A stretch of 64,000 nt of DNA from an uncultured Actinomycetes bacterium. Its GTDB lineage: Bacteria > Chloroflexota > Dormibacteria > Aeolococcales > Aeolococcaceae. The notes under the pieces are model-generated. The model saw nothing but the letters and a program-made list of their open reading frames with translations. It did not search any database and was not told the origin of the DNA. Made by a program: the position numbers and the translations under genes. Of this stretch, positions 1 to 64,000 are shown in pieces (the first letter of the stretch is position 1; every line of letters starts with the position of its first letter). The stretch is taken from positions 236,012 to 300,011 of the forward strand of contig CAZDTK010000001.1 of assembly GCA_964508345.1 (NCBI GenBank), in the 5' to 3' direction.

Positions 1-314
1 CCGAGATCGACGGCACCATCGCATCCAGTTCGGATTCCGAGGGCGCGACGGTGGTGATGGACGTCTCACCGAGCACCGACCTCCCCACCTCAGAGGTCAT
101 CACCTACAGCGACGGCACCGTGAACACCACCACCTTCACCAACTGGGGGACGGCGCCATCCGTCAACGTGCCGGCGACGGCGGTTGCCTGGTCGACGCTC
201 ACCACGTCGCCGCCTCCGGACGGCTACGGCAGCGGGGAGACGCCCTCGGCTTCGGCGGCGGCAACGGCGACCGCGACCCCCACACCGACGGCGACGCCGA
301 GCGCGAGCGGGTAG
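1..314 (+). CDS. 3' end of a gene that starts upstream of the window; Thr/Pro/Ala-rich C-terminal tail, function unknown
   Basis: Open frame runs from position 3 with no stop until 314; composition-biased TPTATPSASG tail; no domain recognised. Confidence 0.3.
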   Translation, partial: EIDGTIASSSDSEGATVVMDVSPSTDLPTSEVITYSDGTVNTTTFTNWGTAPSVNVPATAVAWSTLTTSPPPDGYGSGETPSASAAATATATPTPTATPSASG

Positions 315-422
315 GCGGCCGGGAGGCCCACGCCCTCAGCCCGTGATCACGCGGGACCGGTGATCACCGCCAGGTGACCGCTCGCACGACGCGTGCCGGA
401 GGCCGCGAATCGGCCGCATTGC

Positions 423-935
423 TCATGACGGTGGCGCGCCGGAGTTGGCTTGGGATGTACCCGTCGCCCCACCCCTGCTCAGCGGCGACGGAGCCAGCAG
501 TCCGACCAGACCGGAGATGGCCGACGCGCCGATGGCGATCACCGCGGTGGGAACTGTCTTGTTGAGGAAGACCGCCGCAATGGAACCGGCCAGCACCACG
601 GCGGCAACCCCAATCAGTGCCGCGACCACCGCCACGTAGACACCGTGGTCGCCCACCTTGTTGTGCATCCGTTGCCACTGCTTCTTCTCGCCGTTCCACC
701 AGGAGTTGCCGTCGCCGGTGATGGCACCGTCGATCCGCTGCCATCTCTTGCCGTCCCACCAGCAGGTGCCGTCCGTGGTGAGGCCCCCGTCGGCGGGTGC
801 GATGGTCACTGTCGAATGCGACGGGGCGCCTGCCGCCTCGTCGGATCGCACAGGCGGTCCCCCGCCGCCGGGTGCGGGGACGGATGGCTTTCCCGGGTCA
901 GCGGATCCGCGCGTGGTCATGTGCTCGCTTGTCAT
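423..935 (-). CDS. small membrane protein with a duplicated Trp-rich motif (DGTCWWDGKRWQRIDG / GDGNSWWNGEKKQWQRM) and one TM helix
   Basis: 170-aa ORF; internal repeat visible in the translation; hydrophobic helix VYVAVVAALIGVAAVVLAGSIAAVF; high-GC3 codon usage consistent with the host. Confidence 0.35.
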   Translation of the reverse strand: MTSEHMTTRGSADPGKPSVPAPGGGGPPVRSDEAAGAPSHSTVTIAPADGGLTTDGTCWWDGKRWQRIDGAITGDGNSWWNGEKKQWQRMHNKVGDHGVYVAVVAALIGVAAVVLAGSIAAVFLNKTVPTAVIAIGASAISGLVGLLAPSPLSRGGATGTSQANSGAPPS

Positions 936-1311
936 CGCGTTTCCCCCATCGTGCCGGGACTGTCGAGGGGCGGTGCGGGTGCCACGTCCCTGGCCGCGTC
1001 CCTCCCCGCCGCTCGACCTGCGAACTCGGTGAAGCCCCGGCTCAGCGAGCAGACTCTGCGCGGAACCTCGGCGAGATGCAAGGGCAGAGCGGCCCGGTGG
1101 GGGCGACGTTCTCGTCGATCAGCCAGGCATCGATGCGCGATGCCCGGATGCGCCGCGAAACGATACGGACACGTCAGTCAAGCCGAATCTGTCACGAGTC
1201 CTCCAACCGGCGATGGTGTGCGCCGGCAGTCTCCCGGCACTCTCAGGATCCCGCCCGGAGATGCGCGTGCATCGCTCGTCGCCTGCGGGCGGCCGGGGCT
1301 AGGATGGTGAG

Positions 1312-2679
1312 ATGGAGGGCGATCCGCCGGCCGGCCATGACGATGCGCTGCATCCGGTCCGGCACCTCCGGCGAGCGCTGAGCGGCGTCACTGCGCCCCC
1401 CGCCGGCGGCCGGATCCCCCCCGAGGTCCCGCCGCCACCGGTGACCCCGCACGCCCCGCCCCGCAGGGGGCGCACGCGGCTGCGCCTGACCGCCGGCGTG
1501 GCCCTGACGCTGGCGGTCTCGGCCGCCTGGAGCGCAGCCACCCTGCACGGGGAGCAGCCGGCTCCGCCCACCTCCATCGCGTCCCAGGTTCCCGCCGACG
1601 CCATCGGGAACCTCCGCATGTTCAGCCAGAGCACGGGGTGGGCCGAGCGCCAGAGCGACGGGGCCATCCTCCACACCACCCGGGGCGTGCTGCGCTGGAC
1701 CGTCGCCTCACCGCCCACGCTCGAGACGGTCATCGCCGTCTCGTACGTTGACGTGCGGACGGCACGGGCGCTCACCGTCCCGGCCAGCGCCCAGGGCGCG
1801 ACCACCGTGGAGTCGTGGGCCACCGGTGACGGGGGAGCCACCTGGAATCGCGAGGGCAGCTTCTCGGTAGTGGGCTTCTCACCGACGCTGATCGGCACGC
1901 TCGACTTCGTGGATCCCCTCCACGGATGGTTCTCCCAACTCCAGGACGACCCCGGGGTGACCGGGACCGAGCTCTACCGCACCACGGACGGTGGCGCCGA
2001 CTGGACCCAGATCGCGTTCGTGGGCACGGGCGGACCTGCCGGCGCCGCGCCCAGCACGCAGGCCCCGACCGGGTGCGTCGCGCTCATCGCGGCCTTCGTC
2101 AGCCCCGGCACCGGCTGGCTGAGCGGGAGCTGCTCGACGGGCCCGCCGCCCCTCTATGTCAGCCACGACGGGGGCCTCAGCTGGGCGGACCAGCCGCTGG
2201 CACCCGTTCCCGGCAGCCTGTACGGAGAGCAGTCCTCGCCTCCCAGCTTCACGTCGACCGAGGACGGCACCCTGATCACCGAGGACGTCGGTGCGACGCC
2301 GGTGAGCGCCGGCCTGTTCGCCACCACCGACGGTGGGCGGACCTGGTCGCTCCGCCACTCCAGCGCGGGGACGCCCTTCGGCTCCGACTTCGTCGACACC
2401 GATCACGGCTGGCTGGCCATCTCCTCTCCTGAAAGTGGTGCCACAGCGCCCGACCTGGACGTCACCGGCGATGGGGGCAGAAGCTGGTCGGTGCTGCACG
2501 CCCTCCCCGACATCGGGTGGAACGTGTACATGGGGCTGCAGCTCGACTTCCTCACCCCCGCGGTGGGGTGGGTGTCAACCGGCGTCGACCAGTCCGACGG
2601 AGGTCGCAGCTACCTGCTGGAGACCGGTGATGGCGGCCAGACGTGGTCCGCCCTGCGCCCGCTGATCTCCATGCAGTAG
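1312..2679 (+). CDS. secreted BNR/Asp-box (Ycf48/sialidase-like) beta-propeller repeat protein
   Basis: At least 6 repeats of the S/T-x-D-G-G-x-T/S-W motif (TGDGGATW, TTDGGADW, SHDGGLSW, TTDGGRTW, TGDGGRSW, TGDGGQTW); N-terminal hydrophobic signal/anchor (LTAGVALTLAVSAAWSAA); exact start uncertain. Confidence 0.75.
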   Translation: MEGDPPAGHDDALHPVRHLRRALSGVTAPPAGGRIPPEVPPPPVTPHAPPRRGRTRLRLTAGVALTLAVSAAWSAATLHGEQPAPPTSIASQVPADAIGNLRMFSQSTGWAERQSDGAILHTTRGVLRWTVASPPTLETVIAVSYVDVRTARALTVPASAQGATTVESWATGDGGATWNREGSFSVVGFSPTLIGTLDFVDPLHGWFSQLQDDPGVTGTELYRTTDGGADWTQIAFVGTGGPAGAAPSTQAPTGCVALIAAFVSPGTGWLSGSCSTGPPPLYVSHDGGLSWADQPLAPVPGSLYGEQSSPPSFTSTEDGTLITEDVGATPVSAGLFATTDGGRTWSLRHSSAGTPFGSDFVDTDHGWLAISSPESGATAPDLDVTGDGGRSWSVLHALPDIGWNVYMGLQLDFLTPAVGWVSTGVDQSDGGRSYLLETGDGGQTWSALRPLISMQ

Positions 2680-2858
2680 CGGCCTCCGCCACGCATCTCC
2701 GGCGCTCGCCGCTCACGCGGGGCCAGGACCTCACCAGTCAGATGCTCGCCGCCGCTGCGGAGGACCGCTCCAAACGAGGAGCTCACAGCGGATTAGAATG
2801 CCTTCCGAGCGGGGCAGAGGGCTGGCCCAAGCCCGTGGCCCGTCAAGGGGGGAAGGTC

Positions 2859-3530
2859 ATGGTGCGCTTCACTCACGTGGCATCCGCCGGAGCGGCGGCC
2901 CTGCTGCTGGTCGCATGCGGGACCTCGACGGGGCAGACCCCAACGGGGACACCCAGCTCCGCTGCCACCGCGACCGGCACCGCGATGCCGACGCCGACAC
3001 CATCGCCCCCACCGACGGCGACACCCACCACCGCCCCCATCAGCCTCTCCTGCCCCTCGGCGAGCGAGGTCAGCACCGACGCCGGGGGACCCTCGTTCAT
3101 TCTCCAGGGCGCGGGAGGCAACGCCAACGAGTTGGAGCCGAACGGCCCCCCGCCTGCTGCCCCGCTACCCAGTGACCTCGCGGTCGGCTCGTGCTCCTAC
3201 ACCAACGCGGACAACATCATCATCATCATCGTCCTGGCCACCGGCTTCCCGGCCGCGGACTTCAGCACCGCCGAGCAGGACGTCACCCATCCCGAGGGCT
3301 TTGGCACCCCCACCGGCACCCAGACCTTCATCCCGCAGAGCGGCCTGGGAGACCAGGCGGTCGCCTACAGCTACAGCATCACCCCCACTGCGACCAACAG
3401 CGTCAGTTACGAGGAGGGGACGATCGCGATCCAGGGAACCAACCTGGTGAGCGTGCAGGTGTTGGGGAGCGCCTACGTCCCGACGATCCCGCAGGTGGCC
3501 AACACCCTCACCGCGGCGCTCCTGACCTGA
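2859..3530 (+). CDS. lipoprotein (LVAC lipobox), Thr/Pro-rich linker, unknown function
   Basis: Internal ATG at 2859 preceded by a G-rich RBS (ggggggaagg); signal peptide MVRFTHVASAGAAALLLVACG with Cys lipobox; the upstream part of the 2643 ORF looks non-coding. Confidence 0.6.
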   Translation: MVRFTHVASAGAAALLLVACGTSTGQTPTGTPSSAATATGTAMPTPTPSPPPTATPTTAPISLSCPSASEVSTDAGGPSFILQGAGGNANELEPNGPPPAAPLPSDLAVGSCSYTNADNIIIIIVLATGFPAADFSTAEQDVTHPEGFGTPTGTQTFIPQSGLGDQAVAYSYSITPTATNSVSYEEGTIAIQGTNLVSVQVLGSAYVPTIPQVANTLTAALLT

Positions 3531-3838
3531 GCCTCGAGGGAGCGGCGCCTTCTGCGGGAGGTCGTAGCTGTGGTCATCACGCTGGCGGTCGCGCACAGCC
3601 TCCGACGGTCGGGGATGAGGCGGTCCGGGGGTGAGGCGTGGACCTGGGCAGATCGAGATTCTCTCTGCGGGTGTTCGCTGGTGATCCGGGTACGCGCACA
3701 GCAATCGCGACACGAGGGTGTTGTTGCTGAGATTGTTGCGTCCTGTAGAGGAGGCTCAATGACCTAGGACCAAAGGGCCCAAGTACCCTACGCACGTTCG
3801 GCTAGGGTGCTCCTCGGGACCCCGCCTCCGAGGAGAAC

Positions 3839-4694
3839 CATGTCGACAGTAGCGCGGACGTTCCAGGGGCGAGGCGCCGTCCAGGTGGATTCCCGGCTCG
3901 ACTCCAGCTCGGGAGACGTCGTGTGGGGAGAGAATCGGGTCGCCTCGTCCAAGCGTCTCGCGAGAGTGGCCGGGGTCCTCTACCTGCTGGTCGGCATCCT
4001 CGGCGGGTTTGCCGAGGGGTACGTGGAACCCAAGATGTACGTTGCCGGCCACGCGGCGGCCACCGCGGGCAACGTGGTCGCGAATGCCGGCCTGATGCGC
4101 ATCGGTGTGGTGGCAGACCTATTGGATGGGACGGTCTTCGTAATCCTCGCGATGGCCCTCTACATCCTGCTGAAGGACGTGCACAAGAGCGTGGCGAGAG
4201 GGATGCTGATCCTCGTCGCCCTGGCCGCCGGCATCACCTGCCTCAGCGCACTCTTCGAGTTCGAAGGGCTGCGGGTCGCAACCGGAGCCGTCAACGTGGC
4301 CGCCTTGGGTACTGCCGGTTCGAATGCTCTGGTGCTGCTCCTGTTGGACTCCCAGCACTATGGGTTGCTCATCGCTCAGATCTTCTTTGGACTGTGGCTG
4401 GCGCCGCTGGGGTACCTCGCTTACAAGTCGGGGCGGTTCCCCAAGGCATTGGCCATCCTGCTCGTCGCGGCGAGTGTCTCCTACCTGTTCGATATGCTCG
4501 CGGCGTTCCTCGTCCCCGGTTTTGACAAGTCGATTCATACCCTCGCCAGTATCGTGCCGGCGGTCGCGGAGACGTGGATGGTCGGCTACCTTCTCATCGT
4601 CGGGGTGAGGAGCACGAGTACCGCAGGCCTCGGCGACCACAGCTCGAATGTCGATGTAGGGGGCTCCAGGCCCTCCGCAGACACGACAGATTGA
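3839..4694 (+). CDS. DUF4386-like multi-pass membrane protein
   Basis: ATG at 3839 with RBS gaggagaacc; 6-7 predicted TM helices; sequence pattern typical of the DUF4386 family (recall-based). Confidence 0.6.
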
Positions 4695-4887
4695 CGCGAG
4701 GCGAGGGCCGCTCGACGGTGACGTAGCCCGAGCGGACCGCGCCTCCGGGCATCGTGCGGCTGGGCAGCCGAGATTCTCCGTGGGTCCGTCAGATTGATCC
4801 CGTGCCCGGCCACAACCTCTTCAGCACGGCTCTGCCAGGCAATAGACTCGGGACTGACCCGTCAACACTTGGACAGGAGGGCGAAGG

Positions 4888-5367
4888 GTGGCCCCAACCA
4901 ATAAGGCGAGCAAGAGCACACAGAAGCGTGCGACTCGCACCAGCGCGAGCGGCACGGCATCCGCGGGATTCAGCGCTGAGGAGAAGGCGGCCGCCCGCGA
5001 GCGTGTCCGGGAGCTCAAGGCCGAGGCGGCCAAGGCGGATGGGGAGACAGAGCTGCTTGCCGCCATCGCCAGGATGCAGGAGCCGGATCGCACGATTGCC
5101 GAGAGGGTCCACGAACTGATCACTGCCGCAGCCCCGGCTCTCACACCGAAAACGTGGTACGGAATGCCCGCATACGCCAAGGACGGCAATGTGATCTGCT
5201 TCTTCCAAAACGCGGGGAAGTTCAAGGTCAGATACCAAACGATCGGCTTCAGCGACAAGGCGAAGATCGACGACGGTGCCATGTGGCCGATTCAGTACGC
5301 ACTCAGCAACCTGACTGCCAAGGAAGAGGCCAAGATCACCGCGCTTGTGAAGAAAGCGGTGCGCTGA
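4888..5367 (+). CDS. DUF1801 (YdhG-like) domain protein
   Basis: 159 aa; Lys/Ala-rich N-terminus then a conserved WYGMPAY...GNVICFFQ block typical of DUF1801/YdhG. Confidence 0.65.
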   Translation: MAPTNKASKSTQKRATRTSASGTASAGFSAEEKAAARERVRELKAEAAKADGETELLAAIARMQEPDRTIAERVHELITAAAPALTPKTWYGMPAYAKDGNVICFFQNAGKFKVRYQTIGFSDKAKIDDGAMWPIQYALSNLTAKEEAKITALVKKAVR

Positions 5368-5397
5368 AGGCGTCGTCCGATGTGGCCGGTGCGAACG

Positions 5398-6036
5398 CTA
5401 TCCTGCCTTCGCGGGTGGCCCCTGCGGATAGACGGTCTCGCCGCGGACGAGCATCTCCACGAACTGTGCCACGCGGCGGGCACGCGTCTCGGGGCGCTGG
5501 GCGCTTCCGATCCGGTAGAGAATCGCATAGCGGTTTCGCGATGTGAGGCGATCGAACATCGCCTGGGCCGCCCGGTTCGCACGCAGCGCTGCCGCCAGGT
5601 CGTCGGGGATCTCGATATCCCGGCTGCCCGCGTACGCCGACTCCCAGCGGCCGTCGCCCCTGGCCTGCTCAATGGCGGCGAGGCCCGCTTCCTGCATCCG
5701 CCCCTCCACGATGAGCCACTCGGCGATTGTCACATTCCGTTTCGACCAGCGGCTGCGGGCACCACGTGGGGTGAAGCGCTGGCAGTAGGTCACCTCGTCG
5801 CGCCTTCTGAGCTGGCCGTCGATCCAGCCGTGGCAGAGGGCCTCCTCCAGGGCCTCGTCGTAGTTCAGTCGGGTGGGCTCCTTCGTGCCTTTCTTGGCGA
5901 GCACGAGCCAGACGCCGGCGGCCTCGGCCTGATGGCGGCGGAGCCAGGATCGCCACGCGTCAGCGTTCTCGACGATCAGCTCAGGCAGGTCAGTGGCCAC
6001 GGCTTGGGAGCTTAGCTTCGGCCACCTGCCAGGCAC
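5398..6036 (-). CDS. YdeI/OmpD-associated family protein
   Basis: 212 aa with motifs WRSWL, VWLV, CHGWIDG, RNRYAILYRI characteristic of the YdeI/bacteriocin-protection family. Confidence 0.65.
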   Translation of the reverse strand: MPGRWPKLSSQAVATDLPELIVENADAWRSWLRRHQAEAAGVWLVLAKKGTKEPTRLNYDEALEEALCHGWIDGQLRRRDEVTYCQRFTPRGARSRWSKRNVTIAEWLIVEGRMQEAGLAAIEQARGDGRWESAYAGSRDIEIPDDLAAALRANRAAQAMFDRLTSRNRYAILYRIGSAQRPETRARRVAQFVEMLVRGETVYPQGPPAKAG

Positions 6037-6214
6037 CCTTCTTCAGGGCAGCGCCAATGCGGTGACGGTTCAGTTTGAATCGGAAGGTCGCGCAGCGTCG
6101 GGGTGGGCTCTGAGGGCCATGCCAATTGAAAGAAGCACCCCCCACATTCCGAATAAGACTAGAACGACCCCGGGCCGGCTGCAAAGGCAGCCCTGGCATC
6201 GCCCGTAGGATCGA

Positions 6215-6604
6215 TCACTCCACGAGCCTCGAGGCATGGGCTCGATACACCTCACTCTTGGCTTCGCGCCTCTGCCCGCTGTCCAGGGTCTCGATCAATG
6301 AGAGGAGACGCTTGGTCAGAATGATCAAGTACCGCGTGTCCGGAGTCAGCGCCACGAAGGTGTGAGCCACGCCGGCCGGAACGAAGACCGTCGACCCCGC
6401 CGGTGCTTCCAGCTCGCGATCGGCGAGGCGGAACCTCAAAGCTCCGGCCAGTACGTGCCACGCCTCATCGTCCGCGAGGTGGACGTGGAGCTCCCTGGGC
6501 CCGCTCCCGGTCCACTCACGCACCGCGAAGGAGTCTCCGGTCGCCTCGATGGGAGTTGTCGGGTGCCCACCGATGGCATAGCTGACGGCGGGCGTCGTGG
6601 CCAT
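6215..6604 (-). CDS. cupin domain protein
   Basis: 129 aa; cupin-like motifs (HVHLADDEAWHVLAG ... VFVPAGVAHTF). Confidence 0.6.
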   Translation of the reverse strand: MATTPAVSYAIGGHPTTPIEATGDSFAVREWTGSGPRELHVHLADDEAWHVLAGALRFRLADRELEAPAGSTVFVPAGVAHTFVALTPDTRYLIILTKRLLSLIETLDSGQRREAKSEVYRAHASRLVE

Positions 6605-6722
6605 CTCGAAAGCACCCTACCACCGAGCGCAGGCCCACGCTGTCGCCTGATCGGCGGGGCGATGGCGTGCGCCGGTAGGCCGAGCTTCTCTATGTAGGCG
6701 CTGCCCTGATCTCAACTTGGTC

Positions 6723-7127
6723 TCACCGAGACACCACCATGAGGTGGCGGTGAGCCGCGTCAGGCCAGGCTGCGATCGGGTCCGCGGCCGAGTAGATCTC
6801 CAGGCTGCTGAGGTAGCCGTGATCCAGGAAGACGAGAATCCCACCAATCTCCCCGCCCCGGTCGTCGGTCACCCTGGCTTCTGCGGGGATGGGCGATTTG
6901 GAGGCCGGAGCTGGTGGCGCCCCTTGCGGGTCCACGTGGAGGTCGACCGTCGCGCAGCCGCACTCGCACCTACCGACCACGGTGGCGTGAGGTAGTTGCG
7001 ATCGCAGGTCCTGGGCGCCCGTGAACTCCATGCCGAGGAGCTCGGTGAGCACCTCAAGCTCAGTGGCGGTCAATGCCCGCTCGGGCACCTCGCGAGTCAA
7101 GACCTCAGAGCCTACACCGGCGCCCAC
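6723..7127 (-). CDS. hypothetical protein with a CxCxC cluster
   Basis: 134-aa ORF (GRCECGCATVDLHVD); no recognisable domain. Confidence 0.35.
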   Translation of the reverse strand: MGAGVGSEVLTREVPERALTATELEVLTELLGMEFTGAQDLRSQLPHATVVGRCECGCATVDLHVDPQGAPPAPASKSPIPAEARVTDDRGGEIGGILVFLDHGYLSSLEIYSAADPIAAWPDAAHRHLMVVSR

Positions 7128-7257
7128 TCGCTCATCGGGCCGCTGGCGACGGGCGACCTCGGCAGGCCGAGATTCTCTCTAGGGCTGTCTTGTACTGGGG
7201 ACGCTCGTCACCCCTAGTCGCAACGGCGGCGACCGGCGCGTCCACCAGAATTGGCTG

Positions 7258-7503
7258 ATGCCAAAGAACCACGTCCCGAACCCCAACTGGAACGCGAAAC
7301 ACTTCTCACAAGCCAACCCGCGCGGCCGCGGACAGGGCAACGTTCCCCGGCTTCTCCGGCGTGTCGCCAACACGCTTGCGATCCTGGGTGAGATTGAGGT
7401 TCAAGATCTCGTCATGCATACGGAGATCACACCCGACGGGGCCTGGCCATCGGTCACCGTCTACTACCACTCGACAGCCAGGAGCCGCAATCGCGTCAAG
7501 TAG
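7258..7503 (+). CDS. hypothetical small protein (81 aa)
   Basis: ORF in an otherwise non-coding 440-bp gap, downstream of the recurrent GGCAG..CGAGATTCTCT motif; lower GC than neighbours; no homology recognised. Confidence 0.25.
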   Translation: MPKNHVPNPNWNAKHFSQANPRGRGQGNVPRLLRRVANTLAILGEIEVQDLVMHTEITPDGAWPSVTVYYHSTARSRNRVK

Positions 7504-7569
7504 ATACGGTCAATATCGGCAGGCCCAGCTCCACCGTCGCCGCTCCCCAGCGGAGCCGCACGCTCGCGC

Positions 7570-8328
7570 TCAGATGCTCGCCGCCGCCGCGGTGTCCAGG
7601 AACCAGCGCAGGTCACCCTCCGCCGGCCGCACCCGGGCGGCCGGGACCGTGCCCGCCGCCACGCCGCGGAGCGCATCCCCCTTGGCAGCGCCGGTGACCA
7701 GGAAGGCGACGTTGCGGGCGGCGTTCAGCACCGGGAAGGTGAGCGTGATGCGGTCGAAGGGGGCGTAGTCAGCGCGGGCTCGCGCCGCCCAGCGGTCGGT
7801 GACCTCGAGCACGGGGTCACCCGGGAACAGCGACGCGGTGTGGCCGTTCTCGCCGAGGCCGAGCAGGACGGCGTCGAGACGGGGCGCGTCGCCCGCCGCG
7901 CCGGAGGCGCAGGTGGCGGCGAGGACAGCGGCGTAGTCGGCGGCGGCCAGGTCCAGGTCCTCGCGCTCCCCCTCCATCCGGTGGACGCGCCCGGCGGCGA
8001 CCGGCACGTGGTCGAGCAGCGCCTCGCGGGCCATCCGGTAGTTGCTGCCCGGGTCGTCGGGGGGACAGGCGCGCTCGTCGCCGAAGAAGAACTCCCAGCG
8101 CGCCCAGTCGGTGCGCTCCCGGCGGGGCGCCGTGGCCAGCAGCGAGTAGAGGCTGCGCGGGGTGCTGCCCCCCGCGAGCGCGATCGCGAAGCGGCCGCTC
8201 CGGGTGATCGCGTCGCCCGCCAGGTCCAGGAGCCAGTCCGCGGCGGCCGCGGCGACCCCCGCCGGGTCGGCGGCGACGCTCACCGTGCCGGGCAGCTCGG
8301 CGGTCCCACTCATGAGGTGCTCATCCAC
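7570..8328 (-). CDS. pgl: 6-phosphogluconolactonase
   Basis: 252 aa; Pgl/NagB fold motifs (AIALAGGSTP, FFGDER, LLGLGENGHTASLFPG); last gene of the PPP operon. Confidence 0.85.
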   Translation of the reverse strand: MDEHLMSGTAELPGTVSVAADPAGVAAAAADWLLDLAGDAITRSGRFAIALAGGSTPRSLYSLLATAPRRERTDWARWEFFFGDERACPPDDPGSNYRMAREALLDHVPVAAGRVHRMEGEREDLDLAAADYAAVLAATCASGAAGDAPRLDAVLLGLGENGHTASLFPGDPVLEVTDRWAARARADYAPFDRITLTFPVLNAARNVAFLVTGAAKGDALRGVAAGTVPAARVRPAEGDLRWFLDTAAAASI

Positions 8329-8373
8329 GGCTCACATCCCTCCGCGCACCGCCCGTCTCCCTCCGCGCATCGC

Positions 8374-9984
8374 TCACGGACGGCGCCACTCCCGGCCGTC
8401 CCGGCGCATGAAGGCGTCGGCCTCGGGAGGCCCCCAGCTGCCGGCCTCGTAGTTGGGACAGTTGAGGCGATCCGGCGGGTGCGAGCGCCAGCCGTCGAGG
8501 ATGGCGGTGCACACCCGCCACGCCTCCTCGACCTCGTCCTCGCGGGCGAAGAGGGTGGCGTCGCCGAGCATCGCCTCCAGCAGCAGCCGCTCGTAGGCGT
8601 CGGGCGAGGCGCGCTGGAAGCTGGAGCCGTAGGAGAAGTCCATGGCCACGCTGCGGATCTTCATCGACTGGCCGGGGACCTTGGCGCCGAAGCGGAGCTG
8701 GATGCCCTCGTCGGGCTGGATGCGCAGCAGCAGCAGGTTGGGCTCGATGGCGTCGGGCGGCGGCGCGCCTCCCGGCATCGCCTGGTGGCCGCCGAAGGGG
8801 GAGTGGGGGACGCGGCGGAATTGGACCGCGATCTCGGTCGCCCGGCTGGGCAGGCGCTTGCCGGTGCGCAGGTAGAAGGGGGTGCCCGCCCACCGCCAGT
8901 TGTCGATGTCGAGCTTCATGGCGACGTAGGTCTCGCGCAGCGACTCGGGAAGGACGCCGGGCTCCTCGCGGTAGCCGGGGACGCGCTCGCCGTTCACCGT
9001 CCCCGGCCCGTACTGGCCGCGCACGGTGTGGAGCAGCGCGTCCTCGGGGTGGATGGGGCGGATGGCACGGAGCAGCTTGACCTTCTCGTCGCGGACCGTC
9101 TCGGTCTCGAAGTTGCTGGGGGGTTCCATGCCGACGATGGCGGCGAGCTGCATGACGTGGTTCTGGATGATGTCGCGCAGCGCCCCGGTCTCCTCGTAGA
9201 AGGGACCGCGCCCCTCCACCCCGAGCTCCTCGGCGACGGTGATCTGGATGTGGTCGATGTAGCGCCGGTTCCAGATCGGCTCGAAGATGCCGTTGGCAAA
9301 GCGGAAGACCAGGACGTTCTGGACCGTCTCCTTTCCCAGGTAGTGGTCGATGCGGTAGATCTGCGGCTCCTCGAAGGCGCCATGCAGGGCGGTGTTGAGC
9401 CCGCGGGCGGTGGCGAGGTTGCGGCCAAAGGGCTTCTCCACCACCAGCCGGCGGAACCAGGTGCGGTCCGTCTCCCGGCTCATCCCCTCGCGGCGCAGGC
9501 GCTCGGCGAGCGGCGCGAAGCCGCTGGGCGGGATCGCGAAGTAGTAGATGCGGTTGCCCGCGGTTCCCCGCTCCCGGTCGGCGCGGTCGAGCGCCTCCTT
9601 GACAGCCTCGAGCCCGCCGTCCTGGTCGGAGAACTGCGCGTAGCTCAGGCCGGCGGCGAAGCCCTCCCAGACCTCCTCGTCGAGGCGCAGCCGGGCGAAC
9701 CGCGACACCGCGTCGCGCATGCCGGCCCGGAACTGCTCGTCGCCGATGGGGTGGCGGCCGGCACCGATGACCGCGAAGCCGGCGGGGAGGAGCCCGTCCA
9801 CCGCCAGCGCGTAGAGGGCGGGGATCAGCTTGCGCTTGGTCAGGTCGCCGGTCGCCCCGAAGATGACCAGCGCGTTCGGTGGCGGCGCCGGGACCTCCTC
9901 GTCGCCGTCGCCGGACCCGCCGGGCTCCACCTCCCGCTCCGGGGAGACCTCCTCGGTCCCGGTGCCGGCGATGGTCACGCTCAC
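8374..9984 (-). CDS. zwf: glucose-6-phosphate 1-dehydrogenase
   Basis: NAD(P)-binding motif LVIFGATGDLTKRKLIPAL, active-site motif RIDHYLGKE, EKPFG; N-terminal acidic extension, start may be downstream. Confidence 0.9.
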   Translation of the reverse strand: MSVTIAGTGTEEVSPEREVEPGGSGDGDEEVPAPPPNALVIFGATGDLTKRKLIPALYALAVDGLLPAGFAVIGAGRHPIGDEQFRAGMRDAVSRFARLRLDEEVWEGFAAGLSYAQFSDQDGGLEAVKEALDRADRERGTAGNRIYYFAIPPSGFAPLAERLRREGMSRETDRTWFRRLVVEKPFGRNLATARGLNTALHGAFEEPQIYRIDHYLGKETVQNVLVFRFANGIFEPIWNRRYIDHIQITVAEELGVEGRGPFYEETGALRDIIQNHVMQLAAIVGMEPPSNFETETVRDEKVKLLRAIRPIHPEDALLHTVRGQYGPGTVNGERVPGYREEPGVLPESLRETYVAMKLDIDNWRWAGTPFYLRTGKRLPSRATEIAVQFRRVPHSPFGGHQAMPGGAPPPDAIEPNLLLLRIQPDEGIQLRFGAKVPGQSMKIRSVAMDFSYGSSFQRASPDAYERLLLEAMLGDATLFAREDEVEEAWRVCTAILDGWRSHPPDRLNCPNYEAGSWGPPEADAFMRRDGREWRRP

Positions 9985-10053
9985 GGGAGCCGGTCCACGC
10001 TGCCGGTGGCGGTCGGGGTCATGGGTGCGGCTCCACCGCCCGGTGCGCTCCGC

Positions 10054-12897
10054 TCAGCCCGCGGGGGCTCCGGCGGTCTCGCGGACGCTGCGGGCCAGGG
10101 CCTCCAGGGTCTGGTCCAGGTCGTCGTCGACGTGGATCCGGATCACTCGCCGTCCATGGTTGCGCAGCGACTGCAGGTCGCCCTGAACCTGGGCCTGCTT
10201 GAGCACCGAGAAGGTGAACGGCTGTCCGGGGATGGTGACATCGACGGAGTCGTTGGCCGTCACCTGGATGAAGACCCCGGTGTTGGGCCCGCCCTTGTGG
10301 AGCTGTCCCGTGGAGTGGAGGAAGCGCGGCCCGAAGCCGAGCGTGGTGGCCACCCGGTACCGGTCGCGGATCGCGGTCCGCAGCTCGTCGAGCGGGCCCT
10401 CCTCGGCGGTGAAGGGATTGACGTAGGCCATGATCGCGACGTAGTCGCCGGGCTTGACCAGGGCGAGGTGGGCGAGCAGCGCCGCCTCCGCGGATGCCGC
10501 CGGACCGCCCCCGTAGACGCGCACCCCGCCGGCGTTCGCCGCGGGCTCCTCCTCGGGCAGGCTGCCGCTCTTCTCGTAGGCGGCGAGCACGGCCTGGGTG
10601 TTGTCCTTGGACTCCTTGACGTTGGGCTCGTCGAAGGGGTCGATCTGGAGCGAGACGGCGGCCACCGCGGTGGCGAACTCCCAGCGGAAGAACTCGGCGC
10701 CCAGGTCGTAGGCGTCGCGCAGCTCGAGGACCACCGCGGGCTGGCCGGCCGCGATCAGCGTCTCCACCTGCCCGTCGACGTGGCAGGGCTCGCCGCCCAG
10801 GCACAGCCCGACCACCAGGCGGTCGTCCCCGTAGTCCTCGGGCTTGCCCACCGGCTCCTTGCCGATGGGGATGTAGCCCTTCCCCTCCTTGCCGGTGGAC
10901 TCGGCGATCAGCTGCTCCGCCCACAGGGAGAAGGAGGCGATCTGCGGCGGCGCCAGGATGGTGACCTTGTCGTGACCGGCGGCGTGGGCCAGGCTGAGCG
11001 CCGCGCCCAGCTCCAGCCCGCAGTTGAGCTCGGGGAGCGTCGCCGCGGCGCAGGTGGCGCGCATGGCGATGGCGCGGTCGAGGAGCAGCCCGACGTCCAG
11101 CCCCATCACCGCCGCCGGCACCAGGCCAAAGAAGCTGAGCGCCGAGTAGCGCCCGCCGATGTCGCCCGGGTTCTCGAAGAGGTGGCGGAAGCCACGCTCG
11201 GCCGCGATGTTGGCGAGCGGCGTGGCGTGGTCGGTGATGGCGGCGAAGTGCTCACCGGGGTGGGCGGCGCCGGTGGCGGTCACCGCCTCCCAGAAGTGGG
11301 CCAGGTGGGAGGAGGTCTCCAGGGTCGTGCCCGACTTGCTGGCGACCAGGAAGAGGGTTTGCTCCAGCTCCAGGCGGCTCTCCAGCTGGGTGATCGCCTC
11401 GGGGTCGGTGGTGTCCAGGACGTGGAGGACGGGGAAGCCGGCGGCGCTGCCGAAGGAGGTGCGCAGCACCTCGGGGCAGAGGCTGGAGCCGCCCATGCCG
11501 AGCAGCACGCAGTCGGTGTAGCCGGCCTGGCGCACCTCGGTGGCGAAGGCGGTCAGCTCTCCGACGCGCTGGCGCATGGTGACGGGGACGTCGAGCCAGC
11601 CCAGCCGGTTGCCGATCACCGCCGCTGCGGCAGGGTCGCCCGGCTTCCAGAGGTCGGGGTCGCGCGCCCAGATCCGCTCGGCGATCCGGTCGCGGCCCGC
11701 CTGGGCGACGGCGTCCTCGATGCTCTCCCCGCCCAGCGCCAGGTGGAAGGTCACGCGCTTGCCGTACCCGCCCCGGAAGGAGTCCAGCTTGCCGGCGATC
11801 CCGCTGATCAGCTGGTCGTACGAATCGGCGAAGGACTTGACGCCGGCGGTGAGCAGGTCCTGGGTGACCTTGGCCACGCTGATCCCGGCCGCCTCCAGGT
11901 CGAAGACTGTCTGCTCGGCGGCGTCGACGTCCTCGCGGACGGTGTCGCCGGCGACGATGCCGTGGTCGCGGAAGGCCTCGACCGTGGCCGGCGGCATGGT
12001 GTCGACGGTGTCCGGCCCGATCAGCGCCTCGGCGTAGACCACGTCGCGGTACTTGGGGTTCTTGGCGCTGGTGCTCGCCCACAGCGGCCGCTGCACGGGG
12101 GCGCCGGCGTCGCGCAGGCGCTTGAAGGAGTCGCCCCGGAAGTGCTTCTCAAAGGCCTCGTAGGCGAGGCGGGCATTGGCGATCGCCGCCTTGCCGAGCA
12201 GCGCCTCCAGGCGGGTGGCGTCACCGCCCGCCTTGATCCTCTCGTCGAGGAGGGCGTCCACGGCGGTGTCGACCCGGCTCACGAAGAACGAGGCCACCGA
12301 GTGGACCGCCAGGGATTGATGCGCATCCAGGCGCCGCTGCAACCCGTGGAGGTAGGCGGCGATCACGCGCTCGTACGCATCCAGGGCAAAGATGAGGGTC
12401 ACGTTGATGTTGACCCCGGCCGCGATCAGCTCCTCGACGGCGGGGATGCCCTCGGGGGTCGCCGGCACCTTCACCATGAGGTTGGGCCGCTCCACCCGCT
12501 TCCAGTACTCCTGGGCGAGGGCGACGCTCCCCTCGGTGTCGTGGGAGAGCGGAGGGGGCAGCTCCAGGCTCACGTAGCCGTCCGCGCCCTGGGTGCGGTC
12601 GTAGACCGGGCGGAGAGTGTCGCAGGCGTGCCGGATGTCGCTGATGGCGAGGCGGAGGAAGACCTCCTGGGGGTCGGTCACGCCCTGGCCGAGCAGCTCG
12701 TGGATCTGCTCGTCGTAGTGGGTGCCGTCGGCGATCGCCTTCTCGAAGATGGTCGGGTTGCTGGTCATGCCGGTGACGTTGTCCTCGGCGATCAGCCGGG
12801 CCAGCTCGGGCCCGGTGACCAGGTCGCGGCTGATGTAGTCGAGCCACACGGACTGGCCGTGGTCCGCGAGCCGCTGGAGCGGGTTGAGAGCCGGCAT
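10054..12897 (-). CDS. bifunctional transaldolase / glucose-6-phosphate isomerase fusion (947 aa)
   Basis: ATG at complement 12895-12897 gives MPALNPLQRLADHGQSVWLDYISRD (transaldolase N-terminus, TSNPTIF motif). The C-terminal ~550 aa carry PGI/SIS motifs (LLGMGGSSLCPEV, VASKSGTTLET, GGRYSALS). The six-frame ORF 10054..14700 is over-extended because its 5' part overlaps tkt in another frame. Confidence 0.85.
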   Translation of the reverse strand: MPALNPLQRLADHGQSVWLDYISRDLVTGPELARLIAEDNVTGMTSNPTIFEKAIADGTHYDEQIHELLGQGVTDPQEVFLRLAISDIRHACDTLRPVYDRTQGADGYVSLELPPPLSHDTEGSVALAQEYWKRVERPNLMVKVPATPEGIPAVEELIAAGVNINVTLIFALDAYERVIAAYLHGLQRRLDAHQSLAVHSVASFFVSRVDTAVDALLDERIKAGGDATRLEALLGKAAIANARLAYEAFEKHFRGDSFKRLRDAGAPVQRPLWASTSAKNPKYRDVVYAEALIGPDTVDTMPPATVEAFRDHGIVAGDTVREDVDAAEQTVFDLEAAGISVAKVTQDLLTAGVKSFADSYDQLISGIAGKLDSFRGGYGKRVTFHLALGGESIEDAVAQAGRDRIAERIWARDPDLWKPGDPAAAAVIGNRLGWLDVPVTMRQRVGELTAFATEVRQAGYTDCVLLGMGGSSLCPEVLRTSFGSAAGFPVLHVLDTTDPEAITQLESRLELEQTLFLVASKSGTTLETSSHLAHFWEAVTATGAAHPGEHFAAITDHATPLANIAAERGFRHLFENPGDIGGRYSALSFFGLVPAAVMGLDVGLLLDRAIAMRATCAAATLPELNCGLELGAALSLAHAAGHDKVTILAPPQIASFSLWAEQLIAESTGKEGKGYIPIGKEPVGKPEDYGDDRLVVGLCLGGEPCHVDGQVETLIAAGQPAVVLELRDAYDLGAEFFRWEFATAVAAVSLQIDPFDEPNVKESKDNTQAVLAAYEKSGSLPEEEPAANAGGVRVYGGGPAASAEAALLAHLALVKPGDYVAIMAYVNPFTAEEGPLDELRTAIRDRYRVATTLGFGPRFLHSTGQLHKGGPNTGVFIQVTANDSVDVTIPGQPFTFSVLKQAQVQGDLQSLRNHGRRVIRIHVDDDLDQTLEALARSVRETAGAPAG

Positions 12898-12902
12898 CGG
12901 TG

Positions 12903-14786
12903 TCAGTGCCCCCCTGCGGTGGTCTTGGCGGCGTGGCGCGCGGCCTTGGCGATCCCCTCGGCGTCGATGCCCTCGGCGGCCAGCAGGTCGCTGGTCTTGC
13001 CGCTCCCCGGGACGCTGCGCACGGCGAGGTGGAAGATCCGCGGCGGATGGTCGTCCCCGGCGAGCGCCTCCATCACCGCGGCGGCCAGGCCCCCCTCGGG
13101 GTAGTGGTCCTCGACCACGACGAGGATCCCGCCGCAGTCGCGGGCGGCCTGGCGGAGCACCTCGGCATTGATCGGCTTGATCGAGTAGCAGTCGATGACC
13201 CGGACGGGGATGCCCTCGCCGGCCAGCTTGTCGGCGGCGGCAAGCGCCTGGTGCACGGTTACCCCGGCGGCGACCACCGCGGCCCGGTCGGCGTCGCTGC
13301 GCCGCACCACCCGGGCACCGCCGATGGGGAAGGCGTCGCCGTTGTCGTAGAGCACGGGGTAGGCGTTGCGGGTGGTCCGGATGTAGGAGATCCCCGGCCG
13401 GTCGGCCATCTGGGCGACCAGCTTGGCGCAGCTCACTGCGTCGCTCGGGTAGAGGACGGTCGAGCCGTGGACCGCGCGCAGCGAGGCGATGTCCTCCAGC
13501 GCCATCTGCGAGGGGCCGTCGGCGCCGATCTCGCTGCCGGCGTGGGAGCCGGAGAGACGGATGTCGGCCTGGGAGATCGCCGCCATGCGGATGAAGTCGT
13601 ATGCACGGGAGACGAAGGCCGCGAAGGTGGAGGCGAAGGGGATGTAGCCGCGCACCTGGAGGCCGATCGCGGCCGAGACCAGCTGCTGCTCGGCGATGAA
13701 CATCTCGAAGAAGCGCTCGGGGTGCGCCTTCTTGAACTCGTCGGCGTGGGTGGAGTTGCTCACCTCGCCGTCCAGGGCCACCACCTCGGGGCGGGCGCCC
13801 AGGGCGGTGATGGCGTCCCCGTACGCCTTGCGGGTGGCGACCTTGTCGCCCAGGGTGTAGGTGGGGAGGGTGACCTCGACGCGCTCGGGGCTGATGGCCG
13901 GGGTGCCCCGCTCCGGCTTGTGGACGTCGAGGAGGACGTCGCGCTCGCCGCCCAGCTCGGCGATCGCCCGCGCCGCCATCTCCGGGGAGAGGGCCACGCC
14001 GTGCCAGCCCTCCTTGTTCTCGATCTCGGAGAAGCCCTTGCCCTTGATCGTCCGGGCGAGGATGACCGTCGGCCGGCCCACCGTCTCCCGGGCGTCGACG
14101 AAGGCGCCGTCGATCTCCTCCAGGTTGTGGCCGTCGATCACCAGCGCCCGGCAGCCGAAGGCCTCCACCCGGCGGCGGTAGGCCTCCAGGTTCCAGCCGA
14201 ACTCGGTCTCGCCCCGCTGGCCGAGCCGGTTGATGTCGGCCATGATCGTGAGGTTGTCCAGCCGGTAGTGGCTCGCCTTGTCCAGCGCCTCCCAGATCGA
14301 GCCCTCGGCCAGCTCGCTGTCGCCGCAGAGCACCCAGACCCGGTAGGGGAGCTTGTCCAGATACATGCCGGCGAGCGCCACCCCCACCGCGATGGGGAGC
14401 CCCTGGCCCAGCGAGCCGGTGGCGACGTCCACCCAGGGGATGACCGGGGTGGGGTGGCCCTGGAACTTGGAGCCGAAGGTCCGGTAGGTCATCAGCTCGG
14501 CGTCGTCGATCACCCCGCAGGCCTTGTAGAAGGCGTAGAGGAGGGGGGAGGCGTGGCCCTTGGAGAAGATGAGGTGGTCGTTGGTCGGCAGCTCGGGGCG
14601 GGTGAAGTCGTAGTGGAGGTGGCGCCCGCCGAGGACCGCGAGCAGGTCGGCCGCGGACATGCTGGAGGTCGGGTGTCCCGACCCGGCCCGGGTGCTGCAC
14701 CGGATCGCGTCGATCCGGATCTGCTGAGCCACCTCGTGGAGGGTGTCCAGGTCCACGAGACCCGCTGCCTGTCCGGTCGCCGCCAT
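12903..14786 (-). CDS. tkt: transketolase
   Basis: ATG at complement 14784-14786 with an AGGAGG RBS; ThDP motifs (GHASPLLYA, GDSELAEGSIWEA, GSLGQGL); 5 nt upstream of the tal-pgi start. Confidence 0.9.
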   Translation of the reverse strand: MAATGQAAGLVDLDTLHEVAQQIRIDAIRCSTRAGSGHPTSSMSAADLLAVLGGRHLHYDFTRPELPTNDHLIFSKGHASPLLYAFYKACGVIDDAELMTYRTFGSKFQGHPTPVIPWVDVATGSLGQGLPIAVGVALAGMYLDKLPYRVWVLCGDSELAEGSIWEALDKASHYRLDNLTIMADINRLGQRGETEFGWNLEAYRRRVEAFGCRALVIDGHNLEEIDGAFVDARETVGRPTVILARTIKGKGFSEIENKEGWHGVALSPEMAARAIAELGGERDVLLDVHKPERGTPAISPERVEVTLPTYTLGDKVATRKAYGDAITALGARPEVVALDGEVSNSTHADEFKKAHPERFFEMFIAEQQLVSAAIGLQVRGYIPFASTFAAFVSRAYDFIRMAAISQADIRLSGSHAGSEIGADGPSQMALEDIASLRAVHGSTVLYPSDAVSCAKLVAQMADRPGISYIRTTRNAYPVLYDNGDAFPIGGARVVRRSDADRAAVVAAGVTVHQALAAADKLAGEGIPVRVIDCYSIKPINAEVLRQAARDCGGILVVVEDHYPEGGLAAAVMEALAGDDHPPRIFHLAVRSVPGSGKTSDLLAAEGIDAEGIAKAARHAAKTTAGGH

Positions 14787-14991
14787 CTGGAGGTCCTCCT
14801 GCTCAGAGCCCGGTCGAATGCCCGCGCGCGGGCCAGCCCCTCCCCTCTCATGATGACCGAGGTGGGGGGTGCCTCGCCGGGACCCACGCGCTCCCACCGC
14901 ACCGCCGGAGACCGCGCCCGAACCCTCTCGGGACTCTCTGGGAGAATGGGCCGCACCGACGACCGATCACCCCACGGACGGAGGGCCGGCC

Positions 14992-16683
14992 ATGGCGGAC
15001 TCTGTGCAGCTGCCGGGAACCGCTCATGAGCTGACGGCGAGGGAGTTGGAACACACCCGCTCTCTCGGGCCGCTCTCCGCGGAGCAGGCGGCTGAGACCG
15101 TGGAGGTGACCCTCCTCCTCCGCGAGAACCCCGACGGGCCGGCGCTCGCCGAGACGATCGAGGCGATCAGCGCCCAGCCGGTGGGCCGCCGGCGCCACCT
15201 CACCCACGCCGAGTTGGCCGCGGCCCACGGCAGCACCGCCGAGGACGTCGCGCGGGTCAGCGCCTGGCTGCGGAGCGCCGGGCTCCACCCCACCGCGGTC
15301 GACACGGCCACCCGGCGGGTCAGGCTCTGGGGCACCTGCGAGCTGCTGGCGGCCGCGTTCGGGGTGGAGTTCGAGCGTTTCGAGACCACCCTCCCCGGCG
15401 GTGCCCCCCTCACCTATCGCGGCCACCGCGGCCCGGTCTCCGTCCCCGCCGAGCTGCAGGGGATCGTCGAGCACGCCGGCGGCCTCAGCGACCGTCCGGT
15501 GGCCCGCGCCCAGTATTGGATCGCCGACATGGCGACGGTCGAGGAGACTTTCACCCCGGAGCAGCTCGCCGCCGTCTACCGGTTCCCGGCAGTCGCCAAT
15601 GGCGGGGCCGGCCTGACCATCGACGTCGGCATCGCCGAGCTGGGCGGGCGGGTGGACCCGGCGGTGGTGAGCTGGTTCACGGCCGCCCACCCCAACGTCC
15701 AGGTCATCGAGGATTCCGTCGACGGGCCCCTGCCCCAGCCCGACCCGGGCGGCTCCGACGTCGAGGTCGCCCTCGACTGGCAGGTGATCGCCCAGGCGCT
15801 GCTGGTGGCGGCGCCCCAGGCCACGCTGCGGCTGGTCCTCCGCTACGGGCCCAACACCGAGCAGGGCTTCGCCGACCTCTGGAACTCCTTCGCCAGCGAC
15901 ACCACCTACGACTTCGTGGGCGTCTCCACCAGCTGGGGCGAGGCCGAGGACCAGTGGACGGAGAAGGGGGCGTCGGCGATGGACGCGGCGGCCCAGGCCT
16001 GCCTGGCCGTCGGGATCTTCCAGATCACCGCGAGCGGTGACAACGGCGCCGCCGACGGGGCCACCGACGGGAAGGTCTACGCCGACTGCCCCGCCTCCTG
16101 CCCCAACGTGCTGGGCGCCGGCGGCACCAGGCTGACGGTGAGCGGCGACCAGATCAGCAGCCAGGTGGTGTGGAACGAGGCCACCCTCAAGGAGGGGGCC
16201 GGCGGCGGCGGCGTCTCCATGTACTTCCCCGTCCCCGCCTACCAGTCGGCCAACGGCATCGCGGAGAAGTCGCTCAACAACGGGGCGACCGGCAGGTCGG
16301 AGCCGGACATGGCCGCCGACGCCGACCCGGTCACCGGCTACGCGGTGGTCACCGGCATCGACTCGTCCGGCAACCCGACCACGACCACCGTCGGCGGGAC
16401 CAGCGCCGTCGCGCCGCTGCTCACCGCCGGCTTTGTCGCGATCTCGGCCGTCCTCGGCCGCCGCCTGGGGCGGATCCAGGACCCCGCCTACGCCCTGGGC
16501 CACGCCGGTCGCGGCTTCTCCAACGTCACCCAGGGGAACAACGCCTACCCGGCGGGGACCGAGGGATACAGCGCGGGGCCGGGATTCAACGTCCCGGCGG
16601 GCTGGGGGAGCCCGATCTTCAGCGAGCTGGCCACCGGGTTCCCCACGGCCGTCCCCACCCCGGCGGGCGCGTTAGCGGAGTGA
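14992..16683 (+). CDS. S53 (sedolisin/kumamolisin-like) serine peptidase with N-terminal pro-domain
   Basis: ATG at 14992 (RBS ggacggaggg); pro-kumamolisin-like activation domain followed by a catalytic domain with a GGTSAVAPL Ser motif; divergent from tkt across a ~200-bp intergenic region. Confidence 0.8.
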   Translation: MADSVQLPGTAHELTARELEHTRSLGPLSAEQAAETVEVTLLLRENPDGPALAETIEAISAQPVGRRRHLTHAELAAAHGSTAEDVARVSAWLRSAGLHPTAVDTATRRVRLWGTCELLAAAFGVEFERFETTLPGGAPLTYRGHRGPVSVPAELQGIVEHAGGLSDRPVARAQYWIADMATVEETFTPEQLAAVYRFPAVANGGAGLTIDVGIAELGGRVDPAVVSWFTAAHPNVQVIEDSVDGPLPQPDPGGSDVEVALDWQVIAQALLVAAPQATLRLVLRYGPNTEQGFADLWNSFASDTTYDFVGVSTSWGEAEDQWTEKGASAMDAAAQACLAVGIFQITASGDNGAADGATDGKVYADCPASCPNVLGAGGTRLTVSGDQISSQVVWNEATLKEGAGGGGVSMYFPVPAYQSANGIAEKSLNNGATGRSEPDMAADADPVTGYAVVTGIDSSGNPTTTTVGGTSAVAPLLTAGFVAISAVLGRRLGRIQDPAYALGHAGRGFSNVTQGNNAYPAGTEGYSAGPGFNVPAGWGSPIFSELATGFPTAVPTPAGALAE

Positions 16684-16746
16684 CCTCCGGCGACCGAGGC
16701 CCGGGGAGCTCGTCGCGTCCCGGTTGTGATTCCGCGTTCCTGCCGC

Positions 16747-19500
16747 TCACTCCGGCGCCGAGCCGCCGAAGCTGCGGACGAGCTGGCTGCGCGAGCGGAT
16801 CCCGAGCTTGGCATAGGTGTGCGAGAGGTGGGCCTCGACCGTGAACACCGTGACGGACAGGTGGCTGGCAATCTCCTTGTTCGACATGCCTCTCGCCGCG
16901 AGCTCGACCACGCTGCGCTCGCTCGGTGTCAGCTGTCCCTCTGCCCCCGATCGCCGGCCGCTCACCCGGCTGAGCTCGGAGCGCGCTCGGGTGGCCCACC
17001 CGGTGCAGCCGCACTCGTCGAACTGGGCCGACGCGTCCTCGAGCGATTGGCGCGCGCCCGCACGCTTCTGGAACCGCCGCTGGATCACGCCGAGCATGAG
17101 CAGCGTTCGCGCCCGGTCGAAGTGCAACCCGAGCGCGCCGTAGTCGGCAGCGGCCTGCCCCAGCGCCGATGCGGCTGCATCGGTGTAGCCCCCGGCGAGC
17201 CGCACCACGGCCGCACAGCGTCTGGCCGACGCGAGTCCCCAGGGGTGCTGCTGCCGGACGGCGGAGCGGCGAAGCCGGTTGGTCACGCCGGCGGCCGAGT
17301 CGATGTCGCCCGACTGCACCAGCGCCTCGACGAGATCGGCCGCCACCGGGAACGCACCGGGATCGTCCACCTGCTCGCGGAGCGTGTGCGCCCACACGGC
17401 CTGCAGGCTCTCCACGGCTCGGCTGAGAGCGTTCTCGAACAGCGCGGCCACGCCGATCGCCTGCCGGGCCTCCAACCGATCCCACCCCTGCACATAACCC
17501 GAACCCGTGTCGAGGATCGCCGCGGCCCATCGTCTGGCGTCGGACGGCGCACCCGTCACCGCTGCCTCCCGCGCACGCAGGCGGGCCTGCACCTTGTCCG
17601 TCCACGGCTGGTCGTGGGAGATCTCGTTCAGCAGCCCACCCGCCTCCTGCAGGTTGCCAGCCCGCAGCTCGAGGTCGCAGAGCAGCTGCTGCTCGATCCT
17701 GCTTCCCTGGAGGTCGCCGCGTTCGTCGGCGAGCGCCAGGAGTTGCCGCAGGATCATCCGGGCATCGCCGAGCTCGCCCCTGAAGACGAGGCGTATGGCG
17801 CGCATCCGATCCATCGAGCTCTCGGGAAGGCTCTGGGGTCGGTCGGACAGGAGCTGCGACGGGCTGAGGTCGTCGATGGGGCGACCACGCAGGATGCGGG
17901 CCCAGGCGAGCGCGGTGCGGACGCGATCCCCAACATCGGAGCCGGCGTGTTGAGCGGCGGACACGGCCTCGAGCGCCCATGTCTCCGCTCTGTCGATGCG
18001 CTCGACCGCGCCGACCGTCAGGAACCGTGACCTCTTGGCCAGGGCGAGAGCCCGCACCTCGGGGTCTCGAGGGGCCTCGGTGAGGGCAAACTCGACATGG
18101 GCCTGGTCTCCGACAACATCTGCAGCCTCGCCCAGGACAAGATGCGCGATGGCGCGAGCTCGGCCGGGCGGCAGCTCGCTCATCTCCGCGGTGAGCAGCT
18201 CCGTGACGCGCGGCATGTCATCCGCTCTGACGTGGAATCGAGCGAGTGCCAGCACGCGATCGGTGTGCCCTGGGGCATCCCGTGGCGTCAGCCGGAGTGC
18301 GTGCGTGCCAAGCTCCTGAGCGTCCCGGACCGCGCCGCGCTTGGCTGCCAGCTCAGCTGCCGCCGCGATGGCACCGGCCACGTCCGCATCCGGGGCGACG
18401 GTGGCGATGGCCAGGTGCCGAGCGCGCAGCGTCGCGTCACCGACGGCAGATGCCAGCTCCAGGTGGAGGTCCCTCCGCTCCCGCGCGGAGGAGTGCCGCC
18501 TCGCCGCCACGGCGAGCATGGGATGTGCCACGTGCACATGCGAGCGCTCGATGACCAGGAGCCCGGATGAGATGGCATCCTCGAGCGCCAGCGGATCCAC
18601 CAGAGCCGAGAGCTCGGCCCGGGTCAGGCTGCCGCTCAGGGCCACGGCCAGCAGCGCGCGGCGCTCGGGCGCGGGGAGTCCGCGGATCCGGCTGTCGAAG
18701 ATGTCGTCCACGACCTCGGGAACGGGGAGCTCGGCGCCGAGCTCAGGGACCCCCTGAGCGGCGAGCAGGCGGCAGAGCTCGAGCACAAAGAGTGGGTTGC
18801 CCTGGGTGGTCTCATGGATCTGGCGAAGTACGTGCCGCGTCAGCGTCAGGCCGCTCCGCTCGGACACCAGATCGCGCATGGCGCCGAAGCTCAGAGCGGC
18901 GACCTCGATATGGCGAAGGTCGTCGGGCTGCATCGCTCGCTCGAGATCGGATCGCCGGCCGGAGCGTCGCGTGACCAGGAACCGCGTACCGCCGCGGGCG
19001 AGCCGGCGCGCAGCGAAAACCAACGAATCCGCGGAGGAGCGGTCCAACCAGGCGACGTCGTCGATGGCGACGAGCAGCGGACCGCGCTTCTCCAGGGCCC
19101 GAAGGGTGGAGAGCAGCGCGGCGGAGATCGCATAGGGGTCGGGCGGTGCCGCGAGGGGTTCCCCCCTCCGCAGCGCGGCCTCGAGCGCCTGGAGCTGGAG
19201 AGAGGGCAGCCCAGCGAGCACGCCCGGGTCGACATCGTCGACGAGGTCCGCCAGCGCCGCGAACGAGAGCTCAACCTCCGCCTGAGTGGATCGGGTCGAG
19301 AGGACGAGGTACCCCTCGGCCGCGGCAGTCTCGACGCCGGCCTCCCACAGGGTCGTCTTGCCGATCCCCGCCTCGCCGGAGATGACGAGGCATCGAGCCG
19401 GGCTGCCACTGTCGAGGAACTGTCGCAGGGCGAGCAGATCGGCCGCACGGCCGACCAGGTGCTGCCGCTCTGATGCTGCCTCCTGCTGGTGCGACCCCAT
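16747..19500 (-). CDS. LAL-family transcriptional regulator (N-terminal AAA+/P-loop NTPase, C-terminal LuxR HTH)
   Basis: Walker A GEAGIGKTT near the N-terminus; long helical/TPR-like middle region; C-terminal LuxR-type HTH (LTPSERSVVELAARGMSNKEIASHLSVTVFTVEAHLSHTYAKLGIRSRSQL). Confidence 0.85.
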   Translation of the reverse strand: MGSHQQEAASERQHLVGRAADLLALRQFLDSGSPARCLVISGEAGIGKTTLWEAGVETAAAEGYLVLSTRSTQAEVELSFAALADLVDDVDPGVLAGLPSLQLQALEAALRRGEPLAAPPDPYAISAALLSTLRALEKRGPLLVAIDDVAWLDRSSADSLVFAARRLARGGTRFLVTRRSGRRSDLERAMQPDDLRHIEVAALSFGAMRDLVSERSGLTLTRHVLRQIHETTQGNPLFVLELCRLLAAQGVPELGAELPVPEVVDDIFDSRIRGLPAPERRALLAVALSGSLTRAELSALVDPLALEDAISSGLLVIERSHVHVAHPMLAVAARRHSSARERRDLHLELASAVGDATLRARHLAIATVAPDADVAGAIAAAAELAAKRGAVRDAQELGTHALRLTPRDAPGHTDRVLALARFHVRADDMPRVTELLTAEMSELPPGRARAIAHLVLGEAADVVGDQAHVEFALTEAPRDPEVRALALAKRSRFLTVGAVERIDRAETWALEAVSAAQHAGSDVGDRVRTALAWARILRGRPIDDLSPSQLLSDRPQSLPESSMDRMRAIRLVFRGELGDARMILRQLLALADERGDLQGSRIEQQLLCDLELRAGNLQEAGGLLNEISHDQPWTDKVQARLRAREAAVTGAPSDARRWAAAILDTGSGYVQGWDRLEARQAIGVAALFENALSRAVESLQAVWAHTLREQVDDPGAFPVAADLVEALVQSGDIDSAAGVTNRLRRSAVRQQHPWGLASARRCAAVVRLAGGYTDAAASALGQAAADYGALGLHFDRARTLLMLGVIQRRFQKRAGARQSLEDASAQFDECGCTGWATRARSELSRVSGRRSGAEGQLTPSERSVVELAARGMSNKEIASHLSVTVFTVEAHLSHTYAKLGIRSRSQLVRSFGGSAPE

Positions 19501-19598
19501 AACCCCCGACCCCTGTGGCCTCGCGCTCCTCCAGGACGGCCAAAGTCTACAGGTATCCCTAATTGTGCTCGCGGGTGGCCGCCCCTACCGTCGTGAGC

Positions 19599-19934
19599 AT
19601 GCCCGAGTTCATGGTCGAGGTGTACGTCTCGCGGGCGGATGCGCTAACGGCGGCATCACCCACGCGGGACGTCTCCAGGGTTGCGGCCCAGATCACCCGT
19701 GAGGGGAGGCCGGTTCGCCTGGTCCGCTCCATCCTTGTTCCCGAGGACGAGACATGCCTCTACCTCTTCCGGGCGCACACCGGTGATGCCGTTCGCGAGA
19801 CCGCGACACGGGCGGGATTGCGATTCGAGCACGTGGCCGAGGTGACGGCCGACGGCCGGCGTCGCCCTCCGCCCCGGGGAGACGTCCCCCTCCGTCGACG
19901 GGCTCACCTCGAGCAGCGGGAGGCACCGGCGTGA
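19599..19934 (+). CDS. DUF4242-like small protein
   Basis: MPEFMVEVYVSR...RSILVPEDETCLYLFRA resembles DUF4242; start inferred at an internal ATG; divergent from the LAL regulator. Confidence 0.4.
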   Translation: MPEFMVEVYVSRADALTAASPTRDVSRVAAQITREGRPVRLVRSILVPEDETCLYLFRAHTGDAVRETATRAGLRFEHVAEVTADGRRRPPPRGDVPLRRRAHLEQREAPA

Positions 19935-19987
19935 CCTCCCGTGATTCCCAAACCTCATTTCGAAAGACCATCTCAAGGAGAACAGTC

Positions 19988-20473
19988 ATGACACGCAGAA
20001 AGCTCATCTTTTCCGGAGCAGCGGCGGCCGCCGCGGTGCTTGCCGGCGGCGCGATCGCCTTCGCAGCGTGGTCCGCCTCAGGGTCCGGGAGCGGCTCGGC
20101 CATCGCCGACACGGAGCAGACCGTGACGGTCAACGCGGTGGCGCTCACCTCGTCGTCGGCGTCGCTCTACCCGGGCGGCCCCGCGGGCAACGTCTACTTC
20201 ACGGTCACCAACCCCAACCCGTACGCGATCAAGGGCACCAACATCGCCTGGGGGACGCCCGTCTCGGGGAACCCCAGCGCCTGCCCGAGCTCGGTGATCA
20301 GCATCGACGCGAGCGCTCCGACGAGCGGCCTCTCGTTGACGATACCGGCCAGTGGGACCTCCGGGCTGCTCGAGGTCAGCGGCGTCCTCGACCTGTCCTC
20401 GTCGGCGACCGACGCATGCCAGGGCAACTCGTTCACCGTGCCGATCACCATCAGCGGTCAGCAGCTCCCCTGA
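19988..20473 (+). CDS. secreted protein, paralog 1 of a local triad
   Basis: ATG 19988 with RBS aaggagaacag; signal peptide MTRRKLIFSGAAAAAAVLAGGAIAFA; Ser/Thr-rich; shares the LYPG...TVTNP...ACP pattern with the next gene. Confidence 0.55.
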   Translation: MTRRKLIFSGAAAAAAVLAGGAIAFAAWSASGSGSGSAIADTEQTVTVNAVALTSSSASLYPGGPAGNVYFTVTNPNPYAIKGTNIAWGTPVSGNPSACPSSVISIDASAPTSGLSLTIPASGTSGLLEVSGVLDLSSSATDACQGNSFTVPITISGQQLP

Positions 20474-20496
20474 GCCTGCTGGCGCGGAGCGACCTC

Positions 20497-21024
20497 ATGT
20501 TCGCGACACGTGGCGCGCGGGGCTCCTGGCGAGGGGCCCTGCGCGCCGGCCGGATGGGTCCGGCGGCTCTTCTCGGTGTGGTGATGATCGGGCTCTGCGG
20601 GTGCTCAGCCGATCTCCACACTGACCGGCTGGTGTTCCTGGGCTCCGGGAGCTCGGGCCCCGTGTCGATCGCCGGCGGCTCGAGCTTCGCGCCCGCCCCG
20701 CCGGCCGGCGGCGAGGGATCGTTTCGCATCGCCGGTGACAGGAGCGGCCTGTACCCCGGGCTCTCCACCACCCTGGTGCTGACGGTGACCAACCCGCAGG
20801 CGTTCGCGATCGTCGTGAGCTCGGTGACGACGACGGTGCACGCTGCCAGCGGCAGCTGCCCGGCATCCGACCTCTCGGTGGGCTCGTTCGAGGGGCAGCT
20901 CTTGGTTCCGGCCCGCGGCTCCGCCACGACATCGGTCCCCGTGAGGTTGGTGGCGGACGCCCCCAACGCCTGCATCGGGGCCACCTTCCCGCTCGTCTAC
21001 AGCGGCGTCGGATGGAGACCGTGA
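20497..21024 (+). CDS. lipoprotein, paralog 2 of the secreted triad
   Basis: ATG 20497, 23 nt after the previous stop; signal with LCGCS lipobox; LYPGLSTTLVLTVTNPQAF / SCPASD motifs parallel to the upstream gene. Confidence 0.5.
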   Translation: MFATRGARGSWRGALRAGRMGPAALLGVVMIGLCGCSADLHTDRLVFLGSGSSGPVSIAGGSSFAPAPPAGGEGSFRIAGDRSGLYPGLSTTLVLTVTNPQAFAIVVSSVTTTVHAASGSCPASDLSVGSFEGQLLVPARGSATTSVPVRLVADAPNACIGATFPLVYSGVGWRP

Positions 21025-21025
21025 G

Positions 21026-21457
21026 ATGAGACGGATCTCCCTTCTTCAGGGCATGTTGGCGTCGCTCTGCCTCACGCTGCTGCTCGGCGTCGTCCTGGCG
21101 CCGCTGACTGAGGCGGCGTGGAGCGCCACCGGGGCGGGGACCGCGAGCGCCCTCGCTGACACGATGCCCTCGGGCAGCCAGCCGAGCGCGAGCCCAACCG
21201 GCACCAGCGTGTCGCTCAGGTGGACGGCCGCACTCCTCCCCGGCAACGAGGGCGTCGCCGGTTACGTCATCCACCGGTTCGCAGCGACGGGCGGCGCCGA
21301 GGCGACGGTGGGCCCCGGCTGCAGTGGTGTGGTGACGACGACGATCTGCACGGAGGCCAACGTCCCCGCGGGCACCTGGGTCTACACCGACACGCCGGTC
21401 CAGGACAGCTGGTCGGGCGGGCAGAGCGCCGCGAGTGCCCCGGTCACGGTTCCGTAG
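21026..21457 (+). CDS. secreted protein with fibronectin-III-like segment
   Basis: Starts 2 nt after the previous stop; signal peptide MRRISLLQGMLASLCLTLLLGVVLAPLTEAAWS; SVSLRWTAA...GYVIHR pattern. Confidence 0.5.
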   Translation: MRRISLLQGMLASLCLTLLLGVVLAPLTEAAWSATGAGTASALADTMPSGSQPSASPTGTSVSLRWTAALLPGNEGVAGYVIHRFAATGGAEATVGPGCSGVVTTTICTEANVPAGTWVYTDTPVQDSWSGGQSAASAPVTVP

Positions 21458-22072
21458 CGGCCAGGGCGCGCCGGCTCTCTCCGGCTCTCAGGGCCAAGGC
21501 ACCGCTCGGGGTGGGGGAGGGCGGTTCGCGGCCCCGGCATCCGGCGGAGCGGGCCCGCAGACCACCGTGGACAAGTCTCCGCTCCCCTGGATCTCGCCGT
21601 AACGGCGAGAGGAGGCTCGAGGCGCCCCGGTTCGGCCCCGGAATCGCGGCCGGCTCAGCAGGGTGCCGCCACGATCATCGGACTGGCTCCTCCCACCCCA
21701 CTCGCAGCTCGCGGCCGCGGTCGTCGTGAGGCGGACCGGCCGCATAGTCACTTCATCTGGGTTGCCATGCCTCCCGGGCGTGAAGGGGCAGATGGCTCGA
21801 TGGGAGACCCCCGGCTCGGGATCGACGTTGTCACAGCAGCGCACAGCCCGTGCCCCGCGGGTCCGCCTGCCTTGGATGTGGTGGTCCGAACTGGGCGCCG
21901 GTCACGAGTGCCACGACTGGGAGGGGGCCCACCGGCCTGTGGAACCGATCGGCGTCGGCTCCCGGCCCGAGCGAGGCTATGCCTAAGCAGCTCTCGGTCG
22001 GCGGGGCCGGGGAGCCTCCCCCGGGAGGTTCCGCGAGTTGGGGGACGGCCCGGCTGCTACCATCAAGGGTCC

Positions 22073-22150
22073 GCGCCCATAGCTCAGTCCGGATAGAGCG
22101 TCTGACTACGGATCAGAAGGCCAGGGGTTCAAATCCTCTTGGGCGCGCCA
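22073..22150 (+). tRNA. tRNA-Arg (anticodon ACG)
   Basis: Cloverleaf folded by hand: acceptor GCGCCCA/TGGGCGC, D-arm GCTC-AGTCCGGATA-GAGC, anticodon arm TCTGA-CTACGGA-TCAGA (anticodon ACG), T-arm AGGGG-TTCAAAT-CCTCT, encoded CCA. Confidence 0.9.
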
Positions 22151-22866
22151 ATCGCTGGCCTTCGTCCGGTTGGTGGACGCGGGCCGTCAGGGCGGCTGGT
22201 GTGTCGTTCCACTGCGCCATAAGGCTGGGTGTGCCCGACGGCGCGCTTGCTTTGGTAGGAGGAGATCTCAGGTCGAGTTTGAGAGCGCCTCGACAAGACG
22301 TCTGATTCTGAGTTCAGACGCCACGTCTGCCTGATATCGGGGCCGCTCAAGCAGACGCTCCGACCTTCGTACCCCTGAACTATGAGCAGACGCTCCATGA
22401 GCGCGCTCGTTCGGAGCATCTAGGCGTCCAAGGTAAGCGGTCTGACCGTGGTGCCGGAGCCGTCCCCCCTCGAGCCCGGATCATCGTCTTGTTTGACGAC
22501 AAACGGGCGGGCGGTGCCTCTCGCAAGACCAGTGACGTGGCCGGGACCGTGGCACAGCAGCCTAGCCGTGATCGACCAGGTCCTAGCCTCACCTCACCCC
22601 CACCGGCGCCCGCGACGCGCGGCGCGCTCATGCGTTCGCTGCTGGCTGAGGGGCCGTGGTGATATCGAGCGCCTGGCGACCTCCTTGCCGTCGCTCAGCC
22701 CGCTGGTGGGAGTCGGCCGCCGATTTCCGGTAGCCCTCCCCCAATGCCTCGAGTGCGGAGTACCCTCAGTAACCACGTCAAAAGGCTCGCCCGGGGCTCC
22801 ATGGTCGGGGTTGAGGCGACCTTGCGAGTGCCTCCGATCAACCTCCACGCGCAGGTAGGTAGCCAC

Positions 22867-23496
22867 ATGTTACGCAGACGTGGCGCATGGCCAACACCCT
22901 CCTTCGAGCAGATCCGCAAACGGGCACGGATCCTCGTTATCGACGATCAGGCCTTTCCATACGAGGCGCTCTTCGCACGTGATGGCTATAGCCTAACGAA
23001 GGAGGACGACGTATCTAGCCTGTCCGATCTCGAGGACGGAGACTACGACCTAATTCTTCTGGATCTTCAAGGTGTCGGCTCGAAGGAGTCATCTGATGAA
23101 GGACTCGGAGTTCTCAGGCACCTGCGAGAAGTTCGTCCAGCGCAGATGGTCATTGCTTACTCTGAGGCAACATTCGGTTTGAAAGCGCAGCCCTTCTTCC
23201 GCCTCGCCGACGGAGTCCTTCAGAAGAGTGCTGACTACATTGCGTTCAAGGAGAAGGTTGATGAGCTGCTTCAATCACGATTCTCTGTCGGGTTTTACGT
23301 TGGGCGAATCGCCGTGGAGGCCGGCCTGGCCGGCAGAGAGAATGCTCGTTTGGCCGACCTGGCTCAGCGTGCAATCATCTCCGGCAGACCAGCGAAGCTC
23401 AGGGCCTTTCTCAAAGACAAGATCGACGACAAGACCATCCGTCGCATCCTGATTATCATTGAGGCCGCGCGCTTCGCGGCATCTGTGTGGAAGTAG
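22867..23496 (+). CDS. response-regulator receiver (REC) protein with a C-terminal ~95-aa domain of unknown function
   Basis: ATG 22867; RILVIDDQ ... DLILLDLQ (phospho-acceptor Asp context) ... conserved K in the REC fold; C-terminal helical region without a recognisable DNA-binding motif. Confidence 0.7.
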   Translation: MLRRRGAWPTPSFEQIRKRARILVIDDQAFPYEALFARDGYSLTKEDDVSSLSDLEDGDYDLILLDLQGVGSKESSDEGLGVLRHLREVRPAQMVIAYSEATFGLKAQPFFRLADGVLQKSADYIAFKEKVDELLQSRFSVGFYVGRIAVEAGLAGRENARLADLAQRAIISGRPAKLRAFLKDKIDDKTIRRILIIIEAARFAASVWK

Positions 23497-24680
23497 GGAT
23501 TCCCTTCTTTCCCCTCCCTCACGTCTATCAAGGGCGGAGGGGCGATGGACTTGACGCACCATGGCCACGGAAGTGCCTTGAATGTCGGGATCGAGAGTGC
23601 GAGCGCGGGGCAGTTGGTGCGCTCAGCACATGCAGGTTCGGCGTCAACTACATTAGGTTGTCTTCCGACCTCCTTGCCTTAGGCTTCGTGGTTACGGACC
23701 TCTCAGAGGCTAGCGTTTCTGACGCTCGCAGAAGAATGCTACGGGCTCCGGGCGTCAAACACTTGCGCCGGGTTCATGTGTTGTCAATCATTGAGCACTG
23801 GCCAGCGGTCGATGTGCAAGTGAAGCACGACGCATCTGCGCGGCTAATGGAGGAGCTCGAAGCCCTCCGTGGTTCGCGGGGATACGTCGAGTTGCTGTGT
23901 GGGCACCTCAAGAGCGAGATACAAACTGCCCTGGGCCAAGTTCACGACTACCGTCAGCTCGTCACACAGATCATCCAGAACATGAACGTCATCGCTGAAC
24001 GAGCGCATCCTAGTATGCCAGTGGACGAGTCGCTGCCGCTAATCGGCCATGAGGAGATGGCGATCTACCAGGCGGCGCGCCTCATGGAGCAGAAGCTTCA
24101 AGCAGCGCTGTTCTTCGTGCACCCGGAGAAGATCAATGACCCTGCCGATAGCGAGAATATCCGGATTCACGGACTAGTCATCAAGTACCGGAAGATCTAC
24201 TCTCATGCCTTCGATGCTAAGGGACTCCGGATAATCGAGACCGGTGAGAGCCTCGGAGGGATGTGGGGAAATGGGGACGCCCTTGGTGTAATTCCGCAGA
24301 CGTTCATTGATAACGCCTATAAGTACTCGCCGAGGGGAGAGCGCGTTGAGCTTAGTTTCCACGAGGACGAGCACTGGATCGAGTTCGTGGTCAGCTCGTT
24401 CGGACCGCGGATTGACGATGACGAGCGCCAGCGCATCTTCGAGCCGTTCTATCGAGGAAGAAACGCTACCGTTGGTACCGGCGAAGGCACGGGCTTTGGA
24501 CTAGCCCTCTCGCAGCTTGTGGCCGACCGATGTGGGGTGGAGATTACCTTCACTCAGAACCCACAGCGAGCAAGTGGCACTCTACTATGGACTTCGTTCA
24601 AGGCAAGATTCCCGCGATCTAGGCGGCCTCCCAGCCCGCCGATCCGGCCGCGAGATGGACGAATTCGCCGCAGCGCTTAG
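23487..24680 (+). CDS. cytoplasmic histidine-kinase-like protein: N-terminal Cys4 zinc-ribbon-like motif, degenerate H-box, HATPase_c domain
   Basis: GTG 23487 overlaps the REC stop by 10 nt (the first in-frame ATG is ~80 codons downstream). CLECRDRECERGAVGALSTC gives a C-x2-C-x4-C-x10-C spacing. N-box IDNAYKYSP, G1-like DDDERQRIFEPFYRG, G2 GTGEGTGFGLALS. A candidate H-box IGHEEMAIY sits ~90 aa before the N-box. No TM segments. Confidence 0.7.
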   Translation: MEVGIPFFPLPHVYQGRRGDGLDAPWPRKCLECRDRECERGAVGALSTCRFGVNYIRLSSDLLALGFVVTDLSEASVSDARRRMLRAPGVKHLRRVHVLSIIEHWPAVDVQVKHDASARLMEELEALRGSRGYVELLCGHLKSEIQTALGQVHDYRQLVTQIIQNMNVIAERAHPSMPVDESLPLIGHEEMAIYQAARLMEQKLQAALFFVHPEKINDPADSENIRIHGLVIKYRKIYSHAFDAKGLRIIETGESLGGMWGNGDALGVIPQTFIDNAYKYSPRGERVELSFHEDEHWIEFVVSSFGPRIDDDERQRIFEPFYRGRNATVGTGEGTGFGLALSQLVADRCGVEITFTQNPQRASGTLLWTSFKARFPRSRRPPSPPIRPRDGRIRRSA

Positions 24681-24775
24681 TCGCATACCCCGCGGAAGGG
24701 TACCTGAGCGAGGCGGTTACGGCTACCCCGCAGCGCACCGACCGGGCGCATACGTGCCAGATCGGGAACTTGGAC

Positions 24776-25348
24776 TCAAGTTCTCCGGGACTGACCCACA
24801 GCGTCGCGAACGCGCAATGCAGCCGACTCGGTGTCCTCGTGTTCCCAGACGCGCAGTGAGAGCCATCCACGCTGCGCCAGTAGGTCGTCAAGCTCCTTGT
24901 CTCTTCTTCGGTTGTACTCGATCTTGGCAAGCCAGTATTCGCGGTTAGTTCTTGGTGGCACGAAATGTCGGGGACACCCGTGAAAGAAGCAACCGTCAAG
25001 GAACACTGCGATGCGCAATCTAGGAAATACAATGTCGGCGGTGCGTCTGAGTTCGGGCAAGGGGCGCGCGTTCACCCGATACCGCAAGCCAAGTCGATGG
25101 AGCTCCGACCGCAGAGCTCTCTCGGGCGCCGTCCCGGAAGACACACAGGCGCGCATCGACCGCCGGGTTGACTCGGACTTTGCCCACGACCTACCACGGG
25201 TTACGAACGCGGGGAGGCGCGGGCTCCGCGGAACCGCGCCTCGCGGAGCGGCAAGACTGTTGGGGTCATCGTCGTCGTTCACGGGGCTGGCCGCGCGTTC
25301 AGGACCCGCTGCGGTCGTGAACGGTCGAAGGTGTGGGCCGTGAACCAT
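24776..25348 (-). CDS. vsr: very-short-patch repair endonuclease
   Basis: Vsr motifs: SESTRRSMRA..., DIVFPRLRIAVFLDGCFFHGC, EYWLAKIEYNRRRD; the N-terminal 45 aa of the ORF may be non-coding (true start possibly internal). Confidence 0.85.
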   Translation of the reverse strand: MVHGPHLRPFTTAAGPERAASPVNDDDDPNSLAAPRGAVPRSPRLPAFVTRGRSWAKSESTRRSMRACVSSGTAPERALRSELHRLGLRYRVNARPLPELRRTADIVFPRLRIAVFLDGCFFHGCPRHFVPPRTNREYWLAKIEYNRRRDKELDDLLAQRGWLSLRVWEHEDTESAALRVRDAVGQSRRT

Positions 25349-25708
25349 TCGGGGTCATCGCCACCCAGTTTGCGGCCGGCGGCGTGCCGATGACAATCAC
25401 TCGTCGCGCGGCTTCGGGGCCATCTGAACCGGCCTCTCCCCCTGCCGCCACGGGACGCTCTGTATTTCGTCGAGGTCGATCGGGTCCCGCCCATTTCGGT
25501 CAACTGCGGGGCGGCGCCACCGACCCAAGGCCCTCACACTTGGCTGACTTAGCACGTTTGCAGCGCTCCGTGGTGCGGTCTATGCGGTCTGACGGCGCTT
25601 GACCAATCATGTATTTCTCACGCTGCTTACTCCACATCCCAAGCCACTCGAGCCGACGCCCTCCCGTGGGGTCGCACATCCGTTCAGGCGCTGATAAGAT
25701 GGTGGCCG

Positions 25709-27055
25709 ATGCTCAGGCAGGCCTGCACCCAACGCCCAGCTCCGCTGCGACGACCTTCCGTGGTGTCACTGTTCACCGGCGCTGGCGGGCTTGACATCGG
25801 TTTGGAGCAGGCCGGGTTCCGCATTGTCGCAGCGACAGACTGTGATCGCGACTGCATCCACACACTTCGCCACAACCAGCTCTCCTCCATTTCGATTCCT
25901 GGACAACGAGGGCGCAAGTACCTACACGGCACAAAGATCATCGAGGCGGACATCCGCACTGTGCATCCGTCCGAGCTACTCGCGAACGACGCCGATCTGT
26001 TCTGGGCTCCTGATCTCTTGTGTGGCGGCCCACCCTGTCAGCCTTTCAGTTCAGCTGGAAACATGAAAGCACTGAGTGATCCTCGAGGCCGACTCTTCGA
26101 GCACTTCGTTCGCATCGCGGACGCCTTGCGACCACGGTATATTCTCTTCGAGAATGTCCGCGGGCTGGTCACAGCGATAGGTCCGAAAGGTATCCCCGGA
26201 GAGGCGATCGCTCTTGTCCGTGAGGCATTCGAAGACATTGGCTACGCCACGACTTTCGCTCTGCTAAACGCAGCCGATTACGGCGTCCCGCAGCGACGCG
26301 TCCGCTGTTTCATGCTCGGGACGAGAGCCGGACATCTACCCGACTTCCCACGGCCGACGCATACGGCTGCGCCTCTCCGAGCCGATCGAGCAGGCCTCAA
26401 GCCACACGTCACTCTCCACAAGTTTCTCGCTCGCTTTCCTGTGGTCGAGGACTCTGAGATAGCTCGGCCGTCGCCTAGCCTAGCTGAGCAGCTCGCGTCG
26501 CTTCCCCCTGGTTCGGGGATCAAGAGCGCCGGAGCTCGGGAGGCAACTCGTCCGGGTGGCCACTGGGGCTACAAGCAGGGTACGTTCGTTGCGGACCCCC
26601 AACTGCCCGCCAGAACGGTCACAGCCGCAACCAGCCAGGACTGGATCCGCATGCCAGATAGCTCGCTGAGGAGGCTTTCGCTTCGAGAGGTGGCCGGCCT
26701 TCAAGGCTTTCCCAGTCAGTGGGAGTTTGTTGGAGGCAGCGCGAGCCGATTCCGGCAGGTGGGAAACGCTGTGCCGGTGGCTTTTGGTCGTGTCTTGGGC
26801 GAGGCGATTTTGAGCACGCTGAATCGCCCCCAGCCGGTTGAGGCCCCCGTGTCAAGGCCGTTTCCGGCCGCGTTCACGGAGTCCATCAACTACACAATTC
26901 GCGAGCACCGGGCCAACAAGGCGAGTCGGGACCGCGTCAGAGAGTTGACGCGTGTTGGCCACGCCGTGACGGACATCAAGGGACTTGGCGCGCAGGACGG
27001 CCACCGTCACCGCGAAGCCTCGGTTACCCTCCCCTTGTGGTCGTCGGAGATGTGA
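25709..27055 (+). CDS. dcm: DNA (cytosine-5)-methyltransferase with an ~80-aa C-terminal extension
   Basis: Motif I FTGAGGLDIG, motif IV GGPPCQPFS, ENV, QRRVR, motif X GNAVP; divergent from vsr across a 360-bp gap. Confidence 0.9.
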   Translation: MLRQACTQRPAPLRRPSVVSLFTGAGGLDIGLEQAGFRIVAATDCDRDCIHTLRHNQLSSISIPGQRGRKYLHGTKIIEADIRTVHPSELLANDADLFWAPDLLCGGPPCQPFSSAGNMKALSDPRGRLFEHFVRIADALRPRYILFENVRGLVTAIGPKGIPGEAIALVREAFEDIGYATTFALLNAADYGVPQRRVRCFMLGTRAGHLPDFPRPTHTAAPLRADRAGLKPHVTLHKFLARFPVVEDSEIARPSPSLAEQLASLPPGSGIKSAGAREATRPGGHWGYKQGTFVADPQLPARTVTAATSQDWIRMPDSSLRRLSLREVAGLQGFPSQWEFVGGSASRFRQVGNAVPVAFGRVLGEAILSTLNRPQPVEAPVSRPFPAAFTESINYTIREHRANKASRDRVRELTRVGHAVTDIKGLGAQDGHRHREASVTLPLWSSEM

Positions 27056-27133
27056 GTTTCGGATCCCAAGCGCTGACAGTGTTGTCGTCAAGGAAGAGGC
27101 GATCACCCTCGGGAACGGTGATGACCTCGAGGC

Positions 27134-28315
27134 ATGATGGTTGACGAATTAGATTCCGAGGAACCAGAAGAGGGCGCGGGCGAGGGGGCGTTCCTTGAAG
27201 CTACGGCAACCGACTCAGCTACGGACCCCAAGAACTGGGGCGCTCTTGCTGAAGCTCTTAAGGGGACCGCGAAAGACTTCACGGCTAGGATGAAGCGAGA
27301 GTCCAAAGCCCTAGAGACGCTCCGCGCGTGCGAAGGCCTCGATCGAGGAGAAAGCAAGCGACTCCGGCGTCTCCAGGACTTAGCGCAACAGGGCCTTGAC
27401 TCCATGTTGTACTCGGACGGTTCGCGCCGGCGCCGGCGGTTTAACCTCCCTGCCCTAGCCGACTACAAACTCGTTATCGCATTCGTTCGGTATGGGGCAA
27501 GGGCCGCGCTGAAGGTGGCCTCACCGAGAGCGGGTGACTTCCTGAACAACCAGCTGAGGGGTCAGTGGGCTGAGCGTGTGGTTCTGTCGCTGACGCGGCG
27601 GCTCGATGACATCGTCTTCGTTCCGTTCGGCCCTTCGAGCGCGGCGATGCCAGGCGATGACCGATACCGCGAATTAACGGCCGCTTATCGAGAGATCGTG
27701 CTGGTGGAGGGGAAGCGACCCGACCTTCTGGCCTTCGATGGGGCTGTGTGGAGCGGCCTCGCCCCGGGCGACATCCGGCGAACGGAGAGTTGGCCGGAAC
27801 GGCTTCTTGTTGAAGAGGACATGGCGATAGTGAGACGGGGGATGTGTGGGGCTGAGGTTAAGTGCAGCACATGGCATTACGCAAAGAGACGAGAAGCGGG
27901 AGGATCGCCACTTGCGGTCACTGCTAAAGAGGAGGAACTTGCAGACTTCGAGCACTGGGAGAGAGAGACTGGCTTGCCAGTGGTATTCTTCCAGGTGCTC
28001 TTTGACGAGATCTACTGCATGAGCTTCGCGCGCATGCTTGCGGCAATTGACCGCGGGTTTCTTTACACGAGTGGGGATTACGTGCTGGATCGACAAACGG
28101 GAGGGGGGGGAAAGGTATTCCACCGGTTCAAGTTAGTAGATTTCAAGCATCTTTTCGGATCGGTGGTTTTTCCGAACGACTCACGCGGGGTAATTCGCGT
28201 GCTGCAGGATGGGAGCGTGGTACCGTTCTTGGAGTACCTGCCTGCAGAGGCGGAGGTGTTGAGTGAGTCAATCTTCCGAGAGGAGGTTGGATTCCGTCAC
28301 GCGACCTCGCCGTGA
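27134..28315 (+). CDS. hypothetical protein, candidate PD-(D/E)xK restriction endonuclease partner of Dcm
   Basis: 393 aa immediately downstream of dcm on the same strand; acidic N-terminus; candidate nuclease motif RPD ... AEVKC; no confident family assignment. Confidence 0.45.
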   Translation: MMVDELDSEEPEEGAGEGAFLEATATDSATDPKNWGALAEALKGTAKDFTARMKRESKALETLRACEGLDRGESKRLRRLQDLAQQGLDSMLYSDGSRRRRRFNLPALADYKLVIAFVRYGARAALKVASPRAGDFLNNQLRGQWAERVVLSLTRRLDDIVFVPFGPSSAAMPGDDRYRELTAAYREIVLVEGKRPDLLAFDGAVWSGLAPGDIRRTESWPERLLVEEDMAIVRRGMCGAEVKCSTWHYAKRREAGGSPLAVTAKEEELADFEHWERETGLPVVFFQVLFDEIYCMSFARMLAAIDRGFLYTSGDYVLDRQTGGGGKVFHRFKLVDFKHLFGSVVFPNDSRGVIRVLQDGSVVPFLEYLPAEAEVLSESIFREEVGFRHATSP

Positions 28316-28806
28316 CTTGCCTTCCTGCAGATCTGGAGCTCTCCAGAAACCCCGGGGAGGTGGACCAGATTGCGAATCTCTGGATTCTGGCGCGAGGGAC
28401 GAACTGCAACATGAGCGCGAAGGATCCGAACAAGTTCTTCCGGGATGTCGAGGACAATACTCTTAGACATGCCGCGATTGAACGCTCACCTCTGACCTAT
28501 CACGGGTTTGAGTCGTTCGTTGACGTGTGGCAAGAGGCGCTCAAGGAACGGCTAAGCGAGCGCTTGGGCTTGTCGGCGGAGGATCTCCGTACCCTCTCCA
28601 GTCCGATAACTCGAGCGATGCCATGGGGAGCGTGCTCGGGATCCGCGCGTAGGTTAGAGGCCGTGACTCGCAAGCAAGCTGGTCTGATCGCGTCGCTCAC
28701 GTATTGCAAGAGTAGGCGGTGCGAGGCAGGACGAGAGGAGCTCCGCGATTATGATCAGGATTCAGCCACGGGGGAGTTGGGTAACAGGTTCCTCTACTGC
28801 TGTTAG
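28312..28806 (+). CDS. hypothetical Cys-rich protein translationally coupled to the upstream ORF
   Basis: GTG 28312 overlaps the upstream TGA (GTGA); 164 aa; C-terminal Cys cluster (YCKSRRCE...LYCC); no homology recognised. Confidence 0.45.
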   Translation: MTCLPADLELSRNPGEVDQIANLWILARGTNCNMSAKDPNKFFRDVEDNTLRHAAIERSPLTYHGFESFVDVWQEALKERLSERLGLSAEDLRTLSSPITRAMPWGACSGSARRLEAVTRKQAGLIASLTYCKSRRCEAGREELRDYDQDSATGELGNRFLYCC

Positions 28807-29558
28807 TGGCCGGACCGCCTGTCTTGCATTGCGTGGATTAGGATGCCCGCGATAAGGGTAATGACGGTGAGAGAGACAGTCCAAGAAATGAGGACCGGGC
28901 GAGAGAAACCGCGTGTGGCAGCCAGGTAGACCCACCATCCCTTGGCGAAGAGAAGCGCAGCCACGGCGCCGAACACTATCAAGATCCAGTGGCCTGCGGC
29001 TGCGAGTTGGACAGTTGAGGGCGCAGCATGTGGACGGGTTGTCGTTCTCCGGCGGGTGTGGATTCCTCGTTGCCAGGCCATCGGCGCGCCGTCCGAATCG
29101 GCGAGCACCGAGGCGTACTGGAGGACGGCCACGGAGAGGGCCAGAGAGACCGCCACCGCGATCACCGGTTGTTGACTAGCAGTCATCGCTGCACCGACCT
29201 CCACTGCGACGATTAGTAGGGGCGCCAGCACTTCAAGGAGCCCTCTGAGCGCTTGCTCGTAGTATTCGACCATCAGGAGCAGCGCCCCGAGGAAGCCGGC
29301 TCCGACGCTGGCGATCTGCCAACTGGTCCCCCACGTCGGTGGGGTCCCAAGGCCTAGCACACGGCGTGGCACTGGGAGGACGTAACTCTCCACGGCGATG
29401 GTGATCGAGAGCATGGCGAGCAGCACCATAAACTCGCGGAGCCGCCGTCGGCGTCTGGCCGCGATCTCTGTCTGCTCCAGCCGTTCCAGGGAAGTCCCGA
29501 GCCGGACTCGGAGCACGACGGGATTGGTTCGGCGGCTCTTGTCGGGCTCCTGGCTCAT
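28803..29558 (-). CDS. multi-pass membrane protein, unknown function
   Basis: 251 aa with 5-6 hydrophobic helices; tail-to-tail overlap with the preceding ORF; lies at the distal edge of the island. Confidence 0.5.
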   Translation of the reverse strand: MSQEPDKSRRTNPVVLRVRLGTSLERLEQTEIAARRRRRLREFMVLLAMLSITIAVESYVLPVPRRVLGLGTPPTWGTSWQIASVGAGFLGALLLMVEYYEQALRGLLEVLAPLLIVAVEVGAAMTASQQPVIAVAVSLALSVAVLQYASVLADSDGAPMAWQRGIHTRRRTTTRPHAAPSTVQLAAAGHWILIVFGAVAALLFAKGWWVYLAATRGFSRPVLISWTVSLTVITLIAGILIHAMQDRRSGH

Positions 29559-29913
29559 GTCACCACAGGAGCAGAAATCGGGCTGCCTCGGCAGCGGCTC
29601 GGCCGGTCTGGCTGCTTAGGCGCGCTTCCGTGCCATGTGTAGTTGGAAGGCGAGAATCCCATCGTCACGACCAGTACGTTAGGCCTTCCGCACCGGTGCT
29701 TCGACCCCGCTACACAGTCGTAACGCACGCCAGTCCGACCGGGACAAGCCAGAGTGAGGCAGCGACCGCGTCCACCTCGCGGACTGGCGGCTGATTAGCG
29801 GCAGCGCGAGACAGTCCCGCTGCGCGCCCACTACTGCCGGATTCCGCCAGCCGGCGGCGTCGGGCGCCGCTGCCGACGGAGGTGCCCGCAGCCGACGAAG
29901 CGGCGATGCGCTT

Positions 29914-30606
29914 CTACCCGCCGCGCACTCCAACGAACCCGAGCATTCCCTCATCCAGGTCCGTCAGCGACCCCAGCACCACGTCCGCCTCCGCATACCG
30001 TGGGTCCCCCGCCACCAGCGGGTCGGGCACCGCGATGCAGCGCATCCCCGCCGCCTTGGCCGAGGCCACCCCGCTCGGCGAGTCCTCGATCGCCAGGCAG
30101 CGCTCGGGCGGCACCCCCAGGCGCCGGGCGGCGGTGAGGTAGACGTCCGGGGCGGGCTTGCTCCGCACCTCCTCCATCGCCGAGCAGCGCACCTCGATCG
30201 ACTCCAGGCCGAGACGCTCGCAGACCACCTCGATCATCCGCGGCGGTGACCCGGAGGCGATGGCGACGGGCAGCCCCAGCCGCCGGAACAGCGCGAGCGC
30301 CTCGGCCACCCCGGGCATGGCCACCCCGGTGGCCCGCACCTCGGCCGCCACCAGGTCGATGATCCGCTCCGCGACCTCTGCGTCGCTCGGCCGGCGCACC
30401 CCGTCGGGCGTGGCCGGCTCGCGCTGCCGCCACACCGGGATCACGGAATCGATGGTCTGCCCTATCGAGCCGAGGCACTCCTCCTCGGTCAGCTCGACCC
30501 CCAGCTCGCGGAAGACCCGCTCCTCCGCCACCCGCCACACCGGCTCGGTGTCGATGAGCAGGCCGTCCATGTCGAGGATGACCGCCTCGATCGGGGGCCG
30601 ACTCAA
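29914..30606 (-). CDS. HAD-superfamily hydrolase (beta-phosphoglucomutase/sugar-phosphatase-like)
   Basis: Motif I ILDMDGLLIDTE; motif III/IV KPAPDVYL ... AIEDSPSGVASAKAAGM. Confidence 0.75.
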   Translation of the reverse strand: MSRPPIEAVILDMDGLLIDTEPVWRVAEERVFRELGVELTEEECLGSIGQTIDSVIPVWRQREPATPDGVRRPSDAEVAERIIDLVAAEVRATGVAMPGVAEALALFRRLGLPVAIASGSPPRMIEVVCERLGLESIEVRCSAMEEVRSKPAPDVYLTAARRLGVPPERCLAIEDSPSGVASAKAAGMRCIAVPDPLVAGDPRYAEADVVLGSLTDLDEGMLGFVGVRGG

Positions 30607-31412
30607 AGGGCGCGGATCTTGTGCGCCTTCTCCACCAGCTTCTCGGCCCGGGCCGGGTCCACCGGGTTCCAGGTGATCCCGTCCACCTTGAGGCTGGTGC
30701 CCACGATCACCCCGTCGGCGATCGAGAGGATCTCGGTGAGCCGGTCGGCCTGGACCCCGGTGTTGGCGAAGACGGGCGTCTGCGGGACCGCCTCCTTGGC
30801 CTGGCGCAGGTCGCTCATGGCGAAGGGGACCCCCGCCTCCGGGCCGCTGATGAGGATGGCGTCGACGCCCAGGAAGGCGGCGCTCTTGGCCCTCTCGGCG
30901 ACGGTGCGGGTGCCGATCGTGCTGCTGAACTCCGGGGTGATGTTGTCGAAGAGGGCGACGTCCCCCGCGCCGATGTTCTCCCGGTAGGCGGCGAGGTCGC
31001 CCAGCGCCGGGGCGAAGAGGCCCATGTCGCTCTCGTATACGCCGGTGAAGACCTCGCGGACAAAGGTCGCCCCCGTCGCCCGGGCCAGGGCCAGGCTCGC
31101 CCGCGCGTCCCAGAGGATGTTGACCCCGAAGGGGACCCGGATCGAGGAGCGCAGCTCGCCGATCACGGCCGCCATCGCCGCCGGGATCTCCGGACCGACC
31201 GCGAGCTGGTAGGGGATGTCGGCCTCGTTGCAGAAGAGCACCGCGTCGACGCCCGCCTCCTGGAGCACCAGGAGGTCCTTGCCGACCACGTCGACGAGGT
31301 GCTGGCGCCCCGCCTCTCGATCATGCCGCGGCCGGCCCGGCAGTCCGGGGAAGTGCAGCATCGCGATCACCGGCTTGGAGACACCGAACCTCTGCTCGAG
31401 CGACATGGTCAT
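30603..31412 (-). CDS. BtpA/SgcQ-family TIM-barrel protein (paralog A)
   Basis: 269 aa; VIAMLHFPGLPG ... LFCNEADIPYQ ... ISGPEAG pattern of the BtpA (PF03437) family; 4-nt overlap with the HAD gene. Confidence 0.8.
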   Translation of the reverse strand: MTMSLEQRFGVSKPVIAMLHFPGLPGRPRHDREAGRQHLVDVVGKDLLVLQEAGVDAVLFCNEADIPYQLAVGPEIPAAMAAVIGELRSSIRVPFGVNILWDARASLALARATGATFVREVFTGVYESDMGLFAPALGDLAAYRENIGAGDVALFDNITPEFSSTIGTRTVAERAKSAAFLGVDAILISGPEAGVPFAMSDLRQAKEAVPQTPVFANTGVQADRLTEILSIADGVIVGTSLKVDGITWNPVDPARAEKLVEKAHKIRAL

Positions 31413-31430
31413 GACGGACTCCTTCCTGAA

Positions 31431-32240
31431 TCAGAGTGCGCTGTGCGCTCTCACGAACTCGATGACCGCCCGGTTCCACGGCCCGGGATCCTCCCAGAAG
31501 GCGGCGTGCCCTCCCGGCACGCTGCTCCAGGTGGCGTGGGGCAACGCCTCGCAGAGGCGGCGGGAGAGCTCCTCCCGGATGATGATGTCGTCGCTCGCGG
31601 CCATCACCAACGCCGGCACGGTGATCGCCGCCACCCGGCCGATGGCGTCGTGGTCGACGAGCGCGGCCGTCTGGGCGGCGAAGGTGGCGGCGGGCTGGGT
31701 GCTCTTCTGCGCCTCGGCGATCAGCTCCTCGACCCGCTGCGGATGGGCGGCGTAGAAGGCGGGGCTGTAGATCCAGGGCGCCTGCAGCCGCACCATCATC
31801 GCCATCCCCGCCGCCTCCGCGACCTCCGCCCAGCCGAGGAACGCGGCGCGGGTGAAGGGATCCGGTGTCGCGTAGGTGTTGGCGAGCACCAGGGAGCGCA
31901 GGTCGCCGGGGTGGGCGATCGCGTACTCCTGGGCGATCACGCCGCCCATGGAGACGCCGGCGAGGTGGAACGGCGCCAGCCCCAGCTCACGGGCGATGGC
32001 GTGCAGGTCCTCCGCCATCTCGGCGCTGGTGTACGGACCGGGGGGCTGGCTGGAGAGCCCCACCCCGCGGTTGTCGAAGCTCACCACGCGCAGGCCACTG
32101 GAGACGAAGGCATCGACCTGGTTGGCCCATGCCTCCAGGTCGTCGCCCACCCCGTTGACCAGGACCAGCGTCTCGGTGCCGTCGCCATGGATCCGGTAGT
32201 GGAGGTGCAGCGCGCCGGTGTGGATGGAGCCCTCGATCAT
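31431..32240 (-). CDS. alpha/beta-fold hydrolase
   Basis: ATG at complement 32238-32240; nucleophile elbow GVSMGG, HGDG...LVLVNG; ATGA overlap with the upstream gene. Confidence 0.75.
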   Translation of the reverse strand: MIEGSIHTGALHLHYRIHGDGTETLVLVNGVGDDLEAWANQVDAFVSSGLRVVSFDNRGVGLSSQPPGPYTSAEMAEDLHAIARELGLAPFHLAGVSMGGVIAQEYAIAHPGDLRSLVLANTYATPDPFTRAAFLGWAEVAEAAGMAMMVRLQAPWIYSPAFYAAHPQRVEELIAEAQKSTQPAATFAAQTAALVDHDAIGRVAAITVPALVMAASDDIIIREELSRRLCEALPHATWSSVPGGHAAFWEDPGPWNRAVIEFVRAHSAL

Positions 32241-33151
32241 CCGAGACCTCGCTCCTGCATCGCATCCTTCCACAGCTCGACGGACTCCAGCAGCCCGTCG
32301 AGCACCGCCCCGTCGTCGTCCTCCCAGCCGGGGATGATCTCGAGGATGAGCAGCAGGTCGCCGGCGCCCGCCTCCGCCAGGGTGTCGAGCACCCGCCCGG
32401 GGTCGATGCGCCCCTGGGCGTTGCGCTCGGGGGTGAAGGGCCAGTGGTGGTCCCCCAGCGCGTCGGACTGCTGGAGCTGGACCTCGACGAGCCCGCGGCC
32501 GAAGTGGCGCAGCCACGCGTACGGGTCGCGCTCGTCGCCGCTCGTCCCCGGCACGCACTGGTGGCCGACGTCGAGGCAGAGCCGGACCGGCACGTGGGCC
32601 AGGTCCCCCTCGCTGAGCAGCCCCTCGACCACGTCCATCGTGGACGGCTCCCGCACCGCCACCAGGTTCTCGATGAGCAGGTGGTCGAGGCCCGCGTCGC
32701 GGGCGTGGCCGGCCAGCTCGATGAGGTCCCTTCTCAGGTCGGACCAGCGCTCCAAGCGGAGGGTCGGGTCCGACCAGTCGGGGACGCTCATGGTGCCGAC
32801 GTGCCCGCCGGTGGCGGTGGCCCCCAGCTCCGCGGTCACGTCCACCACGCTCCGGAACCAGCGCAGCGCGGCCCGGCGCCGCTCGGGGTCGGGGTGCATG
32901 AGCAGGTTGGTGCCGTACGCGGCCAGCCCGGTGAAGGTCGTCTCGGCGCGCAGGCCGTGATGGCTGAGGGCCGCCCGGGTCAGCTCCACCGAGCGATGGC
33001 GCTCCACCGGGTCGTCGAATCCCTCGACGAGGTCCAGGGACAATTCGACGAGCAGCAGCCCGAGATCGTCCCTCACCACCCGCGCCCAGTCCTCGGGCCG
33101 GGGCCAGCGCTTGAGGGCAAAGCAGTTGTTGATGCCGAGCCGCGCACGCAT
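32237..33151 (-). CDS. sugar-phosphate isomerase/epimerase (xylose-isomerase-like TIM barrel)
   Basis: ATG at complement 33149-33151 with a GGAGAGG RBS; MRARLGINNCFALKRW..., metal-binding pattern typical of AP-endonuclease-2/xylose-isomerase-like TIM barrels. Confidence 0.75.
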   Translation of the reverse strand: MRARLGINNCFALKRWPRPEDWARVVRDDLGLLLVELSLDLVEGFDDPVERHRSVELTRAALSHHGLRAETTFTGLAAYGTNLLMHPDPERRRAALRWFRSVVDVTAELGATATGGHVGTMSVPDWSDPTLRLERWSDLRRDLIELAGHARDAGLDHLLIENLVAVREPSTMDVVEGLLSEGDLAHVPVRLCLDVGHQCVPGTSGDERDPYAWLRHFGRGLVEVQLQQSDALGDHHWPFTPERNAQGRIDPGRVLDTLAEAGAGDLLLILEIIPGWEDDDGAVLDGLLESVELWKDAMQERGLG

Positions 33152-33152
33152 C

Positions 33153-34697
33153 TCAGACCTCTCCTGTGGGTTCGACGCGCACCACCGGCGAAGCGAGGAG
33201 CGTGCGGTAGCGGGCGTAGATCTGCTGGTATCGCTCGCGGTTCTCTCGGATGGGCTCCATCCGCACACCGGGGCGGTAGCCGGCCGCGGTCGCCTCGGCG
33301 GCGTCGCGGTAGACACCGGTGCCGATCCCGGCCAGCAGCGCCGCGCCGGCGGCGGTGGCGTCGCCAAGCACGCGCACCACGGGGATGCCGAGGACGTCGG
33401 CCTTGATCTGGTTCCACGCGTCGAGCAGCGCCCCGCCGCCGGAGACGCGCAGCTCGGTGGACGGCGACGAGGCGCGCTCCAGGGTCTCAACGCGGGCCCT
33501 GATCCCGAAGGCGAGCCCCTCCATCACCGCGCGGGCCCAGGCGGGCTGCTCGTGGCGCAGCGAGAGCCCGGTCACCGCGCCGCGCAGCGCCGGGTCGTCG
33601 CGCTCCCCGTCGCCCAGCACCGGCGCGAAGAGGAGGCCGTGGGCACCCGCCGGCTCGGCGGCGGCGTCCCGGTCCATGCGGACGTAGTCGGCGGCGCGCG
33701 GCCGCCGGTCGGGCCCGGCGTAGAGGAGCTGGGCGACCCAGTCGAGCGCCTCCCCGGTGGTGTTGATCCCCACCTCGGTCATGTAGCCGTGGTCGGCGAC
33801 CGCGCTCGGGTAGTGGGTGACCTCGGGGTCCTCGAGCGGCTCGGCGACCACCGAGTTGAGGCAGGTGGAGCTGCCCGCCATCTCGCTGAGCGGCCCCGGC
33901 GCGGTGACCCCCGCGCCCACCGCGCAGGCGATGCTGTCCCCCGCGCCGGCGACGACGGGGACCTCGCCGGCGAGCCCCAGGCGGCGCGTCAGCGCGGGAC
34001 GCAGATGACCGACCACACCCCAGGAGGGATGGATCGGGGGCAGGAGCGAGGCGTCGAGGTCGAGGTCGGCGAGCAGGCCGGTGGCCCAGCGCCGCCCCCT
34101 CTGGTCGAGCAGCGCGGTCGCCGCCGCCATGGTCCAGTCGGTCGCCGTCTCCCCGGTGAGCGCCAGGATCACGCAGTCGCTCGGCTGCAGGAAGTGGCGC
34201 GTCCGGCGGAAGACCTCCGGCTCGTGGGCCCGGATCCACAGCACCTTGGCGGCGACGTGGAAGGCGGCGGGCACGTGGCCGGTGAGGGCGTGCAGCGCGG
34301 ACGTCCCCACCCGCTCGCAGATCCAGGCGGCCTCCGCGGTCGCCCGATTGTCCCTGTAGATGATCCCGGGACGCAGGGGGAGGTCGTGACCGTCCATCGG
34401 CACGACGCTGGGGCACTGGCCGGTCAGGCCGATGGCCAGGACGCGGCAGCCGGGGCCCAGCTCGCGCACCAGGCCGCAGAGCGCGGAGACCGATGCGGTC
34501 TGCCAGCGGCGGGCGTCCTGCTCGGCCCATCCCTCGGCGGGCAGGTCGGTCGGGTAGGCGCGGCGCACCTCGCCGAGCGGAGCCCCGGCGACGTCGAAGG
34601 CGGAGGCCCGGGCCCCGGACGTCCCGACGTCGACGGCGACCAGCACCTCACGGCCCGGCGTGGCCGCGCCGGTCGTCTGCGCGCGGGGGATGGGCAT
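33153..34697 (-). CDS. FGGY-family carbohydrate kinase (xylulokinase-like)
   Basis: VAVDVGTSGARA N-terminal motif and GGGA near the C-terminus; 514 aa. Confidence 0.85.
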   Translation of the reverse strand: MPIPRAQTTGAATPGREVLVAVDVGTSGARASAFDVAGAPLGEVRRAYPTDLPAEGWAEQDARRWQTASVSALCGLVRELGPGCRVLAIGLTGQCPSVVPMDGHDLPLRPGIIYRDNRATAEAAWICERVGTSALHALTGHVPAAFHVAAKVLWIRAHEPEVFRRTRHFLQPSDCVILALTGETATDWTMAAATALLDQRGRRWATGLLADLDLDASLLPPIHPSWGVVGHLRPALTRRLGLAGEVPVVAGAGDSIACAVGAGVTAPGPLSEMAGSSTCLNSVVAEPLEDPEVTHYPSAVADHGYMTEVGINTTGEALDWVAQLLYAGPDRRPRAADYVRMDRDAAAEPAGAHGLLFAPVLGDGERDDPALRGAVTGLSLRHEQPAWARAVMEGLAFGIRARVETLERASSPSTELRVSGGGALLDAWNQIKADVLGIPVVRVLGDATAAGAALLAGIGTGVYRDAAEATAAGYRPGVRMEPIRENRERYQQIYARYRTLLASPVVRVEPTGEV

Positions 34698-34711
34698 GGC
34701 GCGCGGCTCGC

Positions 34712-35668
34712 CTATCCGCGGACCAGCTGCGCGCTCGCCTTGTCGCGGTCAAGGGTGATCAGCGCACCCAGGAGCGCGCCGGTCGTGTAGTCGCTGCCCG
34801 GGTTGAGGATCACGGTCTTGCGATCCCCCAGCTTGCGGATGCCGGAGGCCTCGTGGATGTGCCCGTGCAGGCCGAGCAGCGGCCTGCGCTCCAGCTCGAT
34901 GTCGCGCACCGCGGTGCTCCCCACCGCCTTCATGTTCACCTGGCCCATGGTCGCCTGCACCTGCAGGTTGGCGTCCAGCTCGGGCGCCTCGTCGAGCTGG
35001 GTGTCGAAGGGCGGCGCATGCAGGTTGAAGACGGCCCGCTCCGGGTTCTGCAGCTGGTCGGCCATCGACTTGTAGACGGAGGCGAGCTGCTGCTCGTCCT
35101 GCTCGCGGAAGGTGTGCCAAGGGGTGGTGTTGGCGTAACCCCAGCTGATCATCTCGTGCTGGTCGTCGATCCAGACCACCTTGCCCTCGGCGTGGACGCC
35201 CCACGGCGCCGTGTCGACCAGCTCGCCCAGCTCCACCGGGTCGTCGTTGCCCAGCATCATGTAGAGGGGGAGCTCGAGGGGGCGGAGCCGCTGGTCGGCG
35301 AGGTTGAGCCAGTCGGTGAGCCGCTCCTTCATGAGCCGCAGGAAGAGCGCGTCCAGCGTGCCCGCCTTCTCCATCGCCTCCAGCTCGCCGGGCTCGGCGC
35401 GGTACGGGTAGTAGCCGTGGTCGCTGATGAGCCGCTCCAGCTCCTCCAGCTCGGGGCCCTCCTGCACCCTGTAGGGGGTGCCGACGAAGTTGCACTCCCA
35501 GATGCCGCCCGGGCCCTTGACGATGGATTGGATCGCCTTGCCGGCGAGGTCGCCACCCAGGATCATGACGCTGGGCTCGTACACCTTCGCCGCGTTGATG
35601 AACTTGCGGAAGCAGAGGCTGGAGCCGTGCAGGTCGCTGACGAAGTAGATGAGCGTCTTCCTGGCCAT
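34712..35668 (-). CDS. calcineurin-like metallophosphoesterase
   Basis: IYFVSDLHGS ... GGDLAGK ... GNDD ... GHIH metallophosphatase motifs. Confidence 0.75.
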   Translation of the reverse strand: MARKTLIYFVSDLHGSSLCFRKFINAAKVYEPSVMILGGDLAGKAIQSIVKGPGGIWECNFVGTPYRVQEGPELEELERLISDHGYYPYRAEPGELEAMEKAGTLDALFLRLMKERLTDWLNLADQRLRPLELPLYMMLGNDDPVELGELVDTAPWGVHAEGKVVWIDDQHEMISWGYANTTPWHTFREQDEQQLASVYKSMADQLQNPERAVFNLHAPPFDTQLDEAPELDANLQVQATMGQVNMKAVGSTAVRDIELERRPLLGLHGHIHEASGIRKLGDRKTVILNPGSDYTTGALLGALITLDRDKASAQLVRG

Positions 35669-35738
35669 CAGCGCGCTCCGTGGACGAGCTTGCTGTCCGT
35701 CGGCGGCGCGGTCCGGGTCGGACCCGTCGCGATGCCCA

Positions 35739-36560
35739 TCAGCGCGCTCCGGCGGGCTCGCGGACCCTGCCCACCGCCTCCATGAACCTGCCCGCGCGCT
35801 CCGGATCCACCTCGTTCCAGGTGATGCCGTCGCGCTTCAGGTGGGTGCCGACGATGGCGCCGTCGGCGACGGCGAGGATCCCCGCCACCGTCTCCGCAGT
35901 CACCCCGGTGTTGGCGAGGACGGGGACCTGGGGCACCGCATGCTTGGCGGCGCGCAGATCCTCGATGTCGGTTTCGGTCCCCGTGATCTGCCCGCTGATG
36001 AGGAGCGCGTCGATCCCCAGATAGACGGCGCTCCGGGCCCGCTGCGCGACGGTGCGGTGGCCCAGCGGACTGGCGAACTCCGGGGTGATGTTGCTGAAGA
36101 CGGCCACCCCGGCGGCGCCGATGTGGGCGCGGTGGTCGCCGACCGCGCCCATGTCAGGCCGCATCAGGCCGAGGTCACTCTCGTAGACGCCGGTCGCCAC
36201 CTCGCGGATGAAGGACGCCCCCGTCGCCCGGGCGACCGCCAGGCTTGCGATCGGGTCCCAGACCAGGTCGACCCCGAAGGGCAGCCGCAGCACGCTGCGC
36301 AGCTCGCCGATCGTCGCCGCCATCGCCGCCACCGCCTCGGGACCGACCCGCAGCTGGTAGGGGAGGTCGGCCTCATTGCAGAAGAGGAGGCCGTCGACGC
36401 CGGCGGCCTGGAGGGTCTCCACGTCACGGGCGACGGCCTCGGCGATGGGAGGCATCCCCGCCACCCGGTCGTGGCCGGGGCGGCCCGGCAGGGCGGCGAG
36501 GTGGACCATCGCCACGATCGGCCTGTCGACCCCGAAGAGGTCGCGCAGCAGTGGGCTCAT
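35739..36560 (-). CDS. BtpA/SgcQ-family TIM-barrel protein (paralog B)
   Basis: 273 aa, ~50% identical by eye to paralog A (IVAMVHLAALPGRPGHD ... LFCNEADLPYQ ... LISGQITG). Confidence 0.8.
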   Translation of the reverse strand: MSPLLRDLFGVDRPIVAMVHLAALPGRPGHDRVAGMPPIAEAVARDVETLQAAGVDGLLFCNEADLPYQLRVGPEAVAAMAATIGELRSVLRLPFGVDLVWDPIASLAVARATGASFIREVATGVYESDLGLMRPDMGAVGDHRAHIGAAGVAVFSNITPEFASPLGHRTVAQRARSAVYLGIDALLISGQITGTETDIEDLRAAKHAVPQVPVLANTGVTAETVAGILAVADGAIVGTHLKRDGITWNEVDPERAGRFMEAVGRVREPAGAR

Positions 36561-36632
36561 GCCGGCTCCTCGGAGCCCCGTGCAGCCGCGGCGCCCATCC
36601 CGGCCCCAGACGTCATCCCAGCTCCTCAGAGC

Positions 36633-37469
36633 TCATTCGAGCTCGTGTGCCGAAGAGCCGTTCTCTCCGGCGGTGTCGGTTGCCACCGCGTGGGCCTCGG
36701 GCACCACCGTGACGATCTCGACCCCCGCCCGCTCGATCCGCTCCACCTCGTTGGCATCGGCGCTGGGGTCGGTGACGATCACCGCGACCCGCTCGATGGG
36801 GGAGACCGTGCTCATGGCCACGTCGCCGAACTTGGACCCGTCGGCGACCACCATGATCCGCTCGGTGTGCTCCAGGGCGGCCCGGATGACCTCGGCCTCG
36901 CGGTCGTCCAGGTCGGTGATGCCGCGATGGGCGGTCACCCCCGCGGCCCCGATCACGGCGATGTCGGTGTTGTACCGCTGCACGCCCTCGACCGCCGAGG
37001 CGCCGACGCAGCTCAGCTCGTCCTGGCGGACCAGGCCGCCGGCGATGATCACCCGCACCCGGCGCGTGCCCAGCATGCTGGCCACCGCCAGCGAGGGGGT
37101 GACCACGACCAGGTCCTCGGCGGGGGGCATGGCCCGGGCGAACTGCTCCACGGTCGAGCCCACCCCCACGAACATCACCCGGACCCCGGCGGTGAGCTGG
37201 GCGGCCCGGCGGGCGATCTGCACCTTGGCCTGGGCGTGGTGGAGCATCCGGGCGTTCTGGCCGACCTCGAAGGCCCCCACCGCGCGCACCACCCGGGTGG
37301 TGGCGCCGCCATAGGTCCGGCGGACGAAGCCGTCGCGCTCCAGCCGGCCGAGGTCGCGGCGGATGGTCATCTCGGAGACCTGGAAGTCACGGGCGAGGCT
37401 GCTCACCTCGACCGCCTGGTCCGCCGCCACCCGCTCCAGCAGCTTCAGGCGCCGCTCGACCGCCAGCAC
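36633..37469 (-). CDS. DeoR/GlpR-family transcriptional regulator
   Basis: N-terminal HTH (RLKLLERVAADQAVEVSSLARDFQVSEMTIRRDL) plus a C-terminal sugar-phosphate-binding DeoRC domain. Confidence 0.85.
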   Translation of the reverse strand: MLAVERRLKLLERVAADQAVEVSSLARDFQVSEMTIRRDLGRLERDGFVRRTYGGATTRVVRAVGAFEVGQNARMLHHAQAKVQIARRAAQLTAGVRVMFVGVGSTVEQFARAMPPAEDLVVVTPSLAVASMLGTRRVRVIIAGGLVRQDELSCVGASAVEGVQRYNTDIAVIGAAGVTAHRGITDLDDREAEVIRAALEHTERIMVVADGSKFGDVAMSTVSPIERVAVIVTDPSADANEVERIERAGVEIVTVVPEAHAVATDTAGENGSSAHELE

Positions 37470-37696
37470 CCGTTCCTCCTCAACCTGCCATTCTCCGACG
37501 TGTCCGATTCTGAGCGCCTTTCCGTGTCTGTGCCGAGCCGATGTTCGGTCCTGTCCGTCGGGATGTCCCGGAGCGGCCCTTCGATGTGAGGTGATGTTCT
37601 CACACTTGACATTCGTGTTCGGTTGTGTTCGACTTTAGCCCGCCCCAGCGCAGCTGTCAAGCGGGGGAGTTGCGGCACGGTTGATGGAGGGATGCC

Positions 37697-39325
37697 ATGG
37701 CGACAGAGGCCCGGCCGGGTAGCCGGCTGTTCGTTCGCAACAGCACGGGGTTGGTGCGCTCCGCCTCGGCGCTCGACGCGACCATCTTCAACGCGGTCAT
37801 CTCGGCACCCATCGGGTCCACCCTGGCCTGGTCGATCTTCTTCACCCTGGTCGCCTTCCCGGGGGCTGACCCGATCGGCGTGCTGCTCATCACCCTGATC
37901 ATCAACATCCCGGTGTTGATCATGTTCGCCCTGCTGGGAGCGAGCATGCCCAGGGTCGGAGGTGACTACGTCTGGGTGAGCCGCGTTCTCACCCCACCGT
38001 TGGCCCTGATCTCCAACCTCTGCATGATCATGGGCGGGCTGCTGGGAGCCGCCTACTTCGCGAAGTTCTTCGCGGTCTTTGCGGCGGGGCCGGCGCTGGT
38101 GGCGTTCGGCACCCTGTTCACCAACAGCACCCTGATCAGCTGGGGCTCCTCCTTCGAGACCAACACCAGCTGGATCCTGGGTGCGTCGCTCTTCATGGTC
38201 GTGCTGGTGACCGCCATCCTCATCCGGGGGACGAAGGCGACCTTCCGCGCGCAGAACTGGGCCTTCCTGATCGGCATGATCGGGATGGTGGTGGCCTTCA
38301 TCTGCCTGGGCGTGGTCAGCCAGCACACCTTCTTCTCCAACTTCGACACCCTGAACAAGAGCTTCGGCGGCGGGACCGTCCAGCAGGTGATCGCGGCCGC
38401 GGGCGCTCAGCACGCGGCTCCCAACCTGGGCAACCTGAACGCCACCCTGCCCGCGCTCTTCTCGGTCGAAGGTTTCATGATGTGGAACTTCTGGTCGGTG
38501 TACATGTCGGGGGAGCTGAAGAGCGCCTCCAACCGCACCCGCCAGCTGACCGTCATGTTCGGCGCGCTGGTCTTCGACGTCGTGCTCCTCATCCTGGGCG
38601 CCTTCGTCCTCTTCCACACCGCCGGCTACAACTTCGTCTACGCGCTCAACGCCGCCCCCCACAACTACGCGATCCCCTCGGGGCCCTTCTACTCCTTCCT
38701 GGCGGCGCTGGCCTTCAACACCCCGGTGCTCACGATCATCATCCTGGGCTGCTTCCTCTTCTGGAGCCTGCCGTCGATGATCGCCAACACCTTCATGCCC
38801 ATCCGGTCGTTCTTCGCCTGGTCGTTCGACCGGCTGATGCCGGAGGGGCTGGCCACGGTCAACGAGCGCACCCACTCCCCGATCAACGCGATCCTGGTGG
38901 CCAACGCGATCATCGCGGCGCTCACCATCTGGAGCGTGTACTCCAACGTCTTCCAGCTCGTGCTGGGACTTATCGTCCTGGCCGGCTGCCTGGCGGTGGT
39001 GATCGTCGCCGTGGCGGCGATCGCGCTGCCGTTCCGGCGTCCCGAGCTGTACAAGGCCTCCCCGGCCAACGTGAACTTCCTGGGGATCCCGGTGCTCTGG
39101 ATCGTCGCCCCGCTCTCCATCATCGTCTTCGTGGTGCTGGCGATCGTCTCCACCCACTACCCGGCGCTGGTGATGAACGGGAACTCTGCGGACTGGTGGT
39201 GGATTCCGGCCTGGTTCGGCGGCCTCATCGTCGGTGGGTGCCTGCTCTACTACGTGCCGAAGTTCATCCGCGCCCGGCAGGGCATCAACGTCAGCTTCGT
39301 TTACAAGGAACTGCCGCCCGAGTAG
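37697..39325 (+). CDS. APC-superfamily amino-acid/polyamine/organocation permease
   Basis: 542 aa, ~12 TM helices, GGDYVWVSR motif; RBS GGAGGG; divergent from the DeoR regulator. Confidence 0.85.
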   Translation: MATEARPGSRLFVRNSTGLVRSASALDATIFNAVISAPIGSTLAWSIFFTLVAFPGADPIGVLLITLIINIPVLIMFALLGASMPRVGGDYVWVSRVLTPPLALISNLCMIMGGLLGAAYFAKFFAVFAAGPALVAFGTLFTNSTLISWGSSFETNTSWILGASLFMVVLVTAILIRGTKATFRAQNWAFLIGMIGMVVAFICLGVVSQHTFFSNFDTLNKSFGGGTVQQVIAAAGAQHAAPNLGNLNATLPALFSVEGFMMWNFWSVYMSGELKSASNRTRQLTVMFGALVFDVVLLILGAFVLFHTAGYNFVYALNAAPHNYAIPSGPFYSFLAALAFNTPVLTIIILGCFLFWSLPSMIANTFMPIRSFFAWSFDRLMPEGLATVNERTHSPINAILVANAIIAALTIWSVYSNVFQLVLGLIVLAGCLAVVIVAVAAIALPFRRPELYKASPANVNFLGIPVLWIVAPLSIIVFVVLAIVSTHYPALVMNGNSADWWWIPAWFGGLIVGGCLLYYVPKFIRARQGINVSFVYKELPPE

Positions 39326-39487
39326 GTCGGGGCGGCCCCCACTCCCGGGTCAGGACGGCCGGCTAGCCACCGGCCGCCCTGGCCCATCGCGTTACCATCC
39401 AGCCCCGCAGATGTCGGAGAACGGAGACCCGGCCCGCGGTCCTGCTCGCGTTGCAGAGACGCAAGCCCAACCCCCAGCATTGCTCCC

Positions 39488-40294
39488 ATGACCCAGAACG
39501 GAACCCCCACCCCCGGCCCGGATCCGATGCCCGAGAACGGAACCCGCATCCTCCCCGACATCCACGACGAGGCGACGCGCCTCACCACGGCAGTTCTGCA
39601 AGCCGGGCTGCACGCTCGCCTGCTGGGCGGCCTGGCCGTCTGGCTGCGCTGCCCCAGCGTGCGCACCAGCCACTTCGCTCGCAGCTACGCGGACCTGGAC
39701 TTCGCGATCGCCAAGGGCGCCGGCTCAGGGTTCAAGGCGTTCCTCGTCGCCGAGGGCTACGTCGGCGACCAGTTCTTCAACGGCCTCCACGGTGACACCC
39801 GCCTCTACTACCAGGCCCCCGACAGCCGCTGGTCGATCGACGTCGTCATCGACGAGCTGGTGATGTCACACAAGCTCGACCTCCGCGGCCGCCTCGACGG
39901 CCCGGCCCCCACCATCAGCCTCGCCGACCTGCTGCTCAGCAAGCTGCAGGTCTGGGAGATCAACCGCAAGGACCTGGGCGACGCGCTCTGCCTGCTCGCC
40001 GACCACGGCATCAGCGAGGACGACCGCGACGCCGACTCGGTGAGCCTGCCCCGCCTGCGCAAGGTGCTGGCGACAGACTGGGGCTTCTGCCACACCACCG
40101 AGCGCAACCTGGAGAGGCTGGACGACCTGTGGGGGGAGGAGCCGCTCCCGGCGGCGCCCTTCAACGTCGGCGCCCAGATCGCCACGCTTCGCGCTGCCAT
40201 CGAGGCGGCCCCCAAGACCGTGGCCTGGAAGATGCGCAGCCGGGTCGGCGAGCGCGTCCGCTGGTACGAGACCCCCGAGGAGGTCGGTCACTGA
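39488..40294 (+). CDS. hypothetical protein with a nucleotidyltransferase-like GG...DLD motif (AbiEii/MNT-like?)
   Basis: LLGGLAVWLRC...SYADLDFAI matches the G[GS]-x(n)-D-x-D NTase signature; no partner antitoxin seen; assignment tentative. Confidence 0.4.
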   Translation: MTQNGTPTPGPDPMPENGTRILPDIHDEATRLTTAVLQAGLHARLLGGLAVWLRCPSVRTSHFARSYADLDFAIAKGAGSGFKAFLVAEGYVGDQFFNGLHGDTRLYYQAPDSRWSIDVVIDELVMSHKLDLRGRLDGPAPTISLADLLLSKLQVWEINRKDLGDALCLLADHGISEDDRDADSVSLPRLRKVLATDWGFCHTTERNLERLDDLWGEEPLPAAPFNVGAQIATLRAAIEAAPKTVAWKMRSRVGERVRWYETPEEVGH

Positions 40295-40362
40295 CCGGCT
40301 GAAGGCGGCGCGCTCTCCGGCGTGTGGGTCGGGGATGGCCCCGCCCCTGATACCACCAAGTG

Positions 40363-40375
40363 TTGTAGTATACAA
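40363..40375. promoter_or_regulatory. inverted repeat TTGTA-N3-TACAA abutting the antitoxin start codon (putative autoregulatory operator)
   Basis: ttgtaGTAtacaa at 40363-40375, 2 nt upstream of the ATG at 40378; embedded tagtat resembles a -10 element. Confidence 0.4.
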
Positions 40376-40377
40376 CT

Positions 40378-40623
40378 ATGATTACCGTCCCCGAGGCCGC
40401 CCGCCGGAGCGGTCGTAACCCTGAGACGATCCGGCGATGGATTCGCAGTGGACGTCTGCGGTCCGAGAAGATCGGAACCCAGCATCTGGTCGACGAGGCC
40501 TCCGTGGACGCGCTCGCGGCCCCGGATGCCATCGAGCTGCCGGACGCGTGGCGCCGGGCCGACGGGGGGCGCGCGATGCCCGCTTGGGAGCAGTTGGTGC
40601 GCGACGGGCGCGACGCGCACTGA
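40378..40623 (+). CDS. HTH (excisionase/MerR-like) DNA-binding antitoxin
   Basis: 81 aa; MITVPEAARRSGRNPETIRRWIRSGRL HTH; immediately upstream of a PIN gene. Confidence 0.65.
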   Translation: MITVPEAARRSGRNPETIRRWIRSGRLRSEKIGTQHLVDEASVDALAAPDAIELPDAWRRADGGRAMPAWEQLVRDGRDAH

Positions 40624-40631
40624 CGATACGA

Positions 40632-41042
40632 ATGCGTCTCGTCCTGGATTCTTCCGCCGCGCTGCGAGCGAGCATGTCCGAGGAAGCGCGCGCGCAGATC
40701 GTGGACCATGAGCTCCTGGCTCCGCCTCTGATGTGGTCGGAGACTTGCTCCGCGGTGCACGAGGCGGTGTGGCGCCGCGAGATCGACGACGCCGAAGCTG
40801 AGGCCGTCCTCCGCGCCCTGGGGGAGCTCGGCATTCGGCGCCGCAATCCCGCCCGGCTCCACGCCGAGGCCTACCGGCTCGCCACCGAGCTCGGTTGGGC
40901 CAAGACCTACGACGCGGAGTTCCTGGCCCTCGCACGGCTCGAGGATGCCCAGGTTCTCACCGCCGACGGCCGGCTGCGCCACGGCGCAGATCGCACCGGT
41001 CTGGTTCTCGACCCCTCCGAGCTGCCCACCTCCCGCGGCTGA
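40632..41042 (+). CDS. PIN-domain ribonuclease toxin (VapC-like)
   Basis: ATG 40632, 9 nt after the antitoxin stop; LVLDSS (first acidic residue), TYDAEFLALA, VLTAD motifs. Confidence 0.75.
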   Translation: MRLVLDSSAALRASMSEEARAQIVDHELLAPPLMWSETCSAVHEAVWRREIDDAEAEAVLRALGELGIRRRNPARLHAEAYRLATELGWAKTYDAEFLALARLEDAQVLTADGRLRHGADRTGLVLDPSELPTSRG

Positions 41043-41072
41043 GCTCGCCGCCGGCCGCCATTGGCGCCGACA

Positions 41073-41678
41073 TCAGCCGAAGAGCCGGTCGATCAGGTCG
41101 CGGGTGAGCGCGAGATAGGCATCGCGATCGGGGCTGCCCCCGTGCATGGCGGGGAGCATGGCCGCGTGGGCTCCGGCGACAAGCACCCTCGCCAGGAACT
41201 GGGGATCCCCGGACCGGAGCTCCCCTGCGGCCATGGCGGTCTCCAGGTACCTCGCGACGATGCCGACGACCGGCTCCAGCTGCTCGCTCTCCGAGGCGCC
41301 GGTATCGTGGAAGAGCAGGTGGTGGAGCTCGCGGTTCTCGACCGCGAAGTCGAACATCGAGGCGGCGAAGCGCTCCAGCCTGACGGCGGCGGGCTCCCCG
41401 GCGGGCGGGTTGGCCTCCAGCAGGCCCCCGGCGTGCCGGACTATGCCGTCGCCATACTGGCGCCGGACGGCGGCGACCAGGTCCGCCCTGGAGCTGAAGT
41501 ACAGGTACGGGGTGCCTTTGGCGACGCCGGCGGCGGCCGCGACCTCGTCCATGGTCGTCCGTTCGAGGCCGCCGCGCAGGAGCGCCCGCCGGGCGCCGGC
41601 GAGGATGGCCTCCCGCCGCGCCTCGGGGTCGAGACGCACCCGGCGGGCGGGTCCCCTGCGTCGGGCTTCTGCTGGCAT
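41073..41678 (-). CDS. TetR/AcrR-family transcriptional regulator
   Basis: N-terminal HTH EAILAGARRALLRGGLERTTMDEVAAAAGVAKGTPYLYFSSRADL. Confidence 0.85.
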   Translation of the reverse strand: MPAEARRRGPARRVRLDPEARREAILAGARRALLRGGLERTTMDEVAAAAGVAKGTPYLYFSSRADLVAAVRRQYGDGIVRHAGGLLEANPPAGEPAAVRLERFAASMFDFAVENRELHHLLFHDTGASESEQLEPVVGIVARYLETAMAAGELRSGDPQFLARVLVAGAHAAMLPAMHGGSPDRDAYLALTRDLIDRLFG

Positions 41679-41680
41679 CT

Positions 41681-41695
41681 GACTGACGGTCAGTC
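41681..41695. promoter_or_regulatory. 15-bp palindromic operator GACTGACgGTCAGTC (copy 1), 2 nt from the tetR start codon
   Basis: Perfect odd-length palindrome read directly from the sequence. Confidence 0.55.
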
Positions 41696-41725
41696 TAGCT
41701 GAGATTCGCCAGGCGGGCTGAGGGG

Positions 41726-41772
41726 TTGACCTCCGCGCCCAAGGCGCGATACTCTATGACTGACCGTCAGTC
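41726..41772 (+). promoter_or_regulatory. putative promoter (TTGACC-17nt-ATACTC) with operator copy 2 (GACTGACcGTCAGTC, 41758-41772) overlapping the -10/+1 of the methyltransferase gene
   Basis: -35-like TTGACC at 41726-41731; -10-like at ~41749-41754; the second palindrome is the exact reverse complement of copy 1. Confidence 0.45.
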
Positions 41773-41802
41773 ACTAGTGTACCGATGGAGGTTCGGAAGA
41801 CC

Positions 41803-42459
41803 ATGGGCGAGCGAATGGGCCGGCTCTTCTACTGGCTGAGCTACCTGCACGGGAAGCCGAACTGGGACACGGGCGTCCCCCCCGAGACCGTCCTGGAGGC
41901 CGTCCGCGACCTGCCGCCGGGGCGCTTCCTGGATCTCGGCTGCGGCACCGGGGCCACGTCGGTCCACCTCGCCGGCCTCGGCTGGGAGGTCGTCGGCATC
42001 GACTACGTGCCCTCCGCCATCGAGAGGGCGCGGCGGCGCGCCGGGCAGGCCGGGGTCAGCGCCGACTTCCGCGTCGGCGACGTCACGCGGCTGGACAGCC
42101 AGCTCGACGGCCGCCCCTTCGACCTCATCCTCGACCTCGGTTGCTACCACGGGCTCTCGGAGGCGGGGCGGTGCCGGTATGCCGCCGCGGTCGCGGAGGC
42201 CGCCGCCCCGGGGGCGACCTACCTCCTCTTCGGCTTCACCGCCGTGCCCTCCAGCTGGCGCCTGATCGGCGCCAACGGCGCGGGCACCTCCGACGTCGAG
42301 ACCCGATTCGCCCCCTGGTTCACGGTCGAGACGACGGCGGCGAGCGGCCACGGCAAGGGGAGCACCTCGTGGCGGCGCCTCCGGCGCCGGGGCGAGGTCA
42401 GGGAGTCGGAGCCGCCATCCGCCGAACCGGTGGCCTCGGGTGCTCGGGCGACGGCATGA
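41803..42459 (+). CDS. class I SAM-dependent methyltransferase
   Basis: Motif I LDLGCGTGATS; start taken at the second ATG (41803), which has a GGAGG RBS; the ORF also opens at 41785. Confidence 0.75.
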   Translation: MGERMGRLFYWLSYLHGKPNWDTGVPPETVLEAVRDLPPGRFLDLGCGTGATSVHLAGLGWEVVGIDYVPSAIERARRRAGQAGVSADFRVGDVTRLDSQLDGRPFDLILDLGCYHGLSEAGRCRYAAAVAEAAAPGATYLLFGFTAVPSSWRLIGANGAGTSDVETRFAPWFTVETTAASGHGKGSTSWRRLRRRGEVRESEPPSAEPVASGARATA

Positions 42460-42922
42460 CGTTCTCCCCGTGGATCGCCGCCAGCAGGAGCTGGATGTCC
42501 GACCCCTTGGGGACGAATGCGTCGATGCCCGAGGCCGCGATGGAGCGGGTCACCAGGGCGTCCTCGACCGCCGAGTAGGCGACCAGCCGCATCTCGGGGC
42601 AGATCTCGCGCAGGCCGCGCGCCGCGGCCCAGCCACCGCCATCCGGCATGCGGACGTCGATCACCGCCACCTGGGGCTGCAGCTTTCTGGCCAGCTGGAT
42701 GGCGTCGGGAACCCGGCTGGCGGTGCCGACCACCGCCAGGCTGTCGTCGGACTCGATGAGGGAGCGGACCGCCTCGAGCATCACCCAGTGATCGTCGAGG
42801 AGGAGCACGGTGGTGACCTCGGGGATCTCCCCGGAGGCCTTTCCCACCTTCGCTAAGCCAGAATCGTTGGTCACTGCTGGGGGCTCCTCCTTGACTGCCG
42901 GCGCCCGGATTATGACCCCCAT
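42398..42922 (-). CDS. stand-alone response-regulator receiver (REC) domain protein
   Basis: ATG at complement 42920-42922; VLLLDDH ... AVIDVRMPDGGG ... receiver motifs; the rest of the 649-aa six-frame ORF is antisense to the LLM gene and rejected; convergent 62-nt overlap with the methyltransferase 3' end. Confidence 0.6.
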   Translation of the reverse strand: MGVIIRAPAVKEEPPAVTNDSGLAKVGKASGEIPEVTTVLLLDDHWVMLEAVRSLIESDDSLAVVGTASRVPDAIQLARKLQPQVAVIDVRMPDGGGWAAARGLREICPEMRLVAYSAVEDALVTRSIAASGIDAFVPKGSDIQLLLAAIHGENVMPSPEHPRPPVRRMAAPTP

Positions 42923-43039
42923 CCGGACACATCGACCACAGTCGCATGTGCTTCGCGACAATGGGTCACGCGCACTTTCGAACGCCTCCCGCCCGGCGCG
43001 GTGCGCGACGATGCAACGCGGGAGTAGCTTCGACGGCGC

Positions 43040-44080
43040 ATGAATCTCGGGCTGCTGCTGGGCTTCTGGGGCGAGAACGGTCCACCGCCCCGGCTTCTGG
43101 AGACCGTGCTCGAGGCCGAATCCCTCGGCTACACCTCGGTGTGGACCTCCGAGGCCTCGGGGTCGGACGGCCTCACGCCGCTCGCCTGGGTCGGGGCCCA
43201 CACCGTCACGACGCGGTTGGGGACCTGCATCCTGCACATGGCCGCGCGGGCACCGGCGGCGACCGCGATGGCGGCGCTCAGCCTCGACCACCTCTCGGGC
43301 GGCCGCTTCGTCCTGGGGCTCGGGGTCTCGGGGCCGGAGCTGGTCGAGGGCTGGTACGGCCAGCCCTTCGACCCTCCGCTCGCGCGCACGCGCGAGTACG
43401 TCGAGATCGTCCGCCGGGTGCTGGCCCGCGAGGAGCCCCTGGAGTACCGGGGTCAGCACTACGTCCTCCCGTTTCCCGGTGGCTCCGGGCTGGGGAGGCC
43501 CTTCCGCTCCATGGTCCGGCCGCTGCGTCCCGACCTCCCCATCCTGCTGGCGGCCGAGGGACCGCGCAACGTCGCCCTGGCCCGCGAGATCGCCGACGGC
43601 TGGATCGCCACCTACTACTCCCCCCACCACGACGCTCACCACCGGGCGGCGCTGGCCGAGGGCGCCGCCCGCCCCGGGGCTCGCTCGGATGACGGGAGCT
43701 TCGAGGTGGTCGCCACCGTGCCCGTCATCCTCGACGACGACGTCGAGGCCGCCGCCGATCAGCTGCGCGGGCTCTTCGCGCGCTTCATCGGGGGGATGGG
43801 CCCAGTGGGCCGCAACTTCCACTACAACGCGTGGGCGCGCATGGGCTTCGAGGAGGTCGCCACCCGGGTTCGCGACCTCTGGGTGGTGGGGCGGACGGCC
43901 GATGCGGCGGCGGCGATCCCCACGGCGGTGATCGAGCAGCTCGCCCTCGTCGGGCCCCCCGCCAAGATCCGCGAGGAGCTGCCCGCCTGGCGGGCGTCGC
44001 TGCTCACCACGCTGCTGGTGCACCTCCCGCCCGACCCGACCGCGCTGCGTCAGGTCGCGGAGATCGTCCTCGGGAGCTGA
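43040..44080 (+). CDS. LLM-class F420-dependent oxidoreductase (luciferase-like monooxygenase family)
   Basis: 346 aa; LGYTSVWTSE, GGRFVLGLGVSGPE patterns of the F420-dependent LLM family. Confidence 0.8.
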   Translation: MNLGLLLGFWGENGPPPRLLETVLEAESLGYTSVWTSEASGSDGLTPLAWVGAHTVTTRLGTCILHMAARAPAATAMAALSLDHLSGGRFVLGLGVSGPELVEGWYGQPFDPPLARTREYVEIVRRVLAREEPLEYRGQHYVLPFPGGSGLGRPFRSMVRPLRPDLPILLAAEGPRNVALAREIADGWIATYYSPHHDAHHRAALAEGAARPGARSDDGSFEVVATVPVILDDDVEAAADQLRGLFARFIGGMGPVGRNFHYNAWARMGFEEVATRVRDLWVVGRTADAAAAIPTAVIEQLALVGPPAKIREELPAWRASLLTTLLVHLPPDPTALRQVAEIVLGS

Positions 44081-44165
44081 TGGATCGGGCGAGACCCCGC
44101 GGCCCCGAGGATGATGGGCATCCTGCCGCCACGTGGCGGAGGGTGCGATCTCAGGGGAGGGTTCC

Positions 44166-44507
44166 ATGGACGGCGTGATCACGGTCGCCCTCGGCGGGGC
44201 GGGCTCCTCCCGGGAGTTCCTTGATGGGAGCCGGCGCTGGACGGCCCAGCTCCCGTCGCTGCGCATCGGTCGCGGCGTGTACCGGCCGGGGTGGCGATGG
44301 TCGCTGCACGCCGGCCCCCAGACCGGCGTGCCCTCGGAGGCCCACACCGGGTACGTGGAGGCGGGTCAGATGGCGGTGCGCGGCGCCGACGGGCGGGAGG
44401 TCACGGTCGGTCCCGGGGAGGCGTTCTCGGCCGGCCCCGGCCACGACGCCTGGGTGATCGGCGACGAGCCCTGCGTCGCGCTCGACTTCGAGGTGGTCAT
44501 GCGCTGA
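44166..44507 (+). CDS. cupin-domain protein
   Basis: ATG 44166 with a GGAGG RBS; small beta-rich protein (GYVEAGQMAVRGADGREVTVGPGEAF). Confidence 0.5.
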   Translation: MDGVITVALGGAGSSREFLDGSRRWTAQLPSLRIGRGVYRPGWRWSLHAGPQTGVPSEAHTGYVEAGQMAVRGADGREVTVGPGEAFSAGPGHDAWVIGDEPCVALDFEVVMR

Positions 44508-44660
44508 GCCGGGCCCCTCTCGCCGCCCGGGGCCGTGGGCCCCACCCCCCGGTGCTGGAGAGCACGTCCGCAACCCGACCACCGTCCCTGGCAGGCGCTC
44601 CCCCGATGGTCCATCGTCAACACCGAGGATGGGCCCTTCCGTGGGTGTGAGGTGACAGTG

Positions 44661-45617
44661 ATGAGCAACAACGCAGCCGGGCAGCGCGGGCGGGACGGCG
44701 TGGCCCTCATCGTGGTGCTCGCCGATCTGGCGGTCTATGCGGCGCTGCTCCACAACGGCAGCGTCGGCTTCATCAAGGACCCGCGCGCGATGGCCTCCAT
44801 CGTGCTGATCAGCACCGTCTTCCTCTGTCCGATGTCCGCGAACTACGGCCGGCCGGGTCTCTGGACCGGGTTCATCGGCATGCTCGGCGCCGCCACCCTG
44901 GCCTTGGGCATCGCCACCCTGGTCACCGATGGCTGGGGGGTGCTGGCGGCGCTGATGATCGGGACGGCGCTCATGTGGCTGCTCTCCGCGATCCACCACA
45001 TGGTGGTGTCGGCGACCGCCACCGCTCGGGCGGCGGCGTCCGCCGCCGCCGCGGGACCCGGCGAGCGGGGGAGTGCGGATGTGCTGGTCGCCTACGCCAG
45101 CCGGCACGGCTTCACCCAGGGGATCGCCGACCGGCTCGCCGCGACGCTGCGGGCCTCGGGGCGGACCGTGGACGAGCGCCCGCTGGCCTCGGTCCACGAC
45201 CTCTCCGGCTACGACGCCTGCGTCATCGGCAGCGCTGCCTACATGGGCCAGTGGCTCCCGCCTGCGACTGAATTCGTCAAGCTCCACAGGGACGCGCTCT
45301 CCGCCCGCCCCCTCTGGCTGTTCAGCAGCGGTCCGCTGGGCACGGCGAAGACGGACGCCAAGGGTCGCGATGTCCTGAAGGCCGCCGAGCCGCGGCAGTT
45401 CGCCGAGTTCCGGGATCTGGTCAAGCCGCGCGACCTGCGCGTCTTCTTCGGCGGGCTGGACCCCAGCCGGCTGAGGGGTGGCGAGCGGATGCTCCGCGCC
45501 ACGCCGGCCGGGCGCCCGCTGCTGCCGGAGGGCGACTTCCGGGACTGGCCGGCGATCGACGCCTGGGGCGAGGAGATCGCCCGCGAACTGTCTGCCGGCC
45601 CCGCCCACCAGAACTGA
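44661..45617 (+). CDS. membrane-anchored flavodoxin-like protein
   Basis: ATG 44661 (RBS gaggtg); 3-4 N-terminal TM helices, then a flavodoxin-like fold (VLVAYASRHGFTQGIADRLA ... CVIGSAAYMGQW). Confidence 0.7.
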   Translation: MSNNAAGQRGRDGVALIVVLADLAVYAALLHNGSVGFIKDPRAMASIVLISTVFLCPMSANYGRPGLWTGFIGMLGAATLALGIATLVTDGWGVLAALMIGTALMWLLSAIHHMVVSATATARAAASAAAAGPGERGSADVLVAYASRHGFTQGIADRLAATLRASGRTVDERPLASVHDLSGYDACVIGSAAYMGQWLPPATEFVKLHRDALSARPLWLFSSGPLGTAKTDAKGRDVLKAAEPRQFAEFRDLVKPRDLRVFFGGLDPSRLRGGERMLRATPAGRPLLPEGDFRDWPAIDAWGEEIARELSAGPAHQN

Positions 45618-45893
45618 GGCTCCGCGGCCGGCGCCACCGGGACGCCTCCGGCCCCTAGCATCCGCGTCATCGACGACCTCGTCCCGCAGCATCCGGCGAG
45701 GGCGGATCCCTACCTCGAGATCCGCCGCTACCAGGACGCCGACCGCGACGCCGTCTGGGAGCTGCACAACCTCGCCCTGCACCAGGTCGGGGCGCACGCC
45801 GGCAACGGCGTCTGGGACGACGACCTGCATCACATCCCCGATGTCTACCTGGCCGGCCGTGGGGAGTTCCTGGTCGGCACGCTGGCCGGCCGG

Positions 45894-46181
45894 GTGGTGG
45901 CCATGGGCGCGCTGCGCCCGGGGGAGGGGGAGGTGGCGGAGCTGAAGCGCATGCGGGTCCATCCCGAGCTGCAGCGGCGCGGCTACGGCCGGGCGATCCT
46001 GCGCCGCCTCGAGGAGCGCGCCGCCCAGCTCGGCTACCGGCGCCTGGTGCTCGACACCACCGAACGGCAGGTCGCGGCCCTGCGCCTCTACCGATCCGCG
46101 GGCTTCATCGAGACCGGTCGCGGTGAGGTCCTCGGCTTCCCCTGCCTCTTCTTCGCCAAGGATCTGGTGGAGGACGGCTGA
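45894..46181 (+). CDS. GNAT-family N-acetyltransferase (3' part; N-terminal GNAT motifs lie in-frame upstream with no ATG/GTG/TTG back to the flavodoxin TGA)
   Basis: RMRVHPELQRRGYGRAIL (motif A); the in-frame upstream segment from ~45660 encodes LEIRRYQDADRDAVWELHN...; the frame is continuous with the upstream gene's stop codon at 45615-45617. Confidence 0.6.
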   Translation: MVAMGALRPGEGEVAELKRMRVHPELQRRGYGRAILRRLEERAAQLGYRRLVLDTTERQVAALRLYRSAGFIETGRGEVLGFPCLFFAKDLVEDG

Positions 46182-46182
46182 C

Positions 46183-46590
46183 TCACCGCGCTCCCGGGCT
46201 CGCCACGGGGAGACCGGTGGCCCCGGCGCCGGACAGCAGGCGCTCGTCGTAGGCGACCAGCGCCTCGACGGGGTCGGCCTCAGAGCCGGCGAGGCGTGCG
46301 GTGGCGAGGTGGATGGCGTCAAGGCTGCGCAGGTGGGGATCCTCGAAGGCGGCGGCGGTGGCCCTCACCGGGGCGTCGATCTCGACGACGTAGAGACGTG
46401 CCAGCAGCCCGGGGACGCCGGCCAGGGCATCCGGCGCGTGACGGCGGAGCGCCCGGACCAGCTCCACCTCGGCGAGGGCCGAGGTCACCAGGGCCTGGTC
46501 GGGCCTCTCGGCCAGCCAGGCCACCAGCTCGACCGACCCCGCCTCCCGGTGGACCAGCTTGACCAGCGCCGACGTGTCGAGATAGATCAC
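46183..46590 (-). CDS. PIN-domain toxin (VapC)
   Basis: MIYLDTSALVKL ... conserved acidic residues; 135 aa. Confidence 0.8.
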   Translation of the reverse strand: MIYLDTSALVKLVHREAGSVELVAWLAERPDQALVTSALAEVELVRALRRHAPDALAGVPGLLARLYVVEIDAPVRATAAAFEDPHLRSLDAIHLATARLAGSEADPVEALVAYDERLLSGAGATGLPVASPGAR

Positions 46591-46868
46591 CAGCGCTCGG
46601 CGTCGCGATCCGCAACCAGCCGGGCTGCCACGTCGCGCTCCGCATCACCCGGTGGCGGGGGCAGGGGGACGGCTCCCCCCAGCGTGGGAGCTCGCACCGC
46701 CCCCCTCTCGATGAGCCGGGCGAGGGTTGCCGGAGCCTCCACCGCGGGGACGAGCCGGGCGACGTCGCGGCCCCCGCTGGTGATGGTGACCGCGCCTCCC
46801 CGCGCGACCTCGGCCAGCACCGCGCTCGTCTGCTGATTCAGCTGCCGGACAGATACCCGTCGCTCCAT
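46587..46868 (-). CDS. Phd/YefM-family antitoxin
   Basis: VSVRQLNQQTSAVLAEVARGGAVTITSGGRDVARLVP; 4-nt overlap with the downstream PIN gene. Confidence 0.75.
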   Translation of the reverse strand: MERRVSVRQLNQQTSAVLAEVARGGAVTITSGGRDVARLVPAVEAPATLARLIERGAVRAPTLGGAVPLPPPPGDAERDVAARLVADRDAERW

Positions 46869-46931
46869 TCCCGCATGGTAGAACGCGATGATCTACACGG
46901 TCAACGGCTCCGATCGCGCAACAATCGATCC

Positions 46932-47357
46932 ATGACAGCAGTTGGTGGGGCATTCCTTCTGGCCGGCCGCGTGCTCTTCGTCGCCCTCTTCCTCTTCTCG
47001 GCGCGGGGGCATCTTCAGCGTCACGCCCAGTACGCCGGGGTCGCCAGGGGCAAGCTCCCGCTCCCCTTCCTGGCCGGCATCCCCACCGGCCTCTACCTGC
47101 TGGCGGCGTCCGTCTCGGTCATCGCCGGCATCTGGCCGGACATCGGGTCGCTGATGATCGCCGCGTTCGTCCTGCCCGCGGGCTTCCTCTTCCACCGCTT
47201 CTGGACGGTCTCGGACCCGGCGGCGCGGCGCACCCAGGAGGGCGCCTTCTATCGCAACGTGACCCTGCTCGGAGCCGGGCTCGCCCTCTTCGCACTGTTC
47301 GGGGCGGCGGGCCACGTCCCCTTCGCCGTCACCGGCCCTCTCCTCAACCTGAGGTGA
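46932..47357 (+). CDS. DoxX-family membrane protein
   Basis: Internal ATG 46932; 4 TM helices (LLAGRVLFVALFLFSARGHL...). Confidence 0.65.
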   Translation: MTAVGGAFLLAGRVLFVALFLFSARGHLQRHAQYAGVARGKLPLPFLAGIPTGLYLLAASVSVIAGIWPDIGSLMIAAFVLPAGFLFHRFWTVSDPAARRTQEGAFYRNVTLLGAGLALFALFGAAGHVPFAVTGPLLNLR

Positions 47358-47361
47358 GTCA

Positions 47362-47784
47362 ATGAAGAAGCGCATGCGTCTGGTCGGCCTCGGCGCCCTG
47401 CTCGCCGCCATCGCCGCCTTCTTCCTCCACCCGCACAAGGGGCGCGAGCGCCGGCAGGCGGTCCGCCGCGGTGGCGAGAAGCTGCTCCGCCAGGGTGCGG
47501 GCGTCACCTCGCTGACCGGCAGCCGCCGCCGGCGCGCGCTGAGCGGCACGGTCGAGGCCAGGGAGCGGATCGAGGGTGCGCTGCTGGAGGCACTCGGTGC
47601 TGACGGGTTCGCGCTCCGGGTGATCCCCGGCGAGGACCAGAGCGTCATCGTCCGCGGTGAGGTGGCCTCGCTCGACCTGATCCGCCGCGCCAGCGAGGTG
47701 GTCGAGCGCGCCCGTGGCGACGCCGACGTGGTGAACCTGATCCGGCTGCGGACGCCGGCCGCGGGGGGAGCCGTCGCCGGCTGA
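47362..47784 (+). CDS. BON-domain protein (OsmY-like)
   Basis: N-terminal signal/anchor, BON-like segment VIVRGEVASLDLIRRASEVVERARGDADVVNLIRL. Confidence 0.6.
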   Translation: MKKRMRLVGLGALLAAIAAFFLHPHKGRERRQAVRRGGEKLLRQGAGVTSLTGSRRRRALSGTVEARERIEGALLEALGADGFALRVIPGEDQSVIVRGEVASLDLIRRASEVVERARGDADVVNLIRLRTPAAGGAVAG

Positions 47785-47815
47785 GGAACCCCGGCCCCAG
47801 CCGCCGCGTTCCATC

Positions 47816-48808
47816 ATGGTGCGGATGCGCAGGATCGCGGTGGCCATCGTCGGTCTGGTGATGGTGCTCGCCACCATGGCCGCGGCCCTGCCCAGCTCCG
47901 GGTCCCAGGCCGCCACCCCGCTGCCGTACGCCCCGCCGGGCTCCGACTTCAGCACCGCACCGGGCCCCGTGGTCAGCCCCGCACCGGGCCCCGTGGTCAG
48001 CGCTTCACCGGACTCGGACTCGGCAGCTGTGCAGTTCGCCACCCAGGTGCTGAGCGAGGCTCCGATCCCGCCCGGCGCCCAGCTCTGGACGGCCGCCGCG
48101 CCCGCGGCTCTGACGGCCCCGTTCGTGAGCATCGGTGTCAGCGGTCTGACCGACCTCGACGCGCTGTACCAGGTGAACGAGCAGGCCGGCCAGGCCCTGC
48201 AGAGCTACGTTCTGGCCGGCCTGCCCCAGGGATCCACGGTCGGAACGGCCGGGAACGGGTTCGGGCCGGCAGGATCCTGGATCGGGTTCGTGGTCTCCCT
48301 GCCCACCTCCGGGCCCAACGAGAGTGAGGCCCAGCTCCTCTACGCCACCACCCAGCTCGCGGACGGCAGCTACGTCCTGCGCATCGACGCCCAGGTGGTG
48401 TGGGTGCCCGATGCGGCGCCGTCCGACGCCCTCCCGCCGCCGGGCAGCGCGGTGCTCACCGGGTACACCACGATCTCGATGGCAGGCCCACCGAGCGGAT
48501 CCCTGACGGTCGACCTCGGTGAGACGGACAGCGCCCGGCTCGCCAACGCCATCAACACGCTCCCGCTGGCGGCAGCGATGGGGTGCATGGAAGCATCCGC
48601 GCTCTACACGATCACCTTCCACCCCGCATCGGGCTCCGGCCCGACCGATGTGGCGGTGGGCGGGACCTGCGGGCGGGCGGTGGACGTGACCGTCGGAGCC
48701 ACCCGGCTGCCCGCCCGGAGTGACCAGGGCTGCACGGTCCTTCGGCTGGTGGCCGGCTTTCTGCCCGCTGCGGCCGCCGGAACCCGAAGCCTCCTGGCGG
48801 AGTGCTGA
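47816..48808 (+). CDS. secreted hypothetical protein with a short APGPVVS tandem duplication
   Basis: Signal peptide MVRMRRIAVAIVGLVMVLATMAAA; 330 aa; no domain recognised. Confidence 0.55.
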   Translation: MVRMRRIAVAIVGLVMVLATMAAALPSSGSQAATPLPYAPPGSDFSTAPGPVVSPAPGPVVSASPDSDSAAVQFATQVLSEAPIPPGAQLWTAAAPAALTAPFVSIGVSGLTDLDALYQVNEQAGQALQSYVLAGLPQGSTVGTAGNGFGPAGSWIGFVVSLPTSGPNESEAQLLYATTQLADGSYVLRIDAQVVWVPDAAPSDALPPPGSAVLTGYTTISMAGPPSGSLTVDLGETDSARLANAINTLPLAAAMGCMEASALYTITFHPASGSGPTDVAVGGTCGRAVDVTVGATRLPARSDQGCTVLRLVAGFLPAAAAGTRSLLAEC

Positions 48809-48904
48809 CCTCCGCGTCACCCGGCGGAACGCAGCCGTCGGCGGTCGAACGGCCTGCGCTGCGGGTGGTCCGCTCCCCACGGCATCGGACGTAGCATCGG
48901 GCCC

Positions 48905-49933
48905 ATGCCCACCCTCCATCCACCCCTCCAGCCCATGCTCTGTGCCTCGGCGACCGAGATCCCGGCCGCCTCGGGCCTGGTCTACGAGCCCAAGTGGGAC
49001 GGCTTCCGCTGCATCGTCTTCCGCGACGGCGATTCGATCCACCTCGAGAGCCGCAACAGCCTGCCCCTCCAGCGCTACTTCCCCGAGCTGCTCGACCCGC
49101 TCCGCGCGGCGCTGCCCGAGCAGGCGGTGGTCGACGGCGAGATCGTGATCGCCGGGCCGCGCGGCCTCGACTTCGACGCCCTCCAGCTCCGCCTCCATCC
49201 CGCCGAATCCCGGGTGCGGATGCTCGCCGCCGAGAGCCCGGCGACGTTCATCGCCTTCGACCTGCTCGCGGCCGGCGACGAGGACCTCCGAGAACTGCCG
49301 CTCCGCGACCGCGCCTCACGTCTGCGCGCGGTGCTCGTCCCAAACCCCCAGGTCGCGCTCACCCCGCAGACCACGGACCCGCAGGAGGCGGCCTCCTGGT
49401 TCGACCGCTACGAGGGCGCCGGCTGTGACGGGGTGGTCGCCAAGCCGCTCACCTCAACGTATCGCAGCGGCGATCGCGGCTGGATCAAGGTCAAGCATCT
49501 CCGCACCGTCGACTGCGTGGTCGGCGGCTACCGCAGGGACCTCAAGATCGAGGCGGTGGCGTCGCTGCTGCTCGGCCTGTACGACACCGACGGCGTCCTC
49601 CACCACGTCGGCCACACCGCGTCGTTCTCGGCCGCCGAGCGCCGCGAGCTGCTGCAGCGGCTCCGCCCGCTGGAGGGCGGCACCTCGTTCGGGCAGGGGC
49701 GCACACCCGGAGGCCCGTCGCGATGGACGAGGGGGCGGGAGACGGACTGGGTGGCGGTGCGCCCCGAGCTGGTCTGCGAGGTGGCCTTCGACCATCTGCA
49801 GGGCAACCGCTTCCGCCACGCCTCCCGCTTCCTGCGCTGGCGCCCCGACCGCGCCCCGGACCAGTGCGGGTACGACCAGCTCCTGCCGCCCCACCCCTTC
49901 GACCTGGGGGTGATCCTGAACAGCCGCGCGTAG
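48905..49933 (+). CDS. ATP-dependent DNA ligase (LigC/LigD-ligase-domain type)
   Basis: Motif I EPKWDGFR (adenylated Lys), adenylation and OB-fold motifs; 342 aa. Confidence 0.85.
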   Translation: MPTLHPPLQPMLCASATEIPAASGLVYEPKWDGFRCIVFRDGDSIHLESRNSLPLQRYFPELLDPLRAALPEQAVVDGEIVIAGPRGLDFDALQLRLHPAESRVRMLAAESPATFIAFDLLAAGDEDLRELPLRDRASRLRAVLVPNPQVALTPQTTDPQEAASWFDRYEGAGCDGVVAKPLTSTYRSGDRGWIKVKHLRTVDCVVGGYRRDLKIEAVASLLLGLYDTDGVLHHVGHTASFSAAERRELLQRLRPLEGGTSFGQGRTPGGPSRWTRGRETDWVAVRPELVCEVAFDHLQGNRFRHASRFLRWRPDRAPDQCGYDQLLPPHPFDLGVILNSRA

Positions 49934-49947
49934 CGACCGGCGCCCGC

Positions 49948-50832
49948 CTACTCGATCGGGAGCAGGGCGGCGGCGATCCTCGCGACGCGCTCGGCATCGG
50001 CGATGGCATCGATCTCGACGATCCTGCCGTCGCTGACGGTGAAGCCCATGACGGTCGCCGCGCGCCCGTCCACGGCGACGATCACCCCGGCCGCGCCGTT
50101 CACGAGCGCGGGGCGCACCTGCGAACCCGGGAGCGCGGAGCGCAGCCCGCGCAGAGCCTGACGGGCGACGACCGCCGCGCCGCGGCGCTCCATGGACGGG
50201 GCGAAGGCACCTGCACCGGCGTCGAGACGGAGGACGACCTCGGGGTCGAGCAGCGCGACCAGGGCCTCGAAGTCACCGTCGCGCGCCGCCTGGAAGAAGG
50301 CGTCGACCACCCGCCGCTGGCGGGCGAGATCGGCATCGGGAGCCGGCACCTCGGCGCCCCTGATCCGCCGCCTCGCGCGGCTGGCGAGCTGCCGCGCCGC
50401 CACGGGCGTGCGCCCCACCACCGGAGCGATCTGCTCGAAGGGAAGCTGGAACATGTCGTGGAGCACGAAGGCGAGGCGCTCCGCCGGGGCCAGGGTGTCG
50501 AGCACGACGAGCAGGGCCAGGCCCACCGAGTCGGCGAGCAGCGCCTGCTCCTCCGGTGAGGCGACCACCGGGTCGGGCACGTGCACGGGGAGCGACTCCT
50601 CGCGCCGGACGTTGCGGGAGCGCAGCGTGTTGAGACAGACGCGGGCGACCACCGTCGTCAGCCACGCCTGGAGGTTCTCCACCTCGCTCGCCCCTGCCCG
50701 GCTGAGCCGCAGCCAGGCCTCCTGGACCGCGTCGTCGGCCTCGGTGAGCGATCCCAGCATCCGGTGCGCCACCGCCCGCAGATGGGTGCGGTGCTCTTCG
50801 AAACGGTCCGCCAGCCACTCCTGATCAGCCAC
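49948..50832 (-). CDS. ECF sigma factor with C-terminal SnoaL-like extension (ECF41/SigJ-like)
   Basis: Sigma-70 region 2 (DAVQEAWLRL) and region 4 (LAPAERLAFVLHDMFQLPFEQIAPVVG), plus a ~100-aa C-terminal extension. Confidence 0.85.
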   Translation of the reverse strand: MADQEWLADRFEEHRTHLRAVAHRMLGSLTEADDAVQEAWLRLSRAGASEVENLQAWLTTVVARVCLNTLRSRNVRREESLPVHVPDPVVASPEEQALLADSVGLALLVVLDTLAPAERLAFVLHDMFQLPFEQIAPVVGRTPVAARQLASRARRRIRGAEVPAPDADLARQRRVVDAFFQAARDGDFEALVALLDPEVVLRLDAGAGAFAPSMERRGAAVVARQALRGLRSALPGSQVRPALVNGAAGVIVAVDGRAATVMGFTVSDGRIVEIDAIADAERVARIAAALLPIE

Positions 50833-50929
50833 CGGTCACACAGCTCCTTCCTGGCGTGTCTGAGGGGTAGACCCGCGAGATCGAGGAGACGTGACGGGCG
50901 GCGGATCAGCCCGCCCAGCAGGAGGAGCC

Positions 50930-51738
50930 ATGACAGCAACGATTCTGGTCATCGGCGGCACCGGGCGGCTGGGGCGTCCCGTGGTCGCGCTGCTCCGCGA
51001 CGCCGGGTGCGCGGTGCGCGTGCTCACCCGCCACGAGGGTCGCCCCGAGGACGGCATCGAGCACACGGTGGGCGACCTTCGCACCGGCGAGGGCCTCGAG
51101 CAAGCCCTGGCGGGGGTCGCGACCGTCGTCAACTGCGCCGGCAGTCCCAAGGGCGATCAGGGGATGGCCGAGATCCTGGTGCGGGCGGCGGCGCGGGCGG
51201 GGACCACCCACCTGGTGAACATCTCCGTGGTCGGCGCCGGCCGGGTGCCGGTGCGGAGCCGCGTCGACCGCGCCATGTTCGGCTACTTCGCCGCCAAGCT
51301 GGGCGCGGAGCGGGTGATCTCCGGCTCCGGCCTGCCCTGGACGACGCTGCGCGCCAGCCAGTTCCAGGACGCCTTCGTCTGGCTGTGCCGGGCGATGTCA
51401 CCGCTGCCGGTGATCCCGGTCGCGGCCGGGGTTCGCTTCCAGCCGGTGGACACCGGGAGGTCGCGGCACGGGTCGCGGAGATCGCCCTCGGCGAGCCGGC
51501 CGGCCTGGTTCCCGAGATGGCGGGGCCGCGCGTGTACGCCATGGGCGATCTGCTCCGCGGCTACCTGCGGGCCAGCCACCGCCATCGCGCGCTCCTCCCG
51601 GTCCACATGCCCGGCGGTGCAGCCCGCGCGATCCGGGGCGGCGGCAACCTCGCCCCCGAGGGGGCCACCCTGGGCCGCCGGACGTGGGAGGAGTGCCTCG
51701 ACGAGGAGGTGGTCGCGAAGCGCCCCGCGCGTCGCTGA
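50930..51738 (+). pseudogene. NmrA-like/NAD(P)H-binding epimerase, apparent +1/-1 frameshift near 51445
   Basis: ATG 50930 with an AGGAGG RBS; Rossmann motif ILVIGGTGRLG; reading frame switches after FQPVD (frame of ORF 50891) to ...REVAARVAEIALGEPAGLVPEM... (frame of ORF 50581) at the run gacaccgggagg. Confidence 0.55.
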
Positions 51739-52007
51739 GATCCCGCGGCGCTCGCGCGCGCTCCGCGCCCGCCCCGGCTCGAGGGCCCGGCGGTATCCGG
51801 GGGCCGGTCACGCGCTGCCCATGAGCGCGCCCGGAGGCCCCTGCATGCCTCACCGGGTGGTTTCGGACTTTCGTGTCCGAAACCGGTTGTGAGAGGGCGG
51901 TGCCTGCCCCGCCGAGCGATCGGGCGGAGCGAGCCGTGAGAGGGTGGTCCCTGCCCCGTCCGCGCGATCGGGCGGATCGAGGCGTGCGACGCGGAGCTCG
52001 TCGGCCC

Positions 52008-53006
52008 TCAGCCCTTGCGGGCGCGGGACGGGGCCACCCGGCGCGGCTCGTCGTCGCCCTTGGGGAAGTGGGGCGGCCAGGGCGCGTCGCCGAGCCCCTC
52101 GCGCTCGTCACGGTCGGCCAGCTCCAGCAGCGTGTCCAGCCGGTGGGCGACCCTGTCGATGCCGGCACCCGGATCCCCTCTCTGGCTCAGCCGGCGCGGC
52201 ACCGTCTCCACGGTCAGCTCCGCGGGCTCGACGTCAGTCACCTCGTCCCATTCCAGCGGGCAGGAGACCCGCGCGTCCGGCACCGGGCGCACCGAGTAGG
52301 CGCTGGCGACGGTGCGGTCGCGGGCGTTCTGGTTGTAGTCGATGAAGACGCCGTGCCGCTCCTCCTTCCACCACTTGCTGGTGGCGAGCGTGGGCGCGCG
52401 CCTCTCGACCTCACGGGCGAGCGCCAGCGCCGCCCGGCGGACGGCGGTGAAGCCCCACTCGGGGACGATCCGGACGTTGATGTGGATGCCCCGCGACCCC
52501 GAGGTCTTGGGGAAGCCGTGCAGCCCCATGTCGTCCAGCACCTCGCGCACCACCAGCGCCACCCTGCGAATGTCGTCGAAGGGGATGTCGGGCTGGGGGT
52601 CGAGGTCGATGCGCAGCTCGTCGGGATGGTCGGTGTCCCCGCTGCGCACCGGCCACGGATTGATGTCGATGCAGCCCAGGTTCACCGACCAGATCAGCGC
52701 CGCCAGCGAGTCGATGACCAGCAGGTCGGCGGAGCGGCCGCTGGGGAAGTGGACCGTGGTGGTGCGCAGGTACCCGGTGTCGCCGACCGGTGCCCGCTTC
52801 TGGAAGAAGAAGGGGCCCGCCGCCCCGTTGGGGTAGCGCTTGAGGACGCTGGGACGGTCGAAGCAGCCCGTGAGCGCCCCCTCACCGGCGGCGATGTAGT
52901 AGTCGATGAGCCGGCGCTTCGTGATCCCGCGCTCTGCGAAGAAGACCTTGTCACCGTTGCTGATGGCGAGGTCGTGGCCATCGACCTCGATGCTCTCCCC
53001 GGTCAC
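52008..53006 (-). CDS. LigD polymerase (primase-polymerase) domain protein
   Basis: 332 aa; KRYPNG ... GFPKTSGSRGIHI ... motifs of the NHEJ PolDom. Confidence 0.8.
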   Translation of the reverse strand: MTGESIEVDGHDLAISNGDKVFFAERGITKRRLIDYYIAAGEGALTGCFDRPSVLKRYPNGAAGPFFFQKRAPVGDTGYLRTTTVHFPSGRSADLLVIDSLAALIWSVNLGCIDINPWPVRSGDTDHPDELRIDLDPQPDIPFDDIRRVALVVREVLDDMGLHGFPKTSGSRGIHINVRIVPEWGFTAVRRAALALAREVERRAPTLATSKWWKEERHGVFIDYNQNARDRTVASAYSVRPVPDARVSCPLEWDEVTDVEPAELTVETVPRRLSQRGDPGAGIDRVAHRLDTLLELADRDEREGLGDAPWPPHFPKGDDEPRRVAPSRARKG

Positions 53007-53683
53007 CTCGCGCGGTTCTCCGCCGCCGGCTCACCCTCCTCTCCGCCCCGCTCCTGCCAGGCATGGAAGCGCTGGAGGATGAGCGGCTCGGCCTCGGCCC
53101 AGCCACGGGCGCGCTGCTCGGGCCCCACCTCGATGTGGGTGTTGGCGGCGTGGCTGAAGACGATCACGTCGCGTCCGTCGGCGAGCAGCGCCTCCACGTT
53201 GTGCGGTGAGTCCTCGATGTAGAGGTCGGCGTTGACGGCGCCCTTCTCACCCATGAAGCACAGATCCCAGTAGGGGATGCCGTGCTTGTCCAGCCACTGC
53301 ACCGTCTGCGCCACCGCGATCTGGTGGAAGTGCTCGATGACCAGGCGGTGGGTGATGATGCGGATCCGCAGCCCCAGGTTGGAGAGGCGGCGGAGCGCCG
53401 GGCCGGCGCCGGCGATCATGTCCATCTCCAGGAAGAGCTTCCGCTCCACCACCGCGAAGCGGTGGACCTTGGGGAACTCGCCGGGCCGGATGCCCCATTC
53501 GGCCATCTCCCAGCCGACGTCGGGGGGGAGCGATTCCAGGTCGCGCCCCAGCCACTCGGCGACCACCCGGCGCATGAAGGGGTAGTAGTCGGCGCAGACG
53601 CCGTCGAGGTCCACGCCGAGCACGAACTCACGCGGGCTCACAGCCACGCCCGTGATTGTCGCCGAACCGGCCGCGACGGTCAC
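53003..53683 (-). CDS. HAD-family 5'(3')-deoxyribonucleotidase-like protein
   Basis: LGVDLDGVCADY (DxDxV motif I) and C-terminal HAD motifs; 4-nt overlap with the PolDom gene. Confidence 0.65.
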   Translation of the reverse strand: MTVAAGSATITGVAVSPREFVLGVDLDGVCADYYPFMRRVVAEWLGRDLESLPPDVGWEMAEWGIRPGEFPKVHRFAVVERKLFLEMDMIAGAGPALRRLSNLGLRIRIITHRLVIEHFHQIAVAQTVQWLDKHGIPYWDLCFMGEKGAVNADLYIEDSPHNVEALLADGRDVIVFSHAANTHIEVGPEQRARGWAEAEPLILQRFHAWQERGGEEGEPAAENRAR

Positions 53684-54501
53684 ACCACCGCTCCCGGCTC
53701 AGCCCTGCGGCTCCGGGGTCCTCGCCGGGCGGAGAGCACCAGGAGCAGCGCCACCACCCCCAGGATGATCCAGAGCGAGTAGTCGGAGAGGTTGTTGACG
53801 AAGGTCTCTGCCGGCTTGCCGATGAAGTAGCCGATCGCCACCATCTCGCCGATGCAGAGCAGCTCGCCCAGGCCGTCCAGGGTGATGAACTTCCAGAACG
53901 GCATCCGCGTCTCGCCGGCCAGGAAGTAGAAGACGCCGCCGGGCAGCCAGAGCGTCGGCGAGAGCAGGACCGCCCACACCGAGAAGCGGGCAAATATCCG
54001 CTCGCCCCTGGCCACCCGCCGGGTCCAGCTGGGGTCGGTCCGGCAGAGGAAGTCGATCAGCACCCGCCCGTAGCGGCGGCCTCCGAAGTAGTAGCAGGGG
54101 TCGGTGCACCAGCTGATCGGCAGGGGGGCGAGCAGCGCAATCCAGATGGCCACCTGGCCGGTGCGCACCTCGGCTCCGCTCACGATCTCCGCCGCCGCCG
54201 CCGCCCGGATGGCCGATGCCTGGATGACCTGCCGGTGCAGGATCATCCAGGTCGCGATCGGGGTGCCCACGTAGTACCAGATGGAGGCGGCCAGCACCGG
54301 GCCCACGATCAGGAAGTCCAGCCAGCCCCAGCGTCCCCGGAGCAGGCGCTCGCCGGGGTGGAGGGGAGCAGGTGCCTCGAGGCTGGCCGGCGCGCCGGAG
54401 GGCACCGCCGCGGGCGCCGTCAGATCCGGCGACGGCCGGAGGCCCTCGGCGTCGCGGGCCGGGTCCGGGTCGCGGGCCGGGGCGGCCGGCTCGGAGCTCA
54501 C
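53680..54501 (-). CDS. DedA/VTT-family membrane protein
   Basis: GTG at complement 54499-54501 chosen because the upstream 130 codons of the ORF are low-complexity G/R-rich; conserved FYFLAGETRMPFWKF...IGYFIG. Confidence 0.55.
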   Translation of the reverse strand: MSSEPAAPARDPDPARDAEGLRPSPDLTAPAAVPSGAPASLEAPAPLHPGERLLRGRWGWLDFLIVGPVLAASIWYYVGTPIATWMILHRQVIQASAIRAAAAAEIVSGAEVRTGQVAIWIALLAPLPISWCTDPCYYFGGRRYGRVLIDFLCRTDPSWTRRVARGERIFARFSVWAVLLSPTLWLPGGVFYFLAGETRMPFWKFITLDGLGELLCIGEMVAIGYFIGKPAETFVNNLSDYSLWIILGVVALLLVLSARRGPRSRRAEPGAVV

Positions 54502-54527
54502 CCGGCCATTGTCCTCACCGGCCGAGG

Positions 54528-55511
54528 TCAGGCGGTCTCCGCCTCCGCGGCCGCCGCGTGGGGTGGGGCGTCTCCCTCCGTGACCGCGGCGTCTCCGGCC
54601 ACGCTCCTCGCCGGGCGGCGCCCTCCCGCCAGCATCACCGCCACCGCGACCACGATCAGCCCGGCGGCCACCAGGGTGCCGGCGGTGACCGTCTCGCCGA
54701 GGAACGCCCAGCCCAGCAGCACCGCCACCAGCGGGTTGACGTACGCGTAGCTGGACACCGCCCGGGGCGAGACCTTGCCGAGCAGGTAGACGTAGGCGGT
54801 GTAGGCGACCAGGGATCCGAACACCACCAGGTAGGCGAACCAGAACAGCGAGACCGCCGAGATCCTCCCGGGATGGATCTGACCCCATTCACCCAGGATC
54901 CCGGCGAAGGCGCAGAGGAGGACGCCGGCGCAGAGCATCTCCATCGCAACGCCCACCAGCGGGCGCCGGGGCACCCGCGCCCCGCGCGCGTAGATCGAGC
55001 CCGCCGCCCAGCAGACCGGGGAGAGCAGGGCGACGGCGTAGAAGCCCGGCGAGGCCGTTCCCCCGCCACCGGTGCGCAGCAGCAGGGCCACGCCCGCGAA
55101 GCCGGCGACCAGGCCCAGCGAGGCCAGCCGGCTCAGCCGCTGGGCCCCGCGCAGGTGGGCAAAGACCGCCATCCACAGCGGCACGGTCCCCACCAGGAGT
55201 GCGGTCACCCCCGAGGGCACGTGCTGCTCGGCGAAGGTCACCCCGCCGTTGCCGCAGAACAGGAGGAGGCCGCCGATGACGAGGGCCGAGCGCCAGTGGA
55301 CGGGGGTGATCGGGTCCCCCCTGCGGTCACCGCTCAGGTAGGCGGCCGGGAAGAGGATCGCGCCCGCGACCAGGAAGCGGACCCCCGCCATGGCGAGCGG
55401 CGGGATGGTCTCGATGGCGACCCGTATCCCCAGGTAGGTGGAGCCCCAGATCACGTACACGGCCGCGAAGGCGGCGACCACGAGGGGGACCGCCGGCCGT
55501 GCCCGCGTCAT
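54528..55511 (-). CDS. EamA/DMT-family transporter
   Basis: ATG at complement 55509-55511; 10 TM helices, duplicated EamA halves. Confidence 0.8.
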   Translation of the reverse strand: MTRARPAVPLVVAAFAAVYVIWGSTYLGIRVAIETIPPLAMAGVRFLVAGAILFPAAYLSGDRRGDPITPVHWRSALVIGGLLLFCGNGGVTFAEQHVPSGVTALLVGTVPLWMAVFAHLRGAQRLSRLASLGLVAGFAGVALLLRTGGGGTASPGFYAVALLSPVCWAAGSIYARGARVPRRPLVGVAMEMLCAGVLLCAFAGILGEWGQIHPGRISAVSLFWFAYLVVFGSLVAYTAYVYLLGKVSPRAVSSYAYVNPLVAVLLGWAFLGETVTAGTLVAAGLIVVAVAVMLAGGRRPARSVAGDAAVTEGDAPPHAAAAEAETA

Positions 55512-56233
55512 CACCCCCCGGCTCCGTCCCCGCTGACGAGAGCCGGGAACCTCCTGCGGATGGCGGTGACGCTCGGGGGCTGGCCGATGCCGGCGCCCAG
55601 GTCGACGTCGGGGAGCGGTGGCTCGGCCACCGTCCGGAGCGGGATCTCGCCGGCCCAGACCGGCAGGGCCCGGTCGGAGGCGGGGTCGAGCGGCGGGCCG
55701 GTGCGGACCTTGGCAGAGCACTCGGCCAGGTCCACCGCGATCACGGCGGTCGCCTCCAGCTCCTTCGGGCTGGGCTGGCGAACCTCCGCCCACCGTCCCG
55801 GCACGAGATGCTCCACGACCGCCCGCAGGGCCCTCCCGCGCTCCTCGGGGTCGGTGACCGGGCGGGCCCGTCCCCTCACCACCACGCTGCGGTAGTTCAT
55901 GGAGTGGCCGAAGGCGGAGCGGGCGAGCACCAGCCCGTCCAGGTGGGTGACGGTCACGCAGACACCCTGGAGGGCGGCCTGGAGGCTGCGGTTGGCGGCC
56001 GCCCCGTGGAGGTAGAGGGTGTCGCCGTCCCGGCCGAAGCCGGTCGGCAGCACCAGCGGCTCCCCGTCCACGATCACCCCCACGTGGCAGATCAGGGCCG
56101 CGTCGAGGATGGCGTGGATGGTCGCCCGGTCGTAGCGGGCGCGATCCGCGTGGCGCCGGACCTGGACGCGGGGGCTCGCCGGACCTGCGATCTCCGCCGC
56201 CTCCCCCTGATCCCGCGCCACATCAGCGGCCAT
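55511..56233 (-). CDS. pyridoxamine-5'-phosphate-oxidase-family (split-barrel flavin-binding) protein
   Basis: 240 aa; PNPOx-like pattern (RATIHAILDAALICHVGVIVDGEPLVLPTGF...); start codon preceded by a GAGGG RBS; 1-nt overlap with the eamA start. Confidence 0.65.
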   Translation of the reverse strand: MAADVARDQGEAAEIAGPASPRVQVRRHADRARYDRATIHAILDAALICHVGVIVDGEPLVLPTGFGRDGDTLYLHGAAANRSLQAALQGVCVTVTHLDGLVLARSAFGHSMNYRSVVVRGRARPVTDPEERGRALRAVVEHLVPGRWAEVRQPSPKELEATAVIAVDLAECSAKVRTGPPLDPASDRALPVWAGEIPLRTVAEPPLPDVDLGAGIGQPPSVTAIRRRFPALVSGDGAGG

Positions 56234-56252
56234 GCCTCTGCCCTCTATATGT

Positions 56253-56258
56253 TATAAT
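56253..56258 (+). promoter_or_regulatory. perfect TATAAT -10 hexamer 8 nt upstream of the MocR start codon (near-leaderless transcript likely), within a 33-bp divergent intergenic region
   Basis: Read directly from the sequence: tatatgttaTAATACaaactgATG. Confidence 0.4.
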
Positions 56259-56266
56259 ACAAACTG

Positions 56267-57592
56267 ATGAACGTTACCGAACTATTCTACATGAGCGGGC
56301 GGCGTGCCGCCGACCTGGCCGTCGCGGTCGAGGCCGCGGTCCGGGACGGCCGGCTCCAGCCGGGGGAGCGTCTGCCCACCGTCCGGACCGTGGCGGCCGA
56401 GCTGGAGGTGAGCCCGGCGACGGTCGCCGCCGCCTACCGGGAGCTGGGCCGCCGCGGGCTGGCGGTCGGGGCCGGCCGCTCCGGGACCTCGGTATCCCCC
56501 CGGCCTCCGCTCCACGCCTCGGTCCGGCCCCGGCTCCGTCCCGGGCTCCGCGACCTGGCACAGGGCCAGCCCGACCGCGAGCTGCTCCCCGACTGGAGCC
56601 GGGCGCTCGCCACGCTGCCCCGGCGTTCCCTCCTCTACGGCGCCCCGATGGTCGACCCCGAGCTGGCCGACCTGGCCCGGGACCGGCTCCGGGCCGACGG
56701 CCTCGACGCCACCCACCTCACCGTGGTGAGCGGGGCTGTCGACGGCATCGAGCGGATCCTCGGGGCCCACCTGCGCCCCGGCGACGGCGTCGCCGTCGAG
56801 GATCCCATCTACCCTCCGATCATCGACCTGCTCCGGGCCATGTCCCTGCGCAGCCTGGCGGTTCGGGTCGACTCGCGCGGCATGCTCGCCGACGACCTGG
56901 ACGGCGCCCTGCGGCGGGGCGCCCGGGCGGTGGTCATGACCCCGCGCAGCCAGAACCCGTTCGGCGGAGCCCTCGACGACCTGCGCCGCACCGAGCTGCG
57001 CCGCGTCCTCGCCCGCCATCCCGAGGCGCTGGTGGTCGAGGACGATCACGCCGAGGCGGTCGGCGGGGGGAGCGTGGTCGGCGTGTCGCTCCCGGATGCC
57101 CCGGCCTGGGCGGTGGTGCGGTCGGTCTCCAAGACCCTCGGCCCCGACCTCCGCCTCGCCGTCATCTGCGGCGACGAAGGGACGGTGGCGCGCGTCGAGG
57201 GACGGCTGTCGGTGGGCGCCGGTTGGGTCAGTCACCTGCTCCAGCGTCTGGTGATCAGCCTCTGGTCGCGCCCCGGACTCGACCTCCTCCTCGCCCACGC
57301 CGCGGACATCTACCGCCAGCGACGCGAGGGTCTCCTCGAGGCCCTCGAGACGCGTGGCATCGCCGCCCACGGCGCCACCGGCTTCAACGTCTGGGTCCCG
57401 GTGGAGGCCGAGGCCCCCGTGCTCGACGCCCTCGCCGACGCGGGCTACGCGGCCCTTCCCGGTGAGCGCTTCCGGATCGCCACCGGGCCCGCGATCCGGA
57501 TCACCTGCGCCGGTCTCGACCCCGTCGAGGCGGAGGCGGTGGCCGACGCGGTGGCCGCCGCGGGCCGCCCCGGATCCTCGCGTCTGACCTGA
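56267..57592 (+). CDS. MocR/GabR-type regulator (GntR HTH fused to a PLP-dependent aminotransferase-like domain)
   Basis: N-terminal GntR HTH ([25 protein letters not shown]), C-terminal fold-type-I aminotransferase-like domain with [13 protein letters not shown] (PLP Lys context). Confidence 0.85.
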
Positions 57593-57845
57593 GCGCTTCC
57601 GAGGAGGCGCGGCGCGCCGCCAACCACTCCGCGTACGGTCTGGGCGGCAACGTGTGGACGGGGACGTGGGGCGAGGAGTGCGATTCGCCCGCCGCATGGA
57701 GACGGGAGGCGTCTTCGTCAACGGCATGACCCACTCCGACCCGCGGCTGCCGTTCGGCGGTGTCAAGCGCAGCGGCTACGGCCGCGAGCTGCACGCCTTC
57801 GGCATCCGCGAGTTCGTCAAAGTCAAGACGATCTGGGTGGTCTAG
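57593..57845 (+). pseudogene. C-terminal remnant (~85 aa) of an aldehyde dehydrogenase, internally frameshifted
   Basis: [21 protein letters not shown] in one frame (beginning inside the MocR 3' end), then after a 1-nt slip at acggggac: [21 protein letters not shown]...[13 protein letters not shown]...[10 protein letters not shown]; no N-terminal ~400 aa present. Confidence 0.6.
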
Positions 57846-57878
57846 CGGCGTGGGCAGGAGTGCGGGCGGATCTCTCCC

Positions 57879-59414
57879 TCAGCAGCCCGGAGCGGTGAGG
57901 ATGAGGAGGACCCCGACGATGTTGATGGTCATGTGGATGATCGCCCCCGGCCACACCGACCTCGACTTGGCGTAGACGTAGGCGAGCAGGATTCCACTCA
58001 GGAAGACGGGGAGGAAGAGCGTCGGCTCCGCCCAGCCCACGTGGGCGGCCGAGAAGATCGCCGCACTGATGAGGACCGCGCCCCACAGCGGCAGCCGTCC
58101 CTGCAGCCAGCCGAAGGTGAAGCCGCGGAAGATGATCTCCTCCGAGATCGGCGCGATGACCGCGACCGCGAGCAGGGCCAGGGCGATCGAGCTGCCGAAC
58201 TCGCCCCGGATGCCGACGCACTGGTTGGTGGAGTTGGCGCCGGGGAAGATGACCCTGCTCAGCAGCCCGCCGCCGTCCTGGAGGACCAGCGCGGCGAAGC
58301 CCAGCGGGATCCCCGCCGCCAGCCACGGCCACGACGGCAGGCGGAGGCCCAGCGCCAGCAGCGAGGTGTGGCGGCGCAGCCCGACCAGGAGCGCGATCAG
58401 CAGCAGGCTGCCGCCATACACCGCGATCTCGTCCGCGTAGGAGAGCGCGACGGCGCCTCCGCTTCCGGCGGTGATCCCCAATCCCTGGGCCGTCACCCCC
58501 GCGACCCAATTGGCGGCCAGGATGATGGGCAGCAGCGTGACCAGCACCGGGGCCACGTCGGTCCAGGTCCACGACGTCCGGGGGGGCGGCCCCTCCGCCG
58601 CCGAGCGCGCCGAGGGGAGGAGCGGGGCGGCTGCCGGCGGTCGGGTGGGGACCACCGTCCAGCCGTAGGGGCCGGGGGCCCAGACCATCGGCATCGGCCG
58701 CACCGCGAGCACCAGGCTGCTGGCCATCCGGTCGCCGAGCGCGCGCCGCCAGGGGTCGGCCAGCCCCGGGATGAAGCCGATGCCGACCGTGAGCAGGCTC
58801 CACCACCAGCCGGCGGTGCGGAGCATCGTCTGCCCCCAGGTGAGCCGCTCGCCGCTCCTCGCGTCGACCACGCGCAGGCCGAGGGCGCGCATCCCCGGGG
58901 TGGCCCCCGAGTGCCAGCCGAGCGCCGGGTAGACGAAGGGGATGGCGATCAGGCTGAGCAGGGCGATCAGCTCCCCGATCAGGAAGCCGGGCAGGTTCGC
59001 ATCCGCCGTGGTCGCGACCGTGGCCGGGGCGATGGCCGCCTCCACGATGCTGCCCCCGGCCACCACCCCGATCACCACGAGGATGGCGATGAAGACCCAG
59101 TCCAGGGCGAAGGCGCCCAGGCGCCGCCCGAATCCGGCGAGCTGGAGCTCCCGGATCCCGAACCCGCTGGCAGGTGCGCCCCTCGGGGGCGGCGGAGGGA
59201 GTGCCCCCTGCAGAGCGGGCGGCCATGCCGGTGGCTGTCCCGGGGGTGGCGGCCATGCGGGTGGCGGTGCCGCGGGCGGTTGTCCCGGAGGCGGCGGCCA
59301 TGTGGGTGGCGGCCCCGCGGGCGGTTGCCACGCCGGGGGAGGGGGAGCCGCGGCCGCCGGAAGGCTCCAGCCCGAGGGCGGAGGCGGGGGCGCAGGTGGG
59401 GGAGACTGGTCCAT
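57879..59414 (-). CDS. RDD-domain / CPBP (CAAX-protease-like) intramembrane metalloprotease fusion with a Pro-rich N-terminal repeat region
   Basis: N-terminal PPPPGQPPA-type repeats; RDD segment GFGRRLGAFALDWVFIAIL; C-terminal CPBP motifs EEIIFRG ... FSAAH ... HMTIN. Confidence 0.7.
   Translation of the reverse strand: MDQSPPPAPPPPPSGWSLPAAAAPPPPAWQPPAGPPPTWPPPPGQPPAAPPPAWPPPPGQPPAWPPALQGALPPPPPRGAPASGFGIRELQLAGFGRRLGAFALDWVFIAILVVIGVVAGGSIVEAAIAPATVATTADANLPGFLIGELIALLSLIAIPFVYPALGWHSGATPGMRALGLRVVDARSGERLTWGQTMLRTAGWWWSLLTVGIGFIPGLADPWRRALGDRMASSLVLAVRPMPMVWAPGPYGWTVVPTRPPAAAPLLPSARSAAEGPPPRTSWTWTDVAPVLVTLLPIILAANWVAGVTAQGLGITAGSGGAVALSYADEIAVYGGSLLLIALLVGLRRHTSLLALGLRLPSWPWLAAGIPLGFAALVLQDGGGLLSRVIFPGANSTNQCVGIRGEFGSSIALALLAVAVIAPISEEIIFRGFTFGWLQGRLPLWGAVLISAAIFSAAHVGWAEPTLFLPVFLSGILLAYVYAKSRSVWPGAIIHMTINIVGVLLILTAPGC
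59222..59345. repeat. imperfect ~36-45-nt tandem repeats (GGCGGCCATGYGGGTGGCGG...) encoding the Pro-rich repeats of the RDD-CPBP protein
   Basis: Three consecutive units visible by eye in 59222-59345. Confidence 0.5.
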
Positions 59415-59489
59415 GGGACCTCGTCCGTGGAGAGCGGAGGTGCCGGCGGATTGTAAACGGCTCCCGGCCCGGGCCTCCGCCCCTGCCGG

Positions 59490-60374
59490 TCAGTACGCGA
59501 CGGTGCCCGCGCTCTCCGCCTGACCCTGCCCCTCGGTACCGATCAGGGATTCCTTGCCCTCGCCGCGCCGGGAGGATGCACCCAGCCAGCTCACCTCGCG
59601 CCCGCGCGGCGGGGACGTCATCCACCGGGAGGTGGCCGGCCAGGGCGGGCCCGTGAGCCACGACCAGCGGTCCGGCGAGCGGAAGCGGAGCTGCCGCCAG
59701 CCGTGGCGCACCGCGGTCCTGCTGAGCCGCCGGTCGGCGTTCACCGTCGTCGGGTGGCCCACCGCCTGGAGCATCGGGATGTCCCCCACCCCGTCGCCAT
59801 AGGCGTAGGAGCCCTCGAGGTCGACGCGGTGGGCCGCCGCGAGGCGGCGGACCGCGTCCACCTTGGCGTTGCCGTGGCAGAGGGAGACCAAGCCCGTGTA
59901 GCGGCCGGAGACGATCTCCGCCTCGGAGGCCACCACGCCATCCGCGCCGACGATCCCACCCAGCCTGTCGATCAGCTCGTGGGTGGAGGCCGAGACCAGG
60001 AAGATCAGGTGGCCGCGCTCGCGGTGCCAGGCGATCAGGTCCAGGGCTTCGGCGTAGAGGCGGGGGCCGAGCACCCGGGGGATGGTCCGCTCCGCCACCC
60101 GGCGCAGCTCGGCCACCTCCATGCCGCGGACCGCGTCACCGATGGCCCGGACCGATTGCTGGACCTCCTGCTCGCTGAAGCCCCGGGCGCTGAACTGCAG
60201 GCCCTGGACCGCGGCGTGGAAAAGGGAGCCGCTCGAGATCAGCCCCGCCCGCCACAGCGGACCCGCCAGCGCCATCATCGACGAGCCCCGAACGACGGTC
60301 CGATCGACGTCGAAAAACGCTGCGATCCGCCAGGGTCGGGGTTCCACGGCTACCATCCCGCCCCATGCAAGCAC
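59490..60374 (-). CDS. HAD-IB-family hydrolase (phosphoserine-phosphatase-like)
   Basis: FFDVDRTVV (motif I), ...YAYGDGVGDIPML (motif IV); C-terminal ~70 aa look non-domain. Confidence 0.6.
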   Translation of the reverse strand: MLAWGGMVAVEPRPWRIAAFFDVDRTVVRGSSMMALAGPLWRAGLISSGSLFHAAVQGLQFSARGFSEQEVQQSVRAIGDAVRGMEVAELRRVAERTIPRVLGPRLYAEALDLIAWHRERGHLIFLVSASTHELIDRLGGIVGADGVVASEAEIVSGRYTGLVSLCHGNAKVDAVRRLAAAHRVDLEGSYAYGDGVGDIPMLQAVGHPTTVNADRRLSRTAVRHGWRQLRFRSPDRWSWLTGPPWPATSRWMTSPPRGREVSWLGASSRRGEGKESLIGTEGQGQAESAGTVAY

Positions 60375-60376
60375 GA

Positions 60377-61258
60377 ATGACCCTCGCCGCGCCCAGAGTG
60401 AGCCACCTGTTAACCGAAGGGCGAACTCGTCTTAGGGCCTCGAAGGCAATCGACCACTGGCGAGGGGCAATCGCGCGCGAGGACGCCGCGGATCTCCTCG
60501 CCCTGGCCATCGGAGTCGACGTCGACGATCTCGACCCGAAGGCGTCGGTTCCAGCGCGCGTGGAGCGCCGTTACCGCGACTACGTGGAGCGTCGAGCGGG
60601 GGGCGAGCCGGTGGCCCTGATCCGGGGCGTCGTGGACTTCGCCGGCCTCACCCTCCAGGTGCGCCCGGGTGTCTTCGTGCCCCGCCGGACCAGCGAGCTG
60701 ATGGCCGAGACCGCGGTCGCCGCCCTGCGCCGCCGCTCGGTCAAGGTGGCGGTCGACGTCGCCTGCGGGGCGGGGCCGGTAGCCTGCACGGTCGCTCACG
60801 CCCTGCCCACGGCTGAGGTCTGGGGGCTGGACATCGACCCGGCCGCGGTCGCCCTGAGCCGGGCCAATGCGCGCCGCCATCACCTCGCCAACGCCCATTT
60901 CGCGGTCTCCGACCTTCTCGACGGGCTGCCTCGGCGCCTTCGCCGTGGGGTCGGCGTCTTCACGATGCACCCACCCTACGTGGCCCGGGCGGACATCCGC
61001 AGCCTGCCCCGGGAGATCCGCGGCTTCGAGCCCCGCCACACCCTGACCGACGGGTCGCCCGACGGGCTGGGCATGGTTCGGGATCTGGTCGACCAGGCTC
61101 CCGAATGGCTCCAACCCGGCGGCCGGGTCCTGGTCGAGGTCGCCCCCTTTCTCAGCCGCCCGATCCAGGCGCTGATGCGCCGCGCCGATCTCGAGGTGAC
61201 CGTCTCGTCCGACCCCGGCGGGATCACCCGGGTCGTCTCGGGACGGCTGTCCCGCTAG
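60377..61258 (+). CDS. HemK/PrmC-like N5-glutamine (or N6-adenine) methyltransferase
   Basis: SAM motif VDVACGAGPVA, catalytic-type motif HPPY; start taken at the second Met to avoid a divergent overlap (the ORF opens at 60365). Confidence 0.65.
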   Translation: MTLAAPRVSHLLTEGRTRLRASKAIDHWRGAIAREDAADLLALAIGVDVDDLDPKASVPARVERRYRDYVERRAGGEPVALIRGVVDFAGLTLQVRPGVFVPRRTSELMAETAVAALRRRSVKVAVDVACGAGPVACTVAHALPTAEVWGLDIDPAAVALSRANARRHHLANAHFAVSDLLDGLPRRLRRGVGVFTMHPPYVARADIRSLPREIRGFEPRHTLTDGSPDGLGMVRDLVDQAPEWLQPGGRVLVEVAPFLSRPIQALMRRADLEVTVSSDPGGITRVVSGRLSR

Positions 61259-61295
61259 CCGTTCGCGGCCGGCACCCGGTCCGCCCGCCCGGCCC

Positions 61296-62165
61296 TCAAC
61301 CGGCCAGGTCGACCCCGGCGGCAGAGAGCGCGTCGGTCCCCGAGGCCAGGACGGTCAGCCCCTTGGCCGCGAGCGCCGCGTCTCCATCGGCGATGCCCTC
61401 GGCGAGATCGGCGCCGGCGGTCGCGTCATCGCGGAAGGCCGTGCGCAGCTCCGGGTCCGCCGCCTTCTCGGCCGCGGTCACCGGCGTCTGCGCGCGGATG
61501 TCGGTCAGCGATGCCTCCGCGGCCAGGGCCAGGGCGCGCGCCGCGCTCTCGCAGCTCAGCCCCGAGGCGGTGGCGCAGGCCGGGTCCATCTCCGCAAGGG
61601 GGGTGAGAACCTGGCAGATGTCGGCGAATGCGGCCGCCGTGTAGGCGTCCGGTGGGCTGCCGCCGCTGCAGTCGGCGGGCTGGATGGGCGGCTCCCCCGA
61701 GATGGCGGGCGCCGAGATGTCGGGGAGAGGCAGGGGCGTGGCGGTCGCGGGGGCGGGTGTGGGTGTGGCGGCGGTCGGGCGGCTCGCCCCGCCGCTGACC
61801 AGCAGGTAGGCGCCGACGCCGGCCGCGCCGGCGATCACCACCCCGCCGAGGATTGCGAGCCCGATCCTCCACCCCGCCGGCCTCCGCGCCGGTCTGTCCG
61901 GCTCCCCGCCGGACGGAGGAGGCTCGCCCTCGGGGGGGAACGGCATCCCGCCGAAAGGCTCCGGAGGGCTGGGGGGTGGGCTCCACGTCGTCCAGCCGGG
62001 CGGCGGGGAGGGAGGGATAGCCGGCCCTGAGGGAGGCGGTTGCGGTTCCACAGGTGGGGGAGGCGGCTCCAGAGGTGGGGGAGGCGACTCCGCAGGAGCG
62101 GGAGGCGGTTTCGAAAGGGGCGGGGGGTCCGACGGAGGTGGCGGCGGCGGGGCCTGGTCGCTCAT
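61296..62165 (-). CDS. Pro-rich, single-pass membrane-anchored protein with a Cys-containing extracytoplasmic domain
   Basis: N-terminal PPPPPPS... region, TM helice IGLAILGGVVIAGAAGVGAYLLV, 6 Cys in the C-terminal half. Confidence 0.5.
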   Translation of the reverse strand: MSDQAPPPPPPSDPPPLSKPPPAPAESPPPPLEPPPPPVEPQPPPSGPAIPPSPPPGWTTWSPPPSPPEPFGGMPFPPEGEPPPSGGEPDRPARRPAGWRIGLAILGGVVIAGAAGVGAYLLVSGGASRPTAATPTPAPATATPLPLPDISAPAISGEPPIQPADCSGGSPPDAYTAAAFADICQVLTPLAEMDPACATASGLSCESAARALALAAEASLTDIRAQTPVTAAEKAADPELRTAFRDDATAGADLAEGIADGDAALAAKGLTVLASGTDALSAAGVDLAG

Positions 62166-62259
62166 GGGATTGCCGCCAAGTCTGCACAGTCGGCGGGGTT
62201 GTCGCCCGGACGCCCTCCAGGGGGGATTGGCACTGCGGCCGTATACTCGATTGCAGCGT

Positions 62260-62335
<76 letters not shown>

Positions 62336-62371
62336 CCGCACAGCAGAGCCACGGATCCGATCACACGGTCG

Positions 62372-62422
62372 GTGCGTGCCGGCCCTCGGTCGCACGCACG
62401 CGCCGGGTGATCTCCCCGGCGC
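62372..62422. terminator. two consecutive GC-rich hairpins (GTGCGTGC-N12-GCACGCAC; GCGCCGGG-N7-CCCGGCGC) between the tRNA-Arg(CCG) 3' end and a convergent gene
   Basis: Inverted repeats read directly; no U-tract, so these are intrinsic-terminator-like only in structure. Confidence 0.4.
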
Positions 62423-62446
62423 GTGCGGCTCCGATGGGGGATGGCC

Positions 62447-63013
62447 TCAGACCAGGACGCGCTCCACGACGCGCTGGCGCCGGCCGCTCCCCGACAGCCC
62501 GAAGACCCTCACCACCTGCCACCCGATGATCGTGGCCAGGACCATGACCAGGAGGTCGCTCCAGCGGAGGGTCAGCCCCGAGATTCGCGGGACCGAGGCG
62601 AAGATCCCGTCGAAGGGCCCGGACAGCCACGAGCCCGCGACGAAGATGAGGTGCGCAAACCCGGTGTTGGCCGCGGCGATGAGGCGGAAGAGGAAGTCGA
62701 GGCCGACGACGGCGTCGATCAGCCCCACGAGGAGGTAGATCCCCTGGCGGATGCGCTGCTCCGCCATCGTTCGCGCCAGCAGGATCCGTGTCCGCTGGGG
62801 CGCGCCCTGCACCTCCCTGACGGGCTGCTGGGTCTCCCGAGCCGGCTGGCGGACGGCCGCCGGTGCGGGGGACTCCAGGCGCTCCGGCGCCGGCTCCCCC
62901 TCCTTGTCGGTCGTTCCTCGCATCTCGCGCGATCCCTGCATGATCATCGCTGTGAACCTCCGGTGCCTGCCCCTCTCTGGGACGCTTTCGGCATCAGCGA
63001 TATCATAACTCAT
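62447..63013 (-). CDS. YggT-family-like membrane protein (N-terminal region/start uncertain)
   Basis: C-terminal half has YggT-like TM pattern (IYLLVGLIDAVVGLDFLFRLIAAANTGFAHLIFVAGSWLSGPFDG...); unusually AT-rich 5' end and upstream region (cattataacgctgttgtaatgtatga). Confidence 0.45.
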   Translation of the reverse strand: MSYDIADAESVPERGRHRRFTAMIMQGSREMRGTTDKEGEPAPERLESPAPAAVRQPARETQQPVREVQGAPQRTRILLARTMAEQRIRQGIYLLVGLIDAVVGLDFLFRLIAAANTGFAHLIFVAGSWLSGPFDGIFASVPRISGLTLRWSDLLVMVLATIIGWQVVRVFGLSGSGRRQRVVERVLV

Positions 63014-63100
63014 TATAACGCTGTTGTAATGTATGACCTTCTCGGCAGGGACGATGAGGCCCCGTGCGTCAGGACGCCGCAGGGAGGGATCCGGCCGGCG

Positions 63101-63994
63101 TCACCACCACTCGAAGGGGCGGCCGTCCCACTCGTCGAGGCGCGGGTACCAGGGGTGCTCGGCCAGCTCCTCGAGCCGGCCCTCGAAGGCGTCGACCTCG
63201 GCGGCGCTCAGGAGCTTGCCGAGCGCCTCGCGGAGCGCCGGGCGGGCGTCGCCGTCACGGAGCCGGCGGACCAGCTCGGCGTCCGCGGCGTCCAGGTCGT
63301 CGCCGCCCAGGCCGAGCAGCACCGTCCGCTGGCGCGGGTAGGGGAGGAAGGTGAGGGCGTTGTCGATCCCCCAGAGGTGTGACCGCGTGTCGAGCAGGAG
63401 GTGGGCCTGCTTGCGATCGGCGTTGTTGGCCAGGACGTCGAACGCGGCCAGCCGGTGCAGCTGGAGCTCGATGCCCTCCGCCTCGGCCTCGGGAAGGGGC
63501 TCCTCGGCGGGATGGACGTAGAGCTGGACGCTCCCCGGTCCCAGCGGCCCGTCGCGAAGGCCGGTGGGCGGGACCACGCCCATGCCCGCCGCGGCGCTGA
63601 GCAGGTAGGCGGCGCGCTCGCGCAGGTGGAGCGTGTGGCGGGTGAAGTCATGGAGCGGGCGCTCCCCGCGCGCCGGCTTGTAGATGGCGCGCAGCGGCTG
63701 ACCCTCGATGTTGGGATCCGGCGCGTCGAGCTCGAGGAGGAAGACGGCGTTGCTGGAGTCGACGACCCGGCCCACCGCGTGCACCGGCGCCGTGGCCAGC
63801 TGCTCGAGGATCGCGGCCTCGGCCGGGGTCGCCAGCGCGGCCGTGTCCTCGGCCGCCAGGCGGAAGCGTCGCAGCAGCGACTCGGCGCTGACGTCGGCGG
63901 CCAGACGCCCTCGCCGTCCCGCCCCGGGGTCGAGGTGGCGTCGATACCGGCGCAGCTCCGCCTCGGCGTCCATGGGCTCCGGCTCCGCGTCCAT
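63101..63994 (-). CDS. SCO1664-family protein (PI3/4-kinase-like fold); N-terminal end at or beyond the window edge
   Basis: 297 aa to the window end; AIYKPARGERPLHDF ... GIDNALTF pattern of the actinobacterial SCO1664 family (recall-based). Confidence 0.65.
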   Translation of the reverse strand: MDAEPEPMDAEAELRRYRRHLDPGAGRRGRLAADVSAESLLRRFRLAAEDTAALATPAEAAILEQLATAPVHAVGRVVDSSNAVFLLELDAPDPNIEGQPLRAIYKPARGERPLHDFTRHTLHLRERAAYLLSAAAGMGVVPPTGLRDGPLGPGSVQLYVHPAEEPLPEAEAEGIELQLHRLAAFDVLANNADRKQAHLLLDTRSHLWGIDNALTFLPYPRQRTVLLGLGGDDLDAADAELVRRLRDGDARPALREALGKLLSAAEVDAFEGRLEELAEHPWYPRLDEWDGRPFEWW

Positions 63995-64000
63995 GCCGAC

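Follow-up and report, generated by a model that had tools for sequence, protein, structure and literature searches.

A ~40-bp repeat at the junctions of mobile cassettes in one Candidatus Dormibacteria lineage is a candidate recombination site

A short motif that recurs between genes in a 64-kb window (the whole stretch of DNA analysed here) is probably, in our cautious judgment, the crossover core of a ~40-bp duplex-DNA recombination site that lies at the junctions of mobile cassettes in one Candidatus Dormibacteria lineage. The motif belongs to a repeat family whose copies are clustered and are co-oriented at each locus. When loci are compared, homology stops within the core, blocks on the two sides of it occur in different combinations, and one cassette is bounded by the site in three unrelated contexts. 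The hosts are a single lineage of uncultured peat-bog bacteria.

The window contains three exact copies and one degenerate copy of the motif, all on the + strand. These four copies lie within 3.6 kb, with spacings of 1116, 1911 and 487 nt, and the remaining 60 kb contains none. All of them (4/4) are intergenic, and there is no copy in the ~55 other intergenic spaces of the window. The features of this region are as follows.

3400..7600, no strand: lower-GC island (GC 62-68% vs 70-77% in the flanks) with the whole array inside it
3637..3677, + strand: copy c1, CGTGGACCTGGGCAGA-TCGAGATTCTCT-CTGCGGGTGTTCG, with motif GGCAGATCGAGATTCTCTCT at 3647-3666; left-most copy in the array (nhmmer 30 bits)
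3840..4694, + strand: cargo of cassette 1, a DUF4386 membrane protein of 284 aa, between c1 and c2 (Pfam E=4.7e-47)
4753..4793, + strand: copy c2, with motif GGCAGCCGAGATTCTCCG at 4763-4780 (nhmmer 17 bits)
4888..5367, + strand: cargo of cassette 2, a DUF1801-like protein of 159 aa; in locus L032 the same cassette also lies after a motif copy
5398..6036, - strand: YdeI/OmdA-family protein (Pfam PF13376 E=2.9e-23; 200 aa in the gene call)
6215..6604, - strand: Cupin_2 protein of 129 aa, with its start 60 nt left of c4
6664..6704, + strand: degenerate copy c4, with motif GGTAGGCCGAGCTTCTC at 6674-6690 (nhmmer 20 bits)
6723..7127, - strand: cargo of cassette 3, an ORF of 121-134 aa with no family match, between c4 and c3
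7151..7191, + strand: copy c3, with motif GGCAGGCCGAGATTCTCTCT at 7161-7180 (nhmmer 39 bits)
7258..7503, + strand: 81-aa ORF, right of c3 and final unit ahead of the core gene pgl
7515..7528, + strand: candidate decayed left-arm half-site (ATCGGCAGGCCCAG), with 3 mismatches, between the 81-aa ORF and the pgl stop

A preliminary description of this DNA had reported the copies at 3647-3666, 4763-4780 and 7161-7180 and had given their distances to the next + strand gene start. All three copies are present at these positions, and the distances are 174, 108 and 78 nt, but the fourth copy (6674-6690) and the conservation over ~40 nt had been missed. The window matches the pattern GGCAG-N1-3-CGAGNTTCTC 3 times, against 0.00 expected from 100 dinucleotide-preserving shuffles. 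The 10-mer core alone, with at most 1 mismatch, is found 8 times vs 4.6 expected, which is not significant, so the significance of the motif comes from the longer composite and not from the 10-mer. Copy c3 (GGCAGGCCGAGATTCTCTCTAGGGCTG) is the window copy nearest to the family consensus. Copy c2 has a left arm that is 1 nt shorter and a divergent right arm (CGTGGGTCCG), and copy c4 has the left arm GGTAGG and a core variant, GAGCTTCTC, that recurs in 5 other nonredundant copies elsewhere. The half-site at 7515..7528 is suggestive by position only, since half-site-like matches with 3 mismatches are no better than chance (41 in the window vs 30 expected).

The island occupies a variable gap between rpe and pgl-zwf-tal/pgi-tkt, and the same rpe/pgl gap in three related genomes contains other genes and no motif. 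Gene calling on metagenome contigs gives the same DUF4386 gene. The YdeI/OmdA-family gene is convergent with the DUF1801 gene, and the two share one inter-motif interval. The stop of the cassette 3 ORF is 19 nt right of c4, and the first 82 nt of this ORF together with the left arm of c3 resemble the region upstream of a motif copy in locus L126. A junction site and the nearest gene start in a cassette are 80-490 nt apart, which would be enough to accommodate a separate promoter for every gene.

A ~40-bp element, cGTGnAnCTGGGCAGG-CCGAGATTCTCT-CTAGGGCTGC, has the motif as its invariant 12-nt core, CCGAGATTCTCT. The core contains a small palindrome (GAGA-T-TCTC) and is flanked by an imperfect left arm (..CTGGGCAGG) and a right arm (CTAGGGCTGC..) in inverted orientation, which gives the dyad GCAGGCC-GAGA-TTC-TCTC-TA-GGGCTGC. 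The inverted arms are ~10 bp long and imperfect (GCAGGCCGAG / CTAGGGCTGC), are symmetric at 8/10 positions, and surround a 7-bp asymmetric spacer, ATTCTCT; the gap between arms varies from 1 to 2 nt. Conservation is highest in the core, including among 19 copies that were selected by neither search pattern, and the arms are variable, each following its own flank. A conserved core with variable arms is expected of a recombination site, because the crossover region must match between partner sites. The one plausible hairpin shows no covariation: 73.0% of its cells are standard pairs, shuffles give 73.4%, and 1 of 571 cells is compensatory. Folding of the 100-nt flanks of 47 copies is not in excess either (z ~0).

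Related loci, which carry L numbers here, were retrieved by exact matches to the core. The same element is present in related Dormibacteria MAGs and in peat metagenome contigs, either singly or in arrays of 2-6 copies with a spacing of 0.45-2.8 kb, and the arrays are found in at least 10 different genomic contexts. Counting copies of at least 13 bits, there are 4 in the window, 6 in L032, 5 in L096, 4 each in L051, L159 and L158, and 3 each in L141 and L164, while many loci have only one copy in 10-14 kb. Orientation is mixed in 0 loci at this threshold: all of the ~30 adjacent pairs are co-oriented, and no locus examined has an inverted pair. In contrast, the genes between copies point in either direction. 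They encode DUF4386, DUF1801, YdeI, cupin, methyltransferase, DinB-like, GNAT and Mrr proteins, with AbiEii-like and HTH proteins as further cargo. With this cargo and their lower GC content, the units look like accessory cassettes.

The preliminary description had preferred a transcription-factor or sigma-factor regulon, for which the orientation of the motif relative to genes was one proposed check. The position of three window copies 78-174 nt upstream of + strand genes and the GAGA-T-TCTC palindrome would suit an operator or an alternative-sigma promoter of a small regulon. However, among 70 copies from related loci, the downstream gene is co-oriented with the motif in only 19/62 scorable cases, at distances that range from 13 to >2000 nt. 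The copies lie in 22 convergent, 21 tandem and 7 divergent settings, which is a preference for gene 3' ends and makes the promoter-rich divergent spacers the rarest. Within a locus the copies have one orientation and the genes both, the gap between the arms is variable (1-2 nt), and blocks of homology break inside the motif. Contigs L183 and L184 encode DUF4386 homologues that are 75-81% identical and have no copy, and the motif is kept with DUF1801 in L032 only within a block whose homology begins at the site. Neither a fixed orientation and distance nor conservation of the site upstream of orthologous genes was found, and promoter prediction gave no sigma-70-like promoter for the region. The gene orientation, the DUF4386 homologues and the promoter prediction thus leave the regulon proposal unsupported, and we regard a regulatory site as very improbable. 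The position of three window copies upstream of + strand genes comes from a local coincidence involving three cassettes.

The preference for 3' ends could also point to an element that acts in the transcript (an intrinsic terminator, an RNA-stabilising hairpin or a small RNA motif at gene ends), and copy c3 is in fact flagged as terminator-like, with a 5-bp stem and a T-rich tail. This stem depends on a base specific to c3 (CTCGG, where most other copies have CTGGG), and the region has 2 terminator-like matches vs 2.1 expected from shuffles. The upstream gene is co-oriented with the motif in only 38/58 cases. An RNA motif had been a further suggestion of the preliminary description; with no Rfam match, no hairpin covariation and no excess flank folding, an element of this kind is highly doubtful. 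The suggestion that did prove correct is that of a small repeated element, since related genomes contain arrays of a ~40-bp repeat family that has the motif as its core.

Comparison of the loci with one another suggests what may happen at these repeats. Of 348 internal blastn block endpoints, 110 fall at most 30 nt from a motif centre, while intervals of that size make up ~1.5% of the sequence. The breaks are inside the core, and each arm keeps to its own side, the left one to the upstream block and the right one to the downstream block. Four different downstream blocks follow upstream block U0, and five different upstream blocks precede downstream block D1, but both counts are weakened because part of U0 (~85 nt) and of D1 (~25 nt) is not cargo but an extension of the element particular to a subfamily. 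Among other downstream blocks, D0 has three upstream partners, D4 three, and D17 (DUF1801) two. L051 and L096 share a 600-nt block, 97-98% identical, that ends at ...GAGATTCTCT. The DUF1801 cassette of the window is homologous to that of L032 from GCCGAGATTCTC onward (copy c2), with unrelated sequence upstream; the proteins are 89% identical, and the DNA is ~92% identical by global alignment and 84-89% by local blastn. The right boundary of this homology is 6 nt past the stop codon, away from any site, which indicates that other rearrangements also shape the arrays. A methyltransferase cassette of 854 nt, extending from core to core, is 98.2-98.3% identical in L051, L159 and L175/L129, and its flanks are unrelated in each of these three contexts. 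A DinB-like cassette has a different next cassette in different loci. In this small sample of loci, we found no simple polymorphism of the type A-site-B vs A-site-X-site-B and no indel of the element alone, and no circular cassette junction was seen.

We infer that exchange is carried out by a site-specific recombinase and not by homologous recombination. Each cassette would hold one to three accessory genes, facing either way, and, in the linear array, would start with a right arm and finish with a left arm. Recombination within the cores of two co-oriented sites could excise, insert or swap a cassette, and such events would produce both co-oriented arrays and mosaic relationships between arrays. 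The asymmetric spacer would make the site directional. Signature searches of the window and ~400 kb of related loci detected neither a tyrosine nor a serine recombinase, nor an HUH enzyme. Among 146 flanking proteins compared with Pfam, the only recurrent transposases are of the DDE (rve) and IS110 types. The putative recombinase would act in trans, because none is encoded beside any array examined.

A rather unlikely alternative is that the ~40-bp element is a selfish repeat of the REP or MITE kind, either itself mobile or spread by a RAYT, that settles in 3' intergenic spaces, with the mosaics arising secondarily by homologous recombination or horizontal transfer between copies. Like REP/BIME sequences, the element is short, extragenic (an imperfect palindrome in the 20- to 40-nt range), lineage specific and preferentially found after gene 3' ends, and it carries G(C/T)AG towards its 5' side. 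Loci of 10-14 kb often have a solitary copy, and IS110-family elements insert in the element. Insertion sequences of the IS110 and IS3 families are known to target REP/BIME sequences. Unlike them, however, the element has a stem that is not kept by compensatory changes, with pairing equal to that in shuffles, and the centre, or "loop," is its most conserved part, above the arms. Copies at each locus are strictly co-oriented, neither paired nor inverted, and cluster at cassette boundaries in accessory islands; the window copies are restricted to one such island. No RAYT-type HUH...Y signature was detected in the window or across ~400 kb of related loci, and in the small sample of loci no element-only indel was found. 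Finally, exchange is limited to the 12-nt identical core, which is presumably short for RecA-dependent recombination.

The IS110 insertions also raise the possibility, which we consider improbable, that the motif is a preferred target of these bridge RNA-guided elements and that their enzymes reshuffle DNA between target-like sequences. An intact IS110-family element interrupts the core after ..GGCCGA in L126, and a second copy, in L175/L129, is broken at the same point. In L166, a Transposase_20-like ORF, divergent and apparently degraded but IS110-like, lies ~110 nt beyond the equivalent point. IS110 transposases are, moreover, the only recombinases in the examined data with visible specificity for this site. 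Against this, there is no IS110 copy in the window or near most arrays, and the L175 element has a degraded look and no motif remnant at its far end. IS110-family elements target recombination sites and repeats, REP sequences among them, and they commonly use existing repeats as safe targets.

Of previously described systems, integrons come closest in organization. In integron arrays and in arrays that lack an integrase (CALINs), as in the arrays described here, sites are co-oriented with one short site per small cassette, split between the ends of the linear cassette; cassettes recur in varied arrays and orders; the accessory cargo is often of unknown function; and, as in CALINs, no recombinase is adjacent. 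The window and the related loci have at least two co-oriented sites at cassette-sized intervals, and discrete cassettes bounded by sites recur in different arrays. Nevertheless, a classical CALIN, with the motif in a true attC whose folded single strands are recombined by a distant IntI, is extremely unlikely. An attC is a palindrome of 57-141 nt with R'' (RYYYAAC) and R' (GTTRRRY) in which structure is conserved over sequence, and there are zero RYYYAAC...GTTRRRY pairs at 40- to 145-nt spacing, either in 3400-7700 or in the whole window. An inverse core is not a regular partner of the site: one occurs within 160 nt in 5/47 copies upstream and 4/47 downstream, vs ~2 expected on each side, and the flanks give no folding signal. 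What is conserved is ~40 bp of sequence, not a structure: a duplex in which an asymmetric, invariant core lies between imperfect inverted arms and which has no attC fold, R''/R' consensus or extrahelical-base architecture. The genes face both ways, the 80-490 nt from a site to the nearest gene start would have room for their own promoters, and the arrays are at many chromosomal loci in a Dormibacteria host. This comparison includes sedentary chromosomal integrons whose attC sites are conserved in sequence, such as the Vibrio cholerae repeats. No IntI-type integrase, which complete integrons encode beside the array, is present within 10 kb on either side of the window array or, by signature search, in the related loci. 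Promoter, transcription-factor regulon, terminator, REP-type hairpin and classical attC were all considered as candidates, and none is supported by the data.

The pdif modules of Acinetobacter plasmids and the IMEX at dif are also modules without a recombinase, with sites of two arms and a centre that a host recombinase (XerC/D) serves in trans, and IMEX form tandem co-oriented arrays. However, pdif sites alternate in orientation whereas copies of the ~40-bp element are all co-oriented, and IMEX arrays are at the single chromosomal dif whereas arrays of this element are at many loci. The 28-bp Xer/dif layout (11-6-11) is compatible with an element of two arms and a 5- to 7-nt centre; the motif is unlike the AT-rich consensus that we take to be that of dif, which may not be the consensus of this lineage. 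The lox, FRT and lambda core sites likewise have inverted arms, an asymmetric spacer and a centre that is identical in all partner sites. This resemblance to tyrosine recombinase core sites is one of layout only, and the layout would suit a serine recombinase with a central TT dinucleotide just as well.

The element appears to be undescribed so far: we found no description of the repeat in the full-text literature on integrons, including integrons together with Dormibacterota, or by its sequence. The enzyme that acts at the proposed recombination site might be a host Xer-like enzyme, an orphan tyrosine or serine recombinase, or a bridge RNA-guided IS110-type enzyme. Relatives of the last of these are seen inserted in the core. 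We tentatively suggest that the arrays may represent a new integron-like cassette system of Dormibacteria, in which promoter-bearing cassettes would be captured, excised and reordered at a ~40-bp duplex site by a recombinase encoded elsewhere.

The three motif copies in the window are present at exactly the coordinates given in the preliminary description, and its distances from these copies to the next plus-strand start codons are correct. The pattern GGCAG-N1-3-CGAGNTTCTC occurs three times in the window, compared with 0.00 expected from 100 dinucleotide-preserving shuffles, and the bare 10-mer with one mismatch allowed is not significant in the window (8 found and 4.6 expected). This one-mismatch scan, followed by fuzzy and profile searches, yielded a fourth, same-strand copy (GGTAGGCCGAGCTTCTC, positions 6674-6690). 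All four copies lie within 3637-7191; in the remaining 60 kb of the window, no credible copy turned up in a profile search, and a putative decayed half-site at 7515-7528 matches no better than chance. The island that holds the copies (3400-7600) has a GC content of 62 to 68%, compared with 70 to 77% in both flanks, and contains six small genes, which are arranged with the copies (c1 to c4) as follows:

3637-3677, plus strand, motif copy c1
3840-4694, plus strand, DUF4386 gene
4753-4793, plus strand, motif copy c2
4888-5367, plus strand, DUF1801-like gene
5398-6036, minus strand, YdeI/OmdA gene
6215-6604, minus strand, cupin gene
6664-6704, plus strand, motif copy c4
6723-7127, minus strand, ORF of 121-134 aa
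7151-7191, plus strand, motif copy c3
7258-7503, plus strand, 81-aa ORF

The island is bordered on one side by genes for unknown and BNR-like proteins (BNR/Asp-box repeat family) and on the other by the pentose-phosphate genes pgl-zwf-tal/pgi-tkt. The nearest named homologues of the window's pgl are from Candidatus Dormibacteria/Dormiibacterota, at ≤78% identity, and metagenome contigs from peat bog, the longest of 999 kb, encode a protein identical to that of the DUF4386 gene. Three relatives keep the gene order tkt-tal/pgi-zwf-pgl, variable genes, rpe, with different genes in the gap and zero motif copies in 60 kb. Since the gap genes of the relatives differ and are not accompanied by the motif, we conclude that the motif is specific to a sub-lineage and that the locus between pgl and rpe is variable. 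Four short, independent metagenome contigs (L121, L122, L123, and L124) end 70 to 140 nt before c4 or ~65 nt after c3, where two long contigs read through (window ~6530-6600 and ~7256); these ends may represent strain-level variation at the array. Elsewhere in the window, a G+C-rich direct repeat with a period of 15/30 nt (GGCGGCCATGCGGGTGGCGG..., 59213-59342) is probably a repetitive coding segment, and two 300-nt segments that are 70% identical and 5148 nt apart (30611-30910 and 35759-36058) are likely to be paralogous genes in tandem clusters. A 1754-aa open frame at 7840-13104 (plus strand) overlaps the genuine pgl and zwf genes of the minus strand and was rejected as an antisense artefact of high-GC DNA.

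The complete element is ~40 nt long and has the form cGTGnAnCTGGGCAGG-CCGAGATTCTCT-CTAGGGCTGC. Its 12-nt core is near-invariant, including in 19 copies that were selected by neither search pattern, the exception being an A/C polymorphism at the center that recurs in these unselected copies. The arms are less conserved than the core, with 1-nt indels tolerated in the left arm. Read from the sequence, GCAGGCCGAG and CTAGGGCTGC form imperfect inverted arms (8/10 symmetric) around ATTCTCT.

When one genome per species was scanned with the pattern CTSGGCAG-N1-2-CGAGATTCTC, most of the matches listed were chance hits or coding sequence in unrelated phyla (e.g., ...SAAEIL... in S41 peptidases), and three of those listed are true loci; the window's own genome was not among them. 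Two of these, L032 and L051, are from the MAG MFD04492.bin.2.96, labelled Chloroflexia, and the third, L096, is from a SPRUCE peatland Dormibacteria MAG; each has 4 to 6 copies on a single strand, spaced 0.45 to 1.9 kb apart. Scanning metagenomes for the core plus right arm yielded 53 loci, of which ~40 are high-GC and mostly from peat samples; SPRUCE and Stordalen are the sources of L125-L177. Viral contigs gave no match to the core plus right arm, and two viral-contig matches to GGCAGGCCGAGATTCTC are coding sequence. A profile made from the copies finds 2 to 6 copies in many loci and one in others; these counts refer to loci collected via the core sequence. Among copies scoring ≥13 bits, orientation is uniform inside every locus (~30 adjacent pairs). 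Sequence searches of the literature, and a search for Dormibacterota together with integron, found nothing relevant to the repeat. One subfamily (L051:4395-4486, L096:3501-3600, L147, L172, L177, and L163) shares an extra ~85 nt upstream (GGTAAGT..GCCCCAGCTGGAC..GGATCAC..GGCCGATCAAGCCAGC..GTGTACCTGGGCAGG), and a different subfamily has ~25 nt in common downstream (GCGTCATACGGGTGAACRACA). In L132 (4741-4833) and L154 (4354-4445), just 45 nt of gene-free sequence separate two copies, an arrangement resembling an "empty cassette"; the left arm of the second copy is poor (GCGTGGCCCAAATTCTCTCTAGGG).

Comparison of loci places many boundaries of shared sequence at the motif. Blastn blocks between loci have 348 internal endpoints; 110 of these are no more than 30 nt from a motif center, while windows of this size make up only ~1.5% of the sequence. 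Combinatorial joining was judged by clustering the 150 nt upstream (U blocks) and downstream (D blocks) of each copy. U0 is joined to D0, D1, D8, and D11; D1 to five different U blocks; D0 to U0, U3, and U9; D4 to three U blocks; and D17, the DUF1801 cassette, to U33 in the window and U43 in L032. U0 and D1 weigh less because they include the ~85- and ~25-nt subfamily-specific extensions of the element; the other blocks are genuine cargo. Three examples place the boundary at base resolution: L051 and L096 share a 600-nt block at 97 to 98% identity that stops at ...GGCAGGCCGAGATTCTCT, with complete divergence beyond, and an 854-nt methyltransferase cassette that is 98.2 to 98.3% identical across L051, L159, and L175/L129 spans core to core, with unrelated flanks in each of its contexts. 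The window's c2 plus DUF1801 is ~92% identical to L032 by global alignment (84 to 89% by local blastn), and this homology begins at GCCGAGATTCTC, upstream of which the sequences are unrelated. Cassette order also varies among arrays, with the DinB-like cassette being followed by the methyltransferase in L163 and L051 and by another cassette in L096. Because left-arm polymorphisms track the upstream block and right-arm polymorphisms track the downstream block, the exchange interval is the 12-nt core. The data show that a co-oriented, clustered family of sites bounds discrete blocks of accessory genes that recur in varied combinations.

Of the window's cassettes, DUF1801 alone recurs in the related loci compared. 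On the right, its homology ends not at a site but 6 nt past the stop codon, and the c2-c4 interval contains three genes, so rearrangements of other kinds also occur. The collected loci include no pair that differs by a simple cassette indel, an element-only indel, or presence/absence, and no circular cassette junction; none of the indels detected between loci is at a motif site. One of these loci, L144, has a 1658-nt insertion (1175-2831) with a 4-nt overlap at its flanks and a 453-aa ORF, which is missing from the 99.8 to 100% identical L127, L149, and L160 and the ~99% identical L152 and is presumably an insertion sequence polymorphic in the population.

The preliminary description had suggested, among other options, a shared regulatory site upstream of plus-strand genes, and this does not hold across the family. 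In only 19 of 62 cases does the downstream gene have the same orientation as the motif, and the position of the motif relative to genes favors 3' ends (22 convergent, 21 tandem, and 7 divergent intergenic positions). The region has no predicted sigma-70-type promoter, and a sigma-54 or ECF promoter was rejected on the variable 1-2-nt gap together with the orientation data. Homologues of the DUF4386 gene on two other contigs (L183 and L184) have no motif copy, which argues against a regulatory site for this gene. The alternative suggestion of an RNA motif fared no better: Rfam gives nothing relevant at gathering or E-value thresholds, 73.0% of cells are paired in the sole plausible stem compared with 73.4% in shuffled sequences, with one compensatory cell, and 100-nt flanks fold no better than shuffles. 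As for a terminator, c3 alone was flagged, via a copy-specific base, and the number flagged equals the shuffle expectation. A conserved C-terminal peptide or a stop codon within the motif was rejected on account of the 1-nt indels of the left arm and of upstream genes that end 6 to 400 nt away. A tRNA-derived att site was rejected, the window's only tRNA genes being at 22 kb and 62 kb, as were terminal inverted repeats of abutting transposons, since complete solitary sites exist in 10-14-kb loci. A classical attC site is likewise rejected: there are zero RYYYAAC...GTTRRRY pairs, no systematic inverse-core partner, and no fold, and long attC-like hairpins were not found around the copies.

Based on these comparisons of sequence, we classify the motif as a putative cassette-junction recombination site. 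A site-specific recombinase would recombine within the invariant asymmetric center, so that cassettes could be excised, inserted, and reordered; if the methyltransferase cassette were excised as a circle, its predicted junction would read ...GTCGTCAACGCGGTCAATCCGAGATTCTCTCTAGGGGTGCAGGTCGTTCACCC.... A crossover region in which the two partners need to match fits a center that is more conserved than the arms, and it also fits the independently varying arms, the absence of structural constraint, and the strict orientation. For RecA-dependent exchange, 12 identical bases would seem few. Neither the window nor ~400 kb of related loci has tyrosine recombinase, serine recombinase, or HUH signatures, so any recombinase must act in trans, as with integrase-less attC clusters (CALINs) and Xer-dependent modules. 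Among 146 non-redundant flanking proteins searched against Pfam, the only recurrent recombinases are DDE (rve) and IS110-family transposases.

In L126 (5574-7100), an intact IS110-family element (5596 to ~7100; a 357-aa protein with DEDD_Tnp_IS110 and Transposase_20, 5750-6823) lies inside a motif copy, which it breaks directly past ...CTGGGTAGGCCGA. Its left junction is ...CCGTGAAGCTGGGTAGGCCGA|CTTTCACATCAGCC, and its right end is placed approximately, near ...CCTCTCACTAGAGCAAGGCTGC. In L175 (2598-2738; also L129), the methyltransferase cassette has a second site that is interrupted exactly where the L126 copy is (...GCGGTCCGGCCGA|AGGTTCACGG), and no motif remnant was found at the other end of the IS110-like element there. 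In L166 (~9240-10255), a divergent IS110-like ORF (Transposase_20-like) that is apparently frameshifted lies ~110 nt past the equivalent breakpoint. This shows that IS110-family elements recognize the motif site, and a bridge-RNA-guided enzyme is a speculative candidate for the recombinase. An IS3-family element (HTH_Tnp_1 orfA plus rve orfB) at L051:2652-3841 adjoins the array and cuts short the DinB-like cassette, which is complete in L096 and L163, and in L051, L125, L146, and L176, IS3 OrfB-like fragments of 21 to 22 aa closely precede motif copies.

Targeting by IS110 elements, together with size and extragenic location, is a feature that the motif has in common with short palindromic REP elements, and the main rival explanation is a REP-like selfish repeat combined with secondary homologous exchange. 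In contrast to REP elements, the motif copies show no hairpin covariation, no dispersal within the window, and no inverted pairing in any locus collected, and we consider this explanation unlikely. If it were nevertheless correct, this would still be the first such family described for the phylum, and it would mark the variable islands of the lineage.

A cassette-junction site invites comparison with integrons, the established bacterial system for storing and reshuffling accessory genes, which needs folded attC sites and the integrase IntI; to our knowledge, most described integrons are from Proteobacteria and a small number of other phyla. In its behavior the motif system resembles an integrase-less integron array, but the motif fails the defining tests of attC sites (consensus, fold, and single-strand logic). 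Gene orientation and the presence of arrays at many loci also set the system apart from integrons. With pdif/IMEX modules it shares the trans-acting logic but not the orientation pattern or the single-locus placement. We suggest, tentatively and with some doubt, that the motif is part of a distinct, undescribed cassette system. If so, an abundant uncultured phylum of soil and peat would have a second, structurally simpler cassette solution, and cassette-based genome plasticity would be wider and mechanistically more varied than integron-finding tools reveal. The 12-nt core and its arms would then provide a sequence tag with which metagenomes could be mined for this lineage's accessory gene pool. 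Such a system would also point to a putative recombinase that acts on a well-defined, compact site of 40 bp and could have practical use.

What the first reader, a model, noticed from the sequence alone, without database searches (positions are those of the whole stretch)
22073..29700. Low-GC island next to tRNA-Arg(ACG) carrying an R-M module plus an atypical two-component pair
Directly 3' of a tRNA-Arg gene, GC falls sharply. Hand counts on 60-nt lines give about 58% at 22.86 kb and about 47% at 23.04 kb, against about 70% in the flanks. GC recovers near 29.7 kb, where the host-like HAD/BtpA sugar cluster begins. Every gene in between is either defence-related (vsr, dcm, a candidate REase), signalling-related (REC plus zinc-ribbon HK) or unknown. 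This is the classic signature of a tRNA-targeted, horizontally acquired defence island. No integrase, excisionase or transposase is visible, and about 700 bp between the tRNA and the first gene is non-coding, so the island may be old or degraded. It is the best candidate locus for an undescribed system in the window.
Basis: partly seen in the sequence, partly recalled or inferred. Interest (0 to 1): 0.75.

Follow-up and report, generated by a model that had tools for sequence, protein, structure and literature searches.

The report
Foreign defence islet beside tRNA-Arg
A 7.8-kb stretch of foreign DNA next to a tRNA gene carries an ordinary restriction-modification system, the stump of a second restriction gene, and a rare two-gene kinase/receiver cassette that appears alone at unrelated sites in many other bacteria and whose function is unknown.

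Summary
Window 22151-29913 is the strongest compositional outlier in the 64 kb: GC 55-65% against 72%, and third-position GC 0.65-0.73 against 0.94-0.97. Two related Dormibacterota genomes lack it and have only about 60 bp between tRNA-Arg(ACG) and the HAD gene.

It is a mosaic of separate modules:
- an intact Type II R-M: Vsr, a C5 methyltransferase and an AccI-family PD-ExK endonuclease;
- a C-terminal stump of a GmrSD/BrxU-type restriction gene;
- a membrane protein with about six transmembrane helices;
- a receiver + soluble histidine-kinase pair.

There is no integrase and no repeat of the tRNA end, so tRNA targeting is not shown.

The kinase/receiver pair is the interesting part. It is a self-contained cassette of about 1.85 kb. 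The receiver gene lies directly upstream of the kinase gene in 55 of 55 testable metagenomic loci. The flanks are unrelated between loci, and the cassette averages 10 GC points below its flanks. All phosphorelay residues and four N-terminal cysteines are invariant, and no known output domain is present. It resembles the untested PADLOC candidate PDC-M43, but its architecture differs. A defence role is plausible but unproven.

The parts
22073..22150 (+). tRNA-Arg(ACG). It is intact and forms the left landmark of the insertion.
   Evidence: ARAGORN and Rfam RF00005 at 66 bits. It is 88% identical to the tRNA that lies about 60 bp from the HAD gene in L009 and L011.
22151..22866 (.). 716-bp spacer with no recognisable gene, at about 65% GC. 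The left breakpoint of the insertion lies near its start and cannot be placed more precisely than 22151 to about 22200.
   Evidence: No Pfam hit at E<=1 for its four ORFs. No blastn or tblastx similarity to any fetched locus. No Rfam family. Weak residual similarity to the L009/L011 spacer just after the tRNA.
22867..23496 (+). Receiver (REC) protein of 209 aa: a canonical receiver fold followed by a C-terminal four-helix bundle of about 70 aa with no known output domain.
23487..24680 (+). Soluble histidine kinase of 397 aa: an N-terminal Cys4 (CxxC-x4-C-x10-C) domain, a long helix, a DHp domain with H153, and a CA domain. It overlaps the REC gene by 10 nt.
   Evidence: HATPase_c at 1.9e-16. 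Homologues cover 94-98% of the 397-aa form. C30, C33, C38, C49, H153-D-Y, N276 and the G2 box are invariant in 65 of 65 sequences. H153 aligns with the H-box histidine of CusS. AlphaFold2 pLDDT is 86, and Foldseek matches CpxA and HK853 at 1e-13. PDC-M43B at 1.3e-8.
24776..25348 (-). Vsr very-short-patch-repair endonuclease. The true start is probably downstream of the first ATG.
   Evidence: TIGR00632 at 118 bits, above the 97.85 cut-off. PF03852 at 2e-14. PADLOC Vsr at 5e-14. The FLDGCFFHGC motif is readable in the translation.
25709..27055 (+). C5 cytosine DNA methyltransferase, the M subunit of a Type II R-M system.
   Evidence: PF00145 at 9.6e-58 across the full profile. TIGR00675 at 175 bits, above the 100.65 cut-off. 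PADLOC MTase_II at 1.7e-78. M.HaeIII at 1.7e-34. The FxGxG, PCQ, ENV, QxRxR and GNAVP motifs are visible in the translation.
27134..28315 (+). AccI-family (PF09545) PD-ExK restriction endonuclease, the R subunit.
   Evidence: PF09545 at 46.6 bits, above the 22 cut-off. All 57 homologues below the self-match (P0184) carry PF09545. The protein is full length against 13 homologues and keeps every invariant residue, including D197, E241 and K243. Homologues sit next to a C5 methyltransferase in both loci checked.
28312..28806 (+). Stump of a GmrSD/BrxU-type (DUF262-DUF1524) Type IV restriction gene. Only the last ~80 residues' worth of homology remains, roughly nt 28354-28581.
   Evidence: PADLOC HEC-05 (= BrxU), profile positions 514-595 of 600, at 4.4e-6. 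tblastn aligns aa 15-90 with about the last 90 residues of a 566-aa 'DUF262 domain-containing protein' of Agrobacterium pAtCG920, 38% identity, 4e-8. An in-frame stop lies about 20 codons upstream.
28803..29558 (-). Membrane protein of unknown function, 251 aa, about six hydrophobic helices.
   Evidence: No Pfam, NCBIfam or PADLOC hit. Hydropathy segments. Third-position GC is 0.73, which is island-like. The gene is absent from L009 and L011.
29559..29913 (.). Right junction. It is non-coding, GC rises towards host level, and the right breakpoint lies somewhere inside it.
   Evidence: Collinear homology with L009 and L011 resumes inside the HAD gene at about 29973. No ORF here has a Pfam hit.

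Best explanation
Window 22151-29913 is foreign DNA inserted into the roughly 60-bp gap that in related genomes separates tRNA-Arg(ACG) from the HAD phosphatase gene. It is a mosaic of at least three independent modules with no mobility gene of its own.

(1) A complete Type II R-M system. The C5 methyltransferase marks host DNA. The AccI-family PD-ExK endonuclease cuts unmarked incoming DNA. Vsr nicks the T:G mismatches left when 5-methylcytosine deaminates, which limits the mutational cost. These are inferences from family membership; the recognition site is unknown.

(2) The 3' stump of a GmrSD/BrxU-type modification-dependent restriction gene. It abuts the R-M module. Loss of the rest of the gene is shown. 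That the R-M displaced it is inference. That the cause was a conflict between a 5mC-dependent nuclease and the incoming methylase is speculation.

(3) A 1.85-kb two-gene cassette that is autonomous and horizontally mobile in its own right. A soluble kinase with an invariant Cys4 N-terminal domain (probably zinc-binding) senses something inside the cell, autophosphorylates on H153, and passes the phosphate to D66 of the receiver. The receiver's own small four-helix C-terminal bundle is the only possible output. Its behaviour across genomes points to a conflict module, either phage defence or addiction, rather than a housekeeping regulator: it is always paired, its neighbours are always different, it is always more AT-rich than its host, and it is sometimes found in integrative elements or beside TIR, Abi or toxin-antitoxin genes. 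Cassette structure and the catalytic residues are shown. The trigger, the output and the biological role are inferred.
For: Insertion:
- L009 and L011 have BtpA-HAD, about 60 bp, then tRNA-Arg(ACG). They are collinear with the window on both sides: 81.5-81.7% nt identity over 5.7 kb on the HAD side, and 77-84% aa identity on the transketolase side.
- The composition contrasts are extreme.
- The same junctions occur in contigs from four or more independent samples and three sources.

R-M:
- The curated cut-offs are passed.
- All conserved residues of the endonuclease are present.
- The endonuclease-methyltransferase pairing recurs elsewhere.

Stump.

Cassette:
- 55 of 55 testable loci have the REC gene directly upstream of the kinase gene.
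- Mean cassette GC is 0.461 against 0.562 in the flanks. It is lower by at least 0.03 in 35 of 42 loci and higher in 2.
- None of the 64 loci shares the window's R-M genes.
- Only 8-9 of 946 locus pairs share any flank similarity, and most of the strong ones are re-samplings of the same contig or closely related contigs. There is therefore no conserved third gene.
- In annotated genomes the GC dip is confined to about 2 kb.
- Contexts: five solo among housekeeping genes, and others next to TIR plus integrase, HicAB/AbiTii/reverse transcriptase, or ParB/SSB/integrases/RHS.
- The phosphorelay residues and four cysteines are invariant.
- The folds are confirmed.
- The family is rare: 218 clusters at E<=1e-30 among 1.84 billion representatives.
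Against: - No experiment exists. PDC-M43, the nearest named entity, is itself untested.
- Half of the annotated cassette contexts are plain housekeeping neighbourhoods with no defence gene nearby. Defence-island enrichment is therefore not demonstrated.
- No toxic or nuclease effector domain is recognisable.
- How the DNA got in is unknown. There is no integrase, no att site, no terminal repeats on the island and none around solo cassettes.
- Only two empty-site genomes were found, and they are about 18% diverged at the DNA level.
- The closest relatives by BtpA identity (L007, L008) have the sugar cluster at a different, tRNA-less site.
Confidence: 0.72

Rival explanations
1. A classic integrase-mediated, tRNA-targeted genomic island that entered as one unit at the 3' end of tRNA-Arg and has since lost its integrase and attR.
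For: The island starts within about 50 nt of the tRNA 3' end and is absent from related genomes. A relative of the cassette does sit in an element with two tyrosine integrases, and another sits next to an integrase.
Against: There is no integrase or remnant in any ORF. There is no copy of the tRNA 3' end anywhere in the island. The tRNA differs from its orthologue at scattered positions, not only at its 3' end. The modules occur separately elsewhere and never together. No other cassette examined is near a tRNA. The 5' side of the same tRNA is also variable.
Confidence: 0.2
2. The kinase/receiver pair is an ordinary regulatory two-component system, for example one that controls expression of the adjacent R-M or another host function, and has no role in conflict.
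For: All catalytic residues of a normal phosphorelay are present. Five of ten annotated contexts are housekeeping neighbourhoods. Single-domain and small-output response regulators that act through protein-protein contacts are common (established knowledge).
Confidence: 0.2
3. The region is ancestral and was deleted in the compared relatives, or it is a metagenome assembly chimera.
For: Only two empty-site genomes were found, and both are about 18% diverged. The source is a metagenome.
Against: Third-position GC of 0.65-0.73 against 0.94-0.97, and A/T-ending codons 6-8 times more frequent than in host genes, are incompatible with long residence. The same junctions were recovered in contigs from JGI, ENA and Logan assemblies of different samples.
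Confidence: 0.04

Closest known systems
Type II restriction-modification systems with a C5 methyltransferase and an associated Vsr (for example EcoRII/Dcm/Vsr or HpaII with V.HpaII; recalled from general knowledge)
   Same: The three components are the same, and each passes its family's curated threshold. The endonuclease sits beside the methyltransferase, as its homologues do elsewhere.
   Different: The endonuclease belongs to the AccI family (PF09545). The recognition sequence is unknown. No controller (C) protein was found. The vsr gene is divergently oriented, with a 360-bp gap.
PADLOC candidate PDC-M43: a two-gene, untested 'phage defence candidate' found by guilt-by-embedding (Payne et al., bioRxiv 10.1101/2024.01.29.577857)
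   Same: Both proteins, and all ten family members tested, hit the PDC-M43A and PDC-M43B HMMs and no other PADLOC model. The gene order is the same: receiver, then kinase. The protein sizes are similar.
   Different: The receiver domain lies at the C-terminal end of the PDC-M43A profile (positions 71-198 of 203) but at the N-terminus here, where a helical bundle follows it. Only the late DHp and CA part of PDC-M43B aligns: 22% of the profile for the window protein, and E-values of only 1e-8 to 1e-16 across the family. The Cys4 N-terminal domain is not covered. Here the pair lies beside a Type II R-M, not embedded in BREX, DISARM or Type I R-M.
Detocs (DtcA/DtcB/DtcC), the validated defensive two-component system. 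It is described in PMC11728103 as a kinase, a phosphate 'buffer' and a response regulator. The PNP effector and TPR sensor are recalled from my own knowledge of Rousset et al. 2023.
   Same: The logic is the same: a cytoplasmic sensor kinase with a receiver-containing partner, carried on mobile DNA.
   Different: This cassette has two genes, not three, and no buffer receiver. It has no TPR sensor and no PNP or other recognisable effector domain. No hit to anything but PDC-M43 was found in PADLOC.
GmrSD/BrxU (HEC-05) Type IV modification-dependent restriction enzymes
   Same: Residues 11-90 of the 164-aa ORF are homologous to the extreme C-terminus of these roughly 570-600-aa proteins.
   Different: The DUF262 domain and the catalytic part of DUF1524 are missing, so this is a gene remnant and not a working enzyme.
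tRNA-linked genomic islands
   Same: It is next to the 3' end of a tRNA, is compositionally foreign, is absent from relatives, and carries defence cargo.
   Different: There is no integrase, no direct repeat of the tRNA end, and no evidence that it moved as a unit.

Membership tests
Type II R-M with Vsr | C5 DNA methyltransferase with the conserved motifs | tested here: met
   PF00145 at 196.6 bits, matched across the whole profile. TIGR00675 at 175 bits, above the 100.65 cut-off. The motifs are readable in the translation.
Type II R-M with Vsr | Adjacent restriction endonuclease with an intact catalytic core | tested here: met
   PF09545 at 46.6 bits, above the 22 cut-off. D197, E241 and K243 and all other invariant residues are kept against 13 homologues. 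Homologues lie next to C5 methyltransferases.
Type II R-M with Vsr | Vsr mismatch endonuclease | tested here: met
   TIGR00632 at 118.2 bits, above the 97.85 cut-off.
Type II R-M with Vsr | Matching sequence specificity of the methyltransferase and the endonuclease, and enzymatic activity | not testable with these tools
   This needs REBASE comparison, methylome data or enzymology.
PDC-M43 (PADLOC candidate) | Both proteins match the A and B HMMs, in the order A then B | tested here: met
   A at 2.1e-18, B at 1.3e-8. The REC gene lies upstream of the kinase gene.
PDC-M43 (PADLOC candidate) | Same domain architecture, with full-length profile coverage | tested here: not met
   REC maps to profile positions 71-198 of 203 but to protein residues 52-176 of the 250-aa ORF (about 11-135 of the 209-aa protein), and a C-terminal bundle follows it. 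The kinase covers only profile positions 235-309 of 347. The same pattern holds for ten family members.
PDC-M43 (PADLOC candidate) | Embedded in BREX, DISARM or Type I R-M (the basis on which it was discovered) | tested here: not met
   In the window the pair is adjacent to a Type II R-M. In the ten annotated contexts it is never inside such a system.
Canonical two-component phosphorelay | Kinase with a phospho-accepting His in a DHp helix, plus the N and G boxes of the CA domain | tested here: met
   H153 aligns with the H-box His of CusS. H153, N276 and the G2 box are invariant in 65 of 65 sequences. Foldseek matches CpxA and HK853 at 1e-13. The G1 box reads SxGP rather than DxGxG.
Canonical two-component phosphorelay | Receiver with the DD / D / S-T / K quintet | tested here: met
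Canonical two-component phosphorelay | Recognisable output domain (DNA-binding or enzymatic) on the response regulator | tested here: not met
Detocs | Three genes: a kinase, a buffer receiver, and a receiver fused to an effector | tested here: not met
   Only two genes are conserved, and there is no conserved third gene among 44 loci. No effector domain is detected.
Integrase-mediated tRNA-targeted island | Tyrosine or serine integrase at one end | tested here: not met
   No such domain occurs in any ORF of 22151-29913.
Integrase-mediated tRNA-targeted island | Direct repeat of the tRNA 3' end at the far boundary | tested here: not met
   nothing above shuffled-sequence scores.
Integrase-mediated tRNA-targeted island | Adjacent to a tRNA 3' end, absent from related genomes, foreign composition | tested here: met
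GmrSD/BrxU Type IV restriction enzyme (for ORF 28312-28806) | DUF262 N-terminal domain plus the DUF1524 His-Me nuclease motif | tested here: not met
   Only the last ~80 residues are homologous, and there is an in-frame stop upstream. No Pfam hit.

The most novel reading that the evidence does not exclude
The receiver/kinase cassette is a complete, minimal two-gene immune or addiction system. An invariant Cys4 (zinc) domain on a soluble kinase detects an intracellular sign of infection or of plasmid loss. Phosphotransfer from H153 to D66 then switches the receiver's own four-helix C-terminal bundle, which ends in a hydrophobic helix, into the effector, for example by oligomerising or inserting into the membrane. 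If so, it would be a defensive two-component system with no separate effector enzyme, and distinct from Detocs.
Probability: 0.25. Interest if true: 0.7.

Novelty: new variant of a known kind. Interest (0 to 1): 0.42.

Why it matters
The island itself is routine: a small horizontally acquired defence islet with a standard R-M system. Two points add value.

First, the kinase/receiver pair belongs to a rare family, 218 clusters among 1.84 billion representatives. This family behaves like a selfish or defensive gene cassette across hosts whose flanking GC ranges from about 35% to 75%. It has invariant phosphorelay residues and an invariant Cys4 sensor domain, but no recognisable output. If it is a defence system, it would show that a bare phosphorelay can act as an immune module, and it would give a compact 1.85-kb construct that is easy to test. 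It would also refine an untested PADLOC candidate class.

Second, an m5C R-M system abuts the stump of a modification-dependent GmrSD-type nuclease. This is a small natural example that may record a conflict between defence systems.

Tried and rejected
- attR: searched for a copy of the tRNA 3' end (window version and L009 version) by pattern with up to 3 mismatches, by the repeat finder and by Smith-Waterman. Nothing scored above shuffles.
- Mobility-gene remnants: Pfam at E<=1 on every ORF of the three non-coding stretches found none. blastn and tblastx of those stretches against all fetched loci gave noise only.
- RNA families: Rfam at E<=0.1 over 20-32 kb returned only the tRNA and, at E 0.029 (27.7 bits against a gathering score of 65.7), an antisense Plastid-ycf2 match over the same bases.
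- Promoter and terminator scans: no more hits than in shuffled sequence.
- Closest relatives by BtpA identity (L007, L008): the sugar cluster lies at a different, tRNA-less site, so they say nothing about the junction.
- Carrier of the cassette: there are no relatives of the receiver in 50,697 phage records or 72,556 plasmids. The kinase gives only generic kinase hits in plasmids. None was found in IMG/VR.
- Terminal repeats around four solo cassettes: none is consistent.
- A conserved third gene: none.
- Solved-structure relatives of the endonuclease and of the 164-aa ORF: none by sequence.
- PDC-M43 details in the paper's supplements: only the cassette line (72 instances, two families) survived truncation of the stored files.
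- The G1-box Ser for Asp first looked significant. CusS also lacks the Asp at that position, so I do not press it.

Full report

Yes. ARAGORN and Rfam place tRNA-Arg(ACG) at 22073-22150 on the + strand.

- GC in 500-nt windows drops from 0.69-0.74 to 0.55-0.67 between about 22.0 and 29.75 kb, and returns to 0.73 by 29.75-30.25 kb.
- Against all other 2-kb windows of the 64 kb, the island scores z = -3.5 to -5.7 for GC and z = +4.0 to +7.8 for tetranucleotide distance. This is the largest anomaly in the window.
- The signal is strongest at codon level. Third-position GC is 0.65-0.73 in the island genes, against 0.94-0.97 in the HAD, BtpA and transketolase genes that flank it.
- A/T-ending codons make up 27-37% of island codons, against 4-5% in host genes.

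**2. Is it an insertion?**

The exact BtpA protein occurs on 17 contigs from JGI, ENA and Logan assemblies. Every contig long enough to show the site carries the same island. It is therefore not an assembly artefact, and it is fixed in that population.

A scan of 185,579 species genomes with BtpA returned 80 loci. Two of them keep the local synteny: the Candidatus Dormibacterota MAGs SPRUCE_256 (L009) and fen_878 (L011).

- Both have BtpA-HAD, about 60 bp, then tRNA-Arg(ACG) in the same relative orientation.
- DNA identity is 81.5-81.7% over 5.7 kb up to the HAD gene, and it resumes at the tRNA.
- Beyond the tRNA they continue directly into homologues of window 14789-7567, which include the transketolase-like gene.

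Everything between 22151 and 29913 is therefore extra in the window. None of the island proteins has a homologue in any of the 80 loci.

The breakpoints cannot be placed more precisely than 22151 to about 22200 on the left and 29559-29913 on the right.

The same comparison shows that window 14790-22050, on the 5' side of the tRNA, and window 240-7560 are also absent from L009 and L011. The tRNA lies in a generally plastic stretch of the genome.

**3. Was it tRNA-targeted?**

This is not shown.

- There is no second copy of the tRNA 3' end, in either the window version or the L009 version, by pattern search, by the repeat finder, or by local alignment above shuffled controls.
- No integrase, excisionase or transposase domain occurs in any ORF, including the ORFs of the three non-coding stretches at E<=1.
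- The 716-bp spacer after the tRNA has no homologue and no RNA family.
- The four differences between this tRNA and the L009 tRNA are scattered along the gene and are not confined to the 3' end.

**4. The R-M module**

- *Vsr (24776-25348, - strand)* passes the NCBIfam cut-off.
- *The methyltransferase (25709-27055)* matches PF00145 end to end and passes the TIGR00675 cut-off. Its nearest solved relative is M.HaeIII.
- *The endonuclease (27134-28315)* passes the PF09545 (AccI family) cut-off.
  - All 57 homologues below the self-match carry that domain.
  - It is full length against 13 homologues and keeps every invariant residue, including a PD...ExK triad at D197, E241 and K243.
  - In both homologue loci examined, the neighbouring gene is a C5 methyltransferase.

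I conclude that this is an ordinary and probably functional Type II R-M with Vsr. The recognition site could not be determined.

**5. The two 'unknown' genes**

- *ORF 28312-28806.* It matches only the last ~80 positions of the PADLOC HEC-05 model, which is BrxU, a GmrSD-like Type IV enzyme. By tblastn it also matches the last ~90 residues of a 566-aa DUF262 protein on an Agrobacterium plasmid. An in-frame stop lies 20 codons upstream. It is therefore a 3' stump of a modification-dependent restriction gene that abuts the end of the endonuclease gene.
  - Displacement of the rest of that gene by the R-M module is an inference.
  - The idea that a 5mC-dependent nuclease was incompatible with the incoming methylase is speculation.
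- *ORF 28803-29558.* It encodes a membrane protein with about six hydrophobic helices and no family match.

**6. The kinase/receiver pair**

*Gene models.* Homologues fix the receiver at 209 aa (start 22867) and the kinase at 397 aa. The 277-aa form called by a metagenome annotation pipeline is too short.

*Receiver.*
- Pfam does not recognise it.
- D26, D27, D66, S99 and K120 are conserved in 58-60 of 60 sequences.

*Kinase.*
- The model (pLDDT 86) shows a small N-terminal alpha/beta domain, a long helix, and then DHp and CA domains that match CpxA and HK853 at 1e-13.
- H153 aligns with the H-box histidine of CusS.
- C30, C33, C38, C49, H153-D-Y, N276 and the G2 box are invariant in 65 of 65 sequences that are only 26-55% identical to the window protein.
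- The model shows no membrane-spanning helices.

The pair is therefore a competent cytoplasmic phosphorelay with a probable zinc-binding sensor domain and no recognisable output.

**7. How the pair behaves in other genomes**

*Annotated contexts.* Ten contexts are available.
- In five, the two genes sit alone between unrelated housekeeping genes: Cellulomonas, Kibdelosporangium and three metagenomic contigs.
- In the other five they lie in mobile or defence-like surroundings:
  - this window;
  - a TIR protein plus an integrase;
  - HicAB, AbiTii and a reverse transcriptase;
  - a transposase and a HepT fragment;
  - an element with ParB, SSB, two integrases and an RHS toxin.

*GC dip.* In the annotated genomes the GC dip is confined to the ~2 kb of the pair, for example 0.77 to 0.54 and back to 0.78 in Cellulomonas.

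*Metagenome scan.* A scan gave 64 further full-length loci.
- A receiver homologue lies directly upstream of the kinase in 55 of the 55 loci with enough sequence to test.
- The pair averages 0.461 GC against 0.562 in its flanks. It is lower by at least 0.03 in 35 of 42 loci and higher in 2.
- No locus carries a homologue of the window's Vsr, methyltransferase, endonuclease or the two unknown genes.
- Only 8-9 of 946 locus pairs share any similarity in the 2 kb on either side, and most of the strong ones are re-samplings of the same contig or closely related contigs.

*Other tests.*
- No tRNA lies near the seven other annotated cassette loci scanned.
- No terminal repeats flank the solo cassettes.
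- No relatives were found in phage, plasmid or IMG/VR collections.
- The family comprises 218 clusters at E<=1e-30 among 1.84 billion representatives.

The pair is thus an autonomous, rare, horizontally mobile two-gene cassette. Its presence beside the R-M here is a coincidence of insertion site or of defence-islet accretion, not a functional linkage.

**8. Relation to known systems**

*PDC-M43.* In PADLOC the two proteins hit only PDC-M43A and PDC-M43B. PDC-M43 is one of 145 untested candidates that Payne et al. derived from genes embedded in BREX, DISARM or Type I R-M systems. It is a two-family cassette with 72 instances.

Ten members of the present family all give the same moderate matches:
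- The receiver aligns to the C-terminal two-thirds of the A profile, whereas here it is N-terminal and a bundle follows it.
- Only the late DHp and CA region of the B profile aligns.

I therefore regard this as a sister family with a different architecture, not a member of PDC-M43.

*Detocs.* The validated defensive two-component system Detocs has three genes and an enzymatic effector (PMC11728103; details recalled from my own knowledge). It shares only the general logic.

**9. Mechanism and confidence**

- *Shown:* foreign origin, the insertion relative to two relatives, the mosaic structure, intact R-M components, the truncated Type IV gene, cassette autonomy, and conservation of the catalytic residues.
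- *Inferred:* R-M activity, phosphotransfer from H153 to D66, zinc binding, and intracellular sensing.
- *Speculative:* that the cassette is an anti-phage or addiction module, and that the receiver's own C-terminal bundle is the effector.

A rival is that it is a plain regulator acting through protein contacts. The cassette's sporadic distribution, AT-rich composition and neighbour-independence argue against this, but no experiment excludes it.

**10. Verdict**

The R-M is ordinary. The kinase/receiver cassette is the one element worth an experiment. It is related to a published candidate but differs from it, so novelty is moderate.

Noticed in passing
window 14790-22050: About 7.3 kb on the 5' side of the same tRNA is also absent from L009 and L011, where the transketolase-like gene lies about 230 bp from the tRNA. 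It encodes a pro-kumamolisin/sedolisin-type protease (14869-16683), a 917-aa AAA_16-TPR-GerE (LuxR-family STAND) regulator (16747-19500), an SCO4226-like protein and two unknown ORFs. Third-position GC is 0.78-0.94, which is host-like to intermediate.
   Followed up: partly
window 240-7560: A second segment missing from L009 and L011, with moderately low GC (0.65-0.66, z about -2.4 to -2.9). It carries accessory genes (BNR-repeat protein, DUF4386, DUF1801, OmdA/YdeI, cupin). There are no defence or mobility domains.
   Followed up: partly
window 30603-36560 and loci L007-L086: The BtpA-containing sugar cluster has two BtpA paralogues (30603-31412 and 35739-36560). Its BtpA is 75-90% identical across MAGs labelled Dormibacterota, Chloroflexia, Streptosporangiaceae, Limnocylindrales and others. 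This suggests either transfer of the cluster between phyla or unreliable MAG taxonomy.
   Followed up: no
L088 8385-8920: The receiver gene upstream of the kinase appears frameshifted: two tblastn segments in different frames, and no gene called. This copy, next to a TIR protein and an integrase, may be decaying.
   Followed up: no
L087 8150-8246 (Cellulomonas sp. H30R-01): An exact 19-nt tandem duplication (GACGGCGAGCACGCCCGGC x2) spans the asd stop codon, followed by a 19-bp hairpin. Both lie immediately upstream of the solo cassette. This may be an insertion scar or just a terminator.
   Followed up: no
window 24396-24407 (kinase residues 304-307): The G1 box of the kinase reads S-x-G-P, with the Ser invariant in 65 of 65 sequences, instead of the usual D-x-G-x-G. 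CusS also lacks the Asp at this position, so the significance for nucleotide binding is unclear.
   Followed up: partly
window 37500-39500: A further GC dip (0.64-0.67) coincides with an amino-acid permease gene whose third-position GC is 0.95. This is a membrane-protein composition effect, not foreign DNA.
   Followed up: partly
L009 13687-13783 and L011 13680-13776: ARAGORN calls a 97-nt 'tRNA-Arg(CCT)' that overlaps the coding sequences homologous to window 13044-11758. This is probably a false positive.
   Followed up: no

Follow-up and report, generated by a model that had tools for sequence, protein, structure and literature searches.

The three genes described here, encoding a restriction endonuclease (R), a C5-cytosine methyltransferase (M) and a Vsr mismatch endonuclease (V), form an unremarkable type II R-M-V system, a module of known kinds. 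We put at roughly 85% the probability that this module was acquired horizontally and that the 164-aa open reading frame (ORF) following it is the stranded tail of a GmrSD/BrxU-type gene lying outside the module. A first-pass annotation of the window (the whole 64-kb stretch of DNA that was analysed) had suggested a complete type II restriction-modification (R-M) system at this position, and this is borne out, with an accompanying Vsr. A 'hypothetical protein' (its label in JGI; the NCBI entry carries no name) can now be named as an AccI-family type II restriction endonuclease (REase) with a cognate C5-methylase and Vsr, and the tempting interpretation of the 164-aa ORF as a new subunit is set aside in favour of a gene fragment. 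The locus has little importance beyond annotation.

Layout of the locus, the methylase and Vsr

All four ORFs lie exactly at the positions given in the first-pass annotation (Table 1). The M and R genes are separate and adjacent on the same strand, an organization that places the system in type II (IIP-like), and the annotated spacing of 78 nt from the MTase stop to the 393-aa ORF is confirmed. The module sits in a low-GC island (57-64%, against ~72%) beside a tRNA-Arg gene. No match to the sigma-70 consensus was found between vsr and the methylase gene, this consensus being uninformative for a high-GC host.

Table 1. Coordinates of the R-M-V module and its neighbours in the window.
Feature	Position	Strand	Remarks
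REC-like + GHKL-ATPase pair (PADLOC PDC-M43A/B)	22744-24680		adjoins vsr
vsr, Vsr T:G mismatch endonuclease (very-short-patch repair)	24776-25348	-	maximal ORF 190 aa
vsr/MTase intergenic region	25349-25708	.	360 bp; presumed promoters of both transcription units
C5-cytosine DNA methyltransferase (M)	25709-27055	+	448 aa
Type II restriction endonuclease (R), AccI family, PD-(D/E)xK fold	27134-28315	+	393 aa
164-aa ORF, probable GmrSD/BrxU-type (DUF262-DUF1524) 3' remnant + unconserved Cys-containing read-on	28312-28806	+	homologous part ~28345-28602

The methylase matches PF00145 at 196.6 bits (threshold 22), TIGR00675 at 175.2 bits (cutoff 100.65) and the PADLOC MTase_II profile at 262 bits, and scores 32 bits against NF007772, the E. 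coli-type Dcm model, far under its cutoff of 710. Motifs I (FTGAGGLD), IV (GGPPCQPFS), VI (ENV), VIII (QRRVR) and X (GNAVPV) align to those of M.HaeIII (1DCT), and the catalytic motifs are invariant across four aligned orthologues, in which the TRD and the C-terminal extension are both conserved as well. The Pfam match stops at residue 368 of 448, leaving 80 residues for this extension, in agreement with the ~80 aa annotated; the orthologues align through residue ~430, with S382, P386, Y395-T396, E399, N403, S406-R407 and K424-G425-x-G427 conserved.

Vsr scores 118.2 bits against TIGR00632 (cutoff 97.85), is also matched by the PF03852 and PADLOC Vsr profiles, and aligns to the E. coli enzyme (1CW0) with E = 3e-13. 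The catalytic Asp is kept within TADIVF (ADIV vs PDFV in 1CW0), as is the His/Cys block (GCFFH vs GCFWH). Homology starts only at about residue 56, the conserved core spanning residues ~56-172, and the true start of vsr could be the GTG at 25282. Judging from their sequences, MTase and Vsr both appear intact.

The restriction endonuclease and its linked methylase

The first-pass annotation could not place the 393-aa protein in a named family and raised the prospect of a new REase family, a view that does not survive profile comparison. The protein matches RE_AccI (PF09545) at 46.6 bits (gathering threshold 22, E = 3e-12); so do all 38 relatives scanned, above threshold and with a best E of 9e-15, and the domain is carried by all 58 database homologues. 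AccI itself is a type IIP prototype that cuts GT^MKAC (Pfam PF09545, RE_AccI). The match is partial, however, falling in two stretches of which the better aligns residues 132-247 with profile positions 34-143 of 366 (the PADLOC REase_II profile matches residues 260-305 at its positions 237-282 of 366), and precomputed PF09545 matches on the relatives are graded weak or faint, so that this clade is better viewed as a divergent branch than as a close relative of AccI. Searches of plasmid, phage and PDB sequences gave no matches, and the comparison made is with the Pfam profile of the family. The clade is rare, with ~60 clusters at 90% identity among 5.8 billion, and its sources are mainly Planctomycetota-type MAGs and soil metagenomes.

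The AlphaFold model of the 393-aa protein (pLDDT 88.6) contains a PD-(D/E)xK nuclease core in the order alpha-beta-beta-beta-alpha-beta, with the Asp starting one strand and the (D/E)xK in the next; E147, D197, E241 and K243 are identified as the catalytic residues predicted by this model. A 2008 classification of type II enzymes placed the AccI family under 'unknown superfamily' (PMC2441816); the family would now gain a confident PD-(D/E)xK model. Of the nuclease signature that had been annotated, the RPD...AEVKC stretch holds up, with D197 and E241-V-K243 (E241-x-K243) invariant among 38 aligned homologues, but the acidic N-terminus lies outside it, since residues 1-33 are unconserved and modelled as disordered. 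Entries in NCBI, JGI and ENA use a 392-aa form that starts at the second ATG (27137).

A C5-MTase of the PF00145 family adjoins the R gene in each of the 13 independent relatives whose flanking sequence is long enough to tell, and a solitary R gene, which was set out beforehand as evidence against the REase assignment, was encountered in none of them, so the assignment stands. The adjacent MTase is orthologous to that of the window (56-61% identity in 11 of the 12 loci and 42% in the other, L014), and a Vsr homologue with 46-56% identity is present in six of the 12 R/M orthologue loci. Gene order varies: in the window V is divergent from M->R, and elsewhere it lies between convergent R and M genes or in the order M->V->R. 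Integrase, resolvase, IS or phage-like genes neighbour these loci elsewhere, and in some relatives R is preceded by an HTH (C-protein-like) gene. The constant presence of an orthologous C5-MTase next to R indicates that R-M(-V) is a conserved mobile module.

From these comparisons we infer that R and M are active enzymes with a shared specificity. The C5-MTase would methylate a cytosine within a specific recognition sequence on host DNA, and the 393-aa protein, as a Mg2+-dependent PD-(D/E)xK endonuclease, would cut the same sequence where it is unmethylated, restricting incoming phage or plasmid DNA. Vsr would nick 5' of the T in T:G mismatches left by deamination of the methylated cytosine, and the very-short-patch repair that ensues would offset the mutational cost of m5C. 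Because M lies 5' of R on the same strand, at a short distance and with no controller protein, the likely safeguard during establishment is that the methylase is made ahead of the nuclease or along with it. As to the sequence recognized, GTMKAC is missing from the cassette, where roughly three sites would be expected (a rough estimate), and the avoidance of palindromes across 56 kb of host DNA is uninformative on specificity, with |z| < 3 for all 6-mers.

The 164-aa ORF and alternative readings of the locus

The 164-aa ORF starts, as annotated, at a GTG overlapping the TGA stop of the 393-aa ORF (gccGTGActt), and it cannot extend upstream because there is an in-frame stop 15 codons 5' of this GTG. 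In an exhaustive phmmer search the only part of the ORF to find matches was residues ~12-97, which align with the C termini of other proteins, 451-575-aa PF03235+PF07510 enzymes among them; some of the matched database proteins are short too, and no full-length homologue was found among 1.8 billion cluster representatives. Against the PADLOC HEC-05 profile the ORF matches positions 514-595 of 600 (E = 4e-6). HEC-05 is BrxU, which cannot defend its host without the DH(I/Y)P residues, and the motif is essential in HEC-06 too (bioRxiv 10.1101/2024.01.29.577857). The alignment begins past the DHIFP motif, and the relatives end ~5-20 residues after its last position; the ORF has no (D/E)H(I/Y)xP His-Me finger motif, the residues upstream being AVTCLP, without a His. 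It gave no Pfam hits, DUF262 (GmrSD_N) included, even at E <= 10, and no match to an HTH, and neither a 5' GmrSD part nor a DUF262-like sequence occurs anywhere in the 64-kb window. Cysteines are found at positions 3, 32, 108, 132, 137, 163 and 164, so the C-terminal cluster that had been annotated is present, but it falls in a Cys-rich tail of ~65 aa for which no homologue was found. The ENA gene callers left the ORF uncalled.

The 164-aa ORF is most likely a gene remnant, the leftover and presumably non-functional tail of a different restriction gene that was destroyed, and no subunit. A GmrSD/BrxU-type gene would have lost its 5' 80-85% at the junction that bounds the R-M-V cassette on the right, and the GTGA 'coupling' would be an accident of that junction. 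As we found no sister genome that carries an intact GmrSD gene here, the order of these events is one that we infer. A more speculative reading, which we regard as unlikely, treats the junction as the record of a genetic conflict in which an m5C cassette replaced the 5' four-fifths of a BrxU/GmrSD gene: the resident enzyme could have acted against the chromosome once this was methylated, and its loss would end the incompatibility. The same reading has the 393-aa clade perhaps defining a new specificity and includes, as its remotest element, a residual role for a GmrSD tail still translated via the GTGA overlap, for example as a dimerisation-interfering peptide. The remnant abutting an m5C R-M cassette may thus be a small case of defence-island turnover, perhaps of conflict.

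That the 164-aa ORF should instead encode a small working protein, whose translation is coupled to that of R and which acts as the second subunit, specificity factor or regulator that the first-pass annotation had in mind, seems to us quite improbable. The start/stop overlap is real, GC by codon position is coding-like in the first half, and residues ~31-100 are modelled by AF2 as a compact helical unit with pLDDT 71-93, which together with the short proteins among the database matches leaves some room for a small stand-alone protein; the ORF is also uninterrupted in every near-identical copy of the island, but these copies are 99-100% identical, so that its intactness is uninformative on selection. 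It is found by tblastn at none of the 12 other R-orthologue loci, none of which has an equivalent small gene downstream of R, and it lacks the conserved co-occurrence with R expected of an accessory subunit or controller protein. Further, its sole homology is to a GmrSD-type enzyme tail, the Cys-rich half combines an absence of homologues with a low-confidence model (pLDDT 43-67) and atypical codon-position GC, in contrast to the first half, and no purine-rich Shine-Dalgarno sequence precedes the GTG.

Two further readings concern the module itself. It is improbable, in our estimation, that R-M-V and the upstream REC-like/GHKL-ATPase pair form one larger system, even though the pair directly adjoins vsr in the same low-GC island, matches PDC-M43A (2e-18) and PDC-M43B (1e-8), and recalls the RR-like/HK-like pairs that are reported to be enriched beside type II R-M systems, C5-MTases and Vsr (PMC8011034). 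No homologue of either protein adjoins the 12 orthologous R-M(-V) loci, and the module is therefore self-sufficient elsewhere; the pair has no PF19192 or PF19191 match at E <= 10, the 397-aa protein matching HATPase_c (PF02518) only, and co-location in defence islands is common without functional coupling. Very improbable is a decayed, solitary or modification-dependent 393-aa nuclease, which would make the locus effectively an orphan Dcm/Vsr pair. REase-less pairs do exist (E. coli; Caulobacter discussion, PMC12907096), the activity of the 393-aa protein is predicted from sequence and model, and Foldseek returns faint YTH-like matches to that model (probability 0.2-0.4) that could denote a modified-base reader domain; their TM scores of 0.12-0.16 are, however, not significant. 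The protein retains every family-invariant residue and is not truncated with respect to its homologues, and R is strictly linked to an orthologous MTase that diverges along with it, the hallmark of a cognate type II pair. The R-M-V module with a stranded GmrSD/BrxU tail beside it remains the reading that we prefer.

Comparison with known systems

Residues ~12-97 of the 164-aa ORF correspond to the last ~80 residues of the GmrSD/BrxU (HEC-05) enzymes and share with them, C-terminal to the His-Me finger histidine, the N-x-W-x-L...N-x-N-x-S stretch. The ORF differs in having no DUF262 NTPase domain, linker or DH(I/Y)P motif, in its length (164 aa vs 450-600 aa) and in its unrelated tail of ~65 aa, and it is best described as a fragment of this group rather than a member.

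With the AccI family, whose Pfam model the window R and all its relatives match, the 393-aa protein shares a general design: the relatives are 340-370 aa long, close to the 366 positions of the model, and R is likewise a single-chain REase encoded beside its methylase. M.AccI is an adenine methylase, whereas the partner in every locus examined here is a C5-cytosine methylase, often with Vsr, and the specificity of the window R thus probably differs from that of AccI. The clade could be mined for a new m5C-sensitive specificity.

The juxtaposition of a C5-MTase gene and vsr recalls E. coli Dcm/Vsr, and the Vsr core aligns to 1CW0, 1VSR and 1ODG. In E. coli the dcm and vsr genes overlap on the same strand, without a REase, whereas in the window they are divergent and the cognate REase gene follows the MTase; the 'classic Dcm/Vsr arrangement' of the first-pass annotation was thus correct as to divergence and only loosely apt as a name.

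A further parallel is with R-M-V systems. HpaII, XorII and the Neisseria NgoAXIII-type systems are m5C type II R-M systems with linked Vsr, and the window likewise clusters a C5-MTase, its cognate REase and a Vsr homologue. The differences are in the REase family, in Vsr being facultative and in the variable gene order. V genes of this kind are discussed in PMC6116569 and PMC8011034, and here, as in those systems, Vsr presumably repairs the T:G mismatches that arise by m5C deamination at the methylated site.

The AccI-family endonuclease and its partner genes

The 393-aa protein encoded downstream of the methylase gene belongs to the AccI family of restriction endonucleases, matching RE_AccI (PF09545) with 46.6 bits against a gathering threshold of 22, and it also matches a PADLOC type II endonuclease model. 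PF09545 is present in the precomputed annotation of all 58 database homologues (40-59% identity), and was matched in 38 of 38 aligned homologues scanned one by one; the first-pass annotation had been unable to place the protein in any named family. Alignment with the homologues reveals the invariant residues E147, E192-x-K-R-P-D197 and E241-V-K243, which include the RPD...AEVKC stretch proposed earlier as a nuclease signature, whereas the acidic N-terminus (residues 1-33) proposed along with it is neither conserved nor ordered and plays no part in catalysis. In a 2008 classification of type II enzymes the superfamily of the AccI family is given as unknown (PMC2441816); a PD-(D/E)xK assignment for an AccI-family endonuclease is a small addition.

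A profile search with this alignment reached nothing beyond the same ~60 clusters, the endonuclease had no tblastn match in plasmid and phage collections, and nothing relevant was found in the literature on R.AccI, M.AccI, PF09545 and GTMKAC. In the structural model, the beta-rich C-terminal residues ~316-375 probably form a DNA-recognition subdomain. Foldseek returned faint YTH matches to this part (probability 0.2-0.4, TM 0.12-0.16), which are non-significant and lend no support to a reading of modified bases.

The 448-aa protein is predicted to be an intact C5-cytosine methyltransferase (PF00145, 196.6 bits; TIGR00675, 175 bits; PADLOC MTase_II, 262 bits), with motifs I, IV (GGPPCQPFS), VI (ENV), VIII (QRRVR) and X (GNAVPV) aligning to M.HaeIII. 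The C-terminal extension of ~80 aa noticed at first reading is real: the Pfam match stops at residue 368 of 448, the alignment with orthologues from other loci runs on to residue ~430, and four aligned orthologues share the pattern S..PFP...YT.RE...N..SR...KGLG within residues 369-448 (S382, P386, Y395-T396, E399, N403, S406-R407 and K424-G-x-G427). Motifs I and IV are separated by an insertion at residues ~57-73 (LSSISIPGQRGRKYLHG), partly common to the orthologues. Vsr scores 118.2 bits against a curated NCBIfam threshold of 97.85. In an alignment with the sequences of E. coli Vsr crystal structures it keeps both the catalytic Asp and the GCF(W/F)H block; since homology begins only near residue 56, translation of vsr may in fact begin at GTG 25282.

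Linkage of these genes was examined in 13 independent non-self loci whose flanks were long enough, drawn from species-representative genomes and the contigs of nine distant homologues. Relatives of the endonuclease without an adjacent methylase, which would have spoken against the first reading, were sought among these and a PF00145 methylase adjoins the endonuclease gene in every one (13/13). By tblastn, the methylases of 12 loci are orthologues of that in the window (56-61% identity in 11, 42% in locus L014), and the target-recognition region is highly conserved in the four orthologues aligned. A Vsr homologue (46-56% identity) occurs in six loci, at different places: between convergent endonuclease and methylase genes, divergent from the methylase gene as in the window, or in the order methylase, vsr, endonuclease. 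Elsewhere the module is neighbored by integrases, a resolvase, an IS1-like transposase and phage-like genes. Because the methylase is present in all 13 loci, Vsr in six, and the neighbors are of mobile type, the endonuclease and methylase genes are an obligate pair and the three genes together (R-M-V) a frequent mobile triad. Linkage conserved to this extent is characteristic of a type II system, and with the family membership and the fold it bears out the proposal of a complete type II restriction-modification system with a PD-(D/E)xK endonuclease; the parts of that proposal that do not survive are the new endonuclease family, this being the known AccI family, and the role of the small ORF, which we read as a remnant.

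In some orthologous loci a small HTH_3/HTH_31, C-protein-like gene lies directly upstream of, or overlaps, the endonuclease gene. In the window such a controller is missing, and the methylase gene stands ahead of the endonuclease gene in tandem on the same strand.

Positions of the features discussed (window coordinates, except in the last row)
Feature	Positions	Strand	Details
tRNA-Arg(ACG)	22073-22150		island starts directly 3'
REC-like protein	22744-23496	+	250 aa; PADLOC PDC-M43A (2e-18)
GHKL-ATPase/histidine-kinase-like (HATPase_c) protein	23487-24680	+	397 aa; PADLOC PDC-M43B (1e-8)
vsr	24776-25348	-	190 aa
C5-methyltransferase	25709-27055	+	448 aa; vsr divergent, 360 bp between
393-aa ORF (endonuclease)	27134-28315	+	begins 78 nt past methylase stop
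164-aa ORF	28312-28806	+	GTG overlaps TGA of 393-aa ORF
251-aa hydrophobic ORF	28803-29558	-	apparently membrane-spanning; GC 64%, intermediate
HTH-gene loci, other genomes	3851-4099 and 4096-5199 (one orthologous locus); 4164-4418 (L016); 4712-5190 (L013)		

Origin of the 164-aa ORF

The four ORFs from vsr to the 164-aa ORF are all present where they were first described. The last of these matches no Pfam or NCBIfam family, and a word-indexed search gave no homologue besides 99-100% identical copies; in PADLOC it hits HEC-05, a model of 600 positions, over the model's final 80. With phmmer, run exhaustively against 1.84 billion representatives, 24 relatives were recovered, all matching only residues ~12-97, and in the long ones (451-575 aa), which are type IV restriction enzymes with GmrSD_N and GmrSD_C (DUF262 and DUF1524), the ORF aligns at the extreme C-terminus. 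The ORF had been called unassignable; residues ~12-97 can now be assigned to the C-terminal tail of GmrSD/BrxU-type enzymes. HEC-05 is BrxU, which requires the His-Me finger residues DH(I/Y)P for its defence activity (bioRxiv 10.1101/2024.01.29.577857). Aligned with such proteins, the ORF starts just past the DH(I/Y)P motif and keeps only the N-x-W-x-L...N-x-N-x-S stretch and the terminal helices, and the full-length relatives end ~5-20 residues beyond the last aligned position. Its last ~65 residues, with five of the seven cysteines, match nothing, an in-frame stop 15 codons upstream bars N-terminal extension, and no other parts of a GmrSD gene are present in the window.

Most economically, the ORF is read as what is left of the 3' end of a GmrSD/BrxU-type gene, cut off no more than ~40 nt from the endonuclease stop, where the R-M-V cassette ends on the right; its frame would be open by chance into former non-coding sequence. 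The overlap with the endonuclease gene is real (gccGTGActt), but if the ORF is a remnant it would be an accident of the junction and not the translational coupling first supposed. Codon-position GC resembles that of coding sequence in the first half of the ORF (0.60/0.40/0.67) and not in the second (0.55/0.59/0.67), AlphaFold confidence is 71-93 at residues 31-100 and 43-67 beyond, and the AF2 model found no structural match in the PDB; that the ORF encodes a functional small protein we regard as very improbable. Nor does it look like a partner of the endonuclease, as had been suggested, since we read it as a remnant and none of 12 loci encoding endonuclease orthologues has a homologue. We also considered a programmed frameshift fusing the two ORFs and rejected it, because the junction holds no slippery sequence and the endonuclease orthologues stop at the same point, with no extension. 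A search for an intact ancestral GmrSD, by way of related islands with the histidine-kinase-like protein in metagenome contigs, found nothing.

The surrounding island

The genes lie in an island (~22150-29800) with a GC content of 57-64% against ~72% in the flanks, and a GC3 of ~0.65-0.73 against ~0.95 in the host genes on both sides. This low GC and the GC3 shift mark the island as horizontally acquired. We treat it as a small defence island comprising a PDC-M43-like pair, the R-M-V module, the presumed GmrSD remnant and the 251-aa membrane ORF, which matches no Pfam, NCBIfam or PADLOC family and is convergent with the 164-aa ORF, their ends overlapping by 4 nt. No integrase was found in the island, nor was the 3' end of the tRNA found repeated directly as an att-like site, and promoter and terminator scans gave only background levels. 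An imperfect 19-nt inverted repeat (22164-22182 and 29766-29784, 84% complementary) brackets the island almost exactly. Elsewhere in the window, 3000-7000 and 38000-39000 have a GC of 0.65-0.67 against a background of ~0.72 and could be other acquired segments.

In the public ENA contigs that carry the island, neither vsr nor the 164-aa ORF was picked up by the gene callers (L001, 7544-8573 and 11179-11667; L002, 6055-6459). On one ENA contig the methylase is called as only 134 aa despite DNA 100% identical to the window, which is an annotation artefact and not a mutation.

Specificity, mechanism and related systems

Given a C5-methylase as partner, this system probably does not treat its site the way AccI does, whose own methylase modifies adenine. 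Within the host part of the window, palindrome avoidance does not rise above noise, and no specificity can be read from it. We also considered that the clade might be HgiDII-like (GTCGAC, m5C). This idea finds no support, HgiDII being a separate singleton in the classification of type II enzymes (PMC2441816) and GTCGAC only mildly under-represented (z = -2.0).

By analogy with established type II restriction-modification and very-short-patch repair, the methylase would protect a specific cytosine-containing site on host DNA, and the PD-(D/E)xK enzyme would cut the same site when unmethylated, on incoming DNA. Vsr would nick beside the T of T:G mismatches arising from m5C deamination, leaving fewer C-to-T hotspot mutations. 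A broader reading, to which we give roughly one chance in eight, is that the m5C cassette displaced a modification-dependent type IV enzyme through conflict between methylation and type IV restriction and that the AccI clade paired with C5-methylases brings a new specificity; if true, it would be of moderate interest.

The REC-like and ATPase genes at the left of the island overlap one another and match a PADLOC candidate defence system. Two-component-like pairs have been described as enriched beside C5-methylases and Vsr (PMC8011034). Because the pair in the window has no match to that paper's families PF19192 and PF19191, and no homologues of it were found beside the R-M-V module elsewhere, we treat it as an independent neighbor of that module in the defence island, alike in concept to the pairs described there.
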